From: Blastocatellia bacterium AA13
Lineage (GTDB): Bacteria; Acidobacteriota; Blastocatellia; UBA7656
NCBI GenBank assembly: GCA_003222245.1
Contig: QHVH01000021.1
Coordinates: 8,262 to 72,261, forward strand
Direction of reading: 5' to 3'
Length of the DNA: 64,000 nt
Positions within the stretch are counted from its first letter, which is position 1, and the number at the start of each line of letters is the position of its first letter. A program made the position numbers and the translations under genes. Shown here piece by piece: positions 1-64,000 of the stretch. The notes beneath the pieces are model-generated. The model ran no database searches, was not told where the DNA came from, and saw only the letters and a list, made by a program, of their open reading frames with translations.

Positions 1-1483
1 CGGCGGAGCGGCTGGCTTCGGCCAGATCAATCTCTCGTTGCCGGCGGGCGTCGAGATCGCCTACGCTTTGATCCTTCCGCACGCCAATGTCGCTTTTGGC
101 CAATGCCGCCGTCGCTCCAGCCGAGCTGACGCCGAACAACTGGCCCGCCTGCGCCTGTTGAGTTGCCTGCGTTCGCGCCCCATAGATCTGCCCGAGGCTG
201 GCTGTTAACGCACCGCGAGCAGCGGCCAATGCGGTCAGCTTTCTTGCTTGCACGCCGAGGTTCCCCGCTTCAAATCCGGCTCCAGCTCGGGTCACTTCGC
301 TCGAGTACGCTCCGTATGCGTGTGTTGTCTGTGCCTGCCGTTCGAGACTCGCCGCATGGCTGACTCCTGCTATCTCGACAGCGATTCCGGTCAAAGAAGC
401 CATCCAACCGCTGGCTACGCCTGATACGCCTTCGAACACCTGTCCTGATGCTATCCGATAGCTCAGGTACGGAGACGCAAACAACGCCAGCGCGCTCACA
501 AGCATGATCGCCGCTCCGATCAACGCCGGATATACAGCGCGCGACGGATCGCCTTCTATGCGGAGGGAGTCCGGGTTCAGCTTGAAGATTGGGTTGTTGA
601 AGTCTATCGCGCTCAATGGAACGTTGGCGGCGGCGTACGCGAATATTCCGACTATCGCCCCAACAGCCGGAGCAATCAGCGTGAACGCCGCCGCGCCCTT
701 CACATAGGGGTAAGCTACGTGGTGGGCCATCTTTTGATCTATGGCTATAGCAATGATGAACGGAGACGTAAGCCGCAGGGCTATCATAATGAACTGGCCG
801 AGCAGCAATAGAAACAAATCCGCGAACTCCATAAGCCCGCGAGAGACCGTCACCACGGTGAAGACCTGCGGCATGTTCCAGGATGAGGGATTCAGAGCCT
901 TGTCTATCGACTTGACCGGCGATTCATTGTCAGTCAACACACCGATCGGTCCCTTGTCGCCTTGGACGGTGAATCCGGCATCCAGAAACTTCTTGTAGTT
1001 CTCTTCAAACTTCTGGCCTTGATTGTCGTACGCCGCCTTGATCGGCGTGTCCCAGACGACCGACTGGCCCATCTTCTCCATGGTGTTGAGAATCGTAGGA
1101 CCCGTGCCGAACAGGATCATGCAGACCACGAGCCTGCCTACCCAGTAGTAGAGTTCCTTCGATCCGCCGTCGTTCTCTCGGAGGACGCGGGCGAAGCTCA
1201 GCATCATCACCAGGGCCGCTAACAACATCGACAGGTTTTCAAACTCGCTCATTAATGGGCTTTCGACCTGATCGCGGATCAGCGGGACGAGCTCCGCAGC
1301 TTTTTCGACCAGCCGAGCCATTTCGGTTGCGAAGTCACCCCCGGTCGGCGGCGGCGATTGTGCTCGCGCGGTTGATGCGCCCAGCCCCATGATCGCCGCC
1401 GCCAGCAGGAGCTTCGACAAAGCCTGGAAGCCCGTTCGAGTCAACAATCGCGGCGTTCTTTTCTTTTCAATCCTGTGCATCAT
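1..1483 (-). CDS. TrbL/VirB6-like polytopic membrane protein, partial (stop lies beyond the left edge, so it is absent from the ORF track)
   Basis: My translation of the minus strand from the ATG at 1483 gives MMHRIEKKRTPRLL..AAAIMGLGASTARAQ (signal-like). Several long hydrophobic segments follow (LVVCMILFGTGPTIL, LLLLGQFIMIALRLTSPFIIAIAI, AAFTLIAPAVGAIVGIFAYAAA), and the frame stays open to position 1. It sits after the TrbJ-like gene, matching trbE-trbJ-trbL order. Confidence 0.6.
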   Translation of the reverse strand, partial: MMHRIEKKRTPRLLTRTGFQALSKLLLAAAIMGLGASTARAQSPPPTGGDFATEMARLVEKAAELVPLIRDQVESPLMSEFENLSMLLAALVMMLSFARVLRENDGGSKELYYWVGRLVVCMILFGTGPTILNTMEKMGQSVVWDTPIKAAYDNQGQKFEENYKKFLDAGFTVQGDKGPIGVLTDNESPVKSIDKALNPSSWNMPQVFTVVTVSRGLMEFADLFLLLLGQFIMIALRLTSPFIIAIAIDQKMAHHVAYPYVKGAAAFTLIAPAVGAIVGIFAYAAANVPLSAIDFNNPIFKLNPDSLRIEGDPSRAVYPALIGAAIMLVSALALFASPYLSYRIASGQVFEGVSGVASGWMASLTGIAVEIAGVSHAASLERQAQTTHAYGAYSSEVTRAGAGFEAGNLGVQARKLTALAAARGALTASLGQIYGARTQATQQAQAGQLFGVSSAGATAALAKSDIGVRKDQSVGDLDARRQREIDLAEASRSA

Positions 1484-1518
1484 GTCAATCCCTGTTTTTA
1501 TTCGCTTTTTGCTTTCTG

Positions 1519-2481
1519 TCAGTCTCGATTGCGCAGCTTTTCCCGGACCTGCTGCTTGGCATCGACCAGTTTCTGCCAGCCGTCTTTGAGCGTCGTCACC
1601 TGTGAGCCAAACCGCAGCCGGGCTTCTTCTCTTTCGGCGATGCGCTCCGTTCTCTCGATAATCTGCTGGCGGAGCTGTTCGATCTGGGCGTTCGTCTGTT
1701 CCTGTTGTTGGCTGGCTTGAAAGATTTGAATAGAGAGCGCTTGAATCTCTCGATCCTTCTCGGTGCACTCCTCGCAGTTCTTGAGCGCCTCCAACTGATC
1801 CTGCATCTGCTTGATGTGCTCTTCGGCTTCGGCCCGGTTGTTACTCAAGCGCTTGATGTCGTAGCTCGCCCGGTTGATCGTATTGTCCATCTTTTCGAGC
1901 CGCTCCATATTCGCCAGCGCATCCTGACTCGTGCGGCCTATTCCGTTACGCAGATAGTCTTCAAGGTCGCGCCGATCCGCTTCTGGGTCGAAGATGCCGT
2001 TCCTCAAGCGGTCGTCGATGTCCTTGAGCGCCCTGACTTGACCGACAACCAAACCTTCTACAAGGCGCTTTACGCGGAACGATGTTCGTATCGTCTGACC
2101 GATGCTGCTAATCAGGGTCAATGTATTCTTATGGAAACCGAGATGGGCTTCTGCGGTCTTCAATACGCCGGTGAGTGTGGTCAACTGCTGAACCGCGTTC
2201 TCGTACAGCCTTATATAATGGTCCAGAGTCTGAACCCAGCGAGCGGCTTCTTCCACTCTCTTCTCAAGCTGTAGAGCATAGGCAATTGGGTCGTGAACGA
2301 TGCCCCCGAATATCTGAGCGCGGCCAGGTACAGGCATCAGTGGGATCATCAGCGCCACTGCCAAAACTATGGCCCCGGTCTTTCTTTTGATCGCCGTTTG
2401 AATCGGCCTGCGAATCGATCTGAAGATAGGTCTCTTCACAAAGCGTTGACGGAATTTCGGAAATGATCTCATCGTCTTCAT
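1519..2481 (-). CDS. TrbJ/VirB5-like secreted coiled-coil protein
   Basis: 320 aa with an N-terminal hydrophobic segment (GAIVLAVALMIPLMPVPGRAQ), then heptad-rich Q/E/R/L sequence. It lies between the VirB4 and TrbL-like genes. The assignment is mainly positional. Confidence 0.45.
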   Translation of the reverse strand: MKTMRSFPKFRQRFVKRPIFRSIRRPIQTAIKRKTGAIVLAVALMIPLMPVPGRAQIFGGIVHDPIAYALQLEKRVEEAARWVQTLDHYIRLYENAVQQLTTLTGVLKTAEAHLGFHKNTLTLISSIGQTIRTSFRVKRLVEGLVVGQVRALKDIDDRLRNGIFDPEADRRDLEDYLRNGIGRTSQDALANMERLEKMDNTINRASYDIKRLSNNRAEAEEHIKQMQDQLEALKNCEECTEKDREIQALSIQIFQASQQQEQTNAQIEQLRQQIIERTERIAEREEARLRFGSQVTTLKDGWQKLVDAKQQVREKLRNRD

Positions 2482-2492
2482 CCTTTCAGTTG

Positions 2493-5384
2493 TTATGAAT
2501 CAATTGTTAAGGGACTATGCCGGACTCGTTCTCTTGTCTGGTTCTCCAGAAGAAGCGACTCGTCTATCTCGACAAGCCTCTCGGCAGTCAGTCCGCGCGG
2601 GTACTGCATTGCCAGCCACGCGATACACTCAGCCAGCGTCCAGCCGGACTTGAGTCTGGTTACTCGGGCTCGGGCGTTCCGCTCGTCAGGGTTGCTGGTG
2701 AACGTCCACAACTCCATCGGCGATAAATCCACCTGGATCATCTCGACGATCTTGTCGTCGCCCGCCCCTATCGCCAGAAGAAACTGGGCGTGAGAGCCAG
2801 GCAGGTTTCGAATTCCGTTGATCGCCCCGACCGCTACGGGGGCGAGACCGGCGTCGGTAACGAGGCTGTCGTACTCGCCGATTTGCTTTCCCACGATCTT
2901 AACGCCTGCTGTTTTTGTCAGGTCGTGAACACCCTCGAAGTCCTGATAGCCCTGGCTTGCCAGCATCGTGACTACGTTCTCTTTTCTGCCCATCCGGGCC
3001 CCCTTCTTTATGACCTTCAGGATCGCGGGATACCGGTCGACTATCTTGTGAACCTCATCGAAAGCCAAAAGCGTCGGCGACCTCGTGCCGTCCTCATTCA
3101 GCCGGCCGATGGATCGCGTGACTTTCGCGGCGACTCTGAAAGCGAGTGACTCCTGGACCCGCGGAGGAAACATCTCGAGGCTGTCGAGTTCGTAGACATC
3201 GAAGGGCGAATCCACCGCGAAGTCGAGATGAGTGGGCGCGTCAAGCCAGGGATGGTCCCGGAACCGCTCCAAAGCAAGGCTCAAGGATTCCGCCCGCTCC
3301 TGCGCCGCCCGGTGCTTGAACGGATAGCTCTTCAGAAGCTCAAGGAGATGGACATGAGTAGGTTCATGCTTTGGGAGATCCTTGCCGTTGCGGGGCGCTT
3401 CGTTCTTGTAGACTTCAGTGACAAGAGTATTGAGAATGTCTTCGGCCAACGAGTCGGTCTCACGGGCCTGAGCCAACTGCATCAGGTCACCGACGACAAA
3501 GCCAATCTGAACTTCATCGGGTGGGTCGCCGTTATCAAGCCCCTCGTAGTCCCAGACGTTGATCGTTCGGGTATCGCTCAGATTGAACCGGAGATGACGG
3601 CCCTTGAGTACGTCTACAAGCGGCCCCATCGACTCGCCGAAATCGACCGCCCGTACTCGGGCTTCCCTTCGGCTGCCGAGCACGTCGGTAATAGTCCGGG
3701 CCATCAGGACGGACTTGCCGCCCCCGGGCGCCGCTACAATCAGTACCAACGGCGAAGGGATGAGCGCCCGGTCGTAGAGGTCGAATCCGATCAGCCGGCC
3801 GCTGGGCGTTGAGAACAGGGTATGAGGCCGCAGCGAGCCCTCCCATATCGATTCACTCGGAACAAGTGGAGCCAGCGAGTGCGCGGTCTCCGTTATCTCC
3901 CGCCCTGTGGGCCGCGAGTCGCACTCGCCAACAAGAGCCCGGTGATAGACGGCTCGCAGGGCTGCGGGTTCCTCTCTAGATGCATCAGCTCCGGGCATCC
4001 TTCGCATGGCGCTGACCAGTTCCTCGCAATAACCGTTGAGCAAGGACGCCGACTCGACGAGCTCGACTTCGTCTCTTGCCGGCGGAGCGTAGATGACTGC
4101 GTAGATACGAGCTTTCACCACGGCCTCGCGCTCGCCAGTCAGCTCACTCCGTACGCTTTGAAGATCGGCCATCGCCGCGTGTGCTTCGGGTGTTTCTCGA
4201 ACACGCCCGTCCGCGCGCAACCTCGTCCTGCGAACCTGCCGAATCCGCTTATCAAGAAGCTTCACGGCCTTTCGCTGATCGGGATAAACAAACTCGGCGA
4301 CGATGGTATGGCGGAAGCTCAATTCGCTATCGAGCACGAGCGACCGCAGAACGTCCGCCTGAACCGCGGGCTGAGGCGGGACGAACATGCTCACGACTGC
4401 TGCCGGATGCGACCCGTGCAGCATGAAAGGCCCCTGTGACGAGATGGTCTCTCCGCACAGGTAATCTCTGAGATCGAGACCCGGTTCGTCGGGTAGGATC
4501 GGCGTCCCTCTCGCGTCCTGACTGTGACCCAGGTAGACCGCTGCCCAAAGCTCATCGCGGGTGAGCCGCTTCATCTCAAGAGGACTCTCTCGCTCGACCA
4601 ATCGGAAAACTCGCTCGGCTTCGGCTCGTGCTTCTCGTTCGTCGCCTTCGATACGGCGGACGATCCCGTCGTCGGAGCTTGCCTCGTAGCCCGCTGCAAT
4701 TGCTCCGGTGAGCTTCATCCATCCGTGGCGCTTGATTTCGCGGCGCATCGCTGGAACGAAGGTGTTCAGACCGTTCGAATGGGCGTCGCTTTTGTGCTTG
4801 ACCGGCACTCGCACCCACAGCGTCAATACTGTCTGCTTGAACGCACCCCGCAGCGCGGCTTCCTGGTAGTACTCGACCCCGAGGTTATGAAAGAGCGCGG
4901 CTTCGGCATGCGTCCGGCCCTCGTCACGGGTTGCGACGTGCCGCAGTATCGCCCTTCCCGGATCGACTCCAACCGAAAGCCTAAACTGAAGCACCGTGCC
5001 CGGAGGCTTCCTGACGGCTAAGAGTCTCGCAATGGCGTCGGCTCGCGCTTCGATGACGTGATCTTCTCCGTACACTGTAGGGGCAAGCTCGACCCGATAG
5101 CCCATCGTGTATGAGCCGTCCGAATGTCTGAGCGCCGAGTCATAGAGGCCTACAATTGATGCATCGCGCTTGCGGCCGGGCGGCGAGCCAAGATGCCGCC
5201 GCTCCATCTCCAGCATCTCGATGTCGTCAAGGATGACAGCCTCATTGCCGGCTTCGAAGCGCTTCAACTCGCCGCGAGCGCCGGCGTACATGGGAATCAG
5301 CCGAACGGCGCTTCCCAGCCCAATTCCCAACGCGGCAATCCCTGCCGCGCCTGCAATGATCAACCCAGGCTCCATAAGCATCAC
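2493..5384 (-). CDS. virB4: Type IV secretion ATPase VirB4/TrbE
   Basis: 963 aa. Walker A 'VAAPGGGKSVLMA', Walker B 'LLAFDEVHK', an N-terminal TM segment and a T4SS context. Confidence 0.9.
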   Translation of the reverse strand: MMLMEPGLIIAGAAGIAALGIGLGSAVRLIPMYAGARGELKRFEAGNEAVILDDIEMLEMERRHLGSPPGRKRDASIVGLYDSALRHSDGSYTMGYRVELAPTVYGEDHVIEARADAIARLLAVRKPPGTVLQFRLSVGVDPGRAILRHVATRDEGRTHAEAALFHNLGVEYYQEAALRGAFKQTVLTLWVRVPVKHKSDAHSNGLNTFVPAMRREIKRHGWMKLTGAIAAGYEASSDDGIVRRIEGDEREARAEAERVFRLVERESPLEMKRLTRDELWAAVYLGHSQDARGTPILPDEPGLDLRDYLCGETISSQGPFMLHGSHPAAVVSMFVPPQPAVQADVLRSLVLDSELSFRHTIVAEFVYPDQRKAVKLLDKRIRQVRRTRLRADGRVRETPEAHAAMADLQSVRSELTGEREAVVKARIYAVIYAPPARDEVELVESASLLNGYCEELVSAMRRMPGADASREEPAALRAVYHRALVGECDSRPTGREITETAHSLAPLVPSESIWEGSLRPHTLFSTPSGRLIGFDLYDRALIPSPLVLIVAAPGGGKSVLMARTITDVLGSRREARVRAVDFGESMGPLVDVLKGRHLRFNLSDTRTINVWDYEGLDNGDPPDEVQIGFVVGDLMQLAQARETDSLAEDILNTLVTEVYKNEAPRNGKDLPKHEPTHVHLLELLKSYPFKHRAAQERAESLSLALERFRDHPWLDAPTHLDFAVDSPFDVYELDSLEMFPPRVQESLAFRVAAKVTRSIGRLNEDGTRSPTLLAFDEVHKIVDRYPAILKVIKKGARMGRKENVVTMLASQGYQDFEGVHDLTKTAGVKIVGKQIGEYDSLVTDAGLAPVAVGAINGIRNLPGSHAQFLLAIGAGDDKIVEMIQVDLSPMELWTFTSNPDERNARARVTRLKSGWTLAECIAWLAMQYPRGLTAERLVEIDESLLLENQTRERVRHSPLTIDS

Positions 5385-5459
5385 CTCAGATTCGATGTTG
5401 ACATCGGCACAAAACAGCCCCCGCCATGCTCCTCGCAGGCTTTTCTCCAGACAGACTTC

Positions 5460-5795
5460 TCATCCAGCTCTTATCCAGTGACGGCCCCCGCGAATTCGGT
5501 CTATCGGCAGCCGCCTGCGATGATCCGCGGATTGCACCAGCGCCCGTACGTTGTGTTGCAGCCAGTGCGGTTTCTTGCCGACTCGAATCACGTTTAGCAC
5601 GGCGATGGTCACCATCATCGCAACCACGGTCGTTACGAGTTCCAGCGGTATCTTCCACAGGGTGAGATCGAGCAGGTATGGAATCATGTAGGCGACGAGG
5701 CCCGACGCAAGCACGAATTTCCAATCGCTTGATACAACTCCGAACACCGTCACCGGCAGATAGATCTGTGATCGAACCGGACGTGGCCGCAGCAT
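5460..5795 (-). CDS. VirB3/TrbD-like small membrane protein
   Basis: 111 aa with two hydrophobic helices, immediately upstream of virB4. Confidence 0.5.
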   Translation of the reverse strand: MLRPRPVRSQIYLPVTVFGVVSSDWKFVLASGLVAYMIPYLLDLTLWKIPLELVTTVVAMMVTIAVLNVIRVGKKPHWLQHNVRALVQSADHRRRLPIDRIRGGRHWIRAG

Positions 5796-5829
5796 CTTTG
5801 GTCAACCCCCTTCTCAGTGGTCACGAACG

Positions 5830-6279
5830 CTACTGACCTACATCGGTATCCACATCGACCGCCTGACCCTTGGCGAAGCTGTAAGCCAATGAAGCGATGC
5901 CGCCAAACGCCATCGACGCTCCTCCGCCAATGAATTGCCGCGCGTATGGCTTCTCCAGGAAAATGTTTATCGTTCCCCAGGCGACCGCGCCGATGCCGAT
6001 AAGGAACAGGATGTTCCTCGCCCAGCGAATCGCTTCCCGCACGCCGTTGCCAACGGTCTGATCCGAGCCGCCGAAGATGCTGCCTCCAGGCGCTTGCGCC
6101 AGCACCGGACAGGTCAAGACAACGGCCAGAAGAATCAACACCAACAGCGGCTCAACAACTCTTATGAACATCGCCGCTCGAATGAGCCTCTCTCCGCCTC
6201 GTGCAACGCACGAATCCAGAATCTCTTCATCGAGCCCAATCAGCGGCCGAGCGAGCCTGCTTCTCATTTGCTTCCACAT
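5830..6279 (-). CDS. VirB2/TrbC-like pilin precursor (true start probably the internal Met at 6171)
   Basis: Signal-like 'LLVLILLAVVLTCPVLAQA' followed by two hydrophobic helices and a small Gly/Ala-rich core. It is the first gene of the minus-strand operon. Confidence 0.5.
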   Translation of the reverse strand: MWKQMRSRLARPLIGLDEEILDSCVARGGERLIRAAMFIRVVEPLLVLILLAVVLTCPVLAQAPGGSIFGGSDQTVGNGVREAIRWARNILFLIGIGAVAWGTINIFLEKPYARQFIGGGASMAFGGIASLAYSFAKGQAVDVDTDVGQ

Positions 6280-6377
6280 ACACGTACCTCCATCGCGTTC
6301 GTACTTGGCCGCCCAAGATCAAAGCGGCCGACGCGCTTCAGTTGCGTCCGCGCTTAAAACAAGATTCCTTTCGCACT

Positions 6378-6395
6378 AGCCTGGCCGGCCAGGCT
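6378..6395. promoter_or_regulatory. Perfect 18-nt palindrome in the divergent promoter region between the two T4SS operons
   Basis: 'agcctggccggccaggct' is its own reverse complement. It lies between the pilin-like gene (minus) and the transglycosylase gene (plus). Candidate operator. Confidence 0.35.
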
Positions 6396-6519
6396 TCCTG
6401 GCGACACTGGGCTAGATCAAAAGGCGTGCCAGATTCGAGCTCGGTACGGATTGAGAGGTGACGGCCTTCGCGTAACCGTCATCGGATGCCAAGGCACCGC
6501 CGTTGCCTGTGCCGCAGGT

Positions 6520-7137
6520 ATGAAAGTGGTGCTGCTCTTCTCTCTGTTGCTGCTTGCGACTTCTACGGCGGCGAACGCCCGCAGCTACAATACGCCGCAG
6601 AGGTCCAAGGTGCTGCGGCGTGCGGTCCTCTATGATGCGGCGATCAAAGCAACTGCCGCGCGATACTCTGTAGACCCGCGGCTGCTCTGGACCATCGCGT
6701 ATCTGGAGTCGGGGTTTCAACCCGAGGCCGTCTCACGCAAGGGCGCTCGCGGGTTGATGCAGTTCATTCCTTCTACTGGGCGGAAATACGGCTTGGTGAC
6801 CATCGCCCAACTGCACGATCCTCTTCGATCCATCGACGCAGCGACAAGATTCGTAAGGGACTTGAGCCGACAGTTCGACGGCCGTATTGACCTCGTTCTT
6901 GCCGGCTACAACGCGGGCGAACGTGCGGTGATAAACGCAAACAATGAAGTGCCCCGTTACCGCGAGACCCGAGCGTACGTAGCTCGAGGACTGTCGATCT
7001 TCAGGCGAATTTGCCAGGGAGCCCCGCTTGATCCGATTCTTACTCGAAGAGCCGGAGTCGCCAAGAAACCGATTGAGCGCCGCCAGGCGGTTCCTTCAAA
7101 AGCGCAGCCGAGCCGGTCGATCTACTTCTCGCCGTAA
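6520..7137 (+). CDS. Soluble lytic transglycosylase (VirB1-like)
   Basis: SLT motif 'AYLESGFQPEAVSRKGARGLMQFIPSTG'. Signal peptide 'MKVVLLFSLLLLATSTAANA' from the ATG at 6520 (the longest ORF starts at 6451). Confidence 0.85.
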   Translation: MKVVLLFSLLLLATSTAANARSYNTPQRSKVLRRAVLYDAAIKATAARYSVDPRLLWTIAYLESGFQPEAVSRKGARGLMQFIPSTGRKYGLVTIAQLHDPLRSIDAATRFVRDLSRQFDGRIDLVLAGYNAGERAVINANNEVPRYRETRAYVARGLSIFRRICQGAPLDPILTRRAGVAKKPIERRQAVPSKAQPSRSIYFSP

Positions 7138-7179
7138 CTCATACCGCTTCAGCATCTTTCCTCATGGTTGTCTGACCCT

Positions 7180-7230
7180 CTTAAATACTGACCACGCCTT
7201 AATACTGACGACGCCTTAATACTGACAGCG
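7180..7230. repeat. Three tandem 17-bp repeats
   Basis: 'cttaaatactgaccacg', 'ccttaatactgacgacg' and 'ccttaatactgacagcg' lie back to back, about 45 bp after the transglycosylase stop. Confidence 0.8.
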
Positions 7231-7325
7231 CTGTGCAACGAACCTGAGAACGGAGCCTGCCCGCAATCGGCTACAGTCGACTTCCCTGCGCGAAGCCGCT
7301 GTCAACCACGCCCCGGCATCTTCGT

Positions 7326-7402
7326 GCCGCTTCCGGCTCGCTCTTGGCGCTAACGCAACCCGCTCTCGCCGCTTTCCGGCGCGCCGTTGCCGCTTTTCCG
7401 GC
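7326..7402. repeat. Three dispersed copies of the GC-rich motif GCCGC-T(n)-CCGGC
   Basis: 'gccgcttccggc' (7326-7337), 'gccgctttccggc' (7368-7380) and 'gccgcttttccggc' (7389-7402). The T-run length is 2, 3 and 4. Confidence 0.7.
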
Positions 7403-7628
7403 GTTCTCCAGCCGGTTGCCGGGACAGGCGCGCCACACGAGTCTCTCTAACCTGCGGTGACCGATGGCGTCTCCGCCCAATAGCAGAGTCCTATTCGCGC
7501 GTTTTCCAATGGCTCTGGCTTCATGTTGTGCGTTGCGTCAATGCGTCGATTGAGGCTCTCCGCAGTGGAACACAAATTGTCTTACCCGGCTGCGTGACTG
7601 CTCACCACTTGCAGCGTGTATATCAATA

Positions 7629-8420
7629 ATGACGATTGGAACCCACCGGTTCAATAAAGGAGGGACTGCTTTGAATAGAGCCGAACACGAAGATCTCGAC
7701 CAGATAGATAATGACCAAACCGGTCGCGGCGTTGCGCTAGCTTCAAAGTCAAAGCTCCCCAGCCAGAAGTCATTCACAAAGACATTCTCGCTCTACCGCG
7801 ATCCCCAGGATGTCCGCACGGTCATCCAGCTTGCCCGCAGCGGCATCGTCCTGACTCTACTTCTGCTCGCGAGCGTCGCCGCCAACTTCTATCAGTACTA
7901 TCGCAGGCCGGATCGCATTGTCGTCGATAAGTCCACTGGACGCGTGGTCGAGATCAACGACCGGGACTACGGCGAAACCGAAGCCGTGCAACTCGGCCCG
8001 GAGCACCTTACCGACGCCGACAAGAAGTACATCTCCTCCGAATTCGTGAGGTCTCTTTATCAGATCGATCCCGCTACCAGATCCAAAGACATCGAGCGGG
8101 CTCTAAGAATGATGCTGCCCGACAGCGCGCTGAAGTTCGCCCGGTACCTGAAGCAAGAAAGCATCCTAGAGAAACAGCTTCAGGAGAGTTGGCAAAGCGC
8201 CTGGACCGCGCAGGACATCACGGTCGATTCCAAAGACCGATACACGGTCAGGGTTATTGGCCGGCAGGAAATCCACCGGCTCGATAACGGCGTTGCCGTG
8301 GATGCCCCGCGCCAGCTTAGCCTTTCGCTGAAACTAATCGCAGACCCAAAGGGAAGGGCCGACCGCAATCTCCGTTCGGGCTTCCTCATCGGAAGCTTCG
8401 ACTACAAGGAAATTCAGTAG
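7629..8420 (+). CDS. VirB8/TrbF-like bitopic membrane protein
   Basis: 263 aa with a single TM (IVLTLLLLASVAANFYQYY) followed by a roughly 170-aa globular domain. It precedes the VirB9/VirB10-like genes. The start is uncertain. Confidence 0.5.
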   Translation: MTIGTHRFNKGGTALNRAEHEDLDQIDNDQTGRGVALASKSKLPSQKSFTKTFSLYRDPQDVRTVIQLARSGIVLTLLLLASVAANFYQYYRRPDRIVVDKSTGRVVEINDRDYGETEAVQLGPEHLTDADKKYISSEFVRSLYQIDPATRSKDIERALRMMLPDSALKFARYLKQESILEKQLQESWQSAWTAQDITVDSKDRYTVRVIGRQEIHRLDNGVAVDAPRQLSLSLKLIADPKGRADRNLRSGFLIGSFDYKEIQ

Positions 8421-8438
8421 AACCGACAAGGAGACTCA

Positions 8439-9773
8439 ATGCATTCCGCTACGATGACCCTGATCCTGCTTGCTCTTTCTCTGATGGGCGCGCCGGCAAG
8501 CGCTCTTGCCCAGACACAAGCAGAGCCGAGTCAAGCCAAACAAGCAGCGCAACCTGGAGCGCTTAAAACTCCGGCCTCCACAAAGCCGACCCGAAAGGCA
8601 AAGCCGCGCACAAGGCGCTCACTCGTTTCAAAGCTGCCAGATGCTATTCAGCCATCACCGCCGGCCGTGTCGCTGGTCTCCGGCCCTCCTGAATACCTCG
8701 CAGGCGAAGCGAGCGTTATCGTCAAAGGAAACGAGAATCCGATAGTGCGGCTGGGCCTGGCGGCGTCTGGGGTGACTCTCATTGAGTTTCCAGCTTCGGA
8801 CCGGTTCTTTGCCTTGCATCCCGGCAACTCCGATATGGTCACAATCGACGAGTCGCCCACGAAACAAAGCGATCACTTCTTCGTCTTCCGGGCCGGGAGC
8901 ACGTTTGTTATTCCTCCCGCTTCGCACGGGTCCGCGGGACCGGCGGCCTCGATCATTGCCCAGATGCGTTCGGGTATGGTCGTGACGTTATTGATCTATC
9001 CCGTCCGCGAGCTGCAACAGATGGCTCATCGCGTGGTCATTCTGTATGACCGGGCCGAAGTAGTAGCGGCCCGCCGCGCGGCCGGCCTCGCAGTCAATCT
9101 CGAAGAGAGGCTAGACGAGCGCCGCCCACGTTCAATCAGAATCGCCGGCCAGCCCCTCGCTGAGATTCCGGAGCTTGCGGGCGACGGCGACAATCAAGAG
9201 GGGAGACCGCGAAGTGCCGGCGGCAACCACGGTGACCGGCCGTCAGACAATGGCGCTTCACGAGTCACGACTCCGCCCGGTTCTTCCGAACGATCCTCTG
9301 TCTCCGACTCCGGTAAGAGAGCCGGCCGCGACCTCGAGTCCGAAGCCCGCAAGGCTCTGAAGCTTGCCATTACTTCATCGAAGTTCAAGAACTGGACCGA
9401 GGCCCGTCACGGTCTGTCAATCGCAACGTCGATTCCGAAAGGCTTCAATGAGAAAGACGGCGCGGCCATAGTCATCGTCGCCGTTTCAAACATTCTGCCC
9501 GAGCCGCTGAGCGTCGTGCCCGGCCAGCCGGATCTGTCGGTTGAGACTCGCGACGAGGACGGCAAGAAGACCTTGCTCGTCGAACAGATGAAGCCCTTAT
9601 ACGTCCAGTGCTCCGGAATCGGCGACTCGATACCGGCCCGTTCGACTCTCTACTACGCAATTGTCTATCGCAGGCCGGTGCTCGGCATTCGCCAACACCT
9701 GCGCGTGACCGTTGGACAGACGAACGCCGCCGACGATCCAGCCGTGGCCGATCTCACTACATCAAGCCGATAG
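8439..9773 (+). CDS. VirB9/TrbG-like secreted protein with a long low-complexity linker
   Basis: Signal peptide 'LILLALSLMGAPASALAQ' and a beta-rich segment 'VIVKGNENPIVRLGLAASGVTLIEFPASDRFFALHPGNSDMVTIDESP' typical of VirB9/CagX N-domains. Positional support. Confidence 0.55.
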   Translation: MHSATMTLILLALSLMGAPASALAQTQAEPSQAKQAAQPGALKTPASTKPTRKAKPRTRRSLVSKLPDAIQPSPPAVSLVSGPPEYLAGEASVIVKGNENPIVRLGLAASGVTLIEFPASDRFFALHPGNSDMVTIDESPTKQSDHFFVFRAGSTFVIPPASHGSAGPAASIIAQMRSGMVVTLLIYPVRELQQMAHRVVILYDRAEVVAARRAAGLAVNLEERLDERRPRSIRIAGQPLAEIPELAGDGDNQEGRPRSAGGNHGDRPSDNGASRVTTPPGSSERSSVSDSGKRAGRDLESEARKALKLAITSSKFKNWTEARHGLSIATSIPKGFNEKDGAAIVIVAVSNILPEPLSVVPGQPDLSVETRDEDGKKTLLVEQMKPLYVQCSGIGDSIPARSTLYYAIVYRRPVLGIRQHLRVTVGQTNAADDPAVADLTTSSR

Positions 9774-9798
9774 CAATACCCCGAACACAGGAGACGAA

Positions 9799-11319
9799 AT
9801 GAAACCCAGCGACGACGTCAATCCCAACCCCCGATCGGATGAACCATCAACCGGCCGGTCAGAGCGAATTGAAAACAACGCACTGCACAATGAGCAGCAA
9901 CCAGGCGAGACAGAATCGCGGGCTGGCGACCTCACCGACAATGATTTGTTGGTTCGACCGCTCGTTGCCCGCCCAAAACCAAAGAAGCTCAAGCGCTATC
10001 TGATTTTCGCGGCGGCGATCCTGGTAGCACTCGGGGCCGTGCTGGTTGGGATCTACCGCCTGAGTGCGTCACAATCGTTGAAGATCAACATCGCAGCGAA
10101 GAAACCGGACCGGGCGACCGACCAGGCGGCCGCCTCCGACAAGACGCCCGAAGATCCCGCCGCCGAAGCGCTTGCGGAGGTCAGAAGCGTATTGACGAAA
10201 GCTTCAGCCGCGCCTCCTTCCATACCTTCGGTATCGTCTCCAGCTCTTAACTCATCTGCCAATTTGCAGAGCCAGAAGCTCAATCTGCCGCAAGGCACAG
10301 CGGCGCTTACAGCCGAGAACACAGCCGACAGGGGCGACGCGAAGCACAACGAACTATCGGCATCGAACGCCGGCCGCCGAAATCAAGAGCGATCCATCCG
10401 CTTCCCGAGCGACGACGAAAACCAGTTGTCACGCAATGCCTCGAATTCAGCGCGAACCGATTCGGCTCCGCCTCGTTCGGATAACAGTCACCGCGGCGCC
10501 AGCCCGGAGAGTAGCTTCAACACACCACGCGCTAAAGACGCGCATAGTGCATCGCTCGCGACCCCCGTCGTCTTACCGAGCTTCGGCTCGATCCTTCCGG
10601 TTCGAACCCTTGGCAAGATCTACACGCTTCGATCCGGCTCCTCCATTCGGCTGGAACTAACCAGATACGTATCGCGCGACGGATGGTCGCTTCCCAAAGG
10701 CACGGTGTTGATCGGGCAGGTTCGCGGCAGCGAGCAGGATCGGGCGTTCATCGTTATCACGGGCTTTATCGATTCGTCGCGTGACCGCTTCGTAAAACTG
10801 AACGGCGAGATTCTCGGCGACGACGGAGGCTCGGGTCTTCACGGCAAATTCCACAAGCTATCGAGCGGCTGGTCCCGCGCTTTTGCCCGTGTCGCTTCAA
10901 CTGCGGTGAACGTCGCGGGCGCCGTAGCAAGCAGTCGAATAAGCGGCCAACCGGTGATCATCACCGACGCCGGCTCTCGCGCAATAGCCCCGTTCAGCTC
11001 CGAAGTCGATTCCACGTTACTCGGACAGGCTCGCGGCTTCGTCGAGGTACCCGCAGGCACCGCCGGATTCGTCATGGTGACAACCCTTCCGGCAGCCGCC
11101 GAAGGCGTCGACGCCCTACCGGATCAGCCGGCTTCAAGAGGCCCAAACTCGAGCGACGAGACCAGCCAAACAACGCCGCTCACACAGGACGAACTCGCGG
11201 CGCTATTAACTTCAGGCGATCCCGAGCGCATCCGAGAAGCGCTCCCGCGAATGTCACCCCAGATGCGGCGCATCGCGGAAATCGTGCTCGCCGAGTCTTC
11301 CAGGCAAGACAAGGAATAG
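9799..11319 (+). CDS. virB10: VirB10/TrbI-like protein
   Basis: ATG at 9799 follows 'aggagacgaa'. It has a TM 'YLIFAAAILVALGAVLVGIY', a Pro/Ser-rich linker and a C-terminal 'LPKGTVLIGQVRGSEQDRAFIVITGFID..LNGEILGDDGGSGLHGK' resembling the TrbI barrel domain. The longest ORF (9712) overlaps virB9. Confidence 0.7.
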   Translation: MKPSDDVNPNPRSDEPSTGRSERIENNALHNEQQPGETESRAGDLTDNDLLVRPLVARPKPKKLKRYLIFAAAILVALGAVLVGIYRLSASQSLKINIAAKKPDRATDQAAASDKTPEDPAAEALAEVRSVLTKASAAPPSIPSVSSPALNSSANLQSQKLNLPQGTAALTAENTADRGDAKHNELSASNAGRRNQERSIRFPSDDENQLSRNASNSARTDSAPPRSDNSHRGASPESSFNTPRAKDAHSASLATPVVLPSFGSILPVRTLGKIYTLRSGSSIRLELTRYVSRDGWSLPKGTVLIGQVRGSEQDRAFIVITGFIDSSRDRFVKLNGEILGDDGGSGLHGKFHKLSSGWSRAFARVASTAVNVAGAVASSRISGQPVIITDAGSRAIAPFSSEVDSTLLGQARGFVEVPAGTAGFVMVTTLPAAAEGVDALPDQPASRGPNSSDETSQTTPLTQDELAALLTSGDPERIREALPRMSPQMRRIAEIVLAESSRQDKE

Positions 11320-11367
11320 GAAAACGCCAACCGGCGAATCAAAGCTAGATAGGAAGCGAAATCCGAA

Positions 11368-12402
11368 ATGGTTCCACGCAACATCAACGTGCCTTCCATC
11401 GATCCTCGGCAGCTTGTGGACTCACACGGGCAAGCCGCGCTCGGCGATCTCATTGCCCAGACCGGCTACGTGATCCAGAACCGGCTGCTCGGCGATCTCA
11501 AACACGCACTTCGAAGCGGCAAGCCGTGGCTCATCGAAGGCCCTCGCGGCGGCGGTAAGACGGCCCTTGCCGAGGCTCTCGCAGCAGCTTGCAACCTGCC
11601 GTGTTTCTACCTGCAGGGGATGCAAGGTCTGTCGCTTGACGACGTGCTCTACTCGTGGGATCGAGAGGGCCAGAACCAGTGGGTGCGTCAGGCGACGGCT
11701 TCCGGGAAGTCACTGGCGGAAGCTCGCCGCCAACAGTGGTCAAGAGAGTACCTGATACTGGGCGAAGCGCTTGGCGCGTTCGATCTGGCTTCAGAGCGCG
11801 ACATCGCGCCCGTGCTAATCATCGACGAAGCCGACAAGCTCGCCGAACATATTGAAGACATGTTGCTCCAGCTTCTTGGCCGCGGCTGGGCGCACGTCCC
11901 GCGGTACGGGGACATCGGCATCCGCGACTGCGGTCAGTGGCCGGTGGTCGTTCTTCTCTCAAACGACATTCGCCATGACCTGTCGCCGCCTCTGCGTTCG
12001 CGGTGCGTATACAGTTGGCTCGAACCGCCCACTCCTCGCGAAGAGGTTCGAATCTTGCGCGCCCGCGTTCCCACGGCTTCAGCGCGCTTATTGGCCGATG
12101 TCGTCAAGATCATCAATTGCATTCGAGGCATCGGCGGAGTCACGGACAAGCCTGGCCTCAGGGAGAGCATTGATCTACTAACGGCGCTTGTCGGATACGA
12201 ACCCATCACCTGGTCCGAGGAGCTGATCGACGAGCACCTCTGCTTTCTCGGAAAGCGCAATAAGGATAGAGCAAATCTCGAGAAGGGGGTCGCGCGCCTC
12301 CTGCAAGCTATTCGCCTTCCGCATCCGGACATCGACCGCTGGGTCGAATCCGCGTGCGCCGACCACGTTTCGAAGCTTGAGAAGTCTGAGGAATCCGTAT
12401 GA
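11368..12402 (+). CDS. MoxR-type AAA+ ATPase
   Basis: Walker A 'GPRGGGKTALAEALA', Walker B 'VLIIDEADKL' and sensor region 'LSPPLRSRCVYSWLEPPTPREEVRIL'. This is not the VirB11 'GxTGSGKTT' type. Confidence 0.8.
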   Translation: MVPRNINVPSIDPRQLVDSHGQAALGDLIAQTGYVIQNRLLGDLKHALRSGKPWLIEGPRGGGKTALAEALAAACNLPCFYLQGMQGLSLDDVLYSWDREGQNQWVRQATASGKSLAEARRQQWSREYLILGEALGAFDLASERDIAPVLIIDEADKLAEHIEDMLLQLLGRGWAHVPRYGDIGIRDCGQWPVVVLLSNDIRHDLSPPLRSRCVYSWLEPPTPREEVRILRARVPTASARLLADVVKIINCIRGIGGVTDKPGLRESIDLLTALVGYEPITWSEELIDEHLCFLGKRNKDRANLEKGVARLLQAIRLPHPDIDRWVESACADHVSKLEKSEESV

Positions 12403-13136
12403 CAAGAAGTACAAGAACTAACACTCCCGAATCCACCTCAACGCCAAGGCGAGTGCTGTTATTGCTCGCGGCCGTGGCTTTAATCCTGGGCATTCTGGCT
12501 ATCCGGCATTGCGCGGGCCTCAAAGCCCAGTATGTCGATCCGATAGTCACTGTCGAGCAGTGGCCGGTTGATGAACGAGACGAGGCCAAAGTGATGCCAC
12601 CCCTTCGGCTGGCTGATTTCCCGGACACGGGCGAGGTCTATCGCACCGCGGATCGGCTCCGGGAAGCTTCGGCCCTGGCGCTTGTCGCCGCGCTTTATGC
12701 CGCAAGCGAACTCGCCGGTGGCCGACACCCCAGGGATGCGACCGCCCTAATTGCCAATATCGCATCATCCGTTCTTGTGCCGCCTGGAATAAAGCTCGAT
12801 GGGGCTGATGGCCCCGCCATGCTCCTCTCACCATTGGGTAAGATTCAGCTTCGTTTTAGACCAGATCCCTTGACGGTTGAGGTCATCAGCATACCCGGGC
12901 GGCGCGAGGACGGCCCCGCGCTAATGGTGCGCATTCCGGGAACAGGACCGGGCGGCGAAGGTGGATCGGTCTTCATCGCCGACTGGCTCGGAGACATTGC
13001 CCCTCCCCCGCCATTCGCCGGTACCTCCGACTGCGTCCGCGCGGGCTGGATCGACCAACCGTTTAATCAAGCGGAGATTTCTGGAGCCGAGCAACAACAA
13101 CTCCGCGTGTGGCTGTCGGCGAAGCGGCGCCCGTAA
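12399..13136 (+). CDS. Hypothetical membrane-anchored protein, translationally coupled to the MoxR-like gene
   Basis: ATGA start/stop overlap with the upstream gene. One N-terminal TM (VLLLLAAVALILGILAI). No motif recognised. Confidence 0.5.
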   Translation: MTRSTRTNTPESTSTPRRVLLLLAAVALILGILAIRHCAGLKAQYVDPIVTVEQWPVDERDEAKVMPPLRLADFPDTGEVYRTADRLREASALALVAALYAASELAGGRHPRDATALIANIASSVLVPPGIKLDGADGPAMLLSPLGKIQLRFRPDPLTVEVISIPGRREDGPALMVRIPGTGPGGEGGSVFIADWLGDIAPPPPFAGTSDCVRAGWIDQPFNQAEISGAEQQQLRVWLSAKRRP

Positions 13137-13165
13137 TCCAACCGAAATCGAAAGGATGAGTTCTT

Positions 13166-15088
13166 ATGTCGTTGATCAACCGTATCCAGAAGTATGACGC
13201 CGAGCACGGCATTCCGCGTCCGATGACCGCGCCCCACCTTACCGCCTATCACGCGGCGCTCCACTGCCTCAAAACCGGCGCCGAGATGTTTAGCCTCATC
13301 TGTTGCGGACTGGTGTCGGCATATCTCTTGTGGATCTCGGCCAACCTCGTCAAGGCCGAGTTTGAAGTTCGTCTGATATTCGTCGCCGGAATGCTGCTGG
13401 CCATGCTCATAAGCGCCGCCGAAGCCTTGCAGTTGCTTATGCCATATCGCCGCTTTAGGCAGCGCCTCACTCACGGCTCGGCGATGTGGGCCGACACCGC
13501 CTGGCTCAAGTCGCAAGGCTTCGCCAAGGACTTCACGGCGACTCTGAAACCGTGTGAACTGAGGCTGGGCAGCCTTCCTACGGGTCACCAACTCGTGCTG
13601 CCCGCTTCTCACACCCTGCGGCACGTCGCGATGTTTGGCCCGCCCGGTTCCGGCAAATCCGCCACCTTCATTTGTACCTTTCTCAGAAACTGGTCCAAGA
13701 ACGGTTCCACGATCGTGCTCGATCCCAAAGGCGAGCTATACGCCCAGACCGCCTCTTACTACGAGCACGCCTATCGGCTGGATCTGATGGAGCCGGACAA
13801 ATCGGACCATTGGAACTTTGTTCCCGTCTGTAAGAACAACGCCGAGCTTGCCCACCAGATCGCTTCCATCATCGTCGGCGCAAAGCCGGGTGCGAAGGCC
13901 ACTGACTCCGAAGGCTTCTGGCGAGACTCTGAAATCGCCGCCCTGAGCGCCATCCTGTTACACCTGCCGCACATCGTCCCCTACCCAACGCCGGCGATGA
14001 TAAACGAGTTCATTTCACTTCGCTCCATCGACGCCGAGGAGGGGCAGTTGCTGTCGCCGCTCACCCGAGAGATGTTCGAATCCCCCGACCCGCAGGTAGG
14101 CGTCTACTGGGGCGCGTTCACCAAGGCCAAGCGCGATCTTCAGGGCTCGATACTCACCGGAGTCATCGCCAAGTGCCAGGCCTTCACGACCCCTAACGTC
14201 CAATCGGTTACCAGCGCCTCCGATGAAGACTCAGTCGGCCGCGCCGAGATTGATCTCAACATGCTCCGCAGCCGCGGTACCGGCATCTATGTCGTCATAC
14301 CGGAAGGTGACGCCGACCGGTATGCGGCGTTTCTTACGACGTTCTTCGGGATCGGAATGGCCGTGTTGAGGAGGGACAAGGTGACCGAGCAAACCGTGCC
14401 GTCGCTTTTCCTGTTTGACGAGGCAGGCAACATCCCCATTTATGGCCTCAAGGAAATGCTTGGCGTGGGACGAGGCCGCAAAGTGGCGGTTGTCCTCGCC
14501 TATCAGAACCTCGGCCAGGTCTATGCCCACTATGGACACGACGGAGGACACGCGGTGCTGGGTTCGATCAATACGATGGTGTTCCTGCCTGGCCTCGATC
14601 AACACACAACCGAGTTTGCCGCCTCGCGAGTCGGACCCACCACCGTCCTCCAACACACGACGGTTGATGCGCCCGGTACACAGAACGACGCCGAGCGGCT
14701 CGCCGAAACCAAGCGCGACCTTATCGACGCTGCCGAGCTGCGGCAGTTGGTTCGCCACAAACAGGCCGTTACCATCATAGACACCGCTCCGCCGATCAAG
14801 TTTGCGTACCCACCGCTTGTCCAGGCTGCTGGCAATGCCCTTTCGGAGGCGGCTCACAAAGGAATGCCCGCGGTCATCGACTTCCGCGGCGCGGAAAAGG
14901 AACTCACAAGTGCGCCGACAGGTAACCCGCTGCCGAATAGCCCGGCCAAGCCCGTTCCAGTAACGACTTCAGAACCTCCAGAGAGAACAACAGACGAAGC
15001 GGCCGGGACCACCGACGGCGAAGGCGAGTCCGGCAAGAGCCAAAAGCCTCCGAGAGTCTCTCCCTTAGGCCTCGATTCAGCGGAGTAA
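13166..15088 (+). CDS. virD4: Type IV coupling protein (VirD4/TraG family)
   Basis: Two N-terminal TM helices, Walker A 'FGPPGSGKSATF', Walker B 'LFLFDEAGN' and a conserved 'VVLAYQNLGQV' region. Confidence 0.85.
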   Translation: MSLINRIQKYDAEHGIPRPMTAPHLTAYHAALHCLKTGAEMFSLICCGLVSAYLLWISANLVKAEFEVRLIFVAGMLLAMLISAAEALQLLMPYRRFRQRLTHGSAMWADTAWLKSQGFAKDFTATLKPCELRLGSLPTGHQLVLPASHTLRHVAMFGPPGSGKSATFICTFLRNWSKNGSTIVLDPKGELYAQTASYYEHAYRLDLMEPDKSDHWNFVPVCKNNAELAHQIASIIVGAKPGAKATDSEGFWRDSEIAALSAILLHLPHIVPYPTPAMINEFISLRSIDAEEGQLLSPLTREMFESPDPQVGVYWGAFTKAKRDLQGSILTGVIAKCQAFTTPNVQSVTSASDEDSVGRAEIDLNMLRSRGTGIYVVIPEGDADRYAAFLTTFFGIGMAVLRRDKVTEQTVPSLFLFDEAGNIPIYGLKEMLGVGRGRKVAVVLAYQNLGQVYAHYGHDGGHAVLGSINTMVFLPGLDQHTTEFAASRVGPTTVLQHTTVDAPGTQNDAERLAETKRDLIDAAELRQLVRHKQAVTIIDTAPPIKFAYPPLVQAAGNALSEAAHKGMPAVIDFRGAEKELTSAPTGNPLPNSPAKPVPVTTSEPPERTTDEAAGTTDGEGESGKSQKPPRVSPLGLDSAE

Positions 15089-15095
15089 TAAGACA

Positions 15096-15644
15096 ATGCC
15101 ATCAACAGATGAAAAAGGCCCGCGCTTCACGTTCTTCACCCTGGGTTTTGCGATTGCGGTCGCGCTCGGCTGCTACGGGTACTCCCTTTGGGATGCCTCT
15201 CAGCAGGAGAAGGCGCTCGTGCCCAGACCGGCCACTGACTATATGATCAAGGCGCTGAGAGCCTACCACCATCAGATCGGGCGGTTTCCACAGAACTTCG
15301 TCGACCTTGAGGCGAGAGTCTGGAAGCACGCCCAGCCCCCCAAGTTCTATGAGGAGGGCCGCAGTATCTCGATGCACAACTACTACTACATCTACTACCT
15401 GGTCGAGCCGGGCGTCTGCGCTCTGTGGGCAATACCGGTGAACAAGCGAAGAGAAGAGGGCTCGACTTATTTTCTGACGATATCTCCGCAGGCTGTACGC
15501 CGATGGAGGGGAGCGCCGCTGACGTTCGATGAGATCAAGCGCCTTCCTGATCTTCCTACTCCTGCCCAGCTTGCGGTGCTCGGACTAACCGAGCTAACAC
15601 CAACACAGCTACCCTCGCGCAATGGGCGCCGCCCTTCGCAGTAA
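15096..15644 (+). CDS. Hypothetical membrane protein
   Basis: 182 aa with an N-terminal TM (FTFFTLGFAIAVALGCYGY). It abuts virD4. Confidence 0.45.
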   Translation: MPSTDEKGPRFTFFTLGFAIAVALGCYGYSLWDASQQEKALVPRPATDYMIKALRAYHHQIGRFPQNFVDLEARVWKHAQPPKFYEEGRSISMHNYYYIYYLVEPGVCALWAIPVNKRREEGSTYFLTISPQAVRRWRGAPLTFDEIKRLPDLPTPAQLAVLGLTELTPTQLPSRNGRRPSQ

Positions 15645-15893
15645 ATGGAATTCATCATGCGCACAAGAAGGACTAATTCCTACGGCAATGACAGCGTGGC
15701 TCGGCGTGGCGAAAGCCCCCTCAAGCTCGCGGTGCGCTTGACGCTCAGTCAGCTTTCTGGCGGCATTGAACCCGCCGAAGCGATCCAGTTTGCCGCCAGG
15801 TATCACGTCGTCACGTGTGCGGCGATTCAAGCCGAACTAGCCAAGAGCGGTCTGTTGAGCCCTGATGCCTTCCCCCTGCCTAAGCCTGCCTGA
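15645..15893 (+). CDS. Small hypothetical protein
   Basis: An 82-aa ORF abutting the previous gene, with no motif. Weak call. Confidence 0.3.
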   Translation: MEFIMRTRRTNSYGNDSVARRGESPLKLAVRLTLSQLSGGIEPAEAIQFAARYHVVTCAAIQAELAKSGLLSPDAFPLPKPA

Positions 15894-15927
15894 ACTGATC
15901 GGTACTGGTACTCCCGGCGTTCTTATT

Positions 15928-16118
15928 GCGCATTAACCCGAGGACTATTTTCGCTCCGACAAATTAAGGTCAAGGGGCGAGACGAGTCGGCCCAACGGCT
16001 GCGCGGAACGAAGCGTTCGCCATCATCTATTCATGTATACAACCGCAGCCTAACCGCAGGCCGACCCCTGTGACCTGAATTGTGTCTCCGCTGAACCTGT
16101 CCTCTATCGGGTTAACGC
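15928..16118. promoter_or_regulatory. About 190-nt imperfect hairpin directly upstream of ardC (candidate single-strand promoter/ssi-type element)
   Basis: Hand-paired helices: 15997-16003/16044-16050 (7 bp), 15987-15992/16059-16064 (6 bp), 15967-15977/16065-16076 (11 bp with one bulge), 15958-15965/16078-16086 (8 bp with one bulge), 15942-15945/16099-16102 (4 bp), 15933-15941/16107-16115 (9 bp) and 15928-15930/16116-16118 (3 bp). The apical loop holds the mini-hairpin gaacg-aag-cgttc. Confidence 0.45.
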
Positions 16119-16155
16119 TTAGTTCTTAATGCTGAAAACCATTGGAGGATAGAAG

Positions 16156-16941
16156 ATGACCGCATCAAGTTTTGACCGCGACAACCAGCAGAAATGGAGC
16201 GAACTGTTAGCGCAAGCAGTTTCTCAGCCCGGTTTGATCCTTAAAGCTTATTCAGCTTTCTGGGGTTACTCGCTCGGAAATCAAATGGCAGCGCTCTTGC
16301 AATGCAGGCTCAGGGGCATCGAACCCGGCCCGATTGATACATATAGAGGATGGCTCAACAAAGGCAGGCAGGTTCGCAAGAGCGAAAAGGCAATCTGGCT
16401 TTGCATGCCGCTCACCCGCAAAAAGGCCAACGACGAGACCGGAGAGGAAGACCTCTACATTAGCGCCTTTGTTTGGAAGCCGCGCTGGTTCGTTCTGTCG
16501 CAAACCGATGGCGAGCCGGTGCCGATGCCCGAAATGCCGGAATGGAACAAGGAGCGCGCCCTAACCGCGCTTGGCATCGAAGAGATTCCCTTCACTCACA
16601 CAAACGGCAACACTCAGGGGTTTTCGCGCGGGAACAAAATAGCAATCTCACCGCTTGCCGCCCTCCCGCATAAAACTCTCTTTCACGAGTTAGCGCATTC
16701 GATTCTACACGCGAGCGAAGCGGAGATTATCGATTCAGAGCGGACGCCCAAGAGCTTGCGGGAAGTTGAAGCCGAGTCCGTAGCGATGCTGGTTTGTGAG
16801 TCGCTTGGGTTGTCATGCGCCGAATATGCGCGCGGCTACATTCAAGGGTGGCTTGAGGGCGAATCGATCCCCGAGAAATCCGCGCAACGAATCTTCGGAG
16901 CAGCCGACCGGATTTTAAGAGCCGGTCGAGCCAGGAACTGA
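16156..16941 (+). CDS. ardC: ArdC-like antirestriction protein (ssDNA-binding N-domain plus zincin metalloprotease)
   Basis: N-terminal 'YSLGNQMAALLQCRLRGIEPGPIDTYRGWLNKGRQVRKSEKAIWL' is typical of the ArdC N-domain. HExxH motif 'HELAHSILH'. RBS 'ggagg' precedes the ATG. Confidence 0.85.
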   Translation: MTASSFDRDNQQKWSELLAQAVSQPGLILKAYSAFWGYSLGNQMAALLQCRLRGIEPGPIDTYRGWLNKGRQVRKSEKAIWLCMPLTRKKANDETGEEDLYISAFVWKPRWFVLSQTDGEPVPMPEMPEWNKERALTALGIEEIPFTHTNGNTQGFSRGNKIAISPLAALPHKTLFHELAHSILHASEAEIIDSERTPKSLREVEAESVAMLVCESLGLSCAEYARGYIQGWLEGESIPEKSAQRIFGAADRILRAGRARN

Positions 16942-17026
16942 AACCGATAGCCGCCCGCTTCCGAACCCGGACGCAGCGCCAATCACTGACGAACGAAGTA
17001 ATCACCGTACGGAAATCATGAGTTAC

Positions 17027-17246
17027 ACAGCTTCTCTTCAAATTCGCCATGGGAGTAACCCTTCGAGAGAAAAATTCGGCCTCTCTCAAGTAAGGCGCTT
17101 GCGCCTTCAGGAGAACGGGTCGCGGAACCTACGGGGGGAGCGCTACCCAACTGTCACGGTGCGTCGGCAGAAAGCCGTAGAGCCATGGCGGATTGGACAG
17201 ATGAAGGAAGCTGCAAGGCTCCGCTGGATGGCCACCGGCGGAGCCT
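17027..17246. promoter_or_regulatory. Structured region in the 487-bp ardC-ssb spacer
   Basis: Long-range inverted repeat 17027-17052 / 17183-17214 (about 25 pairs). Local palindrome 'aaggcgcttgcgcctt' at 17092-17107. Hairpin 'aggctccgc..gcggagcct' at 17216-17246. A tandem 10-mer 'aacagaggcg' x2 lies just downstream at 17264-17283. Confidence 0.35.
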
Positions 17247-17428
17247 GCCCTTTGACATCGACAAACAGAGGCGAACAGAGGCGAACTGATCCGAGATGTA
17301 CCCGAGTTCGGCAATCCCTCGATTATCAACGAGAGAGCTTATTGGCATCAGGCTTGCACAACTAATGGCTGGAAGTTGTCAACGTCCGGCCCAAACTTTC
17401 CACGTCAGCAACCATAGGAGAAACTAAC

Positions 17429-17827
17429 ATGTCCACCAGCTTTAACAAGATTGCGATCATTGGCTACCTTGGCCGAGACCCTGAGCTGCGCTACACCCCA
17501 GACGGCACGCCCGTTTGTAACTTCTCAGTGGCGACTACCGAGAAACGGAAAGACAAGTCCGGCGAACTGCAAGAAAACACCACCTGGTTTCAAGTCGCGC
17601 TGTTTGGCCGGCGAGCCGAGGTTGCAAAAGAGTACCTGTCCAAAGGCAGCCACGTATGGCTCGAAGGCTCACTGGCGTTGAGTCAGTGGACGGACAACGA
17701 GGGCGCAACCCGCGCCAGCCTCGAAGTCCGAGCCACGGACATCAGATTCCTGTCATCGTCCGGCGAGAAAGCTTCAGCCGCAACCGCCGCCGCTACATCG
17801 GCCACGGACGAAGACGTTCCTTTCTAA
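17429..17827 (+). CDS. ssb: Single-stranded DNA-binding protein
   Basis: OB-fold signature 'NKIAIIGYLGRDPELRYTPDGTPVCNFSVAT..TTWFQVALFGRRAEVAKEYLSKGSHVWLEG' and an acidic tip 'DEDVPF'. Confidence 0.95.
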   Translation: MSTSFNKIAIIGYLGRDPELRYTPDGTPVCNFSVATTEKRKDKSGELQENTTWFQVALFGRRAEVAKEYLSKGSHVWLEGSLALSQWTDNEGATRASLEVRATDIRFLSSSGEKASAATAAATSATDEDVPF

Positions 17828-17890
17828 AATATGGAAAACCAGAGAACCCAGGAGCCGGGCACATCGCTCGGCTTCTGGCCCAAATTTTTC

Positions 17891-17921
17891 GCGGGACAGT
17901 TTCTGGCCGAAACTGTCCCGC
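17891..17921. terminator. Perfect 13-bp stem-loop after ssb
   Basis: 'gcgggacagtttc-tggcc-gaaactgtcccgc'. It has no downstream T-tract on the plus strand, though 'aaattttt' lies just upstream. Confidence 0.4.
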
Positions 17922-18024
17922 TATCCAGACAAGGGCAGAGGCACGCGCCATAACTTATGCGCGCGCCGACCCGCGTATTGCGCGTCGTGAACGCCTAGAG
18001 AGATTCCGCTTTGGAGTAGGACCG

Positions 18025-18915
18025 ATGAGTCAAATACCCAATCACATAAACGCCCGACGCTCAAGCCGCGTAAGCCAGGCTTCTGGATTAGCAGAGGCAA
18101 CTGTAATGCTCGATCTCTTCGAAGCTCTCGGCGTGCGTTCGTTCGCTCTCACACTCACCGACGAAACCGGGCATAAGGTAGCCTACCAACCCCACAGAGC
18201 CCTTAGCACGCTCCGCATCGAACTGCTCGGCATATTGCTCAGGGCATTTCAAAAGCGTCTTAATGTCATAGTCAGGCCGCTCGCAGCCCATGCCCTCTCG
18301 CTCGTCCAGCTTGACGATCTGAGTCCGTCGCAGCTTGATCGAGTCAGCGGCTTCTCATTCCTTGTGCTTGAAACCAGCCCCGGAAACTTTCAGGCATGGT
18401 TGGCCGTCAAAGATGCGGACGCAGCAACCATGCGCCGCATCAAGAAAGCAGCGGGAGCAGACCCGAGCGCAAGCGGCGCGACGAGAATCGCCGGTTCATA
18501 CAACTTCAAACCGAAGTACGCTCCGGATTATCATCGAGTACAACTGCAATCCATCGCGCCAAAGCGCACCGTCATCGTAGCCGAGCTTGATAGCGCAGGG
18601 CTCCTTGCGCAAGAGGAACCCCCGCCCTCCGCTCCCGGCCATGCTCCCCGCCTTCGGCGCAAGCATCGGCTATCAAAGTGGCCGAGCTACGCGCGCTGTC
18701 TAGCTGACGCACCTAAGGCGAAGAATCACGAAGGCAAGGACCGCAGCGCTGCGGACTTTATGTTCTGCCTGCTCTCGATTGATAGAGGATGGCCGGTGAA
18801 GGCTGTCGCCAACCAGCTCCTCGTCGAAAGCGAGAAGGCGAGATGCCTCGGCGGTAAGTACGCGCTCTTCACGGCCGAGCGAGCCGAATCGGTCGTCAAC
18901 CGCAATCGTACCTAA
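18025..18915 (+). CDS. RepB-type (RSF1010 RepB-prime-like) DNA primase domain protein
   Basis: 'LNVIVRPL', 'LVQLDDL' and 'FLVLETSPGNFQAWLAV' match my recollection of the RepB_primase family. ATG at 18025 follows 'ggag'. The longest ORF (17656) overlaps ssb out of frame. Confidence 0.65.
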   Translation: MSQIPNHINARRSSRVSQASGLAEATVMLDLFEALGVRSFALTLTDETGHKVAYQPHRALSTLRIELLGILLRAFQKRLNVIVRPLAAHALSLVQLDDLSPSQLDRVSGFSFLVLETSPGNFQAWLAVKDADAATMRRIKKAAGADPSASGATRIAGSYNFKPKYAPDYHRVQLQSIAPKRTVIVAELDSAGLLAQEEPPPSAPGHAPRLRRKHRLSKWPSYARCLADAPKAKNHEGKDRSAADFMFCLLSIDRGWPVKAVANQLLVESEKARCLGGKYALFTAERAESVVNRNRT

Positions 18916-19252
18916 CGCATTGGCCTGCCTTTGGTTTGCAAGCGCCTGGCTAGTCTGCCTAGAAGCGCAAACGGTCAAAACTCTGGACGCCGTTTACATT
19001 CGTCAAGAGTCGCGACAAGTATGACCCCTCACAAAATAGCGCTAAAACTGCTCTTTACATTTGATCGAGAACAAACTAACTTTCTTTCTCCGGGTCGGCG
19101 TTTCGCACTGACCAAGTTTATCTCTATATTACCTCGATCAGTCGCCCCGATTAGACCGATGTTTGCGTTCTATCGTTCCCAAGTAGTGAGTTGCAGGTGG
19201 CCTGCTAATGCGTTTCCCATCGAGTTTTGTGAATCTGTAAAGGAGGCGGGAT

Positions 19253-20872
19253 ATGGGCTTCCAATTCAATATTGAGCATGCAAGCCTTGCCGGCTGGCTG
19301 ACGCGCCGAGACTTCCCGTTTCCGATTGATGAGTTCGACTGGGGGCCATGGCCTGAGCCTTGGCATCGGCATTATCGACGACGACGCAATCTCGCTCGCA
19401 ATGAAGAGGAGTACGCTGGTACCGGGGAGTGGCGCGCACCACGAGTTCAATTGCACGTGCTGGACGATTTTCTCAAAAGGCTGCCGGATTCCGTTGTAAC
19501 CTCGTCTCCGGAAGATCACGCATTCCTTCGCGACTTGGTAGCCGCAGCTAAGAAAGCCCTTCTGTTTGTTGGTGGAAAAAAAGTCAAGGTGGGAGAGAAG
19601 GAGCAGGAAACTGTCCTCTCCTCTTCCGAAGTCGCACATGTCCTAGGCCCCCTTCGTATTTGGTTCGATGTGCCGTTTTACTTCATGCCGCTTGGAAGCC
19701 ACATTCCGTTGGAGCGCTTCCGAGATTCAACCGACTACACGATGTGGCTCCAGTGTTACGATGACATACGGAAGGGAGTCTCCAAGGACTTACTCGATCC
19801 ATTTCCACCCCTCAGACAATTACTTACTACAGCGCCTTCTATGCCCGTCACCGCGTGTTGGACGTGGAGCGGTGAAGCTGCATTGATACCGAGGGAAAAA
19901 TGTTCGACTGAGCGACTGCTACGACTGGTCCACGAAACACCCCCTTGGCGTCTTTGGCGCGAGTTGAAGCTGCTACACCATTCACAGGCGCCAGCTTTCA
20001 ACCTCCTACAACTCAGCGATCTTCATTTTGGGGCTGGCGCCGTGACCAACCGCAAACTCGCCTGCGTTGAGCAGCACCTCCGCGACCGCATCGACGGAAT
20101 CAGAAAGAATGGAGGGGCGGTGCAACCGGTCATCACTGGCGATCTAATGGACACGCCCAGCCAGAAGAACTTAGAGGAATTCGAGGCCTTTCGAAATCGG
20201 CTCACTGACTACTCCAAGACGCCGGTAATATGTATCCCAGGCAACCACGACATGCGGACGAAGGGTTTTTGGAGGAAGAAGTTGGAGGCGCTCGCGGGCC
20301 TGGAATGGCAGAGTGTAATCGCGGGTGATGTGTCCAAGGTCATATTCCTTTGTTTCGATACCTCGCGAGACGCGAAGCTCGCTCAAGGTCGAATAACTGA
20401 CGATCAGTTCATTGAAGTTGCTACAAAGCTCACTGAGCTGCGTCGCCTGGGCGACTATGCTGATCATATAAGCATAGCTCTTACGCATCATCATCCATTC
20501 TCCAGTAGTGAGGATGAAATCGATACGATTCCTTTCCTTGGAATTCGCGAGGAGCGATTTCTTCGCATGGAGAACGGCGATCATCTCGTGCGCTGGTGTG
20601 CGCGCAATAGTGTTCCGTTGATCCTTCACGGTCACAAGCACCGGCCGAGATTTATCGGTCAGGAGATAGAACTTGAGGGTCGTACGCAACTGGTTCGTGC
20701 CGTGGGTTGTGGCTCCAGTTTAGGAATTGAAAGCAAGCCTCTGTCATTCAATTGGATCACTTGGCAGCCCGATGCGAAACAATGGACGGTCTCTTTCTTT
20801 GCCGATCCTGGCGACGGCAGCGGGTTTCAGGAAAAGCGGTTGGCAATAGGAGGGACGCGTGATGCTGCCTGA
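19253..20872 (+). CDS. Calcineurin-like metallophosphoesterase (CpdA/Icc-like motif set) with a roughly 250-aa unknown N-terminal domain
   Basis: Ordered motifs 'LSDLHFG', 'ITGDLMD', 'IPGNHD', 'LTHHHP' and 'LHGHKH'. Confidence 0.8.
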   Translation: MGFQFNIEHASLAGWLTRRDFPFPIDEFDWGPWPEPWHRHYRRRRNLARNEEEYAGTGEWRAPRVQLHVLDDFLKRLPDSVVTSSPEDHAFLRDLVAAAKKALLFVGGKKVKVGEKEQETVLSSSEVAHVLGPLRIWFDVPFYFMPLGSHIPLERFRDSTDYTMWLQCYDDIRKGVSKDLLDPFPPLRQLLTTAPSMPVTACWTWSGEAALIPREKCSTERLLRLVHETPPWRLWRELKLLHHSQAPAFNLLQLSDLHFGAGAVTNRKLACVEQHLRDRIDGIRKNGGAVQPVITGDLMDTPSQKNLEEFEAFRNRLTDYSKTPVICIPGNHDMRTKGFWRKKLEALAGLEWQSVIAGDVSKVIFLCFDTSRDAKLAQGRITDDQFIEVATKLTELRRLGDYADHISIALTHHHPFSSSEDEIDTIPFLGIREERFLRMENGDHLVRWCARNSVPLILHGHKHRPRFIGQEIELEGRTQLVRAVGCGSSLGIESKPLSFNWITWQPDAKQWTVSFFADPGDGSGFQEKRLAIGGTRDAA

Positions 20873-20984
20873 GTGCTGCATCTCGAAAGTCTGAGGTCGT
20901 CGGCGAAGAAAACACGAACCGTGCATATCAGGAGCGAGCGGGCATTTGAGCCAGACATCTGAAGACGTGAAGGAACAGACATTG

Positions 20985-21789
20985 ATGCCCGACTCTGAGG
21001 GGCAGGAGAAGACCCGACTCTTCGCTGTCGCACTATTTGATGTTCTGGGATTCGAAAACCTCGTTCGATCACAGGGAGTCCTTGAGATTCGCCGCAGATA
21101 TAGGACGCTGATCGATCAGGCCGTCGCGGTGCCAGATGGCCGCTTCTTGAATCTGATCGACGGTGCTATGGTCGTCGGCTACATGGAAAACACGCACGCC
21201 TACTTCAGCGATACGATCCTCCTATGGCAACCGTTGGATCGCCTCTTGGCCCAACCCTTTGTCTCGCGTTGCGCCGATATGGTAGCGGCTGCCTTGCAAA
21301 TGGAAATGCCCCTGCGTGGCGCAATTGCGCTTGGTCCCGCGGAACTGGATAAAGACGCCAACGTCTACCTCGGCGAACCTCTCATTGAGGCTGCAAGGCT
21401 CGAATCTCAACAGGAGTGGATTGGGGCAGCGTTCGGGGCCTTTTTCAATGTGGCCACCCTGGATGGCAGAGATGTCTACGCGTGATGTGGTGCCCTATCG
21501 CATTCCTCTGAAAAACGAGGCGGCGCGAGAAGAACTGTGCGGTTCTTTTGCAATCAATTGGTGCCGAAGAGTAGGAGCAGGCGCAATACCAATTCTGGAA
21601 AGGCTTCGCGACAATCTGTCTTCAGATGCAGAGTCAATTCGGCGGAAGTATGAGAATACAATTGCATTTGTGAGCGAGACTGAGCGCTGGCTCGCTTATG
21701 TCGAAAAAGAGAAACTCTCGGGATTTCGGATGGTGAGCCCAGAAGAGGTCGAGCGCGATGGAATAATCGATCCTCTCATCCTCGAATGA
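20985..21789 (+). pseudogene. Cyclase-like paralog C1, frame-shifted
   Basis: The first frame carries 'ALFDVLGFE', 'AYFSDTILLW', 'MPLRGAIALG' and 'YLGEPLIEAARLES..WIGAAFG', ending at 21485. The homologous C-terminal part ('DVVPYRIPLKNE..') continues in the +1 frame to 21789. Deleting 13 nt restores the frame. Confidence 0.6.
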
Positions 21790-21876
21790 ATCCGAGCCTC
21801 TCATATGAGGTTGGCCCGCATCGCCGGACCGTGAGTGCAGCGTTGCGAAAGCCGCTTAGAGGATCAGAAACAAGCA

Positions 21877-22683
21877 ATGGGACCGCGAGCTACCATCCCG
21901 TCCGACGTTGTTGCCGACGTGCTAACTGCTTCACGTCGGCGTTGTTGTGTCTGCTTTGCACTTCGAAGTGACGATACCGAGAAGAGGGGCCAAATCGCGC
22001 ACCTTGACCAAGACCGATCGAATAACTCTAAAGACAACCTTGCGTTCCTCTGTCTCGAACATCACGACCAATACGATTCGAAAACGAGTCAATCCAAAGG
22101 CATTACAATGCTTGAAGTGAAGCGCTACCGCACTTATCTCTACGAAAGTCTCGCGTCTCTGCTTGCTAACCCGCCCTCACCGTCATCTGCGCCTCCAAGC
22201 CCGATGTCAGTAATCCCCGTACGCCTCCATCTATATAGAACGGAAGCTGAGGCTCTCAACTATTCGCCTCGCACTGCCCTGGTGCGTTTCAGCATAACCA
22301 ATCTTTCGGACGACTTGCTAAAACTCGTGAGCCTCATAGTACGGGTACTCGCGAAGAACGCAAAACGTCGATTTCGATTGCCGGCCGTTGGTGCGCCTCA
22401 CGATGAATATAAGCTTAGCGCCGATCTCTCCGTCGGAAATGTTGTGGAGATCTTGGACGATGTTCGACATCAGTTCATTTTGAAGCCGCGCGAGTCGGAC
22501 GCATTTTCTCTGGCTCTATTTGGAAACGAGGGTTACGAATACAAAATCATAATAGTTTGTGCTCTAGAGTCCATCGAACACCAAGAGCGAGGGCGTTGGA
22601 CGACTGAGACTCAGCCAATAACGATTTCGTATCCAATCAGAACTGTCGAAGGCTATCGAGACCATGGAAACCTATCCGACTGA
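21877..22683 (+). CDS. HNH-like zinc-finger protein with an unknown beta-rich C-terminal domain
   Basis: 'RRRCCVCFAL..GQIAHLDQDRSNNSKDNLAFLCLEHHDQYDS' (Cys pair, His, Asn, Cys-x2-His-His). The likely start is the ATG at 21877; the longest ORF starts at 21835. Confidence 0.5.
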   Translation: MGPRATIPSDVVADVLTASRRRCCVCFALRSDDTEKRGQIAHLDQDRSNNSKDNLAFLCLEHHDQYDSKTSQSKGITMLEVKRYRTYLYESLASLLANPPSPSSAPPSPMSVIPVRLHLYRTEAEALNYSPRTALVRFSITNLSDDLLKLVSLIVRVLAKNAKRRFRLPAVGAPHDEYKLSADLSVGNVVEILDDVRHQFILKPRESDAFSLALFGNEGYEYKIIIVCALESIEHQERGRWTTETQPITISYPIRTVEGYRDHGNLSD

Positions 22684-23686
22684 AATGACCGTGACGGCGC
22701 CTTGTGCCAACTGCGGTAGCCATGTTTCGGTGCCGCTTCCCATCCAATTAGAATTGATCCACGCAGATTTCATTGCGAAATGGCCGGCGTCAAGACTGGA
22801 AGACACTATGTGCGGAAGCTGCGGCGCCGTCTGGCCACTGGGAGAGATGCCCTGTGTATACTGGGGCGATGGATGGGCTGCCCTCACTCTGGATGGTCCT
22901 CGTACCGGCATCGAGATCCTCACTCAAATCGCTAACTGGATGCCTGTACATAGATTCGGAAGCGCCGGCTCCCCGTTTATCGTCCGTGTCTTTGACTCAC
23001 TGAAGGATTTAGGATACGTTCTCAAGCATCCCGAATGCTCCGTCTTTCGTGAAGACCTCAAAGGACGAGTAACCCGTCACTGGGACGACGAGGTTCTGGC
23101 GCTCATTGACATCTCAGACGCAGCGTTGGAGGGCAGAGTGGAATGGCTCAGCTATGTCATCTTGGCCGGGGTAGTCCAAGACTATCCTGAGTTCTTCTTC
23201 ATTTCCCAGATGCGTAATGCGCTTGAACTCACAGCCCTGGCAAGCGGCGATGAATCACTCCCCATCTCTGCGGACGGAGCGAGTACCGGCTTAGACGAAT
23301 ATAACCAGATGGTAAAGGCTCTTGAACCTCATCGCCCAGTTTCTGAATTGGATTCATACCACATATGGTATGATGCGCCGCTTGATGAGAACACGGAACG
23401 GCCGATCGAGGGAAGCGTAACTCGCCTCATTCGACAGTCACCGCCCAACATCGACCTATGCAAGGTCTGGCTCAGGATTCTTGTTGCCGGGGCATTTCTT
23501 AGGCACGAACTCACGAAACGGAAACTACCTGCGACCCAGCGAGCCAAGGAATGGTTATGTGAGGAGAAGTTGCGTGCACGATGGCCGCATCTGGCGGTAG
23601 CCGAGCGGACAAAGCTTGGTGCGTACTTTCAAGAACTGACCGGAAGAGAGCTGAAGGACGTCTATGGACTGGACTCGCGAGTCTAA
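22664..23686 (+). CDS. Zinc-ribbon (CpXC-like, two CxxC pairs) protein, otherwise unknown
   Basis: 'CANCGSHV' and 'CGSCGAVW' within the first 55 aa. A 20-nt overlap with the upstream gene suggests coupling. Confidence 0.5.
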   Translation: METYPTEMTVTAPCANCGSHVSVPLPIQLELIHADFIAKWPASRLEDTMCGSCGAVWPLGEMPCVYWGDGWAALTLDGPRTGIEILTQIANWMPVHRFGSAGSPFIVRVFDSLKDLGYVLKHPECSVFREDLKGRVTRHWDDEVLALIDISDAALEGRVEWLSYVILAGVVQDYPEFFFISQMRNALELTALASGDESLPISADGASTGLDEYNQMVKALEPHRPVSELDSYHIWYDAPLDENTERPIEGSVTRLIRQSPPNIDLCKVWLRILVAGAFLRHELTKRKLPATQRAKEWLCEEKLRARWPHLAVAERTKLGAYFQELTGRELKDVYGLDSRV

Positions 23687-23743
23687 AGATACGCTTGACG
23701 CCGTCTTACTGGGCGAGCGATTCCAAACGGTGCCCGGCTCACA

Positions 23744-24961
23744 ATGACTGTTGCTCGGCGCGCCGAAGTGATGAGTTTCGACATGGAATCAACCGACTCT
23801 CTGTTCGAACCCGACGACGATGAAAACTTCGTCTGGTTCGTCAAGAACCATCTCAAGAAGGGCGCGGCCAGCGTCAGGGGCATCACGGAGGCGGAGTATT
23901 TAGCGACTTGCCGTGAACGATGGGACGGTTGCGCGGCGGACAGAGTGTACGCGATTAAGTTCCTAGTAGACCCGCTCGTGCAGCCGGACCTGGTGGCGGA
24001 ACTACCAGACGAGTTCATTCAGCCGGGCGAACCCTTCTGCACCCTTGTAGCCAGAATCGGTTCACGCGGAGAGCTAATAGACGCACCGGAGGACTACACG
24101 CCGCCTTCGTACCCGGGCGTCCACCTAGCGCATATCGTTGCTGGCTCTCCCTCTGGAGGTGTGGTTCCTGATCCGCATGAGCCTACCGAGTATCTCATCG
24201 CCTTTTTGGACGTACTAGGATTCGAGGCTCTTCTGAACCGAATCGGACTTGAGGCACTGACGCTACGTTACCAGCAGTTGCTGTCAGTAGCTCTTAGTCC
24301 GCAATCCGAGTCACGACCGTGGAGTCGCGCCCAGGCAATTGTGAATGGAGAACCAACGCCAACCCTGATGTGGCTTCCCATCCAAACAGCGTATTTCAGC
24401 GATAGCCTACTGCTGTGGGTTCCCTATCATCCGGGCCACGTTGAGGAGTTCTTGAATCGCTGCTCAAGAGTGTTTTGCGATGCCTTGGCGCATGGCCTGC
24501 CCATCAGGGGCGCAATCTCGGCGGGACAAGCTACATTGGATAAGGAGAGGGGTATCTACCTCGGTCTTCCGCTGATCGAGGCGGTTCGCCTGGAAAGCAA
24601 GTCCAACTGGGTTGGTGTCTCCCTTGCAGCCTCTTGGAAGTCTGAGACGCTCCGAATCCCAGTCCCTCCCGACACGGTTTTTCTATACAACCCTCCGCTC
24701 AAGGACGGCGGTAACGCACTGTTTTCCGGTTTAGTACTGGATTGGCCGCGCGCGTGGCGGGAGTCGCGCGAAGATTCCGCTCTCCCGTATCTAGCGGACC
24801 TTTGCCTTCCGGACCTCCTACCGGATCTGAAGGCGAGATACGACGCAGCATCGACCTTCTGGCTGCATTCGGAGAAGAACAGAGATTGGTGCCTGCCGCC
24901 TGGCTGGACACGAGAGACAGTCCGCAGTGTATGGGGCGATGAATCAAACGACGGGATGTAG
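23744..24961 (+). CDS. Cyclase-like paralog C2, with a roughly 150-aa N-terminal extension
   Basis: 'AFLDVLGFE', 'AYFSDSLLLW', 'LPIRGAISAG', 'YLGLPLIEAVRLES..WVGVS' and 'LDWPRAWRES'. Confidence 0.65.
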   Translation: MTVARRAEVMSFDMESTDSLFEPDDDENFVWFVKNHLKKGAASVRGITEAEYLATCRERWDGCAADRVYAIKFLVDPLVQPDLVAELPDEFIQPGEPFCTLVARIGSRGELIDAPEDYTPPSYPGVHLAHIVAGSPSGGVVPDPHEPTEYLIAFLDVLGFEALLNRIGLEALTLRYQQLLSVALSPQSESRPWSRAQAIVNGEPTPTLMWLPIQTAYFSDSLLLWVPYHPGHVEEFLNRCSRVFCDALAHGLPIRGAISAGQATLDKERGIYLGLPLIEAVRLESKSNWVGVSLAASWKSETLRIPVPPDTVFLYNPPLKDGGNALFSGLVLDWPRAWRESREDSALPYLADLCLPDLLPDLKARYDAASTFWLHSEKNRDWCLPPGWTRETVRSVWGDESNDGM

Positions 24962-24982
24962 CCGAGTTAGCCACGAGCAACT

Positions 24983-25708
24983 ATGTCATCTCCAAGCCAT
25001 TCTCATCTTGTCTGCCTTCTCGATGTGCTCGGCTTCGAGAGCCAGTTGAAGGCTCTTGGCCTAGCAGGAATACATGCCAAGTACTCAAGACTAATCGAGT
25101 ACGTTAAGAGGGAGAAGGGCGGCATCGATGTCGTGCCTACGCCCGATGGACACGTTGCGGTAGGCTGGCTCGTCATCGGCAATGCCTACTTCAGCGACTC
25201 GCTCCTGTTTTGGACCCACTACAGCCCAATTACGCTTCCGAGCTTCACGCACTGTATAGCCGAGGCCATTTGTTTTGGGCTTGAGGTTGAATTGCCGCTG
25301 CGCGGAGCCATAGCTGTAGGCGAAGCCATACTTGACGAAGGTAGCGGAGTGTTCTTGGGCGAGCCGCTTGTCGAAGTGGCCCGAACCGAACGTACGCAAC
25401 ATTGGGTCGGAGCCTCCTTTGGTCCGTCTTTTGCCAAGCCGGGCTTCAACGACGGTTTCCAACTGCACACCATCTTGCCATACAAGAGTCATTACAAGGA
25501 CCGAGCAAACGAGTACGCGACCGGAATGACCGTGGATTGGCCCAGGCGTTGGCGTGAAAGCCGGAAGACCGATCCACGACCAACATTGATGGGCCTTGAT
25601 CGTGATCCGGCGTTCTCCACTTATTATTCAAGTACTGAGAGCTTCATCGCGTTTTCCGAAGAGAACCACGACTGGTTTCGCAAGCAAGGCCGTCTTGACT
25701 ACGGCTAA
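24983..25708 (+). CDS. Cyclase-like paralog C3, the minimal 241-aa form
   Basis: 'CLLDVLGFE', 'AYFSDSLLFW', 'LPLRGAIAVG', 'FLGEPLVEVARTER..WVGASFG' and 'VDWPRRWRES'. Confidence 0.7.
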   Translation: MSSPSHSHLVCLLDVLGFESQLKALGLAGIHAKYSRLIEYVKREKGGIDVVPTPDGHVAVGWLVIGNAYFSDSLLFWTHYSPITLPSFTHCIAEAICFGLEVELPLRGAIAVGEAILDEGSGVFLGEPLVEVARTERTQHWVGASFGPSFAKPGFNDGFQLHTILPYKSHYKDRANEYATGMTVDWPRRWRESRKTDPRPTLMGLDRDPAFSTYYSSTESFIAFSEENHDWFRKQGRLDYG

Positions 25709-25849
25709 GCCTGTTTTAACCTTGCACGTTGGCGGAAAAGCGCTCGGCATATTCGCTACGACTGACCAATTCGTGAATCCATCCTGGCGTGTTGCTAGAG
25801 CCCATGGAGTTGTATCTCAAAAAGAAGGGAGTGGACTCTACAGCTCATG

Positions 25850-25865
25850 CTCACACGTGTGAGCG
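25850..25865. terminator. Palindrome between convergent genes
   Basis: 'gctcacacgtgtgagc' followed by 'gctttct'. The stem is short, so this is tentative. Confidence 0.3.
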
Positions 25866-25906
25866 CTTTCTAAAGAAGGCTTACGCGACGCCAACCCACC
25901 GAAGCG

Positions 25907-27229
25907 TCAGCAACCAATGTATAGCAAGCCTGGTGAAAATGATCCAAGAGCGATAGCTTCGTCTGCAACGCAGAAATTGAGGGACTTGCTACCCGGGTGG
26001 AAGCACAATGAGAAATCCGCCTGCCAGGTCGTGCCAGAGCAGACCAGTGTTGGTGCATGGTCTGTGGCAAGGAAGTCCGGGTAGCAGATCATCGCGACGC
26101 AGGTATCCAGCACCCCAGAGAGTACGAATTGTTCAGGGAGAGTCACAATTTGTTCGCGGGCAGCTCGAACGGAGTAACCTTGGAGAGCTACCGGGAACAG
26201 AATTCCAACGACAGGCCCAATTGCCATTTTCGCGATCAATATCTCTTGACGTGACTCGCTCGCAATTGCCAACTGGCCGTGCAGCTTGCCGGTCATACTG
26301 TCTTGAAAGTGACGCTTCCCAAACGTGGCCATGTAAGCCCTCTTGACCGCTGGCAGGAACACTTCGTCAACAAGATGGCCGTAATCTCCAATCTCACACT
26401 TCGGCAGGCAAATCGGGAAATATGCACCGTTCAGGATGGGTGCCAACCGCTCATCGGCTGCGAGCTTGCCAAGCAACATCTTTGACCTCAGTTCGAGGTC
26501 AGCTATATTGCCAAAAGATCCAAGTGTGGAGGACTTCCGACGCAAAGGGGCGTTGGTTGGCTCAATGGACGCCGAAGGAGTGACAGGGGACTGCGTCGAA
26601 ATGAGGAGCTTTTCGCCGACGGTCGACATCCACTGCCGCATGGCTGCTATATCGTCCTCCAGTCGTCGGATTGATTCTCCCGACAGTGTCTTGTAGAACG
26701 AGTTTGCGACGTGGGGATACTGCTGCAGAAGTTGGTCGATCCGCTCCCATGTCATGAGTTGAATCTGGAACAGACTCTGAGCGATGTGCTCCTTGTTTAG
26801 AGCGGCAACGGCCTCATAGGCTCCCGCGGTTCTCTTCGCTGAGGTCATAATGAAGTAAGTGTCTAGGCTAGGGGTTAACGTGCGTGCCCTCCGAACCTCG
26901 GCGTCGATCTCCGCGCGGCGAAGACTCTTCAATGGGCCGCGCAGTTTGCATTGCGCACCTATAATGGGCCGCTCGCCAGATGGATCGAAGATGTCGACGC
27001 CGGACTGGCTCTCACCGCGGTGTCCGTACAGTTCCAGATGTGGACGATTGCAGTGAACGCGCAAAAGCTGAAGGCACAGTTCCTCGAAGTCCTGCTCGTT
27101 TGCGGGCACCGGATAGATCAGGCGGATTGGCGGCACGTCGTAGCGATAGTCGCAGGTGCTCCTGCTGTTGTCCAGGGGCATCGATCCGGCAAACGCGCGT
27201 CTGGTGAGGCGCATCAGCACATCAGGCAT
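25907..27229 (-). CDS. Protein with an N-terminal Mrr-like PD-(D/E)xK nuclease motif and an unknown C-terminal half
   Basis: 'FEELCLQLL..LYGHRGESQSGVDIFDPSGERPIIGAQCKLR' fits the D..(Q/E)xK restriction-endonuclease-fold pattern. Confidence 0.6.
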   Translation of the reverse strand: MPDVLMRLTRRAFAGSMPLDNSRSTCDYRYDVPPIRLIYPVPANEQDFEELCLQLLRVHCNRPHLELYGHRGESQSGVDIFDPSGERPIIGAQCKLRGPLKSLRRAEIDAEVRRARTLTPSLDTYFIMTSAKRTAGAYEAVAALNKEHIAQSLFQIQLMTWERIDQLLQQYPHVANSFYKTLSGESIRRLEDDIAAMRQWMSTVGEKLLISTQSPVTPSASIEPTNAPLRRKSSTLGSFGNIADLELRSKMLLGKLAADERLAPILNGAYFPICLPKCEIGDYGHLVDEVFLPAVKRAYMATFGKRHFQDSMTGKLHGQLAIASESRQEILIAKMAIGPVVGILFPVALQGYSVRAAREQIVTLPEQFVLSGVLDTCVAMICYPDFLATDHAPTLVCSGTTWQADFSLCFHPGSKSLNFCVADEAIALGSFSPGLLYIGC

Positions 27230-27422
27230 GCTCGCGATGGCTTACCGTCTCAGTCTCACAAAGTCAGACCGCTTTGGCCCGCCATGGGTTCTTGCGCGTG
27301 GTGCCAACATTGAGTCTGGTCGTCCTAATAATGGCACAGCGAACACATGAGGCGCGCGAATTGTCCAACAAGTCTCGGGACGCTTCGCAAGTGCGGGTTG
27401 CAGGTCACTCTCCATTCATTGA

Positions 27423-28733
27423 TCAGGGTGCGACACCTCTTGCAATGGCGCGGTCTAGCTTTTCGAAGAACGCTTTCCTGTTGTCCAGGTCTAGAAGAAC
27501 TCTGATAAGTTCACGCGCGCGTTGACCAAGGCGAAGATTCAGTTCTGCTATTGAAAGCTCATCCTGCCCAACCTTTATTGTTCGCTTCGTCTCGTTCCCG
27601 TGAGCTAGTTCGTTTCGATAGCCGTAACCAGCATATAGATCGTTGAACACTGCTTCACGAGAGTCCGGGTCGGCCCCGAGAATGTATGCGCCCCGCAAGG
27701 AGAAACGGTATCGTATTTCTTGCTTAAACCCGCCGAGGAGAAGCGGCTCCATCGCGAGCACTAAATCCATCAAGCGATCATCTTCATCACTTCGTTCGTA
27801 AGCTGAGCTGAATCTTCGAAGCGATAGGTCAAGAGAGTCAGATCGCCGGGTTCGTGATCTCTTGAAGCCGGTCCAACACTCTCTAATCGCATCGGCTTCT
27901 GCGATTGATATAGTATATACATCACCCCAATTCCAAACCGGCGGCTGTTCGCTGTGGGTGCTGTGTCGGCCTCCTTCAAGTGACCATCCGACGACCCTTG
28001 TCAGCACGTCGCTGTAGCCGACGCGTCCCGCCTTGAATAGACGCATTGCCGTACAGAATGCGGTGATAGTCTCGCGGGCGGCACGTCCAGCCGGGACGGT
28101 TTTGGTGCCGCTACTACTTAGGCCGTGCGCTTTCCGCTTTGGGTGAATGACCTCGATAGCGAACCTCACGTCAGTAAGCCGCGATGCCTCGAAGAACCCA
28201 CGTACAGTTAAGAATTCCTCTCTATCATTCTTTTCGAGTCTGCTGATTGCCAAGCCCGGCTCGATCTCAATTCGTTCGTTCGGCGACTCAAATCCGACGG
28301 GCAGCGCAAGATGCCGGACAGTATAGGTCTCAGAAGTGAGATATGACTCGATCTCCCCGTAGAGCTTGTCGAACACATCTACGCGGAAGTCGACTCCTTG
28401 CTGGCGGTCAAGCAGGCTAAAAAACACGGAACGTCGCAACCGCTCACTACCGCCTTCCATTTGCGTTGCCAGCGAAGGATCGCCTTCAATTTCCGCTTGC
28501 ACATCTTGCGCGGCAGCGCTCTCTTCCAGTTGCTCCTCAATTGGCTCCACCCAAATCTGCCATGGGACGTGATGCTTCCAGCCTTGTCCAATCTGGCCCT
28601 CGTCTGTGAGGGTAACAAGATGAGAGACGGCGAGGGGCCTTATCGTTTCCTTGATAGGTTGCAGAAGAGCACAAGCCAATTCACAATAAGCGCGGAGAGA
28701 GTTGTACAGGTTCTTGTTGTGCATCTCTTTCAA
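27423..28733 (-). CDS. Protein with a C-terminal HEPN (Rx4H) motif, Apea-like architecture
   Basis: 'YAGYGYRNELAHGNE' lies near the C-terminus of a 436-aa protein. The N-terminal region is unknown. Confidence 0.55.
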   Translation of the reverse strand: MKEMHNKNLYNSLRAYCELACALLQPIKETIRPLAVSHLVTLTDEGQIGQGWKHHVPWQIWVEPIEEQLEESAAAQDVQAEIEGDPSLATQMEGGSERLRRSVFFSLLDRQQGVDFRVDVFDKLYGEIESYLTSETYTVRHLALPVGFESPNERIEIEPGLAISRLEKNDREEFLTVRGFFEASRLTDVRFAIEVIHPKRKAHGLSSSGTKTVPAGRAARETITAFCTAMRLFKAGRVGYSDVLTRVVGWSLEGGRHSTHSEQPPVWNWGDVYTISIAEADAIRECWTGFKRSRTRRSDSLDLSLRRFSSAYERSDEDDRLMDLVLAMEPLLLGGFKQEIRYRFSLRGAYILGADPDSREAVFNDLYAGYGYRNELAHGNETKRTIKVGQDELSIAELNLRLGQRARELIRVLLDLDNRKAFFEKLDRAIARGVAP

Positions 28734-28910
28734 GTCATGGTCTCATAAATACGACCAGAGCCAAATTGGAAATCATCGGCCGAATGGGCTGACACCATAT
28801 ACTGATAGCGCAACGGCGCCAATCGACAAATGCTTTGGAGCGCCATGAATTTCCCTTGAGATGATCGTAACCAGCGACCGATTCATAGACGCGTTAGGGT
28901 TGGCCCGAAT

Positions 28911-29486
28911 GTGCCCGATGACACCATCAATGCTTTCATGAAAGAGTACATTCCAATTCTGACCGCACTCATTGGGGCTCTTGCTGGCTGGTTGATCTCG
29001 CGATATCAGTTAAGGCGTCAAGAATCGCGGGAGAAGAAGAAACTGATTCTGCAAAAATTGGAAGAGCTTTATGAAGCATTGTCAGGGTTTGTCGAAGGTC
29101 TTGCAACGATTATTCATCGGACCGCCAGAGCGAATCTTGAAGCGCTCGCTAGCAAGTTCATCCCGAAGCATTTGCTGCCGTCGAAGCCTGCCATAGAAGG
29201 CAAAATCGTGTCGGAGGATCGAATAAGAGTCCTTGTGGGCTTCTACGCACCAGAATTGTCTGACGATTGGAATAAGATCGAGGCTGCAAGCGGAGACTTC
29301 TGCGAGATGATGTTCCGATCGACGGCTCAGGGCCTACTCGCAACGGGCGAGGATGATCGGGACGGCGAACAGTCAGTCGAAGGTGGTCTGCCGGTGTTTG
29401 CGCAACTTGACCAGCTTGAAAACGTTTATCGAATGTGCGAAGAAATGAAGAAGAGAGTAGTCGAGATATCTGAAAAGTATAGGTAA
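28911..29486 (+). CDS. Hypothetical single-pass membrane, helical protein
   Basis: TM 'IPILTALIGALAGWLI' followed by charged helical sequence. It lies 67 bp upstream of cyclase-like copy C4. Confidence 0.5.
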   Translation: MPDDTINAFMKEYIPILTALIGALAGWLISRYQLRRQESREKKKLILQKLEELYEALSGFVEGLATIIHRTARANLEALASKFIPKHLLPSKPAIEGKIVSEDRIRVLVGFYAPELSDDWNKIEAASGDFCEMMFRSTAQGLLATGEDDRDGEQSVEGGLPVFAQLDQLENVYRMCEEMKKRVVEISEKYR

Positions 29487-29553
29487 ACACACCGACAGCT
29501 CAGAAACACAAGGGCTTCGATCTAGAACGACACTTAATTGAAAGTCACTCATT

Positions 29554-30127
29554 ATGAACCCAGATGACGGCGAGCTTGTCGTGGCTCTCTTCGATGCTCT
29601 CGGTTTCGAGGATCGAATCGGCCGTTTTTCTCTCGAAGAAATCCACGGCCAGTACAGGGACCTGCTCTCCATAGCTACGAGCAAGGGAAGTCACGCCTTC
29701 TTCGATGCCCGGCCTGCAGGCGGGGGAACAATGGTGCCTTTCTTTGGTTACGTCGACATCGAACAAGACTACTCCTCTCGTCGAGGCGGCACGAGCCGAG
29801 AAGGCCCAGCAATGGGTTGGCCTTGCATTCGGGCGTTCATTTGATAACAGACGTGACGTACCCTTCAGCGCGGACCTCGTGCGACCATATACTAAACATC
29901 GGAAGTCAGGTTATGAGAGCCTACTACCGGGAATTGTCCTGGACTGGCCGCGGACGTGGCGAAAGGAATACAAGACCAGCGCGGTGCCGACGCTTGAGCG
30001 GCTGTCCAATAGCGGTAAGGTCCACGAGTATTACAAGTGCGCGATTGAGTTCGTCAGGGAGTCTGACCGCAATTCAGATTGGTGGAAGACCTACACGGAC
30101 GGACGAGGCAATGCTAAGGATGGCTGA
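29554..30127 (+). pseudogene. Cyclase-like paralog C4 with an internal out-of-frame deletion of the catalytic core
   Basis: The first frame has 'ALFDALGFE' and then diverges. From about 29770 the +1 frame continues with 'PLVEAARAEKAQQWVGLAFG..LDWPRTWRKE'. The 'AYFSD' and 'RGAI' blocks are missing. Confidence 0.55.
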
Positions 30128-30139
30128 TCCTGCCAGGCT

Positions 30140-30775
30140 TTGCCCGAACGGTATCCGACAATCCGCACTGTTTTGACGCTTCGCGATCGGAAGAGAGAAA
30201 GTGAGGCACAGCCTTTTACTATTACCATAAACGTCATGGCTGAAGGCGATCAGAATCAGGCGACCAGGCGATTCAAGAGTCTGACCACATCGAATTGGTT
30301 AGAACCTGATCCTGTGTCTTCAATATTCGTAAAGCTCTCGCAAACTGACGGAAGCATCGGCCCGGTGTCCGGTGAGGATTGGCTGAAGCAATTCCTGTTT
30401 CCTGTATTGAATGAAAGCGTTCCTGAGGAGATTCGTGTGCTCTTCGAAGTGGCGCGCGGGGCACTCGCCTATGGATATTTTTTCTATCCGCTTTATACTC
30501 TGGCTGGCGAACAGTTGTACCGCGTGGCGGAGGCCGCTATATCCGCAAAGTGCGCGATGCTTCCAGCTCCGAAGAAACTATGGACATTCAAACATAAGAT
30601 CGACTTTCTCGTTGAGCGGAACGTCATTCCAAGCGACGAGCTCTCCACTTGGAACGCAATCCGCAAACTCCGCAACATGGCTTCGCATCCCGAACGGCAG
30701 AGTATTCGTCCTCCCGGCGAGATTGCAATGACGATGGAGCGTATTGCTGAGAAAGTGAATAGCTTGTTCGGGTAA
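30140..30775 (+). CDS. DUF4145/HEPN-like protein
   Basis: C-terminal 'FLVERNVIPSDELSTWNAIRKLRNMASHPE' (RNxxxH). The start is uncertain: TTG at 30140 or ATG at 30236. Confidence 0.55.
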   Translation: MPERYPTIRTVLTLRDRKRESEAQPFTITINVMAEGDQNQATRRFKSLTTSNWLEPDPVSSIFVKLSQTDGSIGPVSGEDWLKQFLFPVLNESVPEEIRVLFEVARGALAYGYFFYPLYTLAGEQLYRVAEAAISAKCAMLPAPKKLWTFKHKIDFLVERNVIPSDELSTWNAIRKLRNMASHPERQSIRPPGEIAMTMERIAEKVNSLFG

Positions 30776-30837
30776 GCTGATGAGGGCAACGAGCATCGAA
30801 AAGGGAATGAGGTGCAAGGGGTCAGTTTGCCGGCGAA

Positions 30838-31092
30838 GTGGGAGTCATCGTGAACTTTGTGTTGGGTGACATGCGGAGACTTCACGAGATTGCGCCCTGC
30901 GACTATGGACTGCTCGTCGACTCTTTCGGATTCTTCGAGTCCGACGAGGAGAACGAAAAAGTCATTCGCCAGCTTCGGCGCGCCGTCGTCTCGGCAGGCC
31001 GCCTGGTCATTGCGGTTGTGAATGGCACGAAGATATCGAGCACCTTCAACCCGCGCGAGAGCGAGCAACGTGAGGGGGCGGGTTGCCAATAG
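30838..31092 (+). pseudogene. 5'-truncated remnant of a class I SAM-dependent methyltransferase
   Basis: 'DYGLLVDSFGFFESDEENEKVIRQLRRAVVSAGRLVIAV' resembles post-motif-I methyltransferase blocks. No GxGxG motif lies upstream. Confidence 0.4.
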
Positions 31093-31220
31093 TGCCACGC
31101 CGCTTAACAACCCGTTCCCCAGAGACGACGAGGCGTACTTCTTCTGGCTGCGCGCGCGCCCAAGCGTGGCCCCGTCGAACCTCAACGGCTGGATAGTATG
31201 TTGTAGCGCAAGGAGTGTAA

Positions 31221-32543
31221 ATGAAGATGGACAGCAATGATTCAACCGTATCGAAAGCGATATCGGTGATCCACACAAGAGCCGAAGTAATGCCCCCCGA
31301 TTTTACCGCTGAGTTTTCTCTTCCTAACCCGAAGCAGGAAGCCTTCAGCTCTCCCCGCCAGATTTTCATATTCCTCGACGGCACATGGAACGAAGAACGC
31401 GCTCCATGGGGAAAGGTGATACCTACGAATGTGCTTCGAATGTTCCAAGAATTAAATCACAAGACCGTCCATGAACTGAGATCGTTACCTGAAGGAAAAA
31501 ATTCCACTGAAATAATCGGACACTACTATCGAGGAGTCGGAAGCCGTCAGGACAATAACGTAGTAGACCGAAAGTGGTTCGGATTTAATGGAAAAGATGA
31601 AGAGAGAATTCGCGGAGCTGCCTTTGCGGATCTGTACCGCGACTACACGAATAATAATGATCGCATTTACATTCTTGGCTTCAGTCGTGGTGCTGCCAGT
31701 GCTCGCTTGCTGGCACGGGATATCTGTATCTCAGGGCTCCCGCCACGATTGAGGGTCCATACGACTCACTTTCCGAATCTATTGACAGGCCAGATTGAGG
31801 CACGAGTGGATCGTGTCGAAAGGCTGCATGATGATCCGACGGGCGAGAAAAATCACCGCCCAAAAGTTGCGTTCCTGGGCTGTTGGGACACTGTTGATGC
31901 TTTTGTCTTGCCGTCTCGGTTTCCGACTCAGGGATTGATGGACAAAGGCGTCCGCATGCTCAAATCATCGATTCCTGCCCTATTGGGGAAGGAGAGGTTT
32001 AAGGGAGAAGAGAATGGAATTCCCGAAGGAGTCTTGAAGGCCGTACACTGCGTCGCTATTGATGAAACACGACACGCCTTTCTTCCCAGCCTAATGCCTC
32101 ATGCGGATAACGTTGAAGAGGTCTGGTTCCCGGGTGTCCACTCAGATATCGGCGGTGGATACAATGATAGCGGGCTGGCGCAGGCGCCGTATGAATTTAT
32201 GAAGAAGCAACTGATAGCTGCGGCTGACTTGGGGAACCAAAATCTATTCAAGATCAGCGAGCGCCCGAGTTTTTCCTCGGAATTCTGCTTTCATTTTCAC
32301 GGATTGAATACCGGGTTAAAGCGCGCTATGAATGTCTTTGGCTTTGGAACAAGCATACGCAGCATACGCGTGTTAGACGCCAAAGATGGCGTAAAGCCCA
32401 AAATTCATGATTCGCTTAATAAAGTCATGACTAGCGATTCTGTCTACGCCGCTGATACTCGAGACAAGCGTACATGGACAATTACTTATGACCCATACAA
32501 TGTCAGGGAGTTACGACAGGAGTTCGACGTTGTCTCGGATTAA
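31221..32543 (+). CDS. DUF2235 alpha/beta hydrolase (Tle1-like phospholipase fold)
   Basis: 'IFLDGTWNE', 'YILGFSRGAASARLLA' (GxSxG), 'FLGCWDTVDAF' and 'FPGVHSDIGGGY'. Confidence 0.8.
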   Translation: MKMDSNDSTVSKAISVIHTRAEVMPPDFTAEFSLPNPKQEAFSSPRQIFIFLDGTWNEERAPWGKVIPTNVLRMFQELNHKTVHELRSLPEGKNSTEIIGHYYRGVGSRQDNNVVDRKWFGFNGKDEERIRGAAFADLYRDYTNNNDRIYILGFSRGAASARLLARDICISGLPPRLRVHTTHFPNLLTGQIEARVDRVERLHDDPTGEKNHRPKVAFLGCWDTVDAFVLPSRFPTQGLMDKGVRMLKSSIPALLGKERFKGEENGIPEGVLKAVHCVAIDETRHAFLPSLMPHADNVEEVWFPGVHSDIGGGYNDSGLAQAPYEFMKKQLIAAADLGNQNLFKISERPSFSSEFCFHFHGLNTGLKRAMNVFGFGTSIRSIRVLDAKDGVKPKIHDSLNKVMTSDSVYAADTRDKRTWTITYDPYNVRELRQEFDVVSD

Positions 32544-33062
32544 GCCAACCTTGCGTCGCACTCAACATCGTCGTGCTGTACGTTGTTTCGGTGGTGGCGT
32601 TGACACTCTCAGAGTATCGTCGCTGATTGCTGGGCATGCCGTTAAACAATCACCAGAACCGGGGGCGGTTGACTTCGTTCTCATAACCGCGCTTGAGGGA
32701 GAGCGTGCTACCGCCAACAACAAACCAGCGAGAGCCAGCAGTCTTATTTTCGCGGGACCTCCTTCTCGTCATCAGAATATTTTATAGGCTGCACCCCACC
32801 TCGCAGCGCTACCGCGAATTTCGACCGATCCGACGTAAGTGATTCAGTTATTGCACGGAGTGTAACCTGTTCGCGAGTAGGCTACCAAGGTCAGATTGAA
32901 TAGATCACTCAACGATGCAATGCTTCGGAAAAAGTAGTCGCCATGTTACAACCCTGACAGACTGTTGGTCACGTTTAGCAAACGTTTAACGCGTCCATCA
33001 ATTGAAGACAAATTACCGATGCGGGCGCAAGCTTGCTCACGATGCCGTCAAATTCAGTTGAA

Positions 33063-34409
33063 TCAGTTGTTGTGGCATATCCATAGCGCATGGAATGTTG
33101 CGTTTGGGTTTTCAGACACATACTGACTCAACGGTTTGTTTTGTCTGGCATGTGAGTGCTGAGAGCATAATATCCCGCTCCAATCCCAGCAATTGGTGGT
33201 GTAAACGCGGTAGGTGATGATCATGACATGATCTATCACGCCGTCATTTTCCCAGTCGGCGAAAATCACGTCGCCAATATCAAGGTCGCAAGGGTAACGA
33301 GTAATGAATCCTCGGCCGCTGTTTTCAACAAAATATCTCAGGGCCCTTGCTTGCGTCCAGCTTCGGGTTTGTCCGGTCTTCTTACCTCCAAACTCGTCGT
33401 ACCACCACAGTCCCCAATTTTTATAGCTATTTCCAAAGCCCTTATTGGTCCAGCCACCCCAGTTGAGCGACTGAGATACGAAATTCGTGCAGTCAGGATC
33501 AAAAATCCTGAAATAGGGGTTCGCGTTGTATGCCTGATTAAAGGCATAGGTCGCGGCAGCATTCCTATCATAATCACAGGTCTGCGGAACGATCGTGCTA
33601 CTGATCTCGGTTAGCGTCGGCCCCGGAGGTATTTGGCTGTAAGTCAGCTCCTCTGGAAAGCAACAGAAACTCGAGTCATCAGCATTTGGATCACACGGAT
33701 AGTATCCATCCGAGTCGCATCCCGTTGAGTCATAGATGGGGTCGTAGCCGGTTTGAACCATTGATGAAGAATTTCGAAGACCTCCGGAGGTTCCTCTGGT
33801 TGACCATTTGGTTCTTGAGACTCCGTGACTCTTCTCAAATACGAACACGTGTTCGACCTGCTCTCCGGCCGGTGGGCCTCCACGATCGATAGAGTAATAT
33901 TGCGTCGTTTCTTCCAGCGCATCCAGAAGCACCTTCTCTCCGTCTCTACGAAGACCAAGCGGAGTAAGCTTTACTTCTACTCTGCTGATTGTCCTTCCTC
34001 GTCTGAAGTTATCTTGAAACACTCTCTGACCGACCGCGATCCGCTCTTCAGCCGATCGCTCTTTTCGAGTCTCGCCATCGAATCGCGTCACTAAAACCTG
34101 GGGTGGGGGTGAGCCGTGGACCTTGATGTTGTGCTCGGCCTCCAACATAGCTTTAGCCTGTCGTGTTAGGGTCTCGATGAGAGCTTGGTCGGCGCTGCCT
34201 TGAATTGAACTGAAGCCAGTCAAACCCGTTTGCCTCATTAAGACTGGGCGCGCCGAATGGTCGGCCGACCCATGCCGCATTAACGGTGTAATCACTACGA
34301 GAGTTATAGAAGCCGAGACTAGGGCCAAACGCCGCCAAATTTGTGGTTGTGTTGCCATTCTAGACCTCCATCCTCTGCAAGGGAGATTCGCACCCCTGTT
34401 GTTGACCAA
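33063..34409 (-). CDS. Secreted protein with a C-terminal putative amidase (NlpC/P60-like Cys peptidase) domain
   Basis: 'DPDCTNFVSQSLNWGGW' and 'GDVIFADWENDGVIDHVMII', with an N-terminal hydrophobic signal. Confidence 0.6.
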   Translation of the reverse strand: MVNNRGANLPCRGWRSRMATQPQIWRRLALVSASITLVVITPLMRHGSADHSARPVLMRQTGLTGFSSIQGSADQALIETLTRQAKAMLEAEHNIKVHGSPPPQVLVTRFDGETRKERSAEERIAVGQRVFQDNFRRGRTISRVEVKLTPLGLRRDGEKVLLDALEETTQYYSIDRGGPPAGEQVEHVFVFEKSHGVSRTKWSTRGTSGGLRNSSSMVQTGYDPIYDSTGCDSDGYYPCDPNADDSSFCCFPEELTYSQIPPGPTLTEISSTIVPQTCDYDRNAAATYAFNQAYNANPYFRIFDPDCTNFVSQSLNWGGWTNKGFGNSYKNWGLWWYDEFGGKKTGQTRSWTQARALRYFVENSGRGFITRYPCDLDIGDVIFADWENDGVIDHVMIITYRVYTTNCWDWSGILCSQHSHARQNKPLSQYVSENPNATFHALWICHNN

Positions 34410-34569
34410 GATTCAATTCAGACGGGCTCACTGGAGTGCTGACTAGACAAAGCACACCTAATATAGGAAAGCCCCCCAAGGGAACGCAGTGTTCACTGAT
34501 AACCGATGCACGACCAAGCATAGCGGCCGGTCTACTAGTGAGAAATGTCCGGCCTGTTTCGTAAGCTTC

Positions 34570-35301
34570 TTAGTTTATTCGTTTACTGCCGTGCCGATGA
34601 TCTTTGGGCGCTTTACCACCTAGTGTCTCAGCGGCGGAACCGGCGTTCTTACCAGGGCCACCTTCGAGAGGACTGGCACTTATCTTCGACTCGTATTTCT
34701 TTTCGTCCTCATCGCAGCAACCGGTGGACTCATCGGATGGCTCGAACGCTTGAGGTTCCGTCACGTCTTCAATCATGCTAAAGCACTTTCCTGCGTATTG
34801 AACTGCGTAGGCGTCGCCGTCACACTTTTCAGGCGATGAGACCGAAAAGATAAAATCGTGCTTGGGCCATTCCTGCGTCAAGATAGGATTCCCGGAGGTG
34901 ACATCGGCGCTCAGATAATAGGAGGATTTTTCGACAGCGTGAAGTATGATCGTCTCATCATCCTGCTCCGTGCCGGTTGGAACGAGGTTCAACTCATGTA
35001 GCTTATATGTTTTACCGGACGCTAGAACATCGCCCCTCACCCGAAGCGCCGCTTCAATACGTTGCTCACCCGATCGATAGACATGGGTCTCGCCATCGTG
35101 CAGTGGAATAAACGGCAACTGCGGTATGCTACCGGACTCTAACAGATCGTATTGGGCTCTCAAGCTCTTGAGAGCAACCTGCGCCAAGGCTCGTTGAAGT
35201 TCGTCGGAAGGCGGTTGGTTTTGCTTGCCAGCACGAAACCCAAGGAAGAAGAGAACAGGCACCGAAGCCACGAGAACAATAACGATTATCCGCCTGAACA
35301 T
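34570..35301 (-). CDS. Hypothetical membrane-anchored protein
   Basis: N-terminal TM 'IIVIVLVASVPVLFFLGF'. No motif recognised. Confidence 0.5.
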   Translation of the reverse strand: MFRRIIVIVLVASVPVLFFLGFRAGKQNQPPSDELQRALAQVALKSLRAQYDLLESGSIPQLPFIPLHDGETHVYRSGEQRIEAALRVRGDVLASGKTYKLHELNLVPTGTEQDDETIILHAVEKSSYYLSADVTSGNPILTQEWPKHDFIFSVSSPEKCDGDAYAVQYAGKCFSMIEDVTEPQAFEPSDESTGCCDEDEKKYESKISASPLEGGPGKNAGSAAETLGGKAPKDHRHGSKRIN

Positions 35302-35790
35302 TCGGCCTCCCTCGAAGGGAACATTATGTGAAGGACCATAGCAGGACGCTGGAGATTCGACAAGCTTGGCGACTCGCCAAGGCCGCAGTGCTCATTGAAT
35401 GCGACCCTGACACGGGGTTGGAATCTTTCCTCTAGAAATAGGTTCTCGGAGCTGTAATCCACCGGCCATAGAACGGCAGCCACATTCTTCACAACGAGTG
35501 AACAAGATTTAATACATAATCACCTCCGCAAACACACACCATGAGAGGAGGTAAGACTCACTCCTTTTGTTACATTCGTGACAGAGATTTTCTTCACCGA
35601 TCAGACGTAAACCGCTTGTTACGCCCGTGGTCACGGTGATAGCCTTTCGAGCCAGGACTGAGCGGACAGGAAACGACAAATAGACTCAGCCCGCGTGAAT
35701 CTTTGGCTGCACAGAGAGACCAGGCGCGACGACACCCCCGAGCGTCACGCAATCAGCTTTTCGTTCAACCCTCGTGGCGGAGATCGAAGC

Positions 35791-36123
35791 TCAACTCAAC
35801 GCGAGGATCGAAATCACAGACAGAAGGGCTCGCGCCAAAACGCTCAGTGCGCCCGGCGCAGTACGCGATGTCGTAGCCTGATTCGCGGAGCGGTTTTCGG
35901 TTTTGATCGCCGATGGATTGTCGGTACAGACTGTGCCATTGCAATCACGCGAGACGCCATCGGGTCCGATCTGGCAAGGGCAGTCAGCTAGTCCGTTCGG
36001 CCGTGTTTCCCCAGCGTAGGCGACCGAACCCATCGGAGCCGTCGCTTGAGATTTGTGGTGAGTTGATGAGGTCAGTGCTGGCAGCATCATCAGCATGATT
36101 AACGAAGCAACCAAAATCTTCAT
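35791..36123 (-). CDS. Small secreted Cys-containing protein
   Basis: ATG at 36123 is preceded by 'aaggagg'. Signal peptide 'MKILVASLIMLMMLPALTSS', four Cys residues and a hydrophobic C-terminus. Confidence 0.5.
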   Translation of the reverse strand: MKILVASLIMLMMLPALTSSTHHKSQATAPMGSVAYAGETRPNGLADCPCQIGPDGVSRDCNGTVCTDNPSAIKTENRSANQATTSRTAPGALSVLARALLSVISILALS

Positions 36124-37174
36124 ACCATCCTCCTTTGGCGGCAACGTTGCCGCGTCTAACGAGTGCTTTTCCAGAAGCACCTACTACGAGCATCTTGTCT
36201 ATACGGCGTTCGCGCGTGGAGTCACAACCGACCGTCTCAATCTGTTGGGAAGTCAGCTCGCATCGCTTGCTCGCCTAGCGTCCTTAACGAGACGGCCTGA
36301 TGACGTAGAAAACATCAATCAGTTGATACGCGCCCTGCCGCTGCCGAAGTCAGTGCAAGCGCTCACCCATTATTACGAAGGTCTACGCTTAGGACGTGTT
36401 GGGGAGTTCGATGCCGCTGAGCGGATCCTGTATAAGGCCGCCGAGAATGTTGCGACGGAATACAGGCCTCGCGTTTTCCTGGCGCTCGCCAACAACCAGT
36501 ATGACAAAGGCGACGTAGACGCTGCGGTACCCTTCTTCCTCTTAGCCGGAAAACTAGGCCGAGCACACGATCCGATAGCGTTCCTAGAATCCGAGCAGGT
36601 TCTAGGCTATATTCAGGGCGCCAGCGGTGACTATTCCCGGGCCGTTAAGAGCTTGGAGTCCATCTTTCCCTCGGTGCTTGCCGCGGCACGGACGTGTCCC
36701 ATCATTTATTACGTGTCCTTGAATAACTATGCTGTACGCCTTGGCAAAGTAGGCCGCGTTGACGAAGCAGAGGGCGCATTGAACATTGCGCTCAACTCGC
36801 GACACGCAGCCGCTTTTCCAGAATGGGCGGAGACTCGCACCGAGCTTGAAACGAAGCGAAGGCATCCGAGGCCATCATTCGTCGCTCTAAGCAGCTTTCC
36901 AGAGACCGCCGAGCGAAAACCGCCAAAGAAAAAGCTGCAACGCCCAAAGCCGAAACGACGGCGAGTCGGCGTAGTCGTCCGCGCCCTTCATTGGCTGGCC
37001 GGACTTTCTATCTTTAGATCGTTTTCATTCGCACCGATTCTCACCAAACCAATCAGCGTCGCTCTTGAGGCGCTGCCACTCATAACCTCCGATTGGCCCA
37101 CGAGCGGCCCCGGCCCGCGCGCTCCTCCGTTCACACGTCCAACCGATGAGCATCTAGACCTAATCGAGGTCTAA
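36095..37174 (+). CDS. TPR-like repeat protein (start uncertain, because the annotated 5' end overlaps the previous gene)
   Basis: Repeated helical A/L/Y/G patterns such as 'YYEGLRLGRVGEFDAAERILYKAA' and 'NNYAVRLGKVGRVDEAEGALNIAL'. Confidence 0.45.
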   Translation: MINEATKIFIPSSFGGNVAASNECFSRSTYYEHLVYTAFARGVTTDRLNLLGSQLASLARLASLTRRPDDVENINQLIRALPLPKSVQALTHYYEGLRLGRVGEFDAAERILYKAAENVATEYRPRVFLALANNQYDKGDVDAAVPFFLLAGKLGRAHDPIAFLESEQVLGYIQGASGDYSRAVKSLESIFPSVLAAARTCPIIYYVSLNNYAVRLGKVGRVDEAEGALNIALNSRHAAAFPEWAETRTELETKRRHPRPSFVALSSFPETAERKPPKKKLQRPKPKRRRVGVVVRALHWLAGLSIFRSFSFAPILTKPISVALEALPLITSDWPTSGPGPRAPPFTRPTDEHLDLIEV

Positions 37175-37407
37175 GGACGAACACGGAGAGGGCTTTCTAG
37201 CGCACCAACAAACAAATAGTTAAATCTCAAAGAACAATGCTTGCTGAGCGGGTCTGCTCGGCGAGACATGCGGAGCTTACGGTTTCAGCAAGCTAATCGA
37301 TGAGCGGGTGGACGCCATTATCGGTGGCGGCCACCCTCTCACCAAATTAAGCGCATTGGCGTGCCAGGACTAGTTTATCTAGAACACGCCTCGGCGCTAA
37401 TGCGGAG

Positions 37408-38259
37408 GTGTGTATGATATTAAACGGCTATGCAGTATACAACCCGGAAAATGCATCTGGTGACGACTATTCCAAAGGTAAGTTCCCTGCCTACCCAGCG
37501 GTTGCGGAAGTAGCTGCGGATTCGGCCCAAGCCGCAGAACTCAAATCAACTCGACCCCATAGAAAGCCGTCTCGGACAGGCACTCCAGAGAAGCTTCGGG
37601 CCGCGAGGCTCGCTCAGACTGTGGGTTCAATTCAGATTGAGCCCTTCTCCCACCGTCCGACATTCGACCGATTCCCGAAGCAAGACTTTGCGCCGAATCA
37701 TGTCATACCTTGCGACGGCATCTTGTGTGCTATCGAGCGCGGTCGGGTGCAGATCAGGCACGCACGCGACAAATACATGGTCAAGACGCTCACGATCGGC
37801 GCGGTCTTCGGAGAGATGCCGGAGATGGGCCAGACCATGCTGCTCACTGAAGCGGTGGCGGGCTCGTCCGGCGTCACTGTCACGACCATGAATCCGATAC
37901 AGGCCTGGCAGTGGATCACCCGCAATCCGCACTGGCTGATAAAGACGATTGGCGTTCGCTTGTACGAGCTTGAGGCCGATCTCTATCGCGTTGAGTGGCA
38001 GCGCACTGAGTCCCGCGTTGCGGCTCTCCTGCTGAAGCTGGCCGGTGACGGTGGCGTGATCGAAGGACTGTCCCAGGACAAGCTCGGCGAGATGCTTGGA
38101 GTCCAACGCGAAATCGTCGCCTCTATCGTAACCAAATTGCGGAATTGTGGCGCGGTCAGCACGGGGCTCAGAAAGATCACAATTCTCGACAAAGCAGCAC
38201 TCAACGCAATGAGTGACCTCTGCCAGCGACCCAGGCGTTGTCGGCGAGGAAGGGGATAG
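37408..38259 (+). CDS. Crp/Fnr-family regulator (cNMP-binding-type domain plus HTH)
   Basis: 'GAVFGEMPEMGQ' beta-roll region. C-terminal HTH 'SQDKLGEMLGVQREIVASIVTKLRNCGAV'. Confidence 0.7.
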   Translation: MCMILNGYAVYNPENASGDDYSKGKFPAYPAVAEVAADSAQAAELKSTRPHRKPSRTGTPEKLRAARLAQTVGSIQIEPFSHRPTFDRFPKQDFAPNHVIPCDGILCAIERGRVQIRHARDKYMVKTLTIGAVFGEMPEMGQTMLLTEAVAGSSGVTVTTMNPIQAWQWITRNPHWLIKTIGVRLYELEADLYRVEWQRTESRVAALLLKLAGDGGVIEGLSQDKLGEMLGVQREIVASIVTKLRNCGAVSTGLRKITILDKAALNAMSDLCQRPRRCRRGRG

Positions 38260-38369
38260 AGGCAGGACGCTTTAGCGCAACCGCTGTCTCGATCAGGCGC
38301 GAGCTAATGCCGTTTCAAATGGCGATTGTAGCGGTCCTAACGCACCCAGTTGAAGCCGAGGTAGGTTCG

Positions 38370-38705
38370 ATGGATTACAGGATAAGACGCACGATCGAGT
38401 TTATTGAGATGAACTATCATCGTCCGATTTCTGTGGATGATCTCAGCCAGTGCGCAAGACTGTCTCGTTCGTGGCTGGACATCCTGTTCAAGAGCGAAAC
38501 CGGTATGTCACCGGTGAAGTACCTCAAGCAATTCAGAATCAGCAAAGCAAAGGACCTTCTGGCGAGCGATCCTGATCTGGGCATCAAGGAGGTCATCGCA
38601 CGGGTCGGCCTGACGGACCGAAGCCACTTCGCGCGAGACTTCAAGCAGACGTTTGGTGTGGCGCCGAGCGAGTGCCGAATGACGGGCTGCACGCATCTGG
38701 GGTAG
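38370..38705 (+). CDS. AraC-family HTH-only protein
   Basis: 'ISVDDLSQCARLSRSWLDILFKSETGMSPVKYLKQFRISKAKDLL..IKEVIARVGLTDRSHFARDFKQTFGVAPSECR'. ATG at 38370 follows 'gaggtagg'. Confidence 0.8.
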   Translation: MDYRIRRTIEFIEMNYHRPISVDDLSQCARLSRSWLDILFKSETGMSPVKYLKQFRISKAKDLLASDPDLGIKEVIARVGLTDRSHFARDFKQTFGVAPSECRMTGCTHLG

Positions 38706-38766
38706 CGTGTTGGTAGAGACCGGGTTCTCGCCGCTCCTGGAAACAGTCGGGCAGAAAGCAGGAAAT

Positions 38767-38796
38767 TGGCCACTACAATAGCAATGTGGCCACTAC
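38767..38796. promoter_or_regulatory. Two 10-bp direct repeats with 20-bp periodicity
   Basis: 'tggccactac' at 38767-38776 and again at 38787-38796, with the flanking inverted pair 'ctacaat'/'attgtag'. Confidence 0.3.
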
Positions 38797-38874
38797 TAGA
38801 TTGTAGACCTTGAGCAAGACCGACGTTACACTGTGTGGCGTTACATCCCCTGAGTAGCAGTTGGTTATTAAGAC

Positions 38875-39273
38875 TTGAGAGGGTCATACGATGAGCATCA
38901 CGTGCCCGGCATCGAGCCGATGTGTCTGACCGTGGGGAACGAAGCGATCAAGATCGGAGAAGAATTCGGTAGCCTCACGGTCGTAAGGCGGCTTGGCCGC
39001 AATAAGCAAGGCAAGGTCGAATACTTGACGCGCTGCGAGTGCGGTTCATTCTTGACCGTGCTTTGGGGCGACCTTAAGAGCGGCGATGTCTTTAGCTGCG
39101 GCTGCCCACCAAAAGCGGCCGAATCTCAGGAGCAACTCCCATCCTTTTTCTCCGACTACCCGGTAGTCGAGTTCTTCGAGCGGTTGGCCGGCGGGAAGGT
39201 ACAGGCGATTGCGCGGGACGGGCGCATACTCGATGAACGCCCAATGCCCAGGGGAGAAATGCGCGGCTGCTAA
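38875..39273 (+). CDS. Hypothetical protein
   Basis: 132-aa ORF with 'CECGSF..CGC' cysteines. No family recognised. Confidence 0.35.
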   Translation: MRGSYDEHHVPGIEPMCLTVGNEAIKIGEEFGSLTVVRRLGRNKQGKVEYLTRCECGSFLTVLWGDLKSGDVFSCGCPPKAAESQEQLPSFFSDYPVVEFFERLAGGKVQAIARDGRILDERPMPRGEMRGC

Positions 39274-39355
39274 GGGTAATAGGTACTGCTTCCACTCGGC
39301 ATGAGGCGACGAACAAATGAGCACTCTGCTTTCACTCAAAACAAGAGAAGGTAGG

Positions 39356-39595
39356 ATGACACCTATAATAAGAAAGTGCCTTGTTCTTGAGAGATGGGGA
39401 ACGATAGTGGCTGGGGCCAAGTCGCTTGAGGTCAGCCGCTCGCAACTCTCCTACTGCATTTCAGGAAGGCGAAGATCGCCCGAACTAAGAAAGAAACTCG
39501 CCCGCGCGCTCGGGATGACGGTCGAGGAGCTGTTCGGTGACTCTCCTACCGACAAGATGCCGAATACGGATTCCGCCGATGACGGCCGAAAGTGA
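39356..39595 (+). CDS. Small Ner/Cro-like HTH protein, paralog 1
   Basis: 79 aa from the ATG at 39356 (after 'aggtagg'). 'WGTIVAGAKSLEVSRSQLSYCISGRRRSPELRKKLARALGMTVEELFG' is more than 50 percent identical to the 42610..42849 product. Confidence 0.6.
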   Translation: MTPIIRKCLVLERWGTIVAGAKSLEVSRSQLSYCISGRRRSPELRKKLARALGMTVEELFGDSPTDKMPNTDSADDGRK

Positions 39596-39653
39596 TAATG
39601 CCTCGAACTTTCTAGCGGCCTCAGCCGACAGCGTTCGCGCAACCCATCGTGCC

Positions 39654-41120
39654 TCAATGCACACGTGTGCCGCCTTCGTCTTCGCCCTCTTCGAGCGTTG
39701 TTTCCTGATCCTTCGATCGGATTTCCTCGTACTTCTCGTCAAGTGCTTTGCGCTTAATTTTGGCAGCTTTCCACTCTTCGCGCGTGCGGTAACTCGAAAG
39801 GACAAACCCCTCTTCTTCGCTTTCAGGTATATCAAGATATTTGAATCGAGGGCCGAGGTCCTCTCCGTTCATCTTATCCATCCCTCGATACGACGCGAAC
39901 TCCTCCCTGATTTCCCTGGGAGCAATCTTGATCTTCGTGAGAATGCGCTCGACAAGATCCTCAGAAAGCTCCTCTTCGCGAAAAATCTCCTCTTCCGACA
40001 TGGGCAGCGGAATCCGCCGCCGTTCAATTTCTATGATCGCGCCAGGTATCCGTCCGTCGAATACTTCATTGGGTTCACTCAACCACGCTTCCTTCATTGA
40101 CTCTAGCCAATCCACCAGCGATTCGCCTCCCGAGCATTCATCCGTAGAATCTTCACGTCCTGAATACCGGCCGGTCGACAACGAATCCGCATCAAGGCCG
40201 CTGTCGCGCTTCAATAGCGTCAAACACTCGCGCACGAGATAACGACACAGGTGGTAATACACCGCAAACTCTTGACTGCCGAAGCCGGCGGATTTGTAAG
40301 CATTCGAGTCGCGGCCGAGCGGAGGCGGGGCTTCACCCAGCAACCCCCATTGAATCTCACGTGTGAGCATGTCGGAGTCGATGAAGTGCTGCTTTTCGAG
40401 TATAACCTCGCGCGGCGTCCGGCCGCGCAAATCGGCTCTGGGAGTCATCAGCCAGCGCCCGTGTATCAATCTCATGAGGCGAGTTGCCGAGGGTGAGAGA
40501 TTTCTATCCGGGCCGCGAGCTTCATCCGGATCGCCAGCTTCAGCGTCGTAATCGCGGAATCCTTCAGCCGCCCTCCGATCCTTCGATACCGCACACGCAT
40601 CGGCTATGAATCGGATCATCGCTCTCCCATAAAGAATCTCACGTACATCGATAGGCTGATTTGCCGCGCGCTCCGTCCGACGTTTCTCACGACCAGCAAG
40701 GTATTCAGCCAACGCGTCGCGGACTTCAACCCCATTTTCGGTGCTATGAAGGAGCAGCCAGTCCTCTGGAAGACAATACGCCACCCATACATCAGTCGCG
40801 CGGTCGCCCTCGTAGTACTCAACGTCGCCGCGGCCTTGCAGCGTACAATAGAGCGACCTGGTTGCAACAATGCGCGCCGCCAAATCGATGATCACCGTAC
40901 CCTGATCCCATTGCTCGAAGTCTTCTCCCGGTCTGAAGGACTGGAATCCTCCGCCCAGATTCTCGCCCCGTCTTATGAATCGCTCGATTGCACCTTCCAA
41001 TTCGGCTATAGTCTCAGGCCCGGCCGATAGCGCTGCTATTGCTCCTTCCGCTAAACCGCAATGCACGATTCCATTAACCGCGCCGCGTACATCAATGATG
41101 TTCAGCCTAACTTCATTCAC
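39654..41120 (-). CDS. Hypothetical 488-aa protein with an acidic C-terminal tail
   Basis: A long uninterrupted ORF with coding-like composition. No motif recognised. Confidence 0.55.
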   Translation of the reverse strand: MNEVRLNIIDVRGAVNGIVHCGLAEGAIAALSAGPETIAELEGAIERFIRRGENLGGGFQSFRPGEDFEQWDQGTVIIDLAARIVATRSLYCTLQGRGDVEYYEGDRATDVWVAYCLPEDWLLLHSTENGVEVRDALAEYLAGREKRRTERAANQPIDVREILYGRAMIRFIADACAVSKDRRAAEGFRDYDAEAGDPDEARGPDRNLSPSATRLMRLIHGRWLMTPRADLRGRTPREVILEKQHFIDSDMLTREIQWGLLGEAPPPLGRDSNAYKSAGFGSQEFAVYYHLCRYLVRECLTLLKRDSGLDADSLSTGRYSGREDSTDECSGGESLVDWLESMKEAWLSEPNEVFDGRIPGAIIEIERRRIPLPMSEEEIFREEELSEDLVERILTKIKIAPREIREEFASYRGMDKMNGEDLGPRFKYLDIPESEEEGFVLSSYRTREEWKAAKIKRKALDEKYEEIRSKDQETTLEEGEDEGGTRVH

Positions 41121-41711
41121 CGGTGTTGCTCTCAGGCGCTCGCGGCTGTCACGGATGTGCCGCCATCCTTCATTTATCGACAGCGCCGCCAGATGCGATC
41201 TGTTCCGATCCGCCCAGGAAGAACTAGGAGCGCGAGGTGTTACGAACGTGACAGACTAGCACCGATGCAGGAAGGCAACAATGACGTAGACGGACTGTAC
41301 GCACTGGACTGTCCCTAACGTCCCGCGCGTATAGTGGTTGTACCGGGGATGAAATGGATGGTGCGCTTTGTGATTTCTCGCAGAATGGGCAGGCCTCCGG
41401 TCACGCGACCGGTTACCCTGCAACCAATGGGTATCGCCCAGAATGATCGGGCCACTTGCCGGTGCATCGCAGCGAAATTCATCACTCGGCTGGGGATCTG
41501 TGGAGCAGCGGGATGTTCAGGCGTGGTTTGTCCAGTGAAGCATCCGAGCAGCGGAAGAAGCCAGATGACAGCGTAGCGGTCGTCGATTATTGAGGCGCAG
41601 TCGGCAACGCTGCGAATGACCGAGAAAAACAGGTATCTATAGGCTATGACTCGGCAGCAGAACCACTAGACACGTAATTCAAGCCATGGAGCGGTCTCAC
41701 ACCGGCGCTGC

Positions 41712-41942
41712 TTACCCGGCTTTCTTTCTGGTGCGGCGCCCTTTGCTTGTCTTTTTCTTCGGCCTGCCGCCGACGCTCGGCACGTAGCTCTCGACTTCTT
41801 TGCGTGACAGAAAACCCTTGTCGCCTACCATATAAGTCTTGAGCTTCCCGCGCTTCACGAGAGAGTGGATACCCTGCAACGTAACCCCCCGAATAGCGGC
41901 GGCCTGCTTTTGTGAGATCAGATCCTCAAGATCAACTTTCAT
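41712..41942 (-). CDS. Excisionase/MerR-type HTH protein with a basic tail
   Basis: 'ISQKQAAAIRGVTLQGIHSLVKRGKLKTYMVGDKGFLSRKEVESY'. Confidence 0.6.
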   Translation of the reverse strand: MKVDLEDLISQKQAAAIRGVTLQGIHSLVKRGKLKTYMVGDKGFLSRKEVESYVPSVGGRPKKKTSKGRRTRKKAG

Positions 41943-42132
41943 CAGCGTAAATAAACCTATTGATTTACTCCGCTAGTTTTCGTATTATCTCTCACGCAAA
42001 AAGGTGCGGAGCCGGTCAATAGGTTTTGGCCGTCACCTCTGCCTGAGCCGAGGGGCAGACCCTGATAACCTTTGGCGGGGTGTAGGGTTCGTCCCTCGCA
42101 AAACCAGCTTAGTCACTCAGGAGATTACAGCA

Positions 42133-42567
42133 ATGACCAAGGATACTCCAACCCCGCAGACGGAAAAGCCTCAAATCCGGAGACTCTCGATACACAGCAC
42201 TGAGTGGCCTCTCCTGGAGCCCTGGGCAAACTTGATTATCAAGGCGTTGCGCGACTATGCCGGCCTTGCCGACAAGACCTTTGCTACTTGGTGCCGCCTG
42301 ATGCGAGACCTGCAGAGCAAACACCCCGAGCGCATCAAGGCGGCGATCGCCGAATTGAACGTAGCGATGGAACTCACGTTCCCGCATACGACTACCTACC
42401 GCAAATTCTATGACGCTACTACCGGCATGATGACCGGCCGATGGAAACCAAGTAAGGAACTTCAAGTGTTGCTCAACCACGCTCACAAGAAACTCCAGTC
42501 CAAGAGCAACCCAAGAAAGACGGCTGCTAACCGAAAACAGAAGGCGGCGGCAAAACCCGTTAAGTAA
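42133..42567 (+). CDS. Hypothetical protein with a Lys-rich tail
   Basis: ATG at 42133 follows 'aggag'. 144 aa with no motif. Confidence 0.45.
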   Translation: MTKDTPTPQTEKPQIRRLSIHSTEWPLLEPWANLIIKALRDYAGLADKTFATWCRLMRDLQSKHPERIKAAIAELNVAMELTFPHTTTYRKFYDATTGMMTGRWKPSKELQVLLNHAHKKLQSKSNPRKTAANRKQKAAAKPVK

Positions 42568-42609
42568 CCGTCGCGGATTAGCTTCTCAACTGCACTGCAC
42601 GGAGGCAAA

Positions 42610-42849
42610 ATGACTTCGCTAGAAATCAAATTCCTGGTCTACAAGAAATGGGGTTCGATCACCGCGGCTGCCAGAGAACTTCATTGCAGCCGTTCGCAGC
42701 TTTCATACTGCATCTCGCGAAGGCGAATCTCACCCGAGGTCAGAGAGCGACTGGCGAGTGCGCTCGGTACGACCGTCGAGGAACTGTTCGGCGAACCTAA
42801 GTCCGACCCTGATACAGAGTCAGACAGCACCGATTACAAGCGCCACTGA
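42610..42849 (+). CDS. Small Ner/Cro-like HTH protein, paralog 2
   Basis: 'WGSITAAARELHCSRSQLSYCISRRRISPEVRERLASALGTTVEELFG'. Confidence 0.6.
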   Translation: MTSLEIKFLVYKKWGSITAAARELHCSRSQLSYCISRRRISPEVRERLASALGTTVEELFGEPKSDPDTESDSTDYKRH

Positions 42850-42919
42850 TGATAATAACGCGCTGTAGCACGAATCCATGACTTTCTTCCGTGACATGGG
42901 CAGGTTATAATTCGAATCC

Positions 42920-43258
42920 GTGAAGCAACTGACTCTCAGTCAAATAGTGCCATTGCACCAGGATGAGATGGGTAGCGTGCGAATAATGGGTTCTCGCGTC
43001 ACGCTCGACACTCTGGTGGCGGCGTTCAAAAAGGGCAACACAGCCGAACAAATCCAGGACAGCTTTCCTTCGTTGTCTTTGCGGCAAATTTACGGCGCGA
43101 TCGCTTACTACCTCGATCACCAGGAAGACGTTGAGGCGTATCTTGAGGAACGCCAGACTGAAGCCGACGCTATCCGCCGTGAGATCGAAAGTCAGCCGCA
43201 ATATAGCGAATTCCGAGAGAAGCTCCGCCGGCGCCGCGCCGAATTGATCGACGCCTGA
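42920..43258 (+). CDS. DUF433-type antitoxin-like protein
   Basis: 'GSRVTLDTLVAAFKKGNTAEQIQDSFPSLSLRQIYGAIAYYLDHQEDV'. Confidence 0.7.
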   Translation: MKQLTLSQIVPLHQDEMGSVRIMGSRVTLDTLVAAFKKGNTAEQIQDSFPSLSLRQIYGAIAYYLDHQEDVEAYLEERQTEADAIRREIESQPQYSEFREKLRRRRAELIDA

Positions 43259-43281
43259 CTCAACGATCCTCTTCCCCTACT

Positions 43282-43632
43282 ATGCTGCCACTGTTAATAG
43301 ACGAGAACTTCGACCAGCGAATTCTCCGCGGTCTACGATTACGTCTTCCGCAACTCGATTACCTGATCGTTCAGGACATCGGTCTCGGCGGGCTCGGTGA
43401 TCCGGCGCTCTTGGATTGGGGCGCCAGAGAAGGCCGAGTGATCTTGAGCCACGATGTCAACACTCTAACCAAATTCGGCGCCGACCGATTGAAGCAGTTC
43501 CTACCAATGCCGGGTGTCATCATTGTTCCGGAGCAACTCGAAATCGGTCGAGCTATCGACGATTTGGAAATAATTATCGAATGCAGCACAGCCGCCGATC
43601 TTGAGAGTCAGATTCAGTACTTCCCACTGTAA
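43282..43632 (+). CDS. DUF5615 (PIN-like/Mut7-C-like) toxin-like protein
   Basis: 'LLIDENFDQRILRGLR' N-terminus, 116 aa, 23 bp after the DUF433 gene. Confidence 0.65.
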   Translation: MLPLLIDENFDQRILRGLRLRLPQLDYLIVQDIGLGGLGDPALLDWGAREGRVILSHDVNTLTKFGADRLKQFLPMPGVIIVPEQLEIGRAIDDLEIIIECSTAADLESQIQYFPL

Positions 43633-44007
43633 ACCATCTCGGCAGCGCGAGGAGCATTGTGTCGAGCAAGCGCTTCTCTTCGTAAACAGCCGCTGGCGCA
43701 TTAACAAGGCGAACGAAGTCGGAACCGCATTCCTGCTCCGATTTCAACAAGGCTCGAAGCTCCTTTGCTCAGCCCGCGAGCGGGTGGGTGCGGGCATGGC
43801 TTTTCCACGAAGGACCCTCCGCTGACGCCTTTCCCGAGGCGTCGGCTCGCGGCCGTTTTCTGTCTTCTACTGGCAGCAACGCGCGGGTAGATCGGGCGTA
43901 GATAAGAAATCGTTGCACTCGCAACACGGAAGGTAGGGATGACTTCACTAGAGATCAGGTTCCCTGAGCCATTACATTCTAGAGCTTGGCGGTATGTCAT
44001 CCGCACC

Positions 44008-45183
44008 TCAATCGGGAAGTCTCCAACTTGGCTGAAACCCCTGGTTCATCGCTATTTGGGCCTGAGGCAAAATGACTTCCCGATACTTGGCAAGTAGACC
44101 TGATTCATCCAGAGTCAGCAACCCAGCAACATCCTCCTTGAAGCAGTCCGTATAGTCTTCGAGAAATGTGGGCTGCCTTTGCGCAACCTCGATCGCAGCA
44201 AAGTGAAGCTTGCCGAGTCTAGGAAGGTATAGATCAAGGTCGGGTAGGGAATCGGCCTTGCTGGAATTCGTTGCTGTTTCGACCGGCGTAAGATTCCACA
44301 GCAAATCGTGTACGACGAAACTCCACGGCAGAAAGTGATCGATTGAAAAACTCTCAGCCAGCAGCCGCCCTGAGTATATGTCCTTGAACTCCGCGCCCCG
44401 TCCTTTCTGCTCAAACTCATCGCGAACGATCCGCCAGAAGTTCCGTGCACCGGCGAGTTGTCGCACCTTTGGCGCTTCAAGCTTGTTCACTATGCCCGGC
44501 ACGTTCGGATTCCTCGCCTGCAAGTAGACTGACAGGTGATGTTCAGCGAATGCTTGTGCGATGCCAAGGTTTTCCACAAGGAATGCTCGCCAGGAGTCGT
44601 TAAGATGCAGCGAACCGCGTGCCCCCATACCTTCAAAGTAGTAGGGACAAGCAAACGGAGTCGTCTGGCTGTTCCTCGCCATCGTACGAATCGCGTGCGT
44701 CCGCTTTGTGTAGTCTCGCTCGCCGCTGAGCTGCTGGGCGAACCAGGGAGTAAGGAAGCGCGTGGGCACGTACCGATTGAAGAATTCCAGCATCTTCCGC
44801 GCATTCGGGGAACCCTCCACAAACTCGCGGACGGTCTCGGGAACGGCGTTCGGTAACAGACCAGACTCTTGCTTGATCTGCAGAACCACCTCTTGAAGCT
44901 TATCCTGTCGACCGAGCGAAAGGCGGTAGAGACAAACTGGGTGCCAAGCTATAACGGCCATTTCAGTAAAAATGCCTGGCAGACTAAGAGAACGCGTGGC
45001 CGTTCGCCTGATCAGTGAGAGGATGGCCAAAAACCAGAAGAGCTTGTAAGAGTTTGTGGTGTCGTTGAAGACTTGCGACAAGTAAAACGTCTTCTCCGGG
45101 TACCGCTGCACAACGCCGGTGAGAATTGAGTCTGATCCAGTTCGAGACATCATCCTCCAGTCTCCAGCCCCGGCGCACAACAC
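44008..45183 (-). CDS. HNH endonuclease-domain protein with an unknown N-terminal domain
   Basis: 'FSIDHFLPWSFVVHDLLWNLTPVETATNSSKAD' (H..N..N/H core). N-terminal 'TNSYKLFWFLAILSLI' region. Confidence 0.7.
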   Translation of the reverse strand: MLCAGAGDWRMMSRTGSDSILTGVVQRYPEKTFYLSQVFNDTTNSYKLFWFLAILSLIRRTATRSLSLPGIFTEMAVIAWHPVCLYRLSLGRQDKLQEVVLQIKQESGLLPNAVPETVREFVEGSPNARKMLEFFNRYVPTRFLTPWFAQQLSGERDYTKRTHAIRTMARNSQTTPFACPYYFEGMGARGSLHLNDSWRAFLVENLGIAQAFAEHHLSVYLQARNPNVPGIVNKLEAPKVRQLAGARNFWRIVRDEFEQKGRGAEFKDIYSGRLLAESFSIDHFLPWSFVVHDLLWNLTPVETATNSSKADSLPDLDLYLPRLGKLHFAAIEVAQRQPTFLEDYTDCFKEDVAGLLTLDESGLLAKYREVILPQAQIAMNQGFQPSWRLPD

Positions 45184-45371
45184 GGGAGCTGAACAGGTCG
45201 CGGTGCCGTCACGGTGCCAGTCTATTGCTGATCAAGAGGTTGGCACTTCCGACCCTATTAGAAAAGCTCGCAACGTCGCTGCGATTCCACGTTGCTTGCT
45301 CTCGTCGAACTGATGTAAGAAATCTAAACGAAACGACACTCGTTGACTAGAGTTCATCGGAATCGCTACGA

Positions 45372-46544
45372 TTGGTTGAGATTAGACCAGTGATATACCT
45401 CGACCACAATGCCACGACCGCGATCTTGCCCGAAGTTCTGGAAGCAATGATGCCGTACTTCACCTCCGAATGGGGCAACCCGTCCAGCAGCTACAAGTTC
45501 GGCTCAAAACTGAAGTCGGTCATTGCTATTGCGCGTGAACATGTTGCGGAATTAATTGGGGCACATCCACTGGAAATCATCTTCACTTCCTGCGCGACCG
45601 AGAGCAACAACTCAGCGATTCATGCGGCCTTACGAGCTCACCCTGCAAGACGACACATTGTAACTTCGGCTGTCGAGCATTCATCGGTACTCAACTACTG
45701 TATGGCGTTGGAGACGGAGGGCTACTCGGTCACGTATCTTCCGGTTGATCGCGACGGCTTGCTGAAGTTGGCGGATGTCGAAGAGGCAATTACGGACGAG
45801 ACTGCGGTAGTGTCGCTAATGTGGGCCAACAATGAAACGGGCGTGTTGTTTCCGGTGAAACACATCGGCGAGATTTGCCGTTCGCGCGGAATACCCTATC
45901 ACTGCGATGCTGTGCAAGCGGCAGGAAAAGTCCCGATCGATGTTAAGGGTTTTCCCGTCGATTACCTCGCACTAACGGGGCATAAGATTCATGCACCCAA
46001 GGGCATCGGTGCTTTGTACGTGCGACGAAAAGCGCTGATGTCGCCATTCGTTTACGGCGGTCATCAAGAACGAAGCTTGCGCGGCGGCACGGAGAATGTC
46101 CCCCTAATAGTTGGCTTGGGCAAAGGGGCAGAGCTGGCCCGCAAGCATCTACCCGATTATGAGAAGACAGTCCGTCCGCTGAGGGATACTTTTGAAGAAG
46201 ATATTCTCACCTCGATTCCTAACGCCGAGTTGAACGGCGACAAAGAGCAGCGCTTGTCAAATACCACCAGTCTCACCTTTCACGGTATTGAGTCTGAAGC
46301 TCTGCTCATTCTCCTTGATCACGAAGGTGTGTGCGCATCATCTGGTTCCGCGTGCCTAGCCGATTCAGACGATCCTTCGCACGTTATCAAAGCAATGAAG
46401 CCTGAAGGACTCGCGGCACGGCAATCAATCCGCTTCTCTCTTTCGAGAGAAACCACTGAACTGGATGTACGGTCTGCGGCGACGGCGGTAACCAACTCGG
46501 TAGCGCAACTTCGGCTTGGATTGTCAGCGGCTTGTGTGAATTGA
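45372..46544 (+). CDS. Cysteine desulfurase (IscS/NifS/DndA type; class V aminotransferase)
   Basis: 'IYLDHNATT', PLP-lysine region 'TGHKIHAPKGIGALYVRR' and active-site 'SSGSACLA'. TTG start. Confidence 0.9.
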   Translation: MVEIRPVIYLDHNATTAILPEVLEAMMPYFTSEWGNPSSSYKFGSKLKSVIAIAREHVAELIGAHPLEIIFTSCATESNNSAIHAALRAHPARRHIVTSAVEHSSVLNYCMALETEGYSVTYLPVDRDGLLKLADVEEAITDETAVVSLMWANNETGVLFPVKHIGEICRSRGIPYHCDAVQAAGKVPIDVKGFPVDYLALTGHKIHAPKGIGALYVRRKALMSPFVYGGHQERSLRGGTENVPLIVGLGKGAELARKHLPDYEKTVRPLRDTFEEDILTSIPNAELNGDKEQRLSNTTSLTFHGIESEALLILLDHEGVCASSGSACLADSDDPSHVIKAMKPEGLAARQSIRFSLSRETTELDVRSAATAVTNSVAQLRLGLSAACVN

Positions 46545-46577
46545 ATTCCGACAAAACCCCATGCTATCGTCCGCGCG

Positions 46578-47555
46578 ATGAAATCCACGGTCATAATATT
46601 CTTCTTCCTGCTTTTGTGTGCTACTTCGTTTGCACAAACTCCGCCAGTTTCTCTTCCCAACCCGGCTGGCTCCGTACAAGAGAATTCGCAGGACGAGGAG
46701 CGCAAGAAGTTGACGGCGCGACTAGAAAAGCTCGAAGCAGTTGTTGCAAAAGCGGCTTCAGACTCATCGCGCGATAAACTCGTGACAGCCATTATCGCTG
46801 GCTCAGCCAGCTTGTTTGCTGCATTACTGGCTGGCGGACTTACATTACTCGGGCAGCGCTTCATGGCGAAGCAGCAAGAAAGGCAAGCGAACAACATAGC
46901 AGTGGAGCAGGCACAGCAGGCTGAGATTACCGCGAAGAGAGCCTTGGAACTCGCCCGTTATGAGGCAGTGTTTGCCCATACCGAAAAGATCCTCGAATAC
47001 CGTCTCAAACAAATGGAGTTGTTCTATGCGCCGATGTTCGCTCTTCTGAAGCAGAGCAAGGCGCTTTACGACAAAATGAACTATCAGATCGCGCATGACG
47101 AACCGGATCGCTACAGATTGCTCGATGAGCCCGATGATCAAGGTTACCGCATGCACGTCAAGGCCGATGACGGCTCCTGGAAAGGATTTCGATTACTTGA
47201 TCAACTACCGGCGATAAGGTCGAATTTGAAGGCATTGACTCTCGCCGAGCGTATTCTCCAGATAGGCGAACAGATGACGAAGATTATCTCAGACTACGCC
47301 GGCCTCGCCTCCGCGGATTTGGTCGACTTACTTGGCGAATACCTTGCTCATTACGCGATCCTTTCCACGATCCACAAGAGCGGGGAGACTGTGCCCTATG
47401 ACCCGGGATGGCACAAGATGGGCTACTATCCCCGCCCCTTGAATGGAAAGATCGAAGAGGGTTATCGAGAAGTAGCTCAGTTTCTTGACGAGTATTCGAG
47501 CGCTAGCAGGGGCCTATTAGAAAGCTTGCCGAAGAACGCTGGTCCGCCAGCATGA
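46578..47555 (+). CDS. Hypothetical protein with a signal peptide, coiled coil, TM segment and C-terminal globular domain
   Basis: 'VIIFFFLLLCATSFAQ' and TM 'IIAGSASLFAALLAGGLTLLG'. ATGA overlap with the downstream methyltransferase gene. Confidence 0.55.
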   Translation: MKSTVIIFFFLLLCATSFAQTPPVSLPNPAGSVQENSQDEERKKLTARLEKLEAVVAKAASDSSRDKLVTAIIAGSASLFAALLAGGLTLLGQRFMAKQQERQANNIAVEQAQQAEITAKRALELARYEAVFAHTEKILEYRLKQMELFYAPMFALLKQSKALYDKMNYQIAHDEPDRYRLLDEPDDQGYRMHVKADDGSWKGFRLLDQLPAIRSNLKALTLAERILQIGEQMTKIISDYAGLASADLVDLLGEYLAHYAILSTIHKSGETVPYDPGWHKMGYYPRPLNGKIEEGYREVAQFLDEYSSASRGLLESLPKNAGPPA

Positions 47556-48181
47556 ATTGTCAGATTATGTCGGCTACTACTTATGATCAAGGTACCCTGG
47601 CCTTTTACGAGAGACGCGGTCAGGAGTTCTGCCAGGCAACCATGAGTCTGGACCTGCACGAGCTATACGAACCGTTCTTGAAGGAGCTGCCTCTGGGCGC
47701 CCATATCCTCGACGCTGGGTGCGGCTCCGGTCGAGACACCAAAGCATTCTTGGAACGAGGGTATCGCGTTACCGCCATTGATGCGTCTCCACAGATGGCC
47801 TCATTGGCAACGGAGCACACAGGGCAGTCTTGCCAGGTCCTTTCCTTTCAGGAACTCGATTTTCGGGAAGAGTTCGATGGCATATGGGCCTGCGCTTCCC
47901 TTCTTCATGTGCCCAAAACCGAAATGGATGATGTGTTGCGTCGCCTTGCAGGTGCACTGAAAGTTGGAGGTGTTCTCTACACCTCACTGAAAGAGGGCTA
48001 CGGAGAACGTATAGCTGAAGACGGCAGATTCTTCAGCTACTACTCGAGAGAGTCTTTCAAGGAACTTCTCAACACTCATCCGATACTGGACGAGATCGCG
48101 TTTTGGAAGACTGAGGATACTCGGTCCAGGGAGCATATAGGCCCCTGGCTCAATTTTTTATTGAAGAGGCGAAGGTCGTAA
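47552..48181 (+). CDS. Small class I SAM-dependent methyltransferase
   Basis: Motif I 'ILDAGCGSGRDT', 'VTAIDASPQM' and 'FDGIWACASLLHV'. Confidence 0.8.
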   Translation: MNCQIMSATTYDQGTLAFYERRGQEFCQATMSLDLHELYEPFLKELPLGAHILDAGCGSGRDTKAFLERGYRVTAIDASPQMASLATEHTGQSCQVLSFQELDFREEFDGIWACASLLHVPKTEMDDVLRRLAGALKVGGVLYTSLKEGYGERIAEDGRFFSYYSRESFKELLNTHPILDEIAFWKTEDTRSREHIGPWLNFLLKRRRS

Positions 48182-48260
48182 TCTTCTTCAACCAGTCTCG
48201 CAATTTACCTTTCCCGGCGAGACCACAAGCACCGCTCGCGAAGGAAGCGCCACCTAGCTG

Positions 48261-49262
48261 CTAAGTGAATATGGCTTCAGTGAAGGTCGGGAAGTATCTA
48301 TAGAGCTCAGCGTAGCGCCTGATGTCGGAAGTAGAAACACCGGGAAGGCTCAAGGCAGCCGCCTCTGCTTCAGGAAGCTGAGCATTTAGATGGCGCATCT
48401 CTTTCATCGTGAGACAGGGTACGTCAATAGCATAAGCTTCCTCTCCAAAACGAATGAAATCAAGTTCGTTGAAGGAACATGCCTCAAACTTCTCGAAGTC
48501 CCCGGCTTCGAATAAGATTCCTCCAACAGTGAGCATTCGTGCTCCGTCGCTGTAGTTAAAGTTCAATATCTGACGGTAGAGCATCTTCTTCTCGGATGGC
48601 AAAAGACCGTTGCGGTCTGACAATGTCTCTTCGATTCTATTGTCAATAAGCTTTCGTGAGATTCTCGCAAGCCCCCCTCCCCTCAATTCGCTGCCAAGAA
48701 CCTCAGGAGGCAACGCTTCGCCAACGCGATTGTGTAGTTCACGTAGACGGTAGGCATCGAGATCAAACGCAAGGCCGGTTTCTGCCTTGTATTGCTGGCG
48801 TACAGTTTCGTTAGGCTGTCCCTCCACGTGAGCATTCACAGAAATAACCAAAACGCTGCCCGAATATGATCTGGCCGCTACCGTGCTGATGTCTGACAAC
48901 ACAGTTTCGTCAAGCTTGCCGTCATAGTCTAGCCAAACTATGGATTTGGCCCGCCAATCCAGTTCGGGCAATACAGCAGAAGCCGGGCGGCAATCCAGGC
49001 GAACGCAGTTGTAGGGCTTATTGAACAGGAAGCACTCCTCGGCATCAGCATCCTTCTCCATGCTGAGCATGTCTTCCATCCCCAGGGCACGATGGAACAG
49101 ATGGAAGTCAGTGAAGTATATTGAGCCGAAGCCTAAATAACGGTACGTTGCTACCTTTGCGAACGGGGACAATCGACGGAAAGCGTCACACAACATCTTG
49201 CGCTCAATTGCCTTTGCGGGGCGCACAGAATAGTTGATCCTTCGATAGCTGCTAGCCATCAC
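48261..49262 (-). CDS. Hypothetical 333-aa protein, last gene of the dnd-type operon
   Basis: ATGA overlap with the upstream GHKL gene. 'YRYLGFGSIYFTDFHLFHRALGMEDMLSMEKD' hints at a Rossmann-like beta-strand/Gly-loop/acidic pattern, but I recognise no family. Confidence 0.6.
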   Translation of the reverse strand: MMASSYRRINYSVRPAKAIERKMLCDAFRRLSPFAKVATYRYLGFGSIYFTDFHLFHRALGMEDMLSMEKDADAEECFLFNKPYNCVRLDCRPASAVLPELDWRAKSIVWLDYDGKLDETVLSDISTVAARSYSGSVLVISVNAHVEGQPNETVRQQYKAETGLAFDLDAYRLRELHNRVGEALPPEVLGSELRGGGLARISRKLIDNRIEETLSDRNGLLPSEKKMLYRQILNFNYSDGARMLTVGGILFEAGDFEKFEACSFNELDFIRFGEEAYAIDVPCLTMKEMRHLNAQLPEAEAAALSLPGVSTSDIRRYAELYRYFPTFTEAIFT

Positions 49263-50629
49263 TGCTTCTCCTCGTAATGCATGAAGTATTCGAACGTTTT
49301 TTCCCCCACCGCCGTGAACGTGTGAACGTCGAGAAGCTCCTTTGCTTTTTCTACTTCGGTCAACGGCTTGCTGTACTGGATTCTCGCCATCCTCGGTCCC
49401 GGAGGTCTGGGTCTTGGCTGAGGCGCGACAAAGACTCGCGTGACCGCAAGCGAGTCAGTCCGTTTGGCCTCCGCGCTGTGAATTGCCTCCTCTAGCGTGC
49501 TATCGCCTATATCTCCACTCTCAATTGCCGCCTTTTCCTTAGCTAGGTTGGAAAGAAACGTAAGCACAGGTTTCGATATCTCAACCATCTCTAGTTGAGC
49601 GCTCTTATAAACTGCTGAATCGATGTCTACTCCTGTTTTCGTGGTAGTCCACGGCAATAGTCCTGCATCATCCGAGTCGAAATAGGCATAACCTCGAAAA
49701 TATGCAACGTCGGGATGGTATTGACGCATGCCGTGGGTCTGTCCCCAAATCGTCGTCGAGGTCTGGTCCGCACGTATCACCATGCGCCCGTTGCAGAACA
49801 CGTACCAACCGCCATCGTGCAAGCTTCTCTCGGCGACGCCGGCGTAGAGCTTCACATTCACACGTGCATCTGGCTTTCCGTTCAGTAGCTCCCCTTGGTA
49901 TGTCCTCTCAATAAAAGCGGGCTTCATCTGGTCTGACTCAAATAGCGTTTGAGGCTCATGACGGAGTGGAATAGTGTTTACTGTAATCGCTAGTCCTTTG
50001 TCCATGCTAATGCTATGCGCAAGAGACATCTCTTGTTTCAGTCGCGTCAGAAAGTTCTCAAGGCCAAAGCTCTCCCCGACCGTATCGTAGAGCTGTGTTA
50101 CTTCAAGCCGGGTACCGACCTCGTTCTTTGGTACGTCGATGAGTTTGTCTTCGATGTTCTGGAACTCGAAATGCCACTCGTCTGCCTTCTCCGATTCGTC
50201 CAGCGCCATCCACTGTGCAACATCAATGTCCATGTTGAATCGAGATGAACTGGTGACCGAATGGACGCTGAAGTGTCGCCCCAGTTTGAAGAATGTGCGC
50301 TTCATGCCAACGCCGAATTGTCCCACCGATCCAGGAGTGAGTGGAGCATCTTTCGAGCGACCAAACCGGAACGCATAATGCCTGGCAATATCGACCGGGA
50401 TACCGCCGCAATTGTCCGCTATCTTAAAGTGGTCTTTATCAAGCTCCGCGCGAACCCAGAGCCCATCGAAATCGCCGTTTGGTCGCATCCGCCTGGCACC
50501 GTCAAGCGAATTGTCCACCAAGTCCAGAATGGCACGGGTAAGCGGTATATCTCGGGTCAACATATAGATGAAGAACTCCTTAGTTGGAGAAGCGTCAATG
50601 CGCTTTGGGTCTGCTGGATTCTCCGGCAC
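49259..50629 (-). CDS. GHKL (Bergerat-fold, HATPase_c_3-like) ATPase
   Basis: N-box 'LDLVDNSLDGA', G1 'DNCGGIP' and G2 'GQFGVGMKRTFFKLG'. Confidence 0.75.
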   Translation of the reverse strand: MPENPADPKRIDASPTKEFFIYMLTRDIPLTRAILDLVDNSLDGARRMRPNGDFDGLWVRAELDKDHFKIADNCGGIPVDIARHYAFRFGRSKDAPLTPGSVGQFGVGMKRTFFKLGRHFSVHSVTSSSRFNMDIDVAQWMALDESEKADEWHFEFQNIEDKLIDVPKNEVGTRLEVTQLYDTVGESFGLENFLTRLKQEMSLAHSISMDKGLAITVNTIPLRHEPQTLFESDQMKPAFIERTYQGELLNGKPDARVNVKLYAGVAERSLHDGGWYVFCNGRMVIRADQTSTTIWGQTHGMRQYHPDVAYFRGYAYFDSDDAGLLPWTTTKTGVDIDSAVYKSAQLEMVEISKPVLTFLSNLAKEKAAIESGDIGDSTLEEAIHSAEAKRTDSLAVTRVFVAPQPRPRPPGPRMARIQYSKPLTEVEKAKELLDVHTFTAVGEKTFEYFMHYEEKQ

Positions 50630-50643
50630 GGGTTAGCCTCCTT

Positions 50644-52125
50644 TCACTTTCCTTCATCTCTCCAGAACTGTCTTGCCGGACCTACCAGGAGTTTGCCCTG
50701 TAGCCGGAGGGCCCCTTCGGCTTTGACCAGTTCGCGATTGATCACTCCGCCGAGGATTCTGCGCTGCTGTGGCTCCCTGAGTGAGCTCGGCGAAAAGTGA
50801 ATGCCGCACTCCGCAAGCTCGACGAAGTTGGTCGCGTTGTCACCACCCGTGATAAATGCATCGGCGCCCTGAGACGCAAGCCACACCGGGAAGCCCCACG
50901 AGCGGCCCTGCCGGGCAAGCTGACCAAGCAAGCCCGCTTTGCCCTCCTTTGGCAATAGCAGATGCGCCTCGTCGACAAACAGCACCATCTTCAGCGGTTG
51001 AATTCCGTTCTTGATAGCAAGGTTTTGGTTGAGTCGCTTGATTAGAAAGTTCAGAATAAGCGCGACCGTTAGAGACTTGGTCTCACTGTCGGTCCCGAAC
51101 TGCTTGAAGTCAACTACGATTGAACTGTTGAGCCACTCCTCGGGGCTGACTGCTGTCACTGCGCTAGCAAACAGGTTGAACCGCTCTATCTTCTGGATGA
51201 TTGCAAGGTCAACACCGTCCGCGCCGCTCTCCTCTAGCTTTATTGCCAGCGTGGTGAAGTCCGGCTCGCGAAGCTCTTGGTAGGCGTCGCATATGTTCCT
51301 TTCCTGCTTCGCGCCAAGCTGTGGCGCGAAGCAACGAATCAGATTCGCAATCTCGTACGCGATTTGCGCATTTGCTGTCGGGTTAGGGTCGCGGATGAGT
51401 GGATTTATTGGCAAGTCCTGTCTAATCAGACGGACGTAGCGTGCGCCCGTCTGTTGCAAGAACAGTGTCCGGTTTCGCCGCTGCTCGGGGTTGTTAGGGT
51501 CGTCTTCCAACTCGCCCTTAAGATCAAAGAAAACGAATCTGACTCCCTGCGCAGCCAACTGCGCGAGTAGATCAAGCGCGAGCTGACTCTTCCCTGAGCC
51601 CGGCTCACCTGAGATGACCAGGAGGCCGTTCTTTGTGCCGGTGCCGTTTAAGCTCCATTCTGGTCCGTCCAACAGGACTTTGAGCTTTACTTCCTTTTCA
51701 ACTATGGGGATCGGCGCGACTCGCGACCCGAGCGAGCGGGAACCGAAGTCTTCTCCAGTCAGTTTAAGCAACGCTGAAACAAACCGCGTTTGGTCGTTGC
51801 CGCAGTCTTCCCATATCTCCCTCAATCGCTGGCATCCGTATTCGAAATGCTGACGGAATGCTTGGCGGTAGCCCGTTTCATCCAGTTCTTTGCCGGTCCG
51901 ATGATTAAGCGCCGCCCGGACTACGTCACGCAGTTCGTCGCCAATCACGGTTTCATCATCGAGGTCTTTTCCCTGGGAGTTAGCCGGTTTGAATGTCCGC
52001 GGGACGCCTTCGCCAAGAGCAAGGAATAGCGCGGAGCGACCGAGGACGGCCTTGTTGCGCGCGCCGATACGCTGGTGAATATCCTCGATGAACTGTTCCG
52101 CGGCCAGACTCGGCTTGAATTTCAT
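50644..52125 (-). CDS. DndE-like N-terminal domain fused to a HerA/FtsK-type (DUF87-like) P-loop ATPase
   Basis: The first 115 aa or so ('SLAAEQFIEDIHQRIGARNKAVLGRSALFLALGEG..FRQHFEYGCQRL') resemble DndE as I recall it. These are followed by Walker A 'ISGEPGSGKSQL' and Walker B 'VLFVDEAHLL'. The gene sits directly after dndD. Confidence 0.6.
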   Translation of the reverse strand: MKFKPSLAAEQFIEDIHQRIGARNKAVLGRSALFLALGEGVPRTFKPANSQGKDLDDETVIGDELRDVVRAALNHRTGKELDETGYRQAFRQHFEYGCQRLREIWEDCGNDQTRFVSALLKLTGEDFGSRSLGSRVAPIPIVEKEVKLKVLLDGPEWSLNGTGTKNGLLVISGEPGSGKSQLALDLLAQLAAQGVRFVFFDLKGELEDDPNNPEQRRNRTLFLQQTGARYVRLIRQDLPINPLIRDPNPTANAQIAYEIANLIRCFAPQLGAKQERNICDAYQELREPDFTTLAIKLEESGADGVDLAIIQKIERFNLFASAVTAVSPEEWLNSSIVVDFKQFGTDSETKSLTVALILNFLIKRLNQNLAIKNGIQPLKMVLFVDEAHLLLPKEGKAGLLGQLARQGRSWGFPVWLASQGADAFITGGDNATNFVELAECGIHFSPSSLREPQQRRILGGVINRELVKAEGALRLQGKLLVGPARQFWRDEGK

Positions 52126-52188
52126 AAACAGCCTTGCCTTAGAAGTTCTTCTACTTGCAGTCGGTTCTAATCCAACTGGATTTGCACC

Positions 52189-54255
52189 TCATAGCGTTCG
52201 CCCGAAGTAGTCGTTGGTGGTCCGCACTTCGTAGTTAGTACTATCTTCCTTGCCATGTGCGTGCAGTGTATAAACGCGTGCCAACTTTTCCTGAATGCGA
52301 TCAAAGAGTGGGCCGTCGGGATCGATCTCAGAATTGGTTGTAAGGATGAGTGTCTGGTGGCCTCTCAAATAGAGTTGGTCAAGCACGCTGTCTTTGACTT
52401 CCCTGTCGAGTCGACCTAGGGGAGTATCTACTACAAGGGGTGGCACGAGACGCGCCAGCCTCCGGAGCGCCTCATAGAACGCTAACATCCGCACTTGGCG
52501 CTGACCTGCGGATGTATTGCTATCCTCCCAAGACGCTTTCTTACCGTCACGCCGCACCAACATACAGTTCCAGTTCTTGTCGAATTCCATTCCTAAGAAC
52601 TCTTTCCGTCGTTCAGTGATTTCCACCCAAAGGTCGCTAACGTGCTCAGAGATTCTGCGCCGCAATTGATCTGCCGCACGCGCACGAATTTCTGTGGCGG
52701 CTTCCCGGTAACGGGCGGCCAAGGCGATTAGCGTCTGGCCCTGTCGCGCCTTGTTCGCAAGTGCCGTTTGATTAGTCTCTTCGCGCCTAAGTTCTTTTAG
52801 GAGATTTTCACGGGACTGCACCTGTGATGCCAGGTCGCTTCGTTGCTTCTCCAAGTGACTGCATTGTGTTGTCAGCTCCCCGCGCCTACGATGCAACTCA
52901 ACGCCTAGCGCCATAGCGGCCGCATCCTGCTTAAGCTGCCGGAGACGCGTGTCAACCTCACGCAAATTCGAGTCCACCGATTCCGCCTGCGCACACAATT
53001 CTGCTATCCCCCTCAACGAGCTTGTTGCCGTCGTCAATCGAGCACGAACCTGGGCGCTTCTGTCGTTGCGGTCGGTCACAAAGACACTCTCTGCCATACC
53101 ATCGGGCGGTGGGTGAAATAAACTGTGAAGAGCACGCTCCAGCCGATCGGCGTAAAAAGCATGAGCATCGTCTGAGAGTCGATATTCACTCGGGACTTCT
53201 TCAAACACGCTACGCTTCACCTGAGGGATCTTCGGCTCAACGGTCGCTTTGCTGCTTTCCCACTCTCGCCGTTTCTCTTCTTGAATCAGGTACTCGTGCA
53301 GGTCGCGCCGATACTGCCCCAGCAGCGCCACCGGCATGGCTTGCTCCCAAGCAGCCGTAAGTTCTACTTCCAGTCGCGCTCTTGTTTCCGCCAACTTCGC
53401 GCGACTATCCTGTGCTCTTTGCAACTCGTCTGGATCAACTGCACCCAAACTCTTTAGTCGTTCCTCGACCTCATCAAGTTCTGCCTGCGATTCGTGAAGC
53501 TCAAGATTGACACTGCTGAGCTCCTCACGCAGAGCGATCAATTCACCATCTGCGGTCACTATTCTGCCGTTGAGTTCAGCGAGTTTCTTAGCGGCTTCGT
53601 GGCCCTCGGAGGCGTTGAAGACTCGTGGAATCTTATTCTGAATCAACTGCCGCAGATCGGTCTCGAGCTCTCCATAGGTCCAAAGGCCAAGAATCCTGCT
53701 GATTCCTTCAACTATATCCTGCTGGCCGAGGCTGAAGTTTTGGCCTCGTTCCGCGTCGAAGAAAAAGAAACGTGCTAGATGTCGTGGCAAGAGCGCGTCG
53801 CGGAGCTTCTCAAGATGTTTCTCGTCTTCAATCCGACCCGAGCCATCGTTCCGCTCGGCATAAGAACGCCAGACGGGACCAGAATTCGGGCGGTGGCGAA
53901 TCTCCCGGACGATCGTCGCTTTTCTACTCGCTCCGCCTTTTTCATCACGCTGCGATATCGAAACCTCAAGGCGCACTGCGTCCTGCCCTTCAGATTGCGC
54001 GCGTCGATTCAGCGACTTCTCGAAGAGAAATCGCGTGGCCTCAGAGGCCGGTTCAACCTTCTTTAGATCAACAACACCAGTCTCACCAACAACAGCAAGA
54101 TAAAGCGCTCGAAGTAAATGGGTCTTGCCAGCCCCATTCTTACCGCCCACGAGGATGCCAGACCTACCCTCAAGCGTGCCGAAGTTGAAGCTGTGCTCGC
54201 CGTAGTATGGACCGAAGTTCTCGAGCGTCAGTGAATCGATGTAGACCTCAGGCAT
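52189..54255 (-). CDS. dndD: DndD-type SMC-like ATPase
   Basis: 'LTLENFGPYYGEHSFNF', Walker A 'GGKNGAGKTHLLRALYLA', a long coiled-coil middle and 'LVVDTPLGRLD'. Confidence 0.85.
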   Translation of the reverse strand: MPEVYIDSLTLENFGPYYGEHSFNFGTLEGRSGILVGGKNGAGKTHLLRALYLAVVGETGVVDLKKVEPASEATRFLFEKSLNRRAQSEGQDAVRLEVSISQRDEKGGASRKATIVREIRHRPNSGPVWRSYAERNDGSGRIEDEKHLEKLRDALLPRHLARFFFFDAERGQNFSLGQQDIVEGISRILGLWTYGELETDLRQLIQNKIPRVFNASEGHEAAKKLAELNGRIVTADGELIALREELSSVNLELHESQAELDEVEERLKSLGAVDPDELQRAQDSRAKLAETRARLEVELTAAWEQAMPVALLGQYRRDLHEYLIQEEKRREWESSKATVEPKIPQVKRSVFEEVPSEYRLSDDAHAFYADRLERALHSLFHPPPDGMAESVFVTDRNDRSAQVRARLTTATSSLRGIAELCAQAESVDSNLREVDTRLRQLKQDAAAMALGVELHRRRGELTTQCSHLEKQRSDLASQVQSRENLLKELRREETNQTALANKARQGQTLIALAARYREAATEIRARAADQLRRRISEHVSDLWVEITERRKEFLGMEFDKNWNCMLVRRDGKKASWEDSNTSAGQRQVRMLAFYEALRRLARLVPPLVVDTPLGRLDREVKDSVLDQLYLRGHQTLILTTNSEIDPDGPLFDRIQEKLARVYTLHAHGKEDSTNYEVRTTNDYFGRTL

Positions 54256-55564
54256 CGTTATCTGTCTCTGTTGGTCTCTCGTGATCCAAATCGTCCTTCA
54301 GGATTCTTAGCAAGTCGTCGGGCAGACCGAAGGCGCGGTGGCTTTCGCTGTATTCCTCGACCTTGGCAAGCAACCGCCGCAACGTATCGGCGGATATGCC
54401 CTTCTCGAGGGTCACTTCTTCTTGGATATCCCGCAGCCGATTCGTTTCCTTCCAATCGCTCATGAGGATCCCCTTCTGCCGGTTGATAATGCGCGCGACG
54501 CCTCCGCCATCGTCGGGCTTCCGGGCTGTCTTCCACAACTGCTGAATAAGAAATAGCTCGTCCTCGCTGATAAGCTCGAGGCCGGTTTCCTCCTGTAGTT
54601 TTAGCAGTCTCGTCAGAAGTTCACGGCGCGCGGTGATGGTCAGGGGGCCAGGTCCTTCATTGCCGTTCATTCGCCGGTTGTCCCGTTTGCCGTTTGACGG
54701 GTCCCGATAGTACAACAAAGTTTCACGGAATTCGATGAGTTTTTCCATTCGTTCATCGCCGCTAGCCAGTAGCCCTTCGCTGGCTTTGTCGCGGTCAACC
54801 ACGGTACACGTCCAGCAACCAAAACGGCTATTGCCACAGCTTGGTGTGCTGGTGTCGATTTGAATAGGGCACTCGCCGCTGCTCGCATTCGCGTACAGTC
54901 GGTAGAGAGCACGGTTGTCACCACCCCACGGATTTGGTTGCTGCAACAGGTACGCCCAGACTTCTTCGGTTGTCAGGAATTCAATAGGATTCGAGACCCA
55001 TACTCGGGGCAGGTCAGGGTGTCGCCGCAAATTGTTCCGTGTTTCTCGCCCCGCCATAGTTTGAGCACGCGTTGAACTCTCGGCGCGCCGCGCACCCAGG
55101 TGCAAAATGGCTTCGCCCCAGTGACCCACTCGCTTCTTAACAAACACATTGACTGGGTCAATCTTCATTCGTTGCGTGCACCAACGGAAGGTCCGGTTTG
55201 GCGGCGGATAACCGCGTCCGATTATGTTTGTCCAAAATGTTTCTTCGGCAGGCGGCTTTAACAAATGAGTATCGATGTTGAGGTTGTGTTGGAGCGAAAC
55301 CCGGCGCATTTGATCCAGTGTACCTTCGACCATTTCTACGATGGCGGGAATCTCAACGCGCGTATCGGTACAAAGAATTGAAATCGGTTTCTTTCTTTCA
55401 GAAGCGGAAATGGACATGACGATGTCGAAAACGAGTGACGCCACCATCGTGCTGTCCTTGCCACCGCTGAACCCGACCAGCCATGGGCGCTCGTCTTCCA
55501 TATAAAGTTGACGAACGAAGCTCTTGATATCCAAATAAGTGTTAGCAACCGGTTGCGTACTCAT
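54248..55564 (-). CDS. dndC: DndC-type PP-loop ATP pyrophosphatase / sulfurtransferase
   Basis: PP-loop 'GFSGGKDSTMV', 'RWCTQRMKI' and Cys cluster 'CGNSRFGCWTCTVV'. 8-nt overlap with dndD. Confidence 0.9.
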   Translation of the reverse strand: MSTQPVANTYLDIKSFVRQLYMEDERPWLVGFSGGKDSTMVASLVFDIVMSISASERKKPISILCTDTRVEIPAIVEMVEGTLDQMRRVSLQHNLNIDTHLLKPPAEETFWTNIIGRGYPPPNRTFRWCTQRMKIDPVNVFVKKRVGHWGEAILHLGARRAESSTRAQTMAGRETRNNLRRHPDLPRVWVSNPIEFLTTEEVWAYLLQQPNPWGGDNRALYRLYANASSGECPIQIDTSTPSCGNSRFGCWTCTVVDRDKASEGLLASGDERMEKLIEFRETLLYYRDPSNGKRDNRRMNGNEGPGPLTITARRELLTRLLKLQEETGLELISEDELFLIQQLWKTARKPDDGGGVARIINRQKGILMSDWKETNRLRDIQEEVTLEKGISADTLRRLLAKVEEYSESHRAFGLPDDLLRILKDDLDHERPTETDNDA

Positions 55565-55809
55565 ACTTGTAAGTGCGATCAGTGTCCGGCTGGATAATGC
55601 GTTACACGTTTCCGACCGTTCTGAAGCAGCTCGGATACTACTGGTTCCTCCAATGGGTTGGGAGCTTCACCGGTCCAGTGTGAAATGTCTGGACCCGAGT
55701 TGTTTGCCGACGCGTCTCTTGACTCAAGTGACTAGCTTAACAACGATGCCGATATTTCGATCATACTTGAGTCCGTAGCATCCAGGCTGAGGGTAGAAGA
55801 CCCTATTGC

Positions 55810-56589
55810 TCATGTGCTTCTCGCCGCCCCGCCCCAGACGCCAATGGCGCCTAGGGGTTTAGTGGTTCGTTTAAACGTGAGAGGCAGGTTCTGGCCGCCC
55901 TGCTTCCATTGGCCGGACATCTCCGAAGCATCTTTGTTGAGCTTGCCGTCGTAGGCGCCTTGAATCTTCACCAGCTCGACCTTCACGACGTCGTCTTTCT
56001 GAACTATCGAGCTGACCGGTATGTCCGGGACTCCCTGGTCTGGACTATCGAGCTTGGCGGTAAGAACTCCGTCGCTTCCCTTTGAGACCTTGAGCACGAG
56101 CCGGAGTTTGACGCCGTTGATATCGAGGGCCCCTTCCCAGTTGCCTTCGACACTTCGTCCAGCGGGCGCAGAGGATGCTTCGGCGGGTTTGGCGGCTCCC
56201 GATCCAATTTGAGCAGCCCCCTTCCGCTGCAGCGTAAAACCGATGTTCGCGCCGCCCTGCGTAAGCTCGCCCGAGATCTTCGACCCATCGCTCGAGATTT
56301 TTCCCTTAAATTCGGGATCGCCGGGGATGCCGGCCATCGCAAAGGTTACAGCCTCATCCTTGACGCCGATCGCCGATAGCTCGAAGTCTTTGAGTCCTTG
56401 AGCGGGTACGGCGATGACGCCCTTCCATTTGCCGTCTTTCTCCTGATCAAGATCGACGACGATCTCGATAGGGGAACCGGGCACGTCGATGGAGCCCGTC
56501 CAATGTCCTCGTGCATCCGGCTTTTGCGCCAGGACAGGAAAGGCAAATAGAAGAATCGAGAAGAGAATCGAAACAAACTTGGGTTTCAT
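55810..56589 (-). CDS. Secreted hypothetical protein with an internal duplication
   Basis: Signal 'FVSILFSILLFAFPVLAQ'. The 'G.W.G..D..G..' block occurs twice ('GHWTGSIDVPG' and 'GNWEGALDINGV'). Confidence 0.55.
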   Translation of the reverse strand: MKPKFVSILFSILLFAFPVLAQKPDARGHWTGSIDVPGSPIEIVVDLDQEKDGKWKGVIAVPAQGLKDFELSAIGVKDEAVTFAMAGIPGDPEFKGKISSDGSKISGELTQGGANIGFTLQRKGAAQIGSGAAKPAEASSAPAGRSVEGNWEGALDINGVKLRLVLKVSKGSDGVLTAKLDSPDQGVPDIPVSSIVQKDDVVKVELVKIQGAYDGKLNKDASEMSGQWKQGGQNLPLTFKRTTKPLGAIGVWGGAARST

Positions 56590-56896
56590 TTATCCTCCAG
56601 TCTTAATTAGTCCAGCCATGAAGAATCGAAGAAGGCATTGAAGATAGCATCATACGAATTCGATACTGACGCATATCAAATACATTTCTGACGACGATCG
56701 ACCGATCTAAAATTAAGCACGACGAAAATTGTATAGAGTTCCCAGACAATCACCCAATCAATCTTCAGGCGTAGCATTTCTGGTCTAAGCCTGAGAATAG
56801 AATGGCGTCGCCTTCGGAGCGGCTCAACCCTGGAACAATGAACGCGCTAAGAGGGCGTAGAGAATTTACTTCCCGTTTTGATTCGCTCTTGGTTCA

Positions 56897-56993
56897 AACC
56901 CCAACCGGGTTGCGCCCTCCAGCCCAGGGTTCGCGTACTCGGGTACCCTGGGGAAGGGTCGCGATTGGCGCCAACCCAGCGGGGTTGTGGGCC
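56897..56993. repeat. About 97-nt GC-rich repeat unit, left copy of an inverted pair
   Basis: It begins and ends with AACCC(C)-N4-(G)GGGTT mini-hairpins and is about 75-80 percent identical to the reverse complement of 57138..57237. Confidence 0.75.
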
Positions 56994-57137
56994 TCGATAG
57001 CTATGGCGCGATCAAAAGGGAGCCACAGCGGTCTTTTGACAAACACAGTAGTGAATGGGACTAACGTTGCTGATGGTAATGAGCGGAAAAGATGAGAGGA
57101 CTGTTGGTTCATCAATGCGGACAGATTAGGCGATGCT

Positions 57138-57237
57138 GGCCACAACCCCGTTGGGGTTGGAAACGACACGGCGATCTAAACCCAGGGTAGCCGAGTACGG
57201 CAACCGCTGGGCTGGAGGCCGCAACCCCTTCGGGGTT
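57138..57237. repeat. About 100-nt GC-rich repeat unit, right inverted copy
   Basis: The reverse complement 'aaccccgaaggggttgcggcctccagcccag..ccaaccccaacggggttgtggcc' aligns with 56897..56993. Confidence 0.75.
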
Positions 57238-57345
57238 AGCGGACACCAAGGGCTTAACCCCTTTCCTTAATACTCGTCGCCGCGGTTTGTTATATTGTTC
57301 TTGATCCTTTAGAAAGTGCGGTAGGTGAGCTAGCGGTAGATTTCA

Positions 57346-58749
57346 ATGAAGCTCAATCCGACGATTAAATCCATTCTTAGACCGATCTATTACAGGCTGC
57401 CTGCAAACATCTGCTATGGCCCGCTCTATTCTCCCACCGCGAAGCTGCTCGAAGAGTCGCAGCGGTGGTCCGAAGAAAGGCTCATTGATTATCAACTCTC
57501 AAAGCTACGGGTGATGCTCAGGCACTGCGCGGATCACGTTCCCTACTACAGGCGTTTGTTTAAGGAGATGGGCTTCGATCCCGACAAGGTCCGCTCGCCG
57601 GCTGATCTGGACGCGCTTCCACTCCTGGATAAAGACACTCTGCAGGCGCGATTGCCGGAGTTCCTGGCCGACAACGTCAGCGCCCGAAACCGGCTCTATT
57701 TCACCACCGGCGGGACGATGGGAAAACCGCTCGGCCTATACAACATGAGAAACGCGGGCGGGCGTGAAAGAGCCTTCAACTATAATCAGTGGGCTCGAGT
57801 AGGATTCAAGGAGGGAGACCTCCGAGCGATGTTGCGAGGCTGGCCGGTAAAGAGCGCTCGACATTGGGCATATGACGCTTCCGAACGCGCCTACATCTTT
57901 TCAAATTTTCATATGACGCGCGATAACGTCGCTGAGTACGCGCGAGTCATGAAAGCCAGGAAGGTGCGCTTCCTGCACTCGTATCCATCAGCCGTAATCG
58001 ACTTCGCGCGCCACTTGAAAGAGCTTGGAATCGAGCCGCCGCGCTTTCGCGCGATTCTCGCCGCATCCGAGAATCTCTATCCCGGACAGCGTGAGTTCAT
58101 CGAGTCGTTCTTTGATACGAGGCTCTTTTCATGGTACGGGCACACCGAGACGACGATCCTGGCGGGCGAATGCGAGGAGAGCAATTGTTATCATATCTTC
58201 CCTGAATACGGAGTCGCGGAAGTAATCAAAGAAGGCGGCTCCGCTGCGTCGGTTGAAGGTGATTCAGGGGAGATGGTAGGTACGTCGCTGGACAATTTTG
58301 CCATGCCGTTGATCAGATATCGCACGGACGATTGGGCCGTGATTGGCCCCGGCAGTTGTGCGTGCGGCCGCAACTACAGGCTTCTGAAGGAGGCCAACGG
58401 CCGCTGGCAACAGGAGCTGCTCATAGGCAAGTTGGATAATCTCATTTCAAACACGGCCTTGAATATGCACAGTGATGTTTTCGACAACGTCCAGCAGCTT
58501 CAGTTCTATCAACGTGAGAAGGGCAAGGTAGAACTGCGGATCAAGAGAAAGCCTTCGTATTCGGAGCAGGATTCGAAGCGGATCATTGCCGCGTTGAGTG
58601 AGAAAATGGGAGACACGATGGAAATCTCTCTGAGCTTTCCGGACGAAATCCCTCTAACGCCCCGAGGCAAATTCCGGTTTGTGATTAGAGAGATGGAGCT
58701 CCCGCAAACCGCGGGAAACGAGGTCAGCGTTGAAGCACTTCCTCGATAA
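57346..58749 (+). CDS. Phenylacetate-CoA ligase-like adenylate-forming enzyme (CapK/PaaK family)
   Basis: 'HCADHVPYYRRLFKEMGFDP..PADLDALPLLDKDTL' and 'FTTGGTMGKPL'. Confidence 0.7.
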   Translation: MKLNPTIKSILRPIYYRLPANICYGPLYSPTAKLLEESQRWSEERLIDYQLSKLRVMLRHCADHVPYYRRLFKEMGFDPDKVRSPADLDALPLLDKDTLQARLPEFLADNVSARNRLYFTTGGTMGKPLGLYNMRNAGGRERAFNYNQWARVGFKEGDLRAMLRGWPVKSARHWAYDASERAYIFSNFHMTRDNVAEYARVMKARKVRFLHSYPSAVIDFARHLKELGIEPPRFRAILAASENLYPGQREFIESFFDTRLFSWYGHTETTILAGECEESNCYHIFPEYGVAEVIKEGGSAASVEGDSGEMVGTSLDNFAMPLIRYRTDDWAVIGPGSCACGRNYRLLKEANGRWQQELLIGKLDNLISNTALNMHSDVFDNVQQLQFYQREKGKVELRIKRKPSYSEQDSKRIIAALSEKMGDTMEISLSFPDEIPLTPRGKFRFVIREMELPQTAGNEVSVEALPR

Positions 58750-60259
58750 TTTGAATGTAGCGCTCGTCTCGGGAGTGAGGGAATACCCGGGGCTTTCGCC
58801 GTTCAATCCGTCAGCGGTTTATCCCGAATATCCGTATTCGGGTCAAACCGATGCTTCAAACGGCGTTTACGAAATGGTTCGTGAGTCGCTTCATCTCTTG
58901 AGACTGGACGAAGCGAACTACGGCACGGCAGCTTGGAACCCGCTTGGAGAGCTTATTTCGCCCGGAGACCGCGTCCTCATCAAACCCAATTTCGTATTGC
59001 ACTTCAATGCCGGCTCCGGCCCGCTCGACGCCGTAGTGACGCATCCTGTCGTCATACGGGCCGTCTTCGACTATGTGATGATCGCGCTCCGGGGACGAGG
59101 CGAGATAGTTATAGGCGACGCGCCTCAGATGAACTGCGATTTGGAATCCATGTTCAGGACCACAGGCATGGACGGTCTCCGGAATTTCATAACCGAAGAA
59201 GGTTCGCGTGCCGGAGTGTCAACGCGGGTGGTGGACTTTCGACAAGAGCAGACTTTTTACAGGCACGGCATCGTGTGGGACCGCAAAGCGCTGATTAACG
59301 GCGGACCGAAGCCGATTATTGTGAACGCCGGGCCCGAAAGCTGGATGGAGCATATCGATGCGGGCCGCCTTTATGGAGCCGACTATCAGCGAGGCGTTAC
59401 CGTGAAGGCGCATGCTAATCATCGGCACGAGTACATCATTGCGCCGGAGGTGCTCGCGAGTAATGTCGTGATCTCGATTCCCAAGCTCAAAGTACATCGC
59501 AAAGTCGGAACGACCCTGAATCTGAAGAACATGGTTGGAATCAACGTCGATAAAAACCATCTGGCTCACTACCGAATCGGTTCACCCGATCGCGGCGGCG
59601 ACGAAGTGTCGACTCCAGGCTGGGAGGATCGGATGGAGCGGGCTCTGTCGGATTTGCTCCTCGGAAGGAACTCTTCTCTTGGCAGATATCCGTTCCTCGC
59701 GTGGAGGGCGCTCCGAAAAATCTTGAGGCGCTTTCAACGTTCAAATACGGCCGCCCCGTTCACGTTCGGAAACTGGCACGGCAACGATACCGCGTGGCGA
59801 ATGGTGCTCGATCTAAACAGGATTCTGCTTTTTGCAGACGCCGATGGCGCTCTCAATGATAAACCCGTCAGGCGCTATTTCTCGGTAGTCGACGGGATCG
59901 TGGGCGGCGAGGGAGAAGGGCCGCTGCACCCGGACGCGTATCCGGCAGGGGCGATTCTGGCCGGGTTCAATCCTATAGCAGTCGATTGCATCGCTACGCG
60001 GCTGATGGGGTTTGAGTACGAGAAGATTCCGTTGTACAGAAACGCAATCCATCAAATGCAAGGCTGGCGCGGAGGATTTAAAATAGGCGATGTTGCGGTG
60101 CGATCGAACGATTCCGAGTGGGAGCGACTTCTAGAAAACCAATCGGCCATATATCACTTTCGCGCTCCCGCTGGGTGGCGAGGAACTATGGAGTGCGAAG
60201 GGCTATCGGAAACTTCAGCGGTACTCGAGGAGTCATTTCCGGAAATGATCTCTCAATAG
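58730..60259 (+). CDS. DUF362-like protein
   Basis: 'GDRVLIKPNFV' and general size. Weaker recognition. Confidence 0.5.
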   Translation: MKHFLDNLNVALVSGVREYPGLSPFNPSAVYPEYPYSGQTDASNGVYEMVRESLHLLRLDEANYGTAAWNPLGELISPGDRVLIKPNFVLHFNAGSGPLDAVVTHPVVIRAVFDYVMIALRGRGEIVIGDAPQMNCDLESMFRTTGMDGLRNFITEEGSRAGVSTRVVDFRQEQTFYRHGIVWDRKALINGGPKPIIVNAGPESWMEHIDAGRLYGADYQRGVTVKAHANHRHEYIIAPEVLASNVVISIPKLKVHRKVGTTLNLKNMVGINVDKNHLAHYRIGSPDRGGDEVSTPGWEDRMERALSDLLLGRNSSLGRYPFLAWRALRKILRRFQRSNTAAPFTFGNWHGNDTAWRMVLDLNRILLFADADGALNDKPVRRYFSVVDGIVGGEGEGPLHPDAYPAGAILAGFNPIAVDCIATRLMGFEYEKIPLYRNAIHQMQGWRGGFKIGDVAVRSNDSEWERLLENQSAIYHFRAPAGWRGTMECEGLSETSAVLEESFPEMISQ

Positions 60260-60272
60260 ACGTCCCCGAATC

Positions 60273-61478
60273 ATGAAGGCGAAACACTTAATAAACGGTT
60301 CGCTCAGGATTGTACTCGAGGCCGCGCTGAAGGTATGTCTCGCATTGCAGCGCGACAAGATTTTCAATCCGGACGAGGTAAAGCGAATCCTGGTATTCGC
60401 TTATCACGGGCTTGGCAACTTCATTATGTACACGCCGGCGTTGCGGCTGCTGCGACAACGCTACCCAGACGCGAGGATCGACCTCCAGGTCGGAAACAAT
60501 ACCGGTTGCGAAGAAGTGCTCGCGGACTCAGGTCTGTTCGACAACATCTACAATGTTCCTTATGGCGCCGGGCTTACTGGATGGCTGAGGCGCGCCATTG
60601 AAATAAGACGAACTCGATACGATCTGACGATAAACGAATTTCACAGTCATTCATGGCCGCTGGCGGTCAGCCTTGCCCTGGCTGATGTTCCATTCCGGCT
60701 GGGCCACGTTACGAGCCCTGGATGGTCGAGCCGCTTCAGCCGCTACAGTTTCATTTTCAATCTTCCGGTTCGGATGCGCGAAGACGAGCACGAGATCGAG
60801 CGCTATATCGATCTTGTCGCGGCAGCGGACGCGGATCGCATCGATGCTTCCGACGCGCGCTGTTTTATTCACCTCACCGGCCCGGATCGAGAATTTGCGA
60901 CTGAATTTCTGAAAGGCAAGGAAACACGGAGCGCCAGGTCGATAATAGGAATTCAACCGGGAACATCGCCGACGATGCGATGGAAGCAATGGCCTGTCGA
61001 ACGCTACCGAGAGCTCATCGCGCGGCTGGCCATCCAACAACCGGAGTCGCGCATAATCTTATTCGGCTCACCGAGCGAGGTTGAAATGATTGAAGATCTG
61101 GCCGGTGGACTCGGAGCAAATGTAACGGTGGCCGCGGGCAGGACGAACGTCAAGCAGGCGGCGGCGCTGATCGAACGCTGTGTGCTTCTCGTTTGCAACG
61201 ACAGTGGGCTGATGCATATGGCGGTTGCCGTCGGCACGCCTGTCGTAGCGATTTATGGGCCTACAGATATAAGAAGAACCGCTCCGTTGGGTTCCAGCCA
61301 CCTGGTCATCAGGCACGAGCTTCCGTGCAGTCCCTGTTTCAGGCTTGAAGGCGACGAACAGGTGCACCTATGCCCGCACCACGACTGCCTGATGACGATA
61401 ACCGTTGACGAAGTGTTGTCGACCGTTCAACGCGTCGTGGAGAGAGCACGCGCGGATATCCTGGTAGTCCCCAATTAA
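60273..61478 (+). CDS. Glycosyltransferase family 9 (heptosyltransferase-like)
   Basis: 'GLGNFIMYTPALRLLRQRYPDARIDL' and 'CNDSGLMHMAVAVGTPVVAIYGPTD'. Confidence 0.8.
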   Translation: MKAKHLINGSLRIVLEAALKVCLALQRDKIFNPDEVKRILVFAYHGLGNFIMYTPALRLLRQRYPDARIDLQVGNNTGCEEVLADSGLFDNIYNVPYGAGLTGWLRRAIEIRRTRYDLTINEFHSHSWPLAVSLALADVPFRLGHVTSPGWSSRFSRYSFIFNLPVRMREDEHEIERYIDLVAAADADRIDASDARCFIHLTGPDREFATEFLKGKETRSARSIIGIQPGTSPTMRWKQWPVERYRELIARLAIQQPESRIILFGSPSEVEMIEDLAGGLGANVTVAAGRTNVKQAAALIERCVLLVCNDSGLMHMAVAVGTPVVAIYGPTDIRRTAPLGSSHLVIRHELPCSPCFRLEGDEQVHLCPHHDCLMTITVDEVLSTVQRVVERARADILVVPN

Positions 61479-61670
61479 ATACCTGTTCACATCGCGATTG
61501 GTTTTCAAGAAGCGAGCTTCCCTCTAAGACTCCGGTTCGACGATTATCAACCTAAAACTTCTGCAACTTTGACGAGCCGCGCGCGTGTACTGATCCGGGT
61601 GTCAACTCAGACTAATTACGAATCGTTCCTTTAGGCTAACGAAAAATTTGAAGGGGAAGAGGTATCCGCT

Positions 61671-62306
61671 ATGTCCATCCCACGTAGAGTATCTCGCTCA
61701 CTCTGTTCGGCGCGCACGCTCATCATCATCTGTCTGGCTGCGTTCATTTCAATAAGTGTCTCTAGCGGCGGAAGAGCAGAATCGGGCGGGTCAGTTCAGT
61801 CCAGCGCATCGCCCGCGACCACTCCTGATACGGTAGCAATGATCGACGCCACTGTTGTCGATTTGAAAGGAACGGTAGCGACTATAAGCGGAGGAATTCC
61901 GATAGAAATTTCAACGGCGTGGGTCTCTACAGTTGCAGGCCTCGTACTTGATTCCGGGGCCGTCAAGGTCGGCTCCCGCATAAGGGCGAGCATTCTGATT
62001 CCCTCCGAGCCAGGGACGCCCTTCGTCGCGAGATTCATCCAGTTGCGCGCCGACAATGAAATCATCTTCGGCGCTCAAATCGAGGCCGTGGAGCTATCTG
62101 ACGGTTTACCAATCGGTATAGTAGCCGGTCATCGGCGATTTCTATTCTCTCAGGGCACGTTTTTCGACTTTGGCCCAGGATTTAAGAAGCTTAAGGTGGG
62201 GCGGACTGTAACGATCGCAGCCACTCCTGACGAAAGCGGCGAGTTCATTGCAACGCGAGTCTATCTAGGTTTTGATAAAAGCCTGACGGGTATCGGTTTC
62301 TTTTGA
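61671..62306 (+). CDS. Secreted hypothetical protein
   Basis: Signal/TM 'LIIICLAAFISISVSSGG' and a beta-rich body. Confidence 0.5.
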   Translation: MSIPRRVSRSLCSARTLIIICLAAFISISVSSGGRAESGGSVQSSASPATTPDTVAMIDATVVDLKGTVATISGGIPIEISTAWVSTVAGLVLDSGAVKVGSRIRASILIPSEPGTPFVARFIQLRADNEIIFGAQIEAVELSDGLPIGIVAGHRRFLFSQGTFFDFGPGFKKLKVGRTVTIAATPDESGEFIATRVYLGFDKSLTGIGFF

Positions 62307-62333
62307 GATCGGTCCAAGAATCCTCGGATGCTT

Positions 62334-63197
62334 TTATTTCTTTCGCAGAGTCAGAGTGCGCGGTATGACCTGAAGATCGTTGACCACCTCTATGAGTTCC
62401 CAGACGGCCGGATCGAGAAGCCGAGTAGTAGCTTCAATCTGAGTGTATCCGATCTCGATCACCATATGGCCGCCGCTCTTCAAAACGGCGGGAGCGGTGT
62501 TGAGGAGGCGACGGAGATTGTCGAGTCCGTCTTCTCCACCGAACAGAGCGACGGCCGGTTCGTGCTCGCGAACCTCTCTGGGCAAGAGATTGGGATTTGA
62601 AGACGGCACGTACGGAGGATTGGTCGCGATGATGTCGAATGGAGCAGCCGAAGAGGCTTTGAGCGGCTCTACAAGATCGCCCTGAAGAAATTCGATCCTG
62701 TCCCCGACTCGGTGCTTCTGGGCGTTCGTGCTTGCTACTTCCAACGCCGTAGCCGAAATGTCAGTAGCCACAAGGCGCGCGCCGGGAACATTCACGGCAA
62801 TAGCCGTTGCAATGCAGCCGGAGCCGGTTCCGACATCCGCTATAGACGCGGAACCTGCTTGCAAGGCGTTCGCCAGCGATATGACCTGCTCGACCAGAAA
62901 CTCGGTTTCAGGACGGGGAATCAGAACCTCGGGAGTTACCGTGAACTCGAGCCCGAAGAACTCTTGATGTCCGACAATATACTGCGACGGTTCTCCGGCC
63001 GCTCGACGTTCTACGAGAGCAAAGAAATCGTCGCGCTGATCCGAGGTAATAATTTCGCCGGATCGCATTATCAACTGCGCCTGATCCCATCCAAGCAGAT
63101 GACGCATCAGCAGACTGGCCGTCCGGCGCTGGTCATCTATCATCGAATCCTGAAGCAGGCGGTCGGCTTCCGTAATTGTTTCGATTATCGTGGGCAA
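62334..63197 (-). CDS. prmC: Release-factor glutamine N5-methyltransferase PrmC/HemK
   Basis: 'VGTGSGCIA' and 'IATNPPYV', immediately downstream of prfA. Confidence 0.9.
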   Translation of the reverse strand: MPTIIETITEADRLLQDSMIDDQRRTASLLMRHLLGWDQAQLIMRSGEIITSDQRDDFFALVERRAAGEPSQYIVGHQEFFGLEFTVTPEVLIPRPETEFLVEQVISLANALQAGSASIADVGTGSGCIATAIAVNVPGARLVATDISATALEVASTNAQKHRVGDRIEFLQGDLVEPLKASSAAPFDIIATNPPYVPSSNPNLLPREVREHEPAVALFGGEDGLDNLRRLLNTAPAVLKSGGHMVIEIGYTQIEATTRLLDPAVWELIEVVNDLQVIPRTLTLRKK

Positions 63198-63235
63198 GGA
63201 AGATTCCGATTCGTTGTAAGGCGGGCCGTGAAGTA

Positions 63236-64000
63236 TCAGGCGGCGGCTTCGGACTCAGCGCGAAGTTTTTCGGACTGATAGTGAGCTACCAGAGCATCGA
63301 TCAAACCGTCGATCTCGCCTTCCATAAAAAGATCCAATTGATGAGAGGTGTAGCCGATTCGATGATCGGTTACGCGATTGTCCTTGAAGTTATATGTTCG
63401 AATTTTTTCGGAGCGGTCGCCGCTTTTCACCATTGAGCGGCGCTCACTTGCGATTGCCTGGCTTTGCTTTTCCTGTTCAATCTCCAGCAGCCGCGATCGC
63501 AGTACGCGCATCGCCTTCTCACGATTCTTGATCTGAGACTTCTCATCCTGCATCGATACAACCGTGTTCGTAGGCAGATGCGTGATGCGCACAGCCGAGT
63601 AGGTCGTGTTGACGGATTGACCGCCGGGACCGGACGAACAAAACGTATCGATTCGCAGATCCTTCGGGTCGATCTTTATATCGACGTCTTCGGCTTCGGG
63701 CAGAACCGCTACCGTGACCGCCGACGTATGAATACGGCCGGACGCTTCCGTCCGCGGAACCCGCTGCACGCGGTGCACTCCCGACTCGTGCTTGAGCTTT
63801 GAATAGACGCGCGTGCCTTCGATCAAGACGATCGCCTCTTTGGCGCCGCCGATGCTGGATTCGGATACGTCCAGCACTTGAACGCGCCAGCCCTGCCGCT
63901 CGCTATAGCGCATGTACATTCGCATGATCTCGGCGGCAAAGAGCGTCGCTTCGTCGCCGCCCGTGCCGGCGCGAATCTCTATAATGATGTTCTTTTCGTC
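63236..64000 (-). CDS. prfA: Peptide chain release factor 1, partial (5' end beyond the right edge)
   Basis: GGQ motif '[23 protein letters not shown]'. The frame stays open upstream of the listed Met to position 64000. prfA-prmC order. Confidence 0.9.

Follow-up and report, generated by a model that had tools for sequence, protein, structure and literature searches.

Four paralogs in the cargo of an ICE

The window, i.e. the whole stretch of 64,000 nucleotides that was analysed, carries four paralogous genes of one family, C1 to C4, all on the forward strand. They are part of the cargo of an ICE, between the T4SS and Dnd clusters, and the ArdC-like and primase genes of this conjugative element lie just upstream of them; the cargo includes reverse-strand genes, unlike typical leading regions. 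A preliminary description of this DNA had proposed a four-member family with a series of shared motif blocks, and the coordinates, motifs and tblastn matches bear this out. The copies are 35-40% identical to each other (E-values 1e-14 to 1e-41, tblastn against the window), and searches with each of C1-C4 as query revealed no fifth copy in the whole window. The common blocks are [FL]D[VA]LGFE, AYFSD[ST][IL]L[LF]W, [ML]P[LI]RGAI..G, [YF]LG.PL[IV]E[AV].R.E, W[IV]G and [LV]DWPR.WR.

Function is possible for C2 and C3 only. C2 (23744..24961) is intact and encodes 405 aa, with an N-terminal extension of ~150 aa, a cyclase-fold domain and the family tail; the family HMM matches residues 160-398 (E = 1.8e-75). 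Its orthologue P0139 is 61% identical over the full length, and the same type of extension is found in P0167, P0172, P0179, P0162 and P0361. C3 (24983..25708), separated from the stop of C2 by 21 nt, is an intact minimal member of 241 aa and is the protein that was modelled; it has 224 homologues, with 60-86% identity among the matches listed. The minimal form and the extension of C2 are thus as first described, and so is the decay of the two other copies. C1 (20946..21789) is a pseudogene with one frameshift near 21441-21445, reading in frame 3 over 20946 (or 20985)-21485, with the tail up to 21789 in frame 1. Its intact orthologue P0205 (266 aa) matches the two halves at 70% and 66%. The truncated product of 166 aa recurs in three contigs, at least two of which come from distinct samples, so that a single assembly mistake does not account for the frameshift. 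C4 (29554..30127) is dead: at about 29773 the frame changes, and an internal deletion has removed the counterpart of C3 residues ~70-127, which includes the S71-D72 hairpin and the P105-R107-G108 (P-L-R-G) strand. P0170 (246 aa), its intact orthologue, matches it only over residues 4-73 and 111-239 (61% and 47% identity). Since each copy has a closer orthologue elsewhere, we reject local duplication: C1-C4 are ancient subfamilies gathered together, and not the product of the paralog multiplication that had been suggested.

The profile matches of the neighbouring genes agree with the defence-like surroundings initially proposed for this cargo. Directly upstream of C1 lies a calcineurin-like metallophosphoesterase (19253..20872, forward strand; Pfam Metallophos, E = 1e-11), with the DS9_1 anti-phage phosphoesterase as best NCBIfam match (E = 4.6e-15, below the family cut-off); it is paired with C1 only in copies of this element. 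Two forward-strand ORFs separate C1 from C2: one of 282 aa (21835-22683) with weak matches to HNH_3 (E = 0.009) and a ZorE-like profile (E = 0.0018), and one of 340 aa (22664-23686) with no family match in Pfam, PADLOC or NCBIfam. Between C3 and C4, two reverse-strand ORFs (25907..28733) encode a 440-aa protein that is PDC-S73-like and Avs2 N-terminus-like (PADLOC PDC-S73, E = 6.6e-5) and a 436-aa protein with an R-N-E-L-A-H motif at its C-terminal end, as read off the translation; neither was found beside family members elsewhere (19 loci). The TM protein encoded upstream of C4 (28911-29486, forward strand) shows no resemblance to PycTM and was rejected as a candidate for it, being unrelated. 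C4 is flanked on its other side by a DUF4145/HepT-like HEPN protein (30140-30775, forward strand; DUF4145, E = 9.6e-5), followed by a Tle1-like DUF2235 lipase (31221-32543, forward strand; T6SS_Tle1-like_cat, E = 5e-39). A divergent Crp/Fnr-family regulator (37408-38259) is encoded in the same cargo, 8-12 kb away.

Predicted fold and putative active site

Judging from the AlphaFold2 model of C3 (pLDDT 92.6, pTM 0.90), the first ~150 residues of the family have the palm fold of class III nucleotidyl cyclases (CHD), which consists of a beta-alpha-beta-beta-alpha-beta core plus the beta4-beta5 arm and helix alpha4. Among the 35 top Foldseek matches of this model in the PDB, 34 are class III adenylyl or guanylyl cyclase catalytic domains, with probability ~1.0, target-normalised TM of 0.5-0.56 and a best E of 1.4e-4. 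GGDEF structures first appear at rank 36, and neither Cas10 nor mCpol is among the top 50. The palm or class III cyclase-like fold put forward in the preliminary description, with modelling of C3 and Foldseek as the way to check it, is therefore upheld. A family-specific tail of ~90 residues follows the cyclase-fold part and carries the DWPRxWR and NHDWF motifs.

At the sequence level the similarity to cyclases is weak. Alignment with hhalign to a 4-sequence CHD profile gives a pairwise E of 0.0018 and a probability of 15%, in a register that places DVLGF on D(I/L)xGFT, PLRGAI on the R-x-G-I-x-T-G strand and LGxPLIEAARxE on IGxxVNLAxRxE. PF00211 matches neither C1-C4 (up to an E-value of 1) nor any of 31 members at E <= 10, and the family profile retrieves no cyclase from the PDB. 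C1-C4 go unrecognised in Pfam, NCBIfam, PADLOC and PDB-sequence searches. With 3,170 representative clusters (50% identity) at E <= 1e-3, the family is large and, by sequence, unannotated in these four resources, in line with the claim that it was undescribed.

We quantified conservation among 176 non-redundant members less than 60% identical to one another, using C3 numbering. D14, G108 and G143 are invariant (100%), closely followed by S71 and R107 (99% each), D72 (98%), K172 (97%) and E136 (95%). The putative counterparts, in cyclases, of the acidic pair (D14 and D72), of the Arg-Gly on the next core strand (R107-G108) and of the distal Lys (K172) hold the triphosphate and two metal ions. 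D14 ends strand 1 in D-x-x-G-F and is paired by hhalign with the first metal-binding Asp of cyclases, which fits the initial alignment of this block with F-x-D-I-x-G-F-T. In the C3 model, D72 lies in a tight turn that joins two strands immediately ahead of helix 2. The cyclase G-D hairpin falls on residues ~53-56, and not on S71-D72, in the weak hhalign alignment, and DCA was noisy; D72 and K172 as putative metal-binding Asp and gamma-phosphate Lys are assignments that rest on predicted topology, spacing and conservation. The near-absolute conservation of both Asp, R107 and K172 below 60% identity is what one sees in a metal-dependent site that is active.

The Asn and Arg of helix alpha4 serve the transition state of 3',5'-cyclisation, and the base is specified by a Lys/Asp pair in adenylyl cyclases (AC) and by Glu/Cys in guanylyl cyclases (GC). 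At the Asn-equivalent position 130, the 176 members have V (59%), I (28%) or T (6%) as the three commonest residues, to the exclusion of Asn. The replacement of this Asn noted at first thus holds across the family; the accompanying statement that the Arg is kept stands for the window copies and fails family-wide, R134 being present in only 38% of the members. The base-specifying pair appears to be missing: of the two positions mapped by spacing from D72 and V130, one is variable, with Ala in 46%, and the other is hydrophobic. With the Asn/Arg pair lost, the chemistry may differ from that of cyclases, or cyclase activity may be absent.

In sum of features, the family resembles class III CHDs (PF00211; Cya2 2W01, Rv1900c 1YBT/1YBU, Ma1120 4WP3/4WP8) in predicted fold and order of secondary structures, the Asp ending strand 1, the predicted acidic hairpin, the R-G strand and the G-x-x-h-h-x-A-x-x-x-E helix followed by a Lys ~38 residues on. 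Yet, besides the changes in the active site, PF00211 misses it at every threshold tried, it has one extra strand ahead of the acidic hairpin, the ~90-aa tail is found in the family only, and its minimal form comes without sensor or transmembrane partners.

Distribution, gene neighbourhoods and fusions

No neighbouring gene is conserved across 19 loci within 8-10 kb of the family gene, which is therefore a stand-alone gene. The seven loci L001-L007 have one copy each. Contexts, judged from ~12 loci, are consistently toxin-antitoxin (TA), defence or mobile-element regions. They include loci with HicAB, MNT/HepT, Uma2 and NB-ARC, SIR2-HerA with CHAT, Gp49/HTH pairs, PLD with PD-(D/E)xK, and a pPIWI-associated nuclease. 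One family gene has type I R-M, SMODS and DUF6602 directly upstream, one C3 orthologue an MBL-fold gene in the same position, and the locus of a C2 orthologue an adjoining Pycsar-like pair and HEPN_Swt1. Two loci are phage-like: a viral contig where the gene lies between terminase and portal, and a region with GmrSD directly downstream of it. The family domain is also found fused to GmrSD_N/DUF262 (hhalign probability 99.3%), to the PNP-type nucleosidase domain PNP_UDP_1 (98.3%), to TPR (P0307, P0167) and to long helical repeats.

C3-type proteins are 57-86% identical across phyla, a degree of conservation that is atypical for defence genes and contradicts the view of the family as fast-evolving. 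Their distribution across phyla is patchy at high identity (57-83%), which indicates horizontal transfer. The family gene is seldom met in cultured genomes or on plasmids: it matches one of 72,556 plasmids, and none of 50,697 GenBank phage genomes. It occupies a stable syntenic position in Acidobacteriaceae, and in one lineage of these it overlaps by 4 nt the preceding RlmN-like radical-SAM gene, a hint of a non-defence role in that lineage.

None of the known systems compared here accommodates the family, as the preliminary description had held for CBASS, Pycsar, type III CRISPR and mCpol, and PADLOC, Pfam, Foldseek and the neighbouring genes all concur. Pycsar (PycC with PycTM/PycTIR) likewise places a cyclase-fold enzyme in defence islands, but the family has no PADLOC match to PycC and no conserved adjacent effector in the 19 loci. 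Membership was also rejected because the PycTM near the C2 orthologue pairs with its own PF00211-like cyclase. The palms of GGDEF, Cas10 and mCpol are RRM-like and related to that of the family, acidic hairpin included. A GGDEF diguanylate cyclase was rejected, there being no PF00990 match and no GG(D/E)EF, the family hairpin reading (Y/h)FSD; unlike Cas10 and mCpol, the family has neither the GGDD motif nor a CARF, SAVED or 2TM partner. CBASS, type III CRISPR and Panoptes were rejected for want of PADLOC or Pfam matches and of a SAVED, CARF or TM effector neighbour. Panoptes does illustrate that a small palm enzyme can have a role in immunity (PMC12657218, PMC12657230). A further parallel is offered by conflict systems in which cNMP-cyclase domains are swappable enzymatic modules, interchangeable with nucleoside-phosphorylase domains (Kaur, Burroughs, Iyer and Aravind 2020, PMC7159879). 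There, as in the family, a cyclase-fold domain is joined to sensor repeats, nucleases or nucleoside-phosphorylase domains. Yet, those cyclases are canonical, Pfam-recognisable and part of ternary vWA-MoxR or caspase systems, whereas the family consists mostly of solo proteins of 240 aa, and no vWA, MoxR, VMAP or caspase partner gene was found in the family loci examined.

A candidate conflict enzyme and its alternatives

We tentatively favour the hypothesis that the family is a self-contained, cytosolic, metal-dependent, NTP-converting conflict enzyme, probably dimeric. By analogy with CHDs, the protein would dimerise and the dimer would bind NTP with Mg2+ or Mn2+. It might then catalyse nucleotidyl transfer or cyclisation with release of pyrophosphate, which does not require synthesis of a canonical cNMP. 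The family protein would serve as an output enzyme where hosts and mobile elements are in conflict, its gene travelling as cargo of ICEs, plasmids, phages and chromosomal islands. Possible outputs are depletion of NTP, a toxic or inhibitory nucleotide, or nucleotidylation of a target. That the enzyme would be a self-contained output is suggested by the lack of a conserved partner and by its position as the only enzymatic module in sensor-type fusions (TPR, helical repeats, GmrSD_N/DUF262). The first interpretation is thus partly supported, for the fold and not for a multi-gene signalling module: it had called for mapping gene neighbourhoods, and the 19 loci revealed no conserved partner, receptor or effector. 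If catalysis is as we infer, the family probably represents a new conflict enzyme that converts nucleotides, and not such a module.

It is possible, though doubtful, that the enzyme makes a diffusible nucleotide signal, cyclic or linear, for a receptor or effector whose gene lies elsewhere, such as a regulator of the Crp/Fnr type or a cNMP-binding protein of the host. The cyclase-like predicted fold and the intact metal and phosphate residues would suit it, and the PNP_UDP_1 fusion could represent a cis-activated effector. Yet CARF, SAVED, cNMP-binding and PycTM/TIR partners were not found at the loci examined, no receptor or effector is conserved beside the gene, and the single nearby PycTM has its own cyclase. 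The Crp/Fnr-family regulator shares the cargo with C1-C4, but at some distance, and none is conserved within 8-10 kb at other loci. Signal degraders are conceivable, given the phosphoesterase gene immediately upstream of C1 and the MBL-fold gene in this position at one C3 orthologue; however, the two have unrelated folds and occur once each.

Mobile elements might instead use the enzyme against host immunity on entry, by producing decoy nucleotides, consuming immune nucleotides or otherwise blunting defence. We regard this as unlikely. The proximity of the window copies to the ArdC-like and primase genes and the copies in the viral contig and in the phage-like region speak for it, but most occurrences are in chromosomal islands rich in TA and defence genes, including the stable Acidobacteriaceae synteny. 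The zero count in GenBank phage genomes and the reverse-strand genes of the cargo also argue against it. It is slightly more improbable still that the proteins are pseudo-cyclases, i.e. inert nucleotide-binding sensors or regulators. Inactive cNMP-cyclase domains are known from conflict systems (PMC7159879), and the absent Asn and poorly conserved Arg would fit, but near-absolute conservation of both Asp, R107 and K172 would not. Finally, an ordinary housekeeping or metabolic enzyme, found in islands by chance, is very improbable: the high conservation of the C3 type and the RlmN-like overlap in one lineage favour it, but the gene is patchy across phyla, rare in cultured genomes and plasmids and surrounded by variable genes, and two of its four window copies have decayed.

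The four copies and their element

The four paralogous genes C1-C4, members of one unannotated protein family, are all on the same strand. C1 runs from 20946 (ATG at 20985) to 21485 and continues in another frame to 21789; C2 (23744-24961, 405 aa) and C3 (24983-25708, 241 aa) are intact and separated by only 21 nt; C4 (29554-29844 plus 29705-30127) is broken. Searches with each copy (tblastn, E between 1e-14 and 1e-41, 35-40% identity) found these as the only places of the family in the 64-kb window. The stretch is a conjugative element. We assign C1-C4 to the cargo of an ICE or plasmid because a conjugation and establishment module occupies 6451-18915, with an SLT transglycosylase, a TrbI/TraM-like protein, an AAA_5 ATPase, a VirD4/TraG coupling protein, an ArdC-like protein and a RepB-type primase. 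The cargo follows this module and then runs, at about 45-56 kb, into a Dnd DNA-phosphorothioation cluster (45372-55564). The latter encodes a DndA-like cysteine desulfurase (45372-46544), a DndE-fused ATPase (50644-52125), a DndD-like AAA_23 protein (52189-54255) and a DndC-like PAPS reductase (54248-55564), and a Methyltransf_35 and HATPase_c_3 pair lies within its span (48261-50629).

C1 carries a single frameshift near 21441-21445, and its two halves match an intact 266-aa family protein elsewhere (P0205) at 70% and 66%. Three contigs, of which two or more come from different samples, carry the truncated product. In C4, an internal deletion and a change of frame at about 29773 remove the equivalent of C3 residues ~70-127. 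Since these include the S-D hairpin and the P-L-R-G strand, C4 is dead. An apparently split C2 in another contig is no sign of decay, the split being a scaffold gap of N. Every copy has its nearest orthologue elsewhere: P0205 for C1, P0139 for C2 (61% identity over the full length, N-terminal extension included), P0170 for C4 and many proteins for C3. Hence the four copies are not a local expansion, because each is closer to such an orthologue than to its neighbours.

A predicted cyclase fold and its conserved residues

The preliminary description had argued from ordered motif blocks for a class-III-cyclase-like protein. These blocks are present in the window copies, and structure prediction for C3 bears out the fold. 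An AlphaFold2 model for which only 31 close homologues had been aligned (pLDDT 56) was discarded; with 75 diverse members the model reached a pLDDT of 92.6 and a pTM of 0.90. When this model was compared with the PDB using Foldseek, 34 of the 35 top matches were catalytic domains of class III adenylyl or guanylyl cyclases, among them Cya2 (2W01), Rv1900c (1YBT/1YBU), Ma1120, soluble AC and soluble GC, with probabilities of ~1.0 and target-normalised TM scores of 0.5-0.56. The first GGDEF structure came at rank 36, and neither Cas10 nor mCpol appeared in the PDB top 50. Viral structures gave only weak matches (E >= 1.4e-2), of which the top two, a response regulator and a protein with a guanylate-cyclase domain, both come from giant viruses. 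Membership by sequence in PF00211, the Pfam family of class III catalytic domains (CHDs), was not supported. Profile-profile comparison with three cyclase domains recovered from PDB alignments gave a weak hhalign match (E = 0.0018, probability 15%), yet one in register, with DVLGF opposite D(I/L)xGFT, PLRGAI opposite the R-x-G-I-x-T-G strand and LGxPLIEAARxE opposite IGxxVNLAxRxE.

We measured conservation over 176 members, each less than 60% identical to the others. Near-invariant residues (C3 numbering) are D14 (100%), S71 (99%), D72 (98%), R107 (99%), G108 (100%), G113 (98%), G126 (99%), E136 (95%), G143 (100%) and K172 (97%). The position of the cyclase transition-state Asn is mostly Val or Ile, and Asn is not among its three commonest residues. 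The accompanying Arg (R134), which had been described as kept, is indeed kept in the window copies, but only in 38% of the family.

The predicted topology consists of a strand (7-15), a helix (18-43), an extra strand (46-52), a long strand (58-70), a tight turn at S71-D72, a strand (73-79) and a helix (84-101). On this model, D72 would be the second metal-binding Asp of cyclases and K172, 38 residues past position 134, their gamma-phosphate Lys. The weak hhalign alignment instead sets the cyclase G-D on residues ~53-56. When mean-field DCA was used to ask which of the hairpins is the partner of strand 1, artefacts from gaps and insertions dominated the output.

A widespread family of stand-alone genes

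C1-C4 had no match in Pfam, NCBIfam, PADLOC or PDB sequences, and profiles of the family found none either in the same kinds of database. A word-indexed search with C3 returned 224 homologues; among the 120 listed, almost all are ~240 aa long, 60-86% identical and either unnamed or called "hypothetical". Among 1.84 billion cluster representatives, a profile search recovered 3,170 clusters at E <= 1e-3, with 726 of them passing E <= 1e-10. Bacterial carriers include Acidobacteriota, WOR-3, Flavobacteriales, Phycisphaerales, Alphaproteobacteria, Thermodesulfobacteriota, Paenibacillus and Bacillus, and C3-type proteins remain 57-83% identical across bacterial phyla. Archaeal matches, in Methanogenium (P0356, E = 4.6e-8) and a Thermoplasmatales archaeon, are weak. 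A literature search found no description of the family, which is no proof that none exists. A Pfam or NCBIfam model would annotate thousands of "hypothetical proteins".

Each of the seven loci checked (L001-L007) has only one copy. We found no conserved partner gene in 19 loci, whether among ORFs of at least 80 aa up to 10 kb on each side or of at least 40 aa within 2.5 kb on either side; the only neighbourhood clusters were the family gene and its own antisense shadow ORFs. Hence, the family gene stands alone, as no neighbour is common to the 19 loci. Its surroundings are consistently TA, defence or mobile-element regions. Depending on the locus, the neighbours are Gp49/HTH pairs; PLD, PD-(D/E)xK and MBL-fold genes; HicAB, MNT/HepT, Uma2 and NB-ARC; SIR2-HerA and CHAT; or a pPIWI-associated nuclease. 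On a Paenibacillus chromosome the family member closes a compact defence island (L042:567-8759), after hsdM-hsdS-hsdR (type I R-M), a weakly SMODS-like 252-aa gene and DUF6602, all on the same strand. In a viral contig (L032:5539-12826) it lies at ~8001-8711 between the gene for terminase large subunit gpA and that for a lambda-type portal, with a capsid gene next; this copy is phage-borne, in a moron-like position. The only syntenic, operon-like arrangement seen was in two Acidobacteriaceae (L001:8712-10726 and L015), where the last 4 nt of a 430-aa RlmN-like radical-SAM gene also belong to the C3 orthologue.

An orthologue of C2 (locus L037) lies near HEPN_Swt1 and a Pycsar-like pair (5332-6707, minus strand), transcribed divergently from it and composed of PycTM (E = 1.4e-6) and a 272-aa protein with weak Guanylate_cyc similarity. 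We rejected this PycTM as a link to Pycsar since it comes with a PF00211-like cyclase of its own. The TM protein encoded upstream of C4 was also considered as a PycTM and rejected, as it is not PycTM-like.

The association with GmrSD_N/DUF262 was seen twice. A complete GmrSD lies directly downstream of the family gene in a phage-like region that also encodes TerL and a portal (L046:8001-10935), and plasmid and chromosomal proteins of Bacillus fuse GmrSD_N/DUF262 to the family domain (hhalign probability 99.3%). In Bacillus wiedmannii plasmid p536 (WP_215559167.1; L035:7413-8729) the domain is joined to GmrSD_N and takes the place of the usual nuclease half. Two metagenomic proteins join it to a PNP_UDP_1 nucleoside-phosphorylase domain (probability 98.3%), and TPR arrays are attached on either its N- or its C-terminal side. 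In a large subfamily, the C2-type N-terminal extension precedes the domain, which is followed by 300-800 aa of helical repeats with the recurring unit "...FL..(A/V)A.G..(I/L)P..P..LP...". The long C-terminal repeat region of fusion proteins had no PDB match and, except for TPR in one protein, no Pfam match. The C2 extension alone as query returned one fragment, again with the family domain, and no new partners. The family domain shows the pattern of an output module, because in most of these proteins it is the only recognisable enzyme. Such natural fusions (DUF262, PNP, TPR) provide handles on triggers.

A proposed role in conflict and its alternatives

Enzymes with cyclase or palm folds underlie Pycsar, a conflict system with a canonical cNMP cyclase domain, as well as type III CRISPR and Panoptes, and each requires a partner effector. 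The present family has no partner gene. Earlier work has described canonical cNMP cyclase domains as parts of conflict systems (Kaur et al. 2020, PMC7159879) and, in Panoptes (PMC12657218, PMC12657230), small palm enzymes in immunity. In contrast to Pycsar, to the cyclases of Kaur et al. and to Panoptes, this family goes undetected by current family models (Pfam, NCBIfam and PADLOC were searched), lacks the Asn/Arg pair, has its own C-terminal tail and goes without a partner gene. A large unannotated family with a conserved two-Asp/Arg/Lys site, no cyclisation-specific residues and no partner gene suggests one of two things: a reaction new to the cyclase scaffold, or a novel self-contained use of nucleotide chemistry in the conflict between hosts and mobile elements.

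The best-supported reading is that of an NTP-converting enzyme that depends on metal and is self-contained. Going by CHDs, it would probably be dimeric; it would release PPi, without necessarily being a canonical 3',5'-cyclase, and would serve as an effector when hosts and mobile elements are in conflict. A bolder version is possible, if rather doubtful: that the family, whose clusters at 50% identity number more than 3,000, comprises unrecognised single-gene immune or conflict enzymes that, once triggered, turn NTPs into a non-canonical nucleotide or deplete the NTP pool, with no dedicated receptor. If so, nucleotide-based immunity would have a new stand-alone branch, carried across bacterial phyla (the archaeal matches being weak) by ICEs, plasmids and phages. 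C3, soluble and only 241 aa long, makes the proposed activity directly testable.

The main rival is the model of the preliminary description, in which the family generates a signal for a receptor encoded elsewhere. In its favour, the cargo holds one candidate receptor, a divergent Crp/Fnr-family regulator (37408-38259, plus strand; HTH_Crp_2 E = 9e-13) with weak PDB matches over residues 61-267, the effector-binding barrel included. No other gene in the cargo resembles a cNMP receptor, and 8-12 kb separate this one from the cyclase-fold genes. An anti-defence enzyme, a pseudo-enzyme or a housekeeping protein is less likely, in view of the mostly chromosomal islands of TA and defence genes, the near-invariant site and the patchy distribution across phyla, respectively. 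Amidase_6-domain proteins are encoded both in the cargo (33063-34409, minus strand) and near the C2 orthologue (L037:793-4338, minus strand).

Follow-up and report, generated by a model that had tools for sequence, protein, structure and literature searches.

Is the gene after the dndD-like gene of this locus truly a DndE domain joined to a ring-type ATPase, and what could such a motor contribute to phosphorothioate (PT) modification of DNA? The question bears on how Dnd systems find their sites and on why just a fraction of these becomes modified; the roles of DndD and DndE in Dnd systems have so far been inferred. The locus was studied in a stretch of 64,000 nucleotides from the soil-dwelling Blastocatellia bacterium AA13, referred to below as the window. 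An initial annotation of the window, made from the letters alone, had described the gene as a DndE-like N-terminus continuing into a HerA/FtsK-type P-loop ATPase.

A DndE domain and a HerA/FtsK-type ATPase in one polypeptide

The minus strand between 52125 and 50644 was found to hold a single open reading frame of 493 aa, running from ATG to stop. The gene boundaries of the initial annotation were exact, and the strand, which it had left unstated, is minus (Table 1). A plus-strand reading of 50644-52125 was rejected, the frame being full of stops. All four motifs quoted in the annotation occur in the 493-aa translation: GRSALFLALGEG at residues 29-40, FRQHFEYGCQRL at residues 90-101, the Walker A sequence GEPGSGKSQL at residues 173-182 and the Walker B sequence LFVDEAHLL at residues 382-390.

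Table 1. Coordinates of the fusion gene, its parts and its neighbours in the window
Feature	Position	Strand	Size or residues	Basis or remark
dndC, PP-loop/PAPS-reductase-type sulfurtransferase	54248..55564	-	438 aa	TIGR03183, PADLOC
DndD-related ABC ATPase with coiled-coil insert	52189..54255	-	688 aa	TIGR03185, PADLOC
dndE::herA/ftsK fusion gene	50644..52125	-	493 aa	ORF, Pfam, fold matches, 187 unique full-length homologues
DndE domain	51760..52125	-	aa 1-122	PF08870, AF2, Foldseek
Linker, most variable segment	51631..51759	-	aa 123-165	pLDDT 25-47; highest mean column entropy, 1.59
HerA/FtsK-type P-loop ATPase core	50836..51630	-	aa 166-430	PADLOC, PDB profile search, Foldseek
Walker A GEPGSGKS	51586..51609	-	aa 173-180	
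Walker B LFVDEAH	50962..50982	-	aa 382-388	
Arginine-finger candidates and sensor-1 glutamine	about 50869-50913	-	R405/R408, Q419	just downstream of Walker B
C-terminal helical tail and stop codon	50644..50835	-	aa 431-493	
GHKL ATPase (HATPase_c_3, paraMORC-like)	49259..50629	-	456 aa	accessory; PHROG 20521 full length
PF20553 'Methyltransf_35' protein	48261..49262	-	333 aa	Pfam 1e-100
Second accessory pair: unknown protein and SAM methyltransferase	46578..48181	+	325 aa and 209 aa	convergent with the dnd operon
Cysteine desulfurase (NifS/IscS/DndA-like)	45372..46544	+	390 aa	Pfam, PADLOC

The DndE-like character of the N-terminus was borne out by both profile and fold. PF08870 (gathering score 25) matched residues 4-103 of the whole fusion protein with 37.5 bits (E=3.3e-9) and the N-domain alone with 41.4 bits (E=2e-10), so that the roughly 115 N-terminal residues match the DndE profile above the Pfam cut-off. 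In the AF2 model the N-domain (pLDDT ~80) is folded as strand-helix-helix twice, followed by a further helix (elements E2-3, H7-16, H25-39, E55-56, H57-77, H83-107 and H112-122). The layout described for DndE (Rakesh, Aravind and Krishnan, NAR 2024, PMC10853773) comprises two tandem ribbon-helix-helix (RHH) units, S1a-H1a-H2a and S1b-H1b-H2b, with an elongated H2b and a C-terminal helix, and all of these were recognized in the N-domain by AF2 and Foldseek. Foldseek matched the model to the DndE crystal structures 4LRV, 5WTU and 7X4E with TM scores of 0.66-0.78; superposition gave TM 0.70-0.75 and an rmsd of ~2.9 Å for 4LRV, and TM 0.78 and 2.5 Å for 7X4E.

Compared with canonical DndE (PF08870; E. 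coli B7A, 4LRV; Natronorubrum bangense, 7X4E), the N-domain thus shares the tandem RHH units, the long H2b and the C-terminal helix, as well as the place in the operon after a DndD-type ABC ATPase, but the identity in structural alignments is only 17-20%. Canonical DndE consists of ~105-125 aa and stands alone, whereas the fusion protein continues with ~370 aa of linker and ATPase. The score of the N-domain against the NCBIfam DndE equivalog TIGR03184 was 24.1 bits, under the cut-off of 71.85. A single-sequence phmmer search of 1.84 billion representatives with the N-domain returned its own family and fragments and no canonical DndE, and the family profile reached no DndE entries among the PDB sequences; the link to DndE is therefore provided by Pfam and fold comparison only. 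The DndE assignment of the N-domain is well beyond chance, and the N-domain is best classified as a divergent DndE subfamily rather than a canonical equivalog. Its binding of (nicked) double-stranded DNA and its requirement for PT modification are assumed to be DndE-like.

A separate dndE, which would have made this assignment doubtful, was not detected in the window, either by family HMMs on the six-frame translation or by a Pfam batch scan of the 84 small window ORFs, in which the positive control alone matched; nor was one seen within 10 kb at six annotated homologous loci. With no second DndE in the window or at these six loci, the fusion protein must supply the DndE function.

For the C-terminal part, Pfam, PADLOC and fold matches agree on a HerA/FtsK-type P-loop ATPase. 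Pfam reported AAA_10, TrwB_AAD_bind and HerA_C. The best PADLOC match was mad8 (PDLC04140; residues 165-425, E=3.6e-16), and the DndH C-terminus matched residues 157-435 (E=1.8e-13), the match on the DndH profile being confined to positions 1357-1652 of 1715, the C-terminal ATPase region. A search of PDB sequences with the family profile found DptH (7ES4) and the HerA-like YjgR for this region, and Foldseek found the DndH C-domain (7ES4, E=6e-9), VirB4 (4AG6, 3.6e-6) and HerA (4D2I, 4.6e-5), with an AF2 model of moderate quality for this half (mean pLDDT 66.5; residues 418-465 below 50). G173, G176, G178, K179 and S180 of Walker A are invariant in 51 sequences, and so are D385, E386, R405, R408 and Q419. 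In alignments with DptH and YjgR, R408 and Q419 fall on the equivalent arginine and glutamine; an arginine finger and a glutamine are hallmarks of the HerA/FtsK class (PMC10853773). Judged from this conservation, the ATPase is under purifying selection and its motifs look catalytically intact. The core is minimal: it is built without the HAS barrel of HerA and without the alpha and gamma domains of FtsK, and is preceded by the linker of ~40 aa and followed by the helical tail. The latter contains helices 451-475 and 481-489, modeled by AF2 with low pLDDT, and a conserved motif (C440, G441, H443, F444, S445 and P446).

The C-terminal ATPase of DndH/DptH (7ES4) is the closest solved structure and shares its Walker B, arginine and glutamine motifs with the fusion. 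DndH, however, is far larger (~1700 aa), also contains SF2-C, TRD, inactive methylase and REase domains, and acts together with DndF and DndG (PMC10853773); none of these is present here, and PADLOC profiles found no DndF, DndG or full DndH among the window genes. The likeness to mad8, a protein needed for MADS defence, is limited to the ATPase domain. The mad8 profile also matches a 963-aa protein of a conjugative element in the window, which marks it as a generic detector of HerA/VirB4-type ATPases. Membership in MADS was rejected, the matches being domain-level only (mad8 and mad2) and an eight-gene mad1-8 operon being absent.

These results confirm that DndE and a HerA/FtsK ATPase form one polypeptide, a real fusion.

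The operon, its distribution and the earlier record

The position of the gene after dndD, on which the annotation had partly relied, holds in the window and in the synteny of homologous loci. The product of dndC scored 382.6 bits against TIGR03183 (cut-off 290.4) and 7e-127 against PADLOC DndC, and its sequence contains an SGGKDS PP-loop and CWTC cysteines. dndC overlaps by 8 nt with the gene of the DndD-like protein, which lies upstream of the fusion gene on the same strand and ends 63 nt before it. The DndD-like protein aligned with TIGR03185 over the full length, with 182.6 bits below the 245.85 cut-off, and with PADLOC DndD at 6.7e-66. It carries the Walker A sequence GKNGAGKT and the signature SAGQRQ; 'DndD-related' is the wording used in the literature for the ABC ATPase adjoining the fusion (PMC10853773). 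An assignment to the PbeABCD/CxC-ABC-ATPase system, which comprises a CxC zinc-hook ABC ATPase, the HKD-SF2 helicase PbeA and a small protein, was considered and rejected: PbeC profiles match the DndD-like protein, yet its sequence contains only three cysteines and lacks a CxC motif, and the adjoining genes include neither an HKD nor an SF2 gene.

The cysteine desulfurase matched Aminotran_5 (9e-86) and PADLOC DndA (2e-144), and scored just under the cut-offs of the NifS and DndA equivalogs; it is the probable sulfur donor. From gene content, dndC, the DndD-like gene and dndE::herA/ftsK are assigned to an operon of the PT DNA-modification type, with the cysteine desulfurase nearby. Both the DndE and the DndD-like protein score below the equivalog thresholds of NCBIfam, so that their functional equivalence is an assumption.

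Full-length homologues of equal length and architecture were found as 187 unique sequences. They come from independent assemblies, closed chromosomes included, and none is interrupted. The survey of the architecture suggested by the annotation showed the same 493-aa layout and synteny in at least 123 species genomes from many phyla; the fusion is 50-89% identical across many bacterial phyla and was also seen in Bathyarchaeia. Among loci with enough upstream flank, DndC lies upstream in 65 of 68, the DndD-like gene is paired with the fusion in 64 of 68, and both are upstream in 62 of 68; 57 of 86 loci have a cysteine desulfurase homologue no more than 10 kb away. Five soil runs, belonging to three studies, contained the locus. 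An RNA trace of the fusion gene was sought in soil metatranscriptomes of the same study, and none of the gene's words was found there.

The 187 sequences have a mean pairwise identity of 0.75 in the ATPase and of 0.70 in the DndE domain, which is conserved in the fusion family and neither hypervariable nor fast-evolving. Such conservation is hard to square with the published view that diversification of DndE sets target specificity.

The annotation had implied that the fusion was new. This did not hold: a fusion of HerA/FtsK to DndE was stated by Rakesh, Aravind and Krishnan, who cite Krishnan et al. (NAR 2020) for it, and the NCBI family name is 'DndE family protein'. Their treatment is confined to a single sentence and a tree and offers neither a mechanism nor an accessory survey or experiment (PMC10853773), and our literature search found no experimental work on the fusion. 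Their 'clade-3' HerA/FtsK::DndE is likewise a single polypeptide of a PT system adjoining a DndD-related ABC ATPase, its ATPase is related to some DndH C-domains, and no essential difference from the window protein was seen; 'clade-3' may correspond to the type of the window, to the FtsK-alpha type described below, or to both. The fusion itself being on record, the value of the present analysis lies in its confirmation and context, the latter being the second family and the interchangeable accessories.

Accessory modules and a second fusion family

Downstream of the fusion gene, and separated from it by a 14-nt gap containing AAGGAGG, lies the GHKL gene, which overlaps by 4 nt with the PF20553 gene. 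The PF20553 protein has a class-I SAM-methyltransferase fold (AF2 pLDDT 86), its fold matches being generic methyltransferases only. In the loci compared the GHKL gene is always paired with PF20553, and the pair recurs downstream of the fusion in the DndB slot, never together with DndB. DndB is absent from the window and missing from most loci; in 29 of 64 loci the 3 kb that follow the fusion contain neither DndB nor the GHKL and PF20553 pair. The pair was also seen adjoining a canonical dndBCDE cluster, and alone on viral contigs. The other pair, the 325-aa protein and the methyltransferase, recurs in loci L007 and L014, and also beside the second fusion family in L100 (28% identity with E=4e-27, and 46% with E=8e-59). 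We propose that DndB, the GHKL and PF20553 pair, and the 325-aa protein with its methyltransferase are interchangeable accessories outside the core.

No relevant paper emerged from literature searches for PF20553, or for GHKL in connection with phosphorothioate; the GHKL-Shedu system of Vibrio and a paraMORC survey concern different systems, and the supplement text of PMC10853773 has no mention of GHKL or MORC. The GHKL, PF20553 and HNH proteins gave empty or chance-level matches to PDB sequences. An HNH gene was seen only in this window among the loci compared, and the PDB sequence search recognized no PT-sensing SBD-type domain in its product. An ORF of ~84 aa in other loci matched no Pfam family.

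A second family, DndE::FtsK-alpha-FtsK_SpoIIIE, was found at loci L089, L100 and L101, its carriers including Nitrosospira sp. Nsp5 and Polaromonas sp. CT11-55. In databases it is annotated merely as FtsK. It resembles the family of the window in its operon (DndC, [Sp-DndD], DndD-like protein and DndE-fused motor), in having the same alternative accessories (DndB, GHKL with PF20553, or a 330-aa protein with a methyltransferase) and in its DndE domain, which is alignable at 23-24% identity (E ~1e-4). It differs in the extra small protein Sp-DndD and in the motor, which belongs to another clade with true FtsK alpha and beta domains, and the ATPase halves could not be aligned by BLASTP. That two different ring motors are joined to DndE argues that motor coupling itself has been selected. 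A bolder reading, which we put forward tentatively and with more doubt than confidence, is that one DndE lineage of the PT-writing module captured two unrelated ring motors, as happened in DndH, giving processive translocation-coupled scanning, and that the GHKL and PF20553 pair may act as a PT-linked regulator or effector of a new kind.

What the tethered ATPase may do

According to the annotation, the fusion would link the modification complex with an NTP-driven motor or oligomeric ring, a reasonable inference. Our preferred reading, to which we assign a probability of roughly 0.55, is that the fusion is the DndE subunit of a PT operon, tethered to a ring ATPase for translocation-coupled scanning for sites. 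The double RHH module, a DNA-binding module in DndE, is here permanently tethered to a HerA/FtsK-class ATPase. By analogy with other HerA/FtsK ATPases, the C-domain would form a ring on double-stranded DNA, and ATP would drive threading or loading. The DNA would be led past the DndE domains tethered to the ring and past the machinery of DndD-like protein and DndC, target sites being found by scanning; the cysteine desulfurase would give sulfur to DndC, which would write the PT mark. A scanning model for DndD and DndE has been given in the literature, and for Ssp systems a ring-forming ORC/CDC6 ATPase has been proposed to scan with SspB (PMC10853773). SspABCD is a functional analogy only: it too writes PT and has a ring ATPase proposed to move on DNA with a recognition subunit, but that ATPase is AAA+ and not HerA/FtsK, SspB is a triple-wHTH and not an RHH protein, and the components are separate polypeptides. 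A natural protein in which DndE and a motor are covalently joined offers a handle on the question whether the search for sites is an ATP-driven threading of DNA, and the point mutants K179A, E386Q and R408A should allow the binding of DNA to be told apart from the activity of the motor.

Alternatively, the ATPase could be an ATP-gated switch for assembly or regulation and not a translocase, oligomerizing DndE and setting the timing or amount of modification, for example partial occupancy. The minimal core described above is compatible with this, as is the oligomeric state of canonical DndE in crystals (16 chains in 4LRV). DndB is a proposed ATP-linked regulator, and its absence from the window and most loci points the same way. 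We nevertheless consider a switch unlikely: the arginine finger and sensor-1 glutamine of ring-forming HerA/FtsK proteins are invariant, the nearest structures (DndH C-domain, VirB4 and HerA) are motors for DNA or other substrates, and the second family has a genuine FtsK alpha-beta motor.

The ATPase could also have a role in defence like that put forward for DndH and capture or pump invading DNA, with DndE only targeting it and perhaps feeding the GHKL and PF20553 or HNH effectors. Its nearest relative is indeed the DndH C-terminus, DndE-fused ATPases share a clade with some DndH domains (PMC10853773), and defence-type modules lie directly downstream. A conserved core without a nuclease is hard to reconcile with such a role, and so are accessories that vary or are missing (29 of 64 loci, see above), an HNH gene peculiar to this window and the lack of DndF, DndG and full DndH in the window. 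The fusion is, moreover, the only DndE available for modification in the window, and we regard the defence role as improbable.

It is highly improbable that the pair of DndD-like protein and DndE::ATPase serves to introduce some modification different from PT, or is just a reader of the modification status. DndDE cores with cytosine methylases or without DndC exist, and for those lacking DndC a non-PT or reader role has been suggested (PMC10853773); the island also contains two genes with a SAM-methyltransferase fold. These methyltransferase modules are, however, optional, whereas DndC reaches an equivalog-level score here and is present in nearly all loci with enough upstream flank (65/68), usually with a cysteine desulfurase close by.

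Finally, the fusion of two adjacent genes by a sequencing or assembly error, an a priori possibility in metagenome assemblies and nothing more, is practically excluded by the 187 full-length sequences of the same length and architecture from independent assemblies, and by the occurrence of the locus in the five soil runs of three studies.

The fusion protein and its two domains

The initial annotation placed the fusion gene at the correct coordinates, and the coding strand is the minus strand (Table); a plus-strand frame over the same interval was rejected, as it contains many stops, and an assembly artefact was excluded as the source of the fusion. The gene is a single ORF with a modest AAGG 5' of its ATG, which is separated by 63 nt (52126-52188) from the stop codon of the preceding gene. 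All four motifs quoted in that annotation were found in the protein, at aa 29-40, 90-101, 173-182 and 382-390.

Pfam DndE (PF08870) covers aa 4-103 with 37.5 bits (gathering score 25), and the isolated N-domain reached 41.4 bits (E=2e-10). In an AlphaFold2 model computed from 51 family members, aa 1-122 were confidently modelled (pLDDT about 80) as two strand-helix-helix units, then a long helix and finally a C-terminal one. This arrangement is the double ribbon-helix-helix layout given for all DndE proteins (Rakesh et al., 2024; PMC10853773). In Foldseek comparisons the N-domain superposed on DndE of E. coli B7A (4LRV, 5WTU; TM 0.66-0.75) and of N. bangense (7X4E; TM 0.78, rmsd 2.5 A). The NCBIfam equivalog model gave only 24 bits (cut-off 71.85), the family profile reached none of the DndE sequences in the PDB, and phmmer against 1.84 billion representatives returned only 32 proteins, all from the family itself or fragments of its members. 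Judged by these searches, the N-domain is a divergent DndE.

Within the family the DndE domain is conserved, and its variation is confined to two co-varying allelic classes, whose defining residues include K4 versus D/E4, on the first predicted beta-strand, and KDLD versus VTLN at aa 53-56, around the second. The two classes are candidates for two DNA-recognition specificities. Conservation of the domain fits poorly with the hypervariable DNA-binding interface stressed for DndE (PMC10853773); specificity may lie elsewhere, or one motif may be common to the family.

The region of aa about 166-430 matches AAA_10, TrwB_AAD_bind and HerA_C in Pfam, the C-terminal ATPase region of PADLOC DndH (E=1.8e-13) and, in profile comparisons, DptH (7ES4) and the HerA-like YjgR. 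Foldseek matched the ATPase to the DndH C-domain (E=6e-9) and also to VirB4 and HerA. No variation was seen across the alignment at the Walker A residues K179 and S180, at D385 and E386 of Walker B, or at R405, R408 and Q419. The last two correspond to the arginine and glutamine of DptH and YjgR, which are the arginine finger and glutamine sensor-1 by which the HerA/FtsK clade is defined (PMC10853773). The PADLOC profile of mad8, an ATPase gene of the MADS system, also matched, but it was rejected as generic because it matched the 963-aa conjugative-element protein of the window as well. Thus, both the DndE-like N-terminus (profile above gathering score, fold) and the HerA/FtsK-type C-terminal part (profile, fold, invariant catalytic residues) inferred earlier were borne out.

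Operon context and distribution

The order on the minus strand is dndC, DndD-related ABC ATPase, fusion gene, GHKL ATPase and PF20553 gene. The first two genes overlap by 8 nt and the last two by 4 nt, and the 14 nt between the fusion and GHKL genes contain AAGGAGG. The expected position of the fusion after dndD was therefore found, with the DndD-related gene directly upstream on the same strand. This ATPase lacks a CxC motif, and no PbeA-type gene is among its neighbours. DndB and DndFGH are absent among the window genes. Convergent to the operon are a 325-aa protein with a small SAM methyltransferase, a NifS/IscS/DndA-like cysteine desulfurase and an HNH protein. The check for a separate dndE was run: family HMMs on the six-frame translation of the window matched the fusion gene only, and in a Pfam batch of 84 small ORFs (24 families in total) DndE appeared as the positive control only. 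The fusion is thus the only DndE available in the window to a complete set of DndC, DndD-like and desulfurase genes.

Next to the desulfurase, the HNH protein combines an HNH_4 nuclease domain at its C-terminus with about 250 aa of uncharacterised N-terminal sequence. The 86 related loci contain no homologue of it, and no PT-sensing domain could be recognised from its sequence; it could still be a modification-dependent nuclease.

A homology search with the fusion protein gave 720 matches, of which the best 120 are nearly all full length (492-521 aa, a few down to 466), 71-89% identical and named 'DndE family protein' by NCBI. Relatives are encoded at 123 loci in a collection of one genome per species; the 80 retained, nearly all full length, are from Binatia, Verrucomicrobiota, Nitrospirota, Acidobacteriota, Planctomycetota, Abditibacteriota, several proteobacterial genera and Bathyarchaeia. 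The window locus also recurs in soil metagenomes. Uncorrected for relatedness, DndC was present in 65 and DndC together with DndD-like in 62 of the 68 non-redundant loci with enough upstream flank, and the 64 loci with enough downstream flank carried 3' of the fusion DndB (24), GHKL+PF20553 (11), desulfurase only (17) or other genes (12), never DndB and GHKL+PF20553 together. A desulfurase is close by in 57 of 86 loci. Mean pairwise identity among 187 unique sequences (0.70 for DndE, 0.75 for the ATPase) indicates strong purifying selection on each half of the protein.

In 26 of the 86 loci an ORF of about 84 aa separates the DndD-like gene from the fusion; it matches no family, is absent from the window and may be an analogue of Sp-DndD and PbeB, small proteins of other Dnd-type systems.

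Table. Positions in the window, or in the comparison locus named (L numbers: loci from other genomes or contigs)
Feature	Position	Strand	Remarks
VirB4/HerA-like ATPase	2493-5384		963 aa
VirD4/TraG coupling protein	13166-15088		
RepB-type primase	17656-18915		
Tle1-like phospholipase	31221-32543		
Amidase_6 protein	33063-34409		
DUF433 + DUF5615 (PIN-like) small gene pair	42920-43632	plus	dnd-island edge
Similar pair, L005	11508-12110		directly 3' of fusion gene; also in L006
HNH protein	44008-45183	minus	391 aa
325-aa protein + 209-aa SAM methyltransferase	46578-48181	plus	methyltransferase with PADLOC mad2-like domain match
Same pair, L100	9713-11358		also in L007, L014
GHKL + PF20553 module	48261-50629	minus	also at L002, L009, L012, L014, L017, L036, L042, L048, L055, L056, L058, L073, L087-L099
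Fusion gene	50644-52125	minus	ATG (52125) to TGA (50644), 493 aa
DndE domain of fusion	51760-52125	minus	aa 1-122
DndD-related ABC ATPase	52189-54255	minus	688 aa; TIGR03185 full-length alignment, below cut-off
dndC	54248-55564	minus	TIGR03183 382.6 bits, above cut-off
ORF of about 84 aa, L005	9737-9991		
Second fusion family, L089	10076-11623	minus	family about 512-525 aa
Second fusion family, L100	8001-9578		
Second fusion family, L101	8001-9539		

A second fusion family and the role of the motor

In Accumulibacter, Nitrosospira and Polaromonas loci a DndE-like domain is fused to FtsK-alpha and FtsK_SpoIIIE, in the operon order DndC, Sp-DndD (PF20306), DndD-like, fusion. Operon layout and alternative accessories are as in the window family, and the DndE-like domain is 23-24% identical to that of the window (E about 1e-4), whereas the ATPase halves do not align, leaving two possibilities: replacement of the motor or two separate origins of the fusion. 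The databases name these proteins only 'DNA translocase FtsK', with PF08870 on record for about a third. Since FtsK-alpha was otherwise assigned only to clade-2 DndH and cellular FtsK (PMC10853773), the DndE::FtsK-alpha type may be under-described.

By its sequence, the ATPase of the window fusion retains all the catalytic features typical of ring-forming HerA/FtsK motors. It would assemble as a ring on dsDNA; threading or loading by this ring would carry DNA past the DndE domains tethered to it and past the DndD-like/DndC machinery, whereby site search would be coupled to translocation. A parallel exists in Ssp systems, for which scanning by SspB and a ring-forming ORC/CDC6 ATPase has been proposed (PMC10853773), and translocation-coupled search is supported by the second family, in which a related DndE-like domain is joined to an FtsK motor. 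Alternatively, the domain might be a non-translocating regulatory or scaffold ATPase, or a DndH-like motor on the defence side. A third explanation is that the operon makes a non-PT modification.

The DndE-HerA/FtsK fusion was already described in PMC10853773, which cites its authors' 2020 ABC-ATPase survey; of the papers retrieved on DndE with HerA or FtsK this one alone was relevant, and no experimental study was found. The architecture is thus in print and in automatic annotation, yet uncharacterised. The initial observation and its interpretation are correct, and the gene is a further example of this architecture.

Accessory modules and the adjoining element

The GHKL ATPase (HATPase_c_3, about 450 aa) and the PF20553 'Methyltransf_35' protein (about 332 aa) are encoded by genes that were always adjacent and mostly overlapping, at 13 family loci, three distant loci and ten viral contigs without dnd genes. 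At the distant loci the neighbours of the pair are a canonical dndBCDE cluster in which DndE is stand-alone (L087), genes of Mrr and BglII type (L088) or an FtsK-type fusion system (L089). Because of this constant adjacency in varied contexts, including the dnd-free viral contigs, the pair resembles an autonomous mobile module which has often settled next to PT systems. Each protein matches a full-length PHROG family of unknown function. In the PF20553 model (pLDDT 86) the fold is that of class-I SAM methyltransferases in general, and no DNA methylase was matched specifically; the module had no match in PADLOC, NCBIfam or PDB, and no literature on it was found. The pair of 325-aa protein and 209-aa methyltransferase sits inside dnd islands of both fusion families, the window and L100 pairs being 28% and 46% identical.

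The DUF433 + DUF5615 pair is probably a toxin-antitoxin. To the left of the dnd island, about 1-43000 looks like an (integrative or) conjugative element, with the five genes at the head of the Table and further matches to SSB, SLT transglycosylase and ArdC-N/MPTase; across it the GC content drops from about 0.59 to about 0.53.
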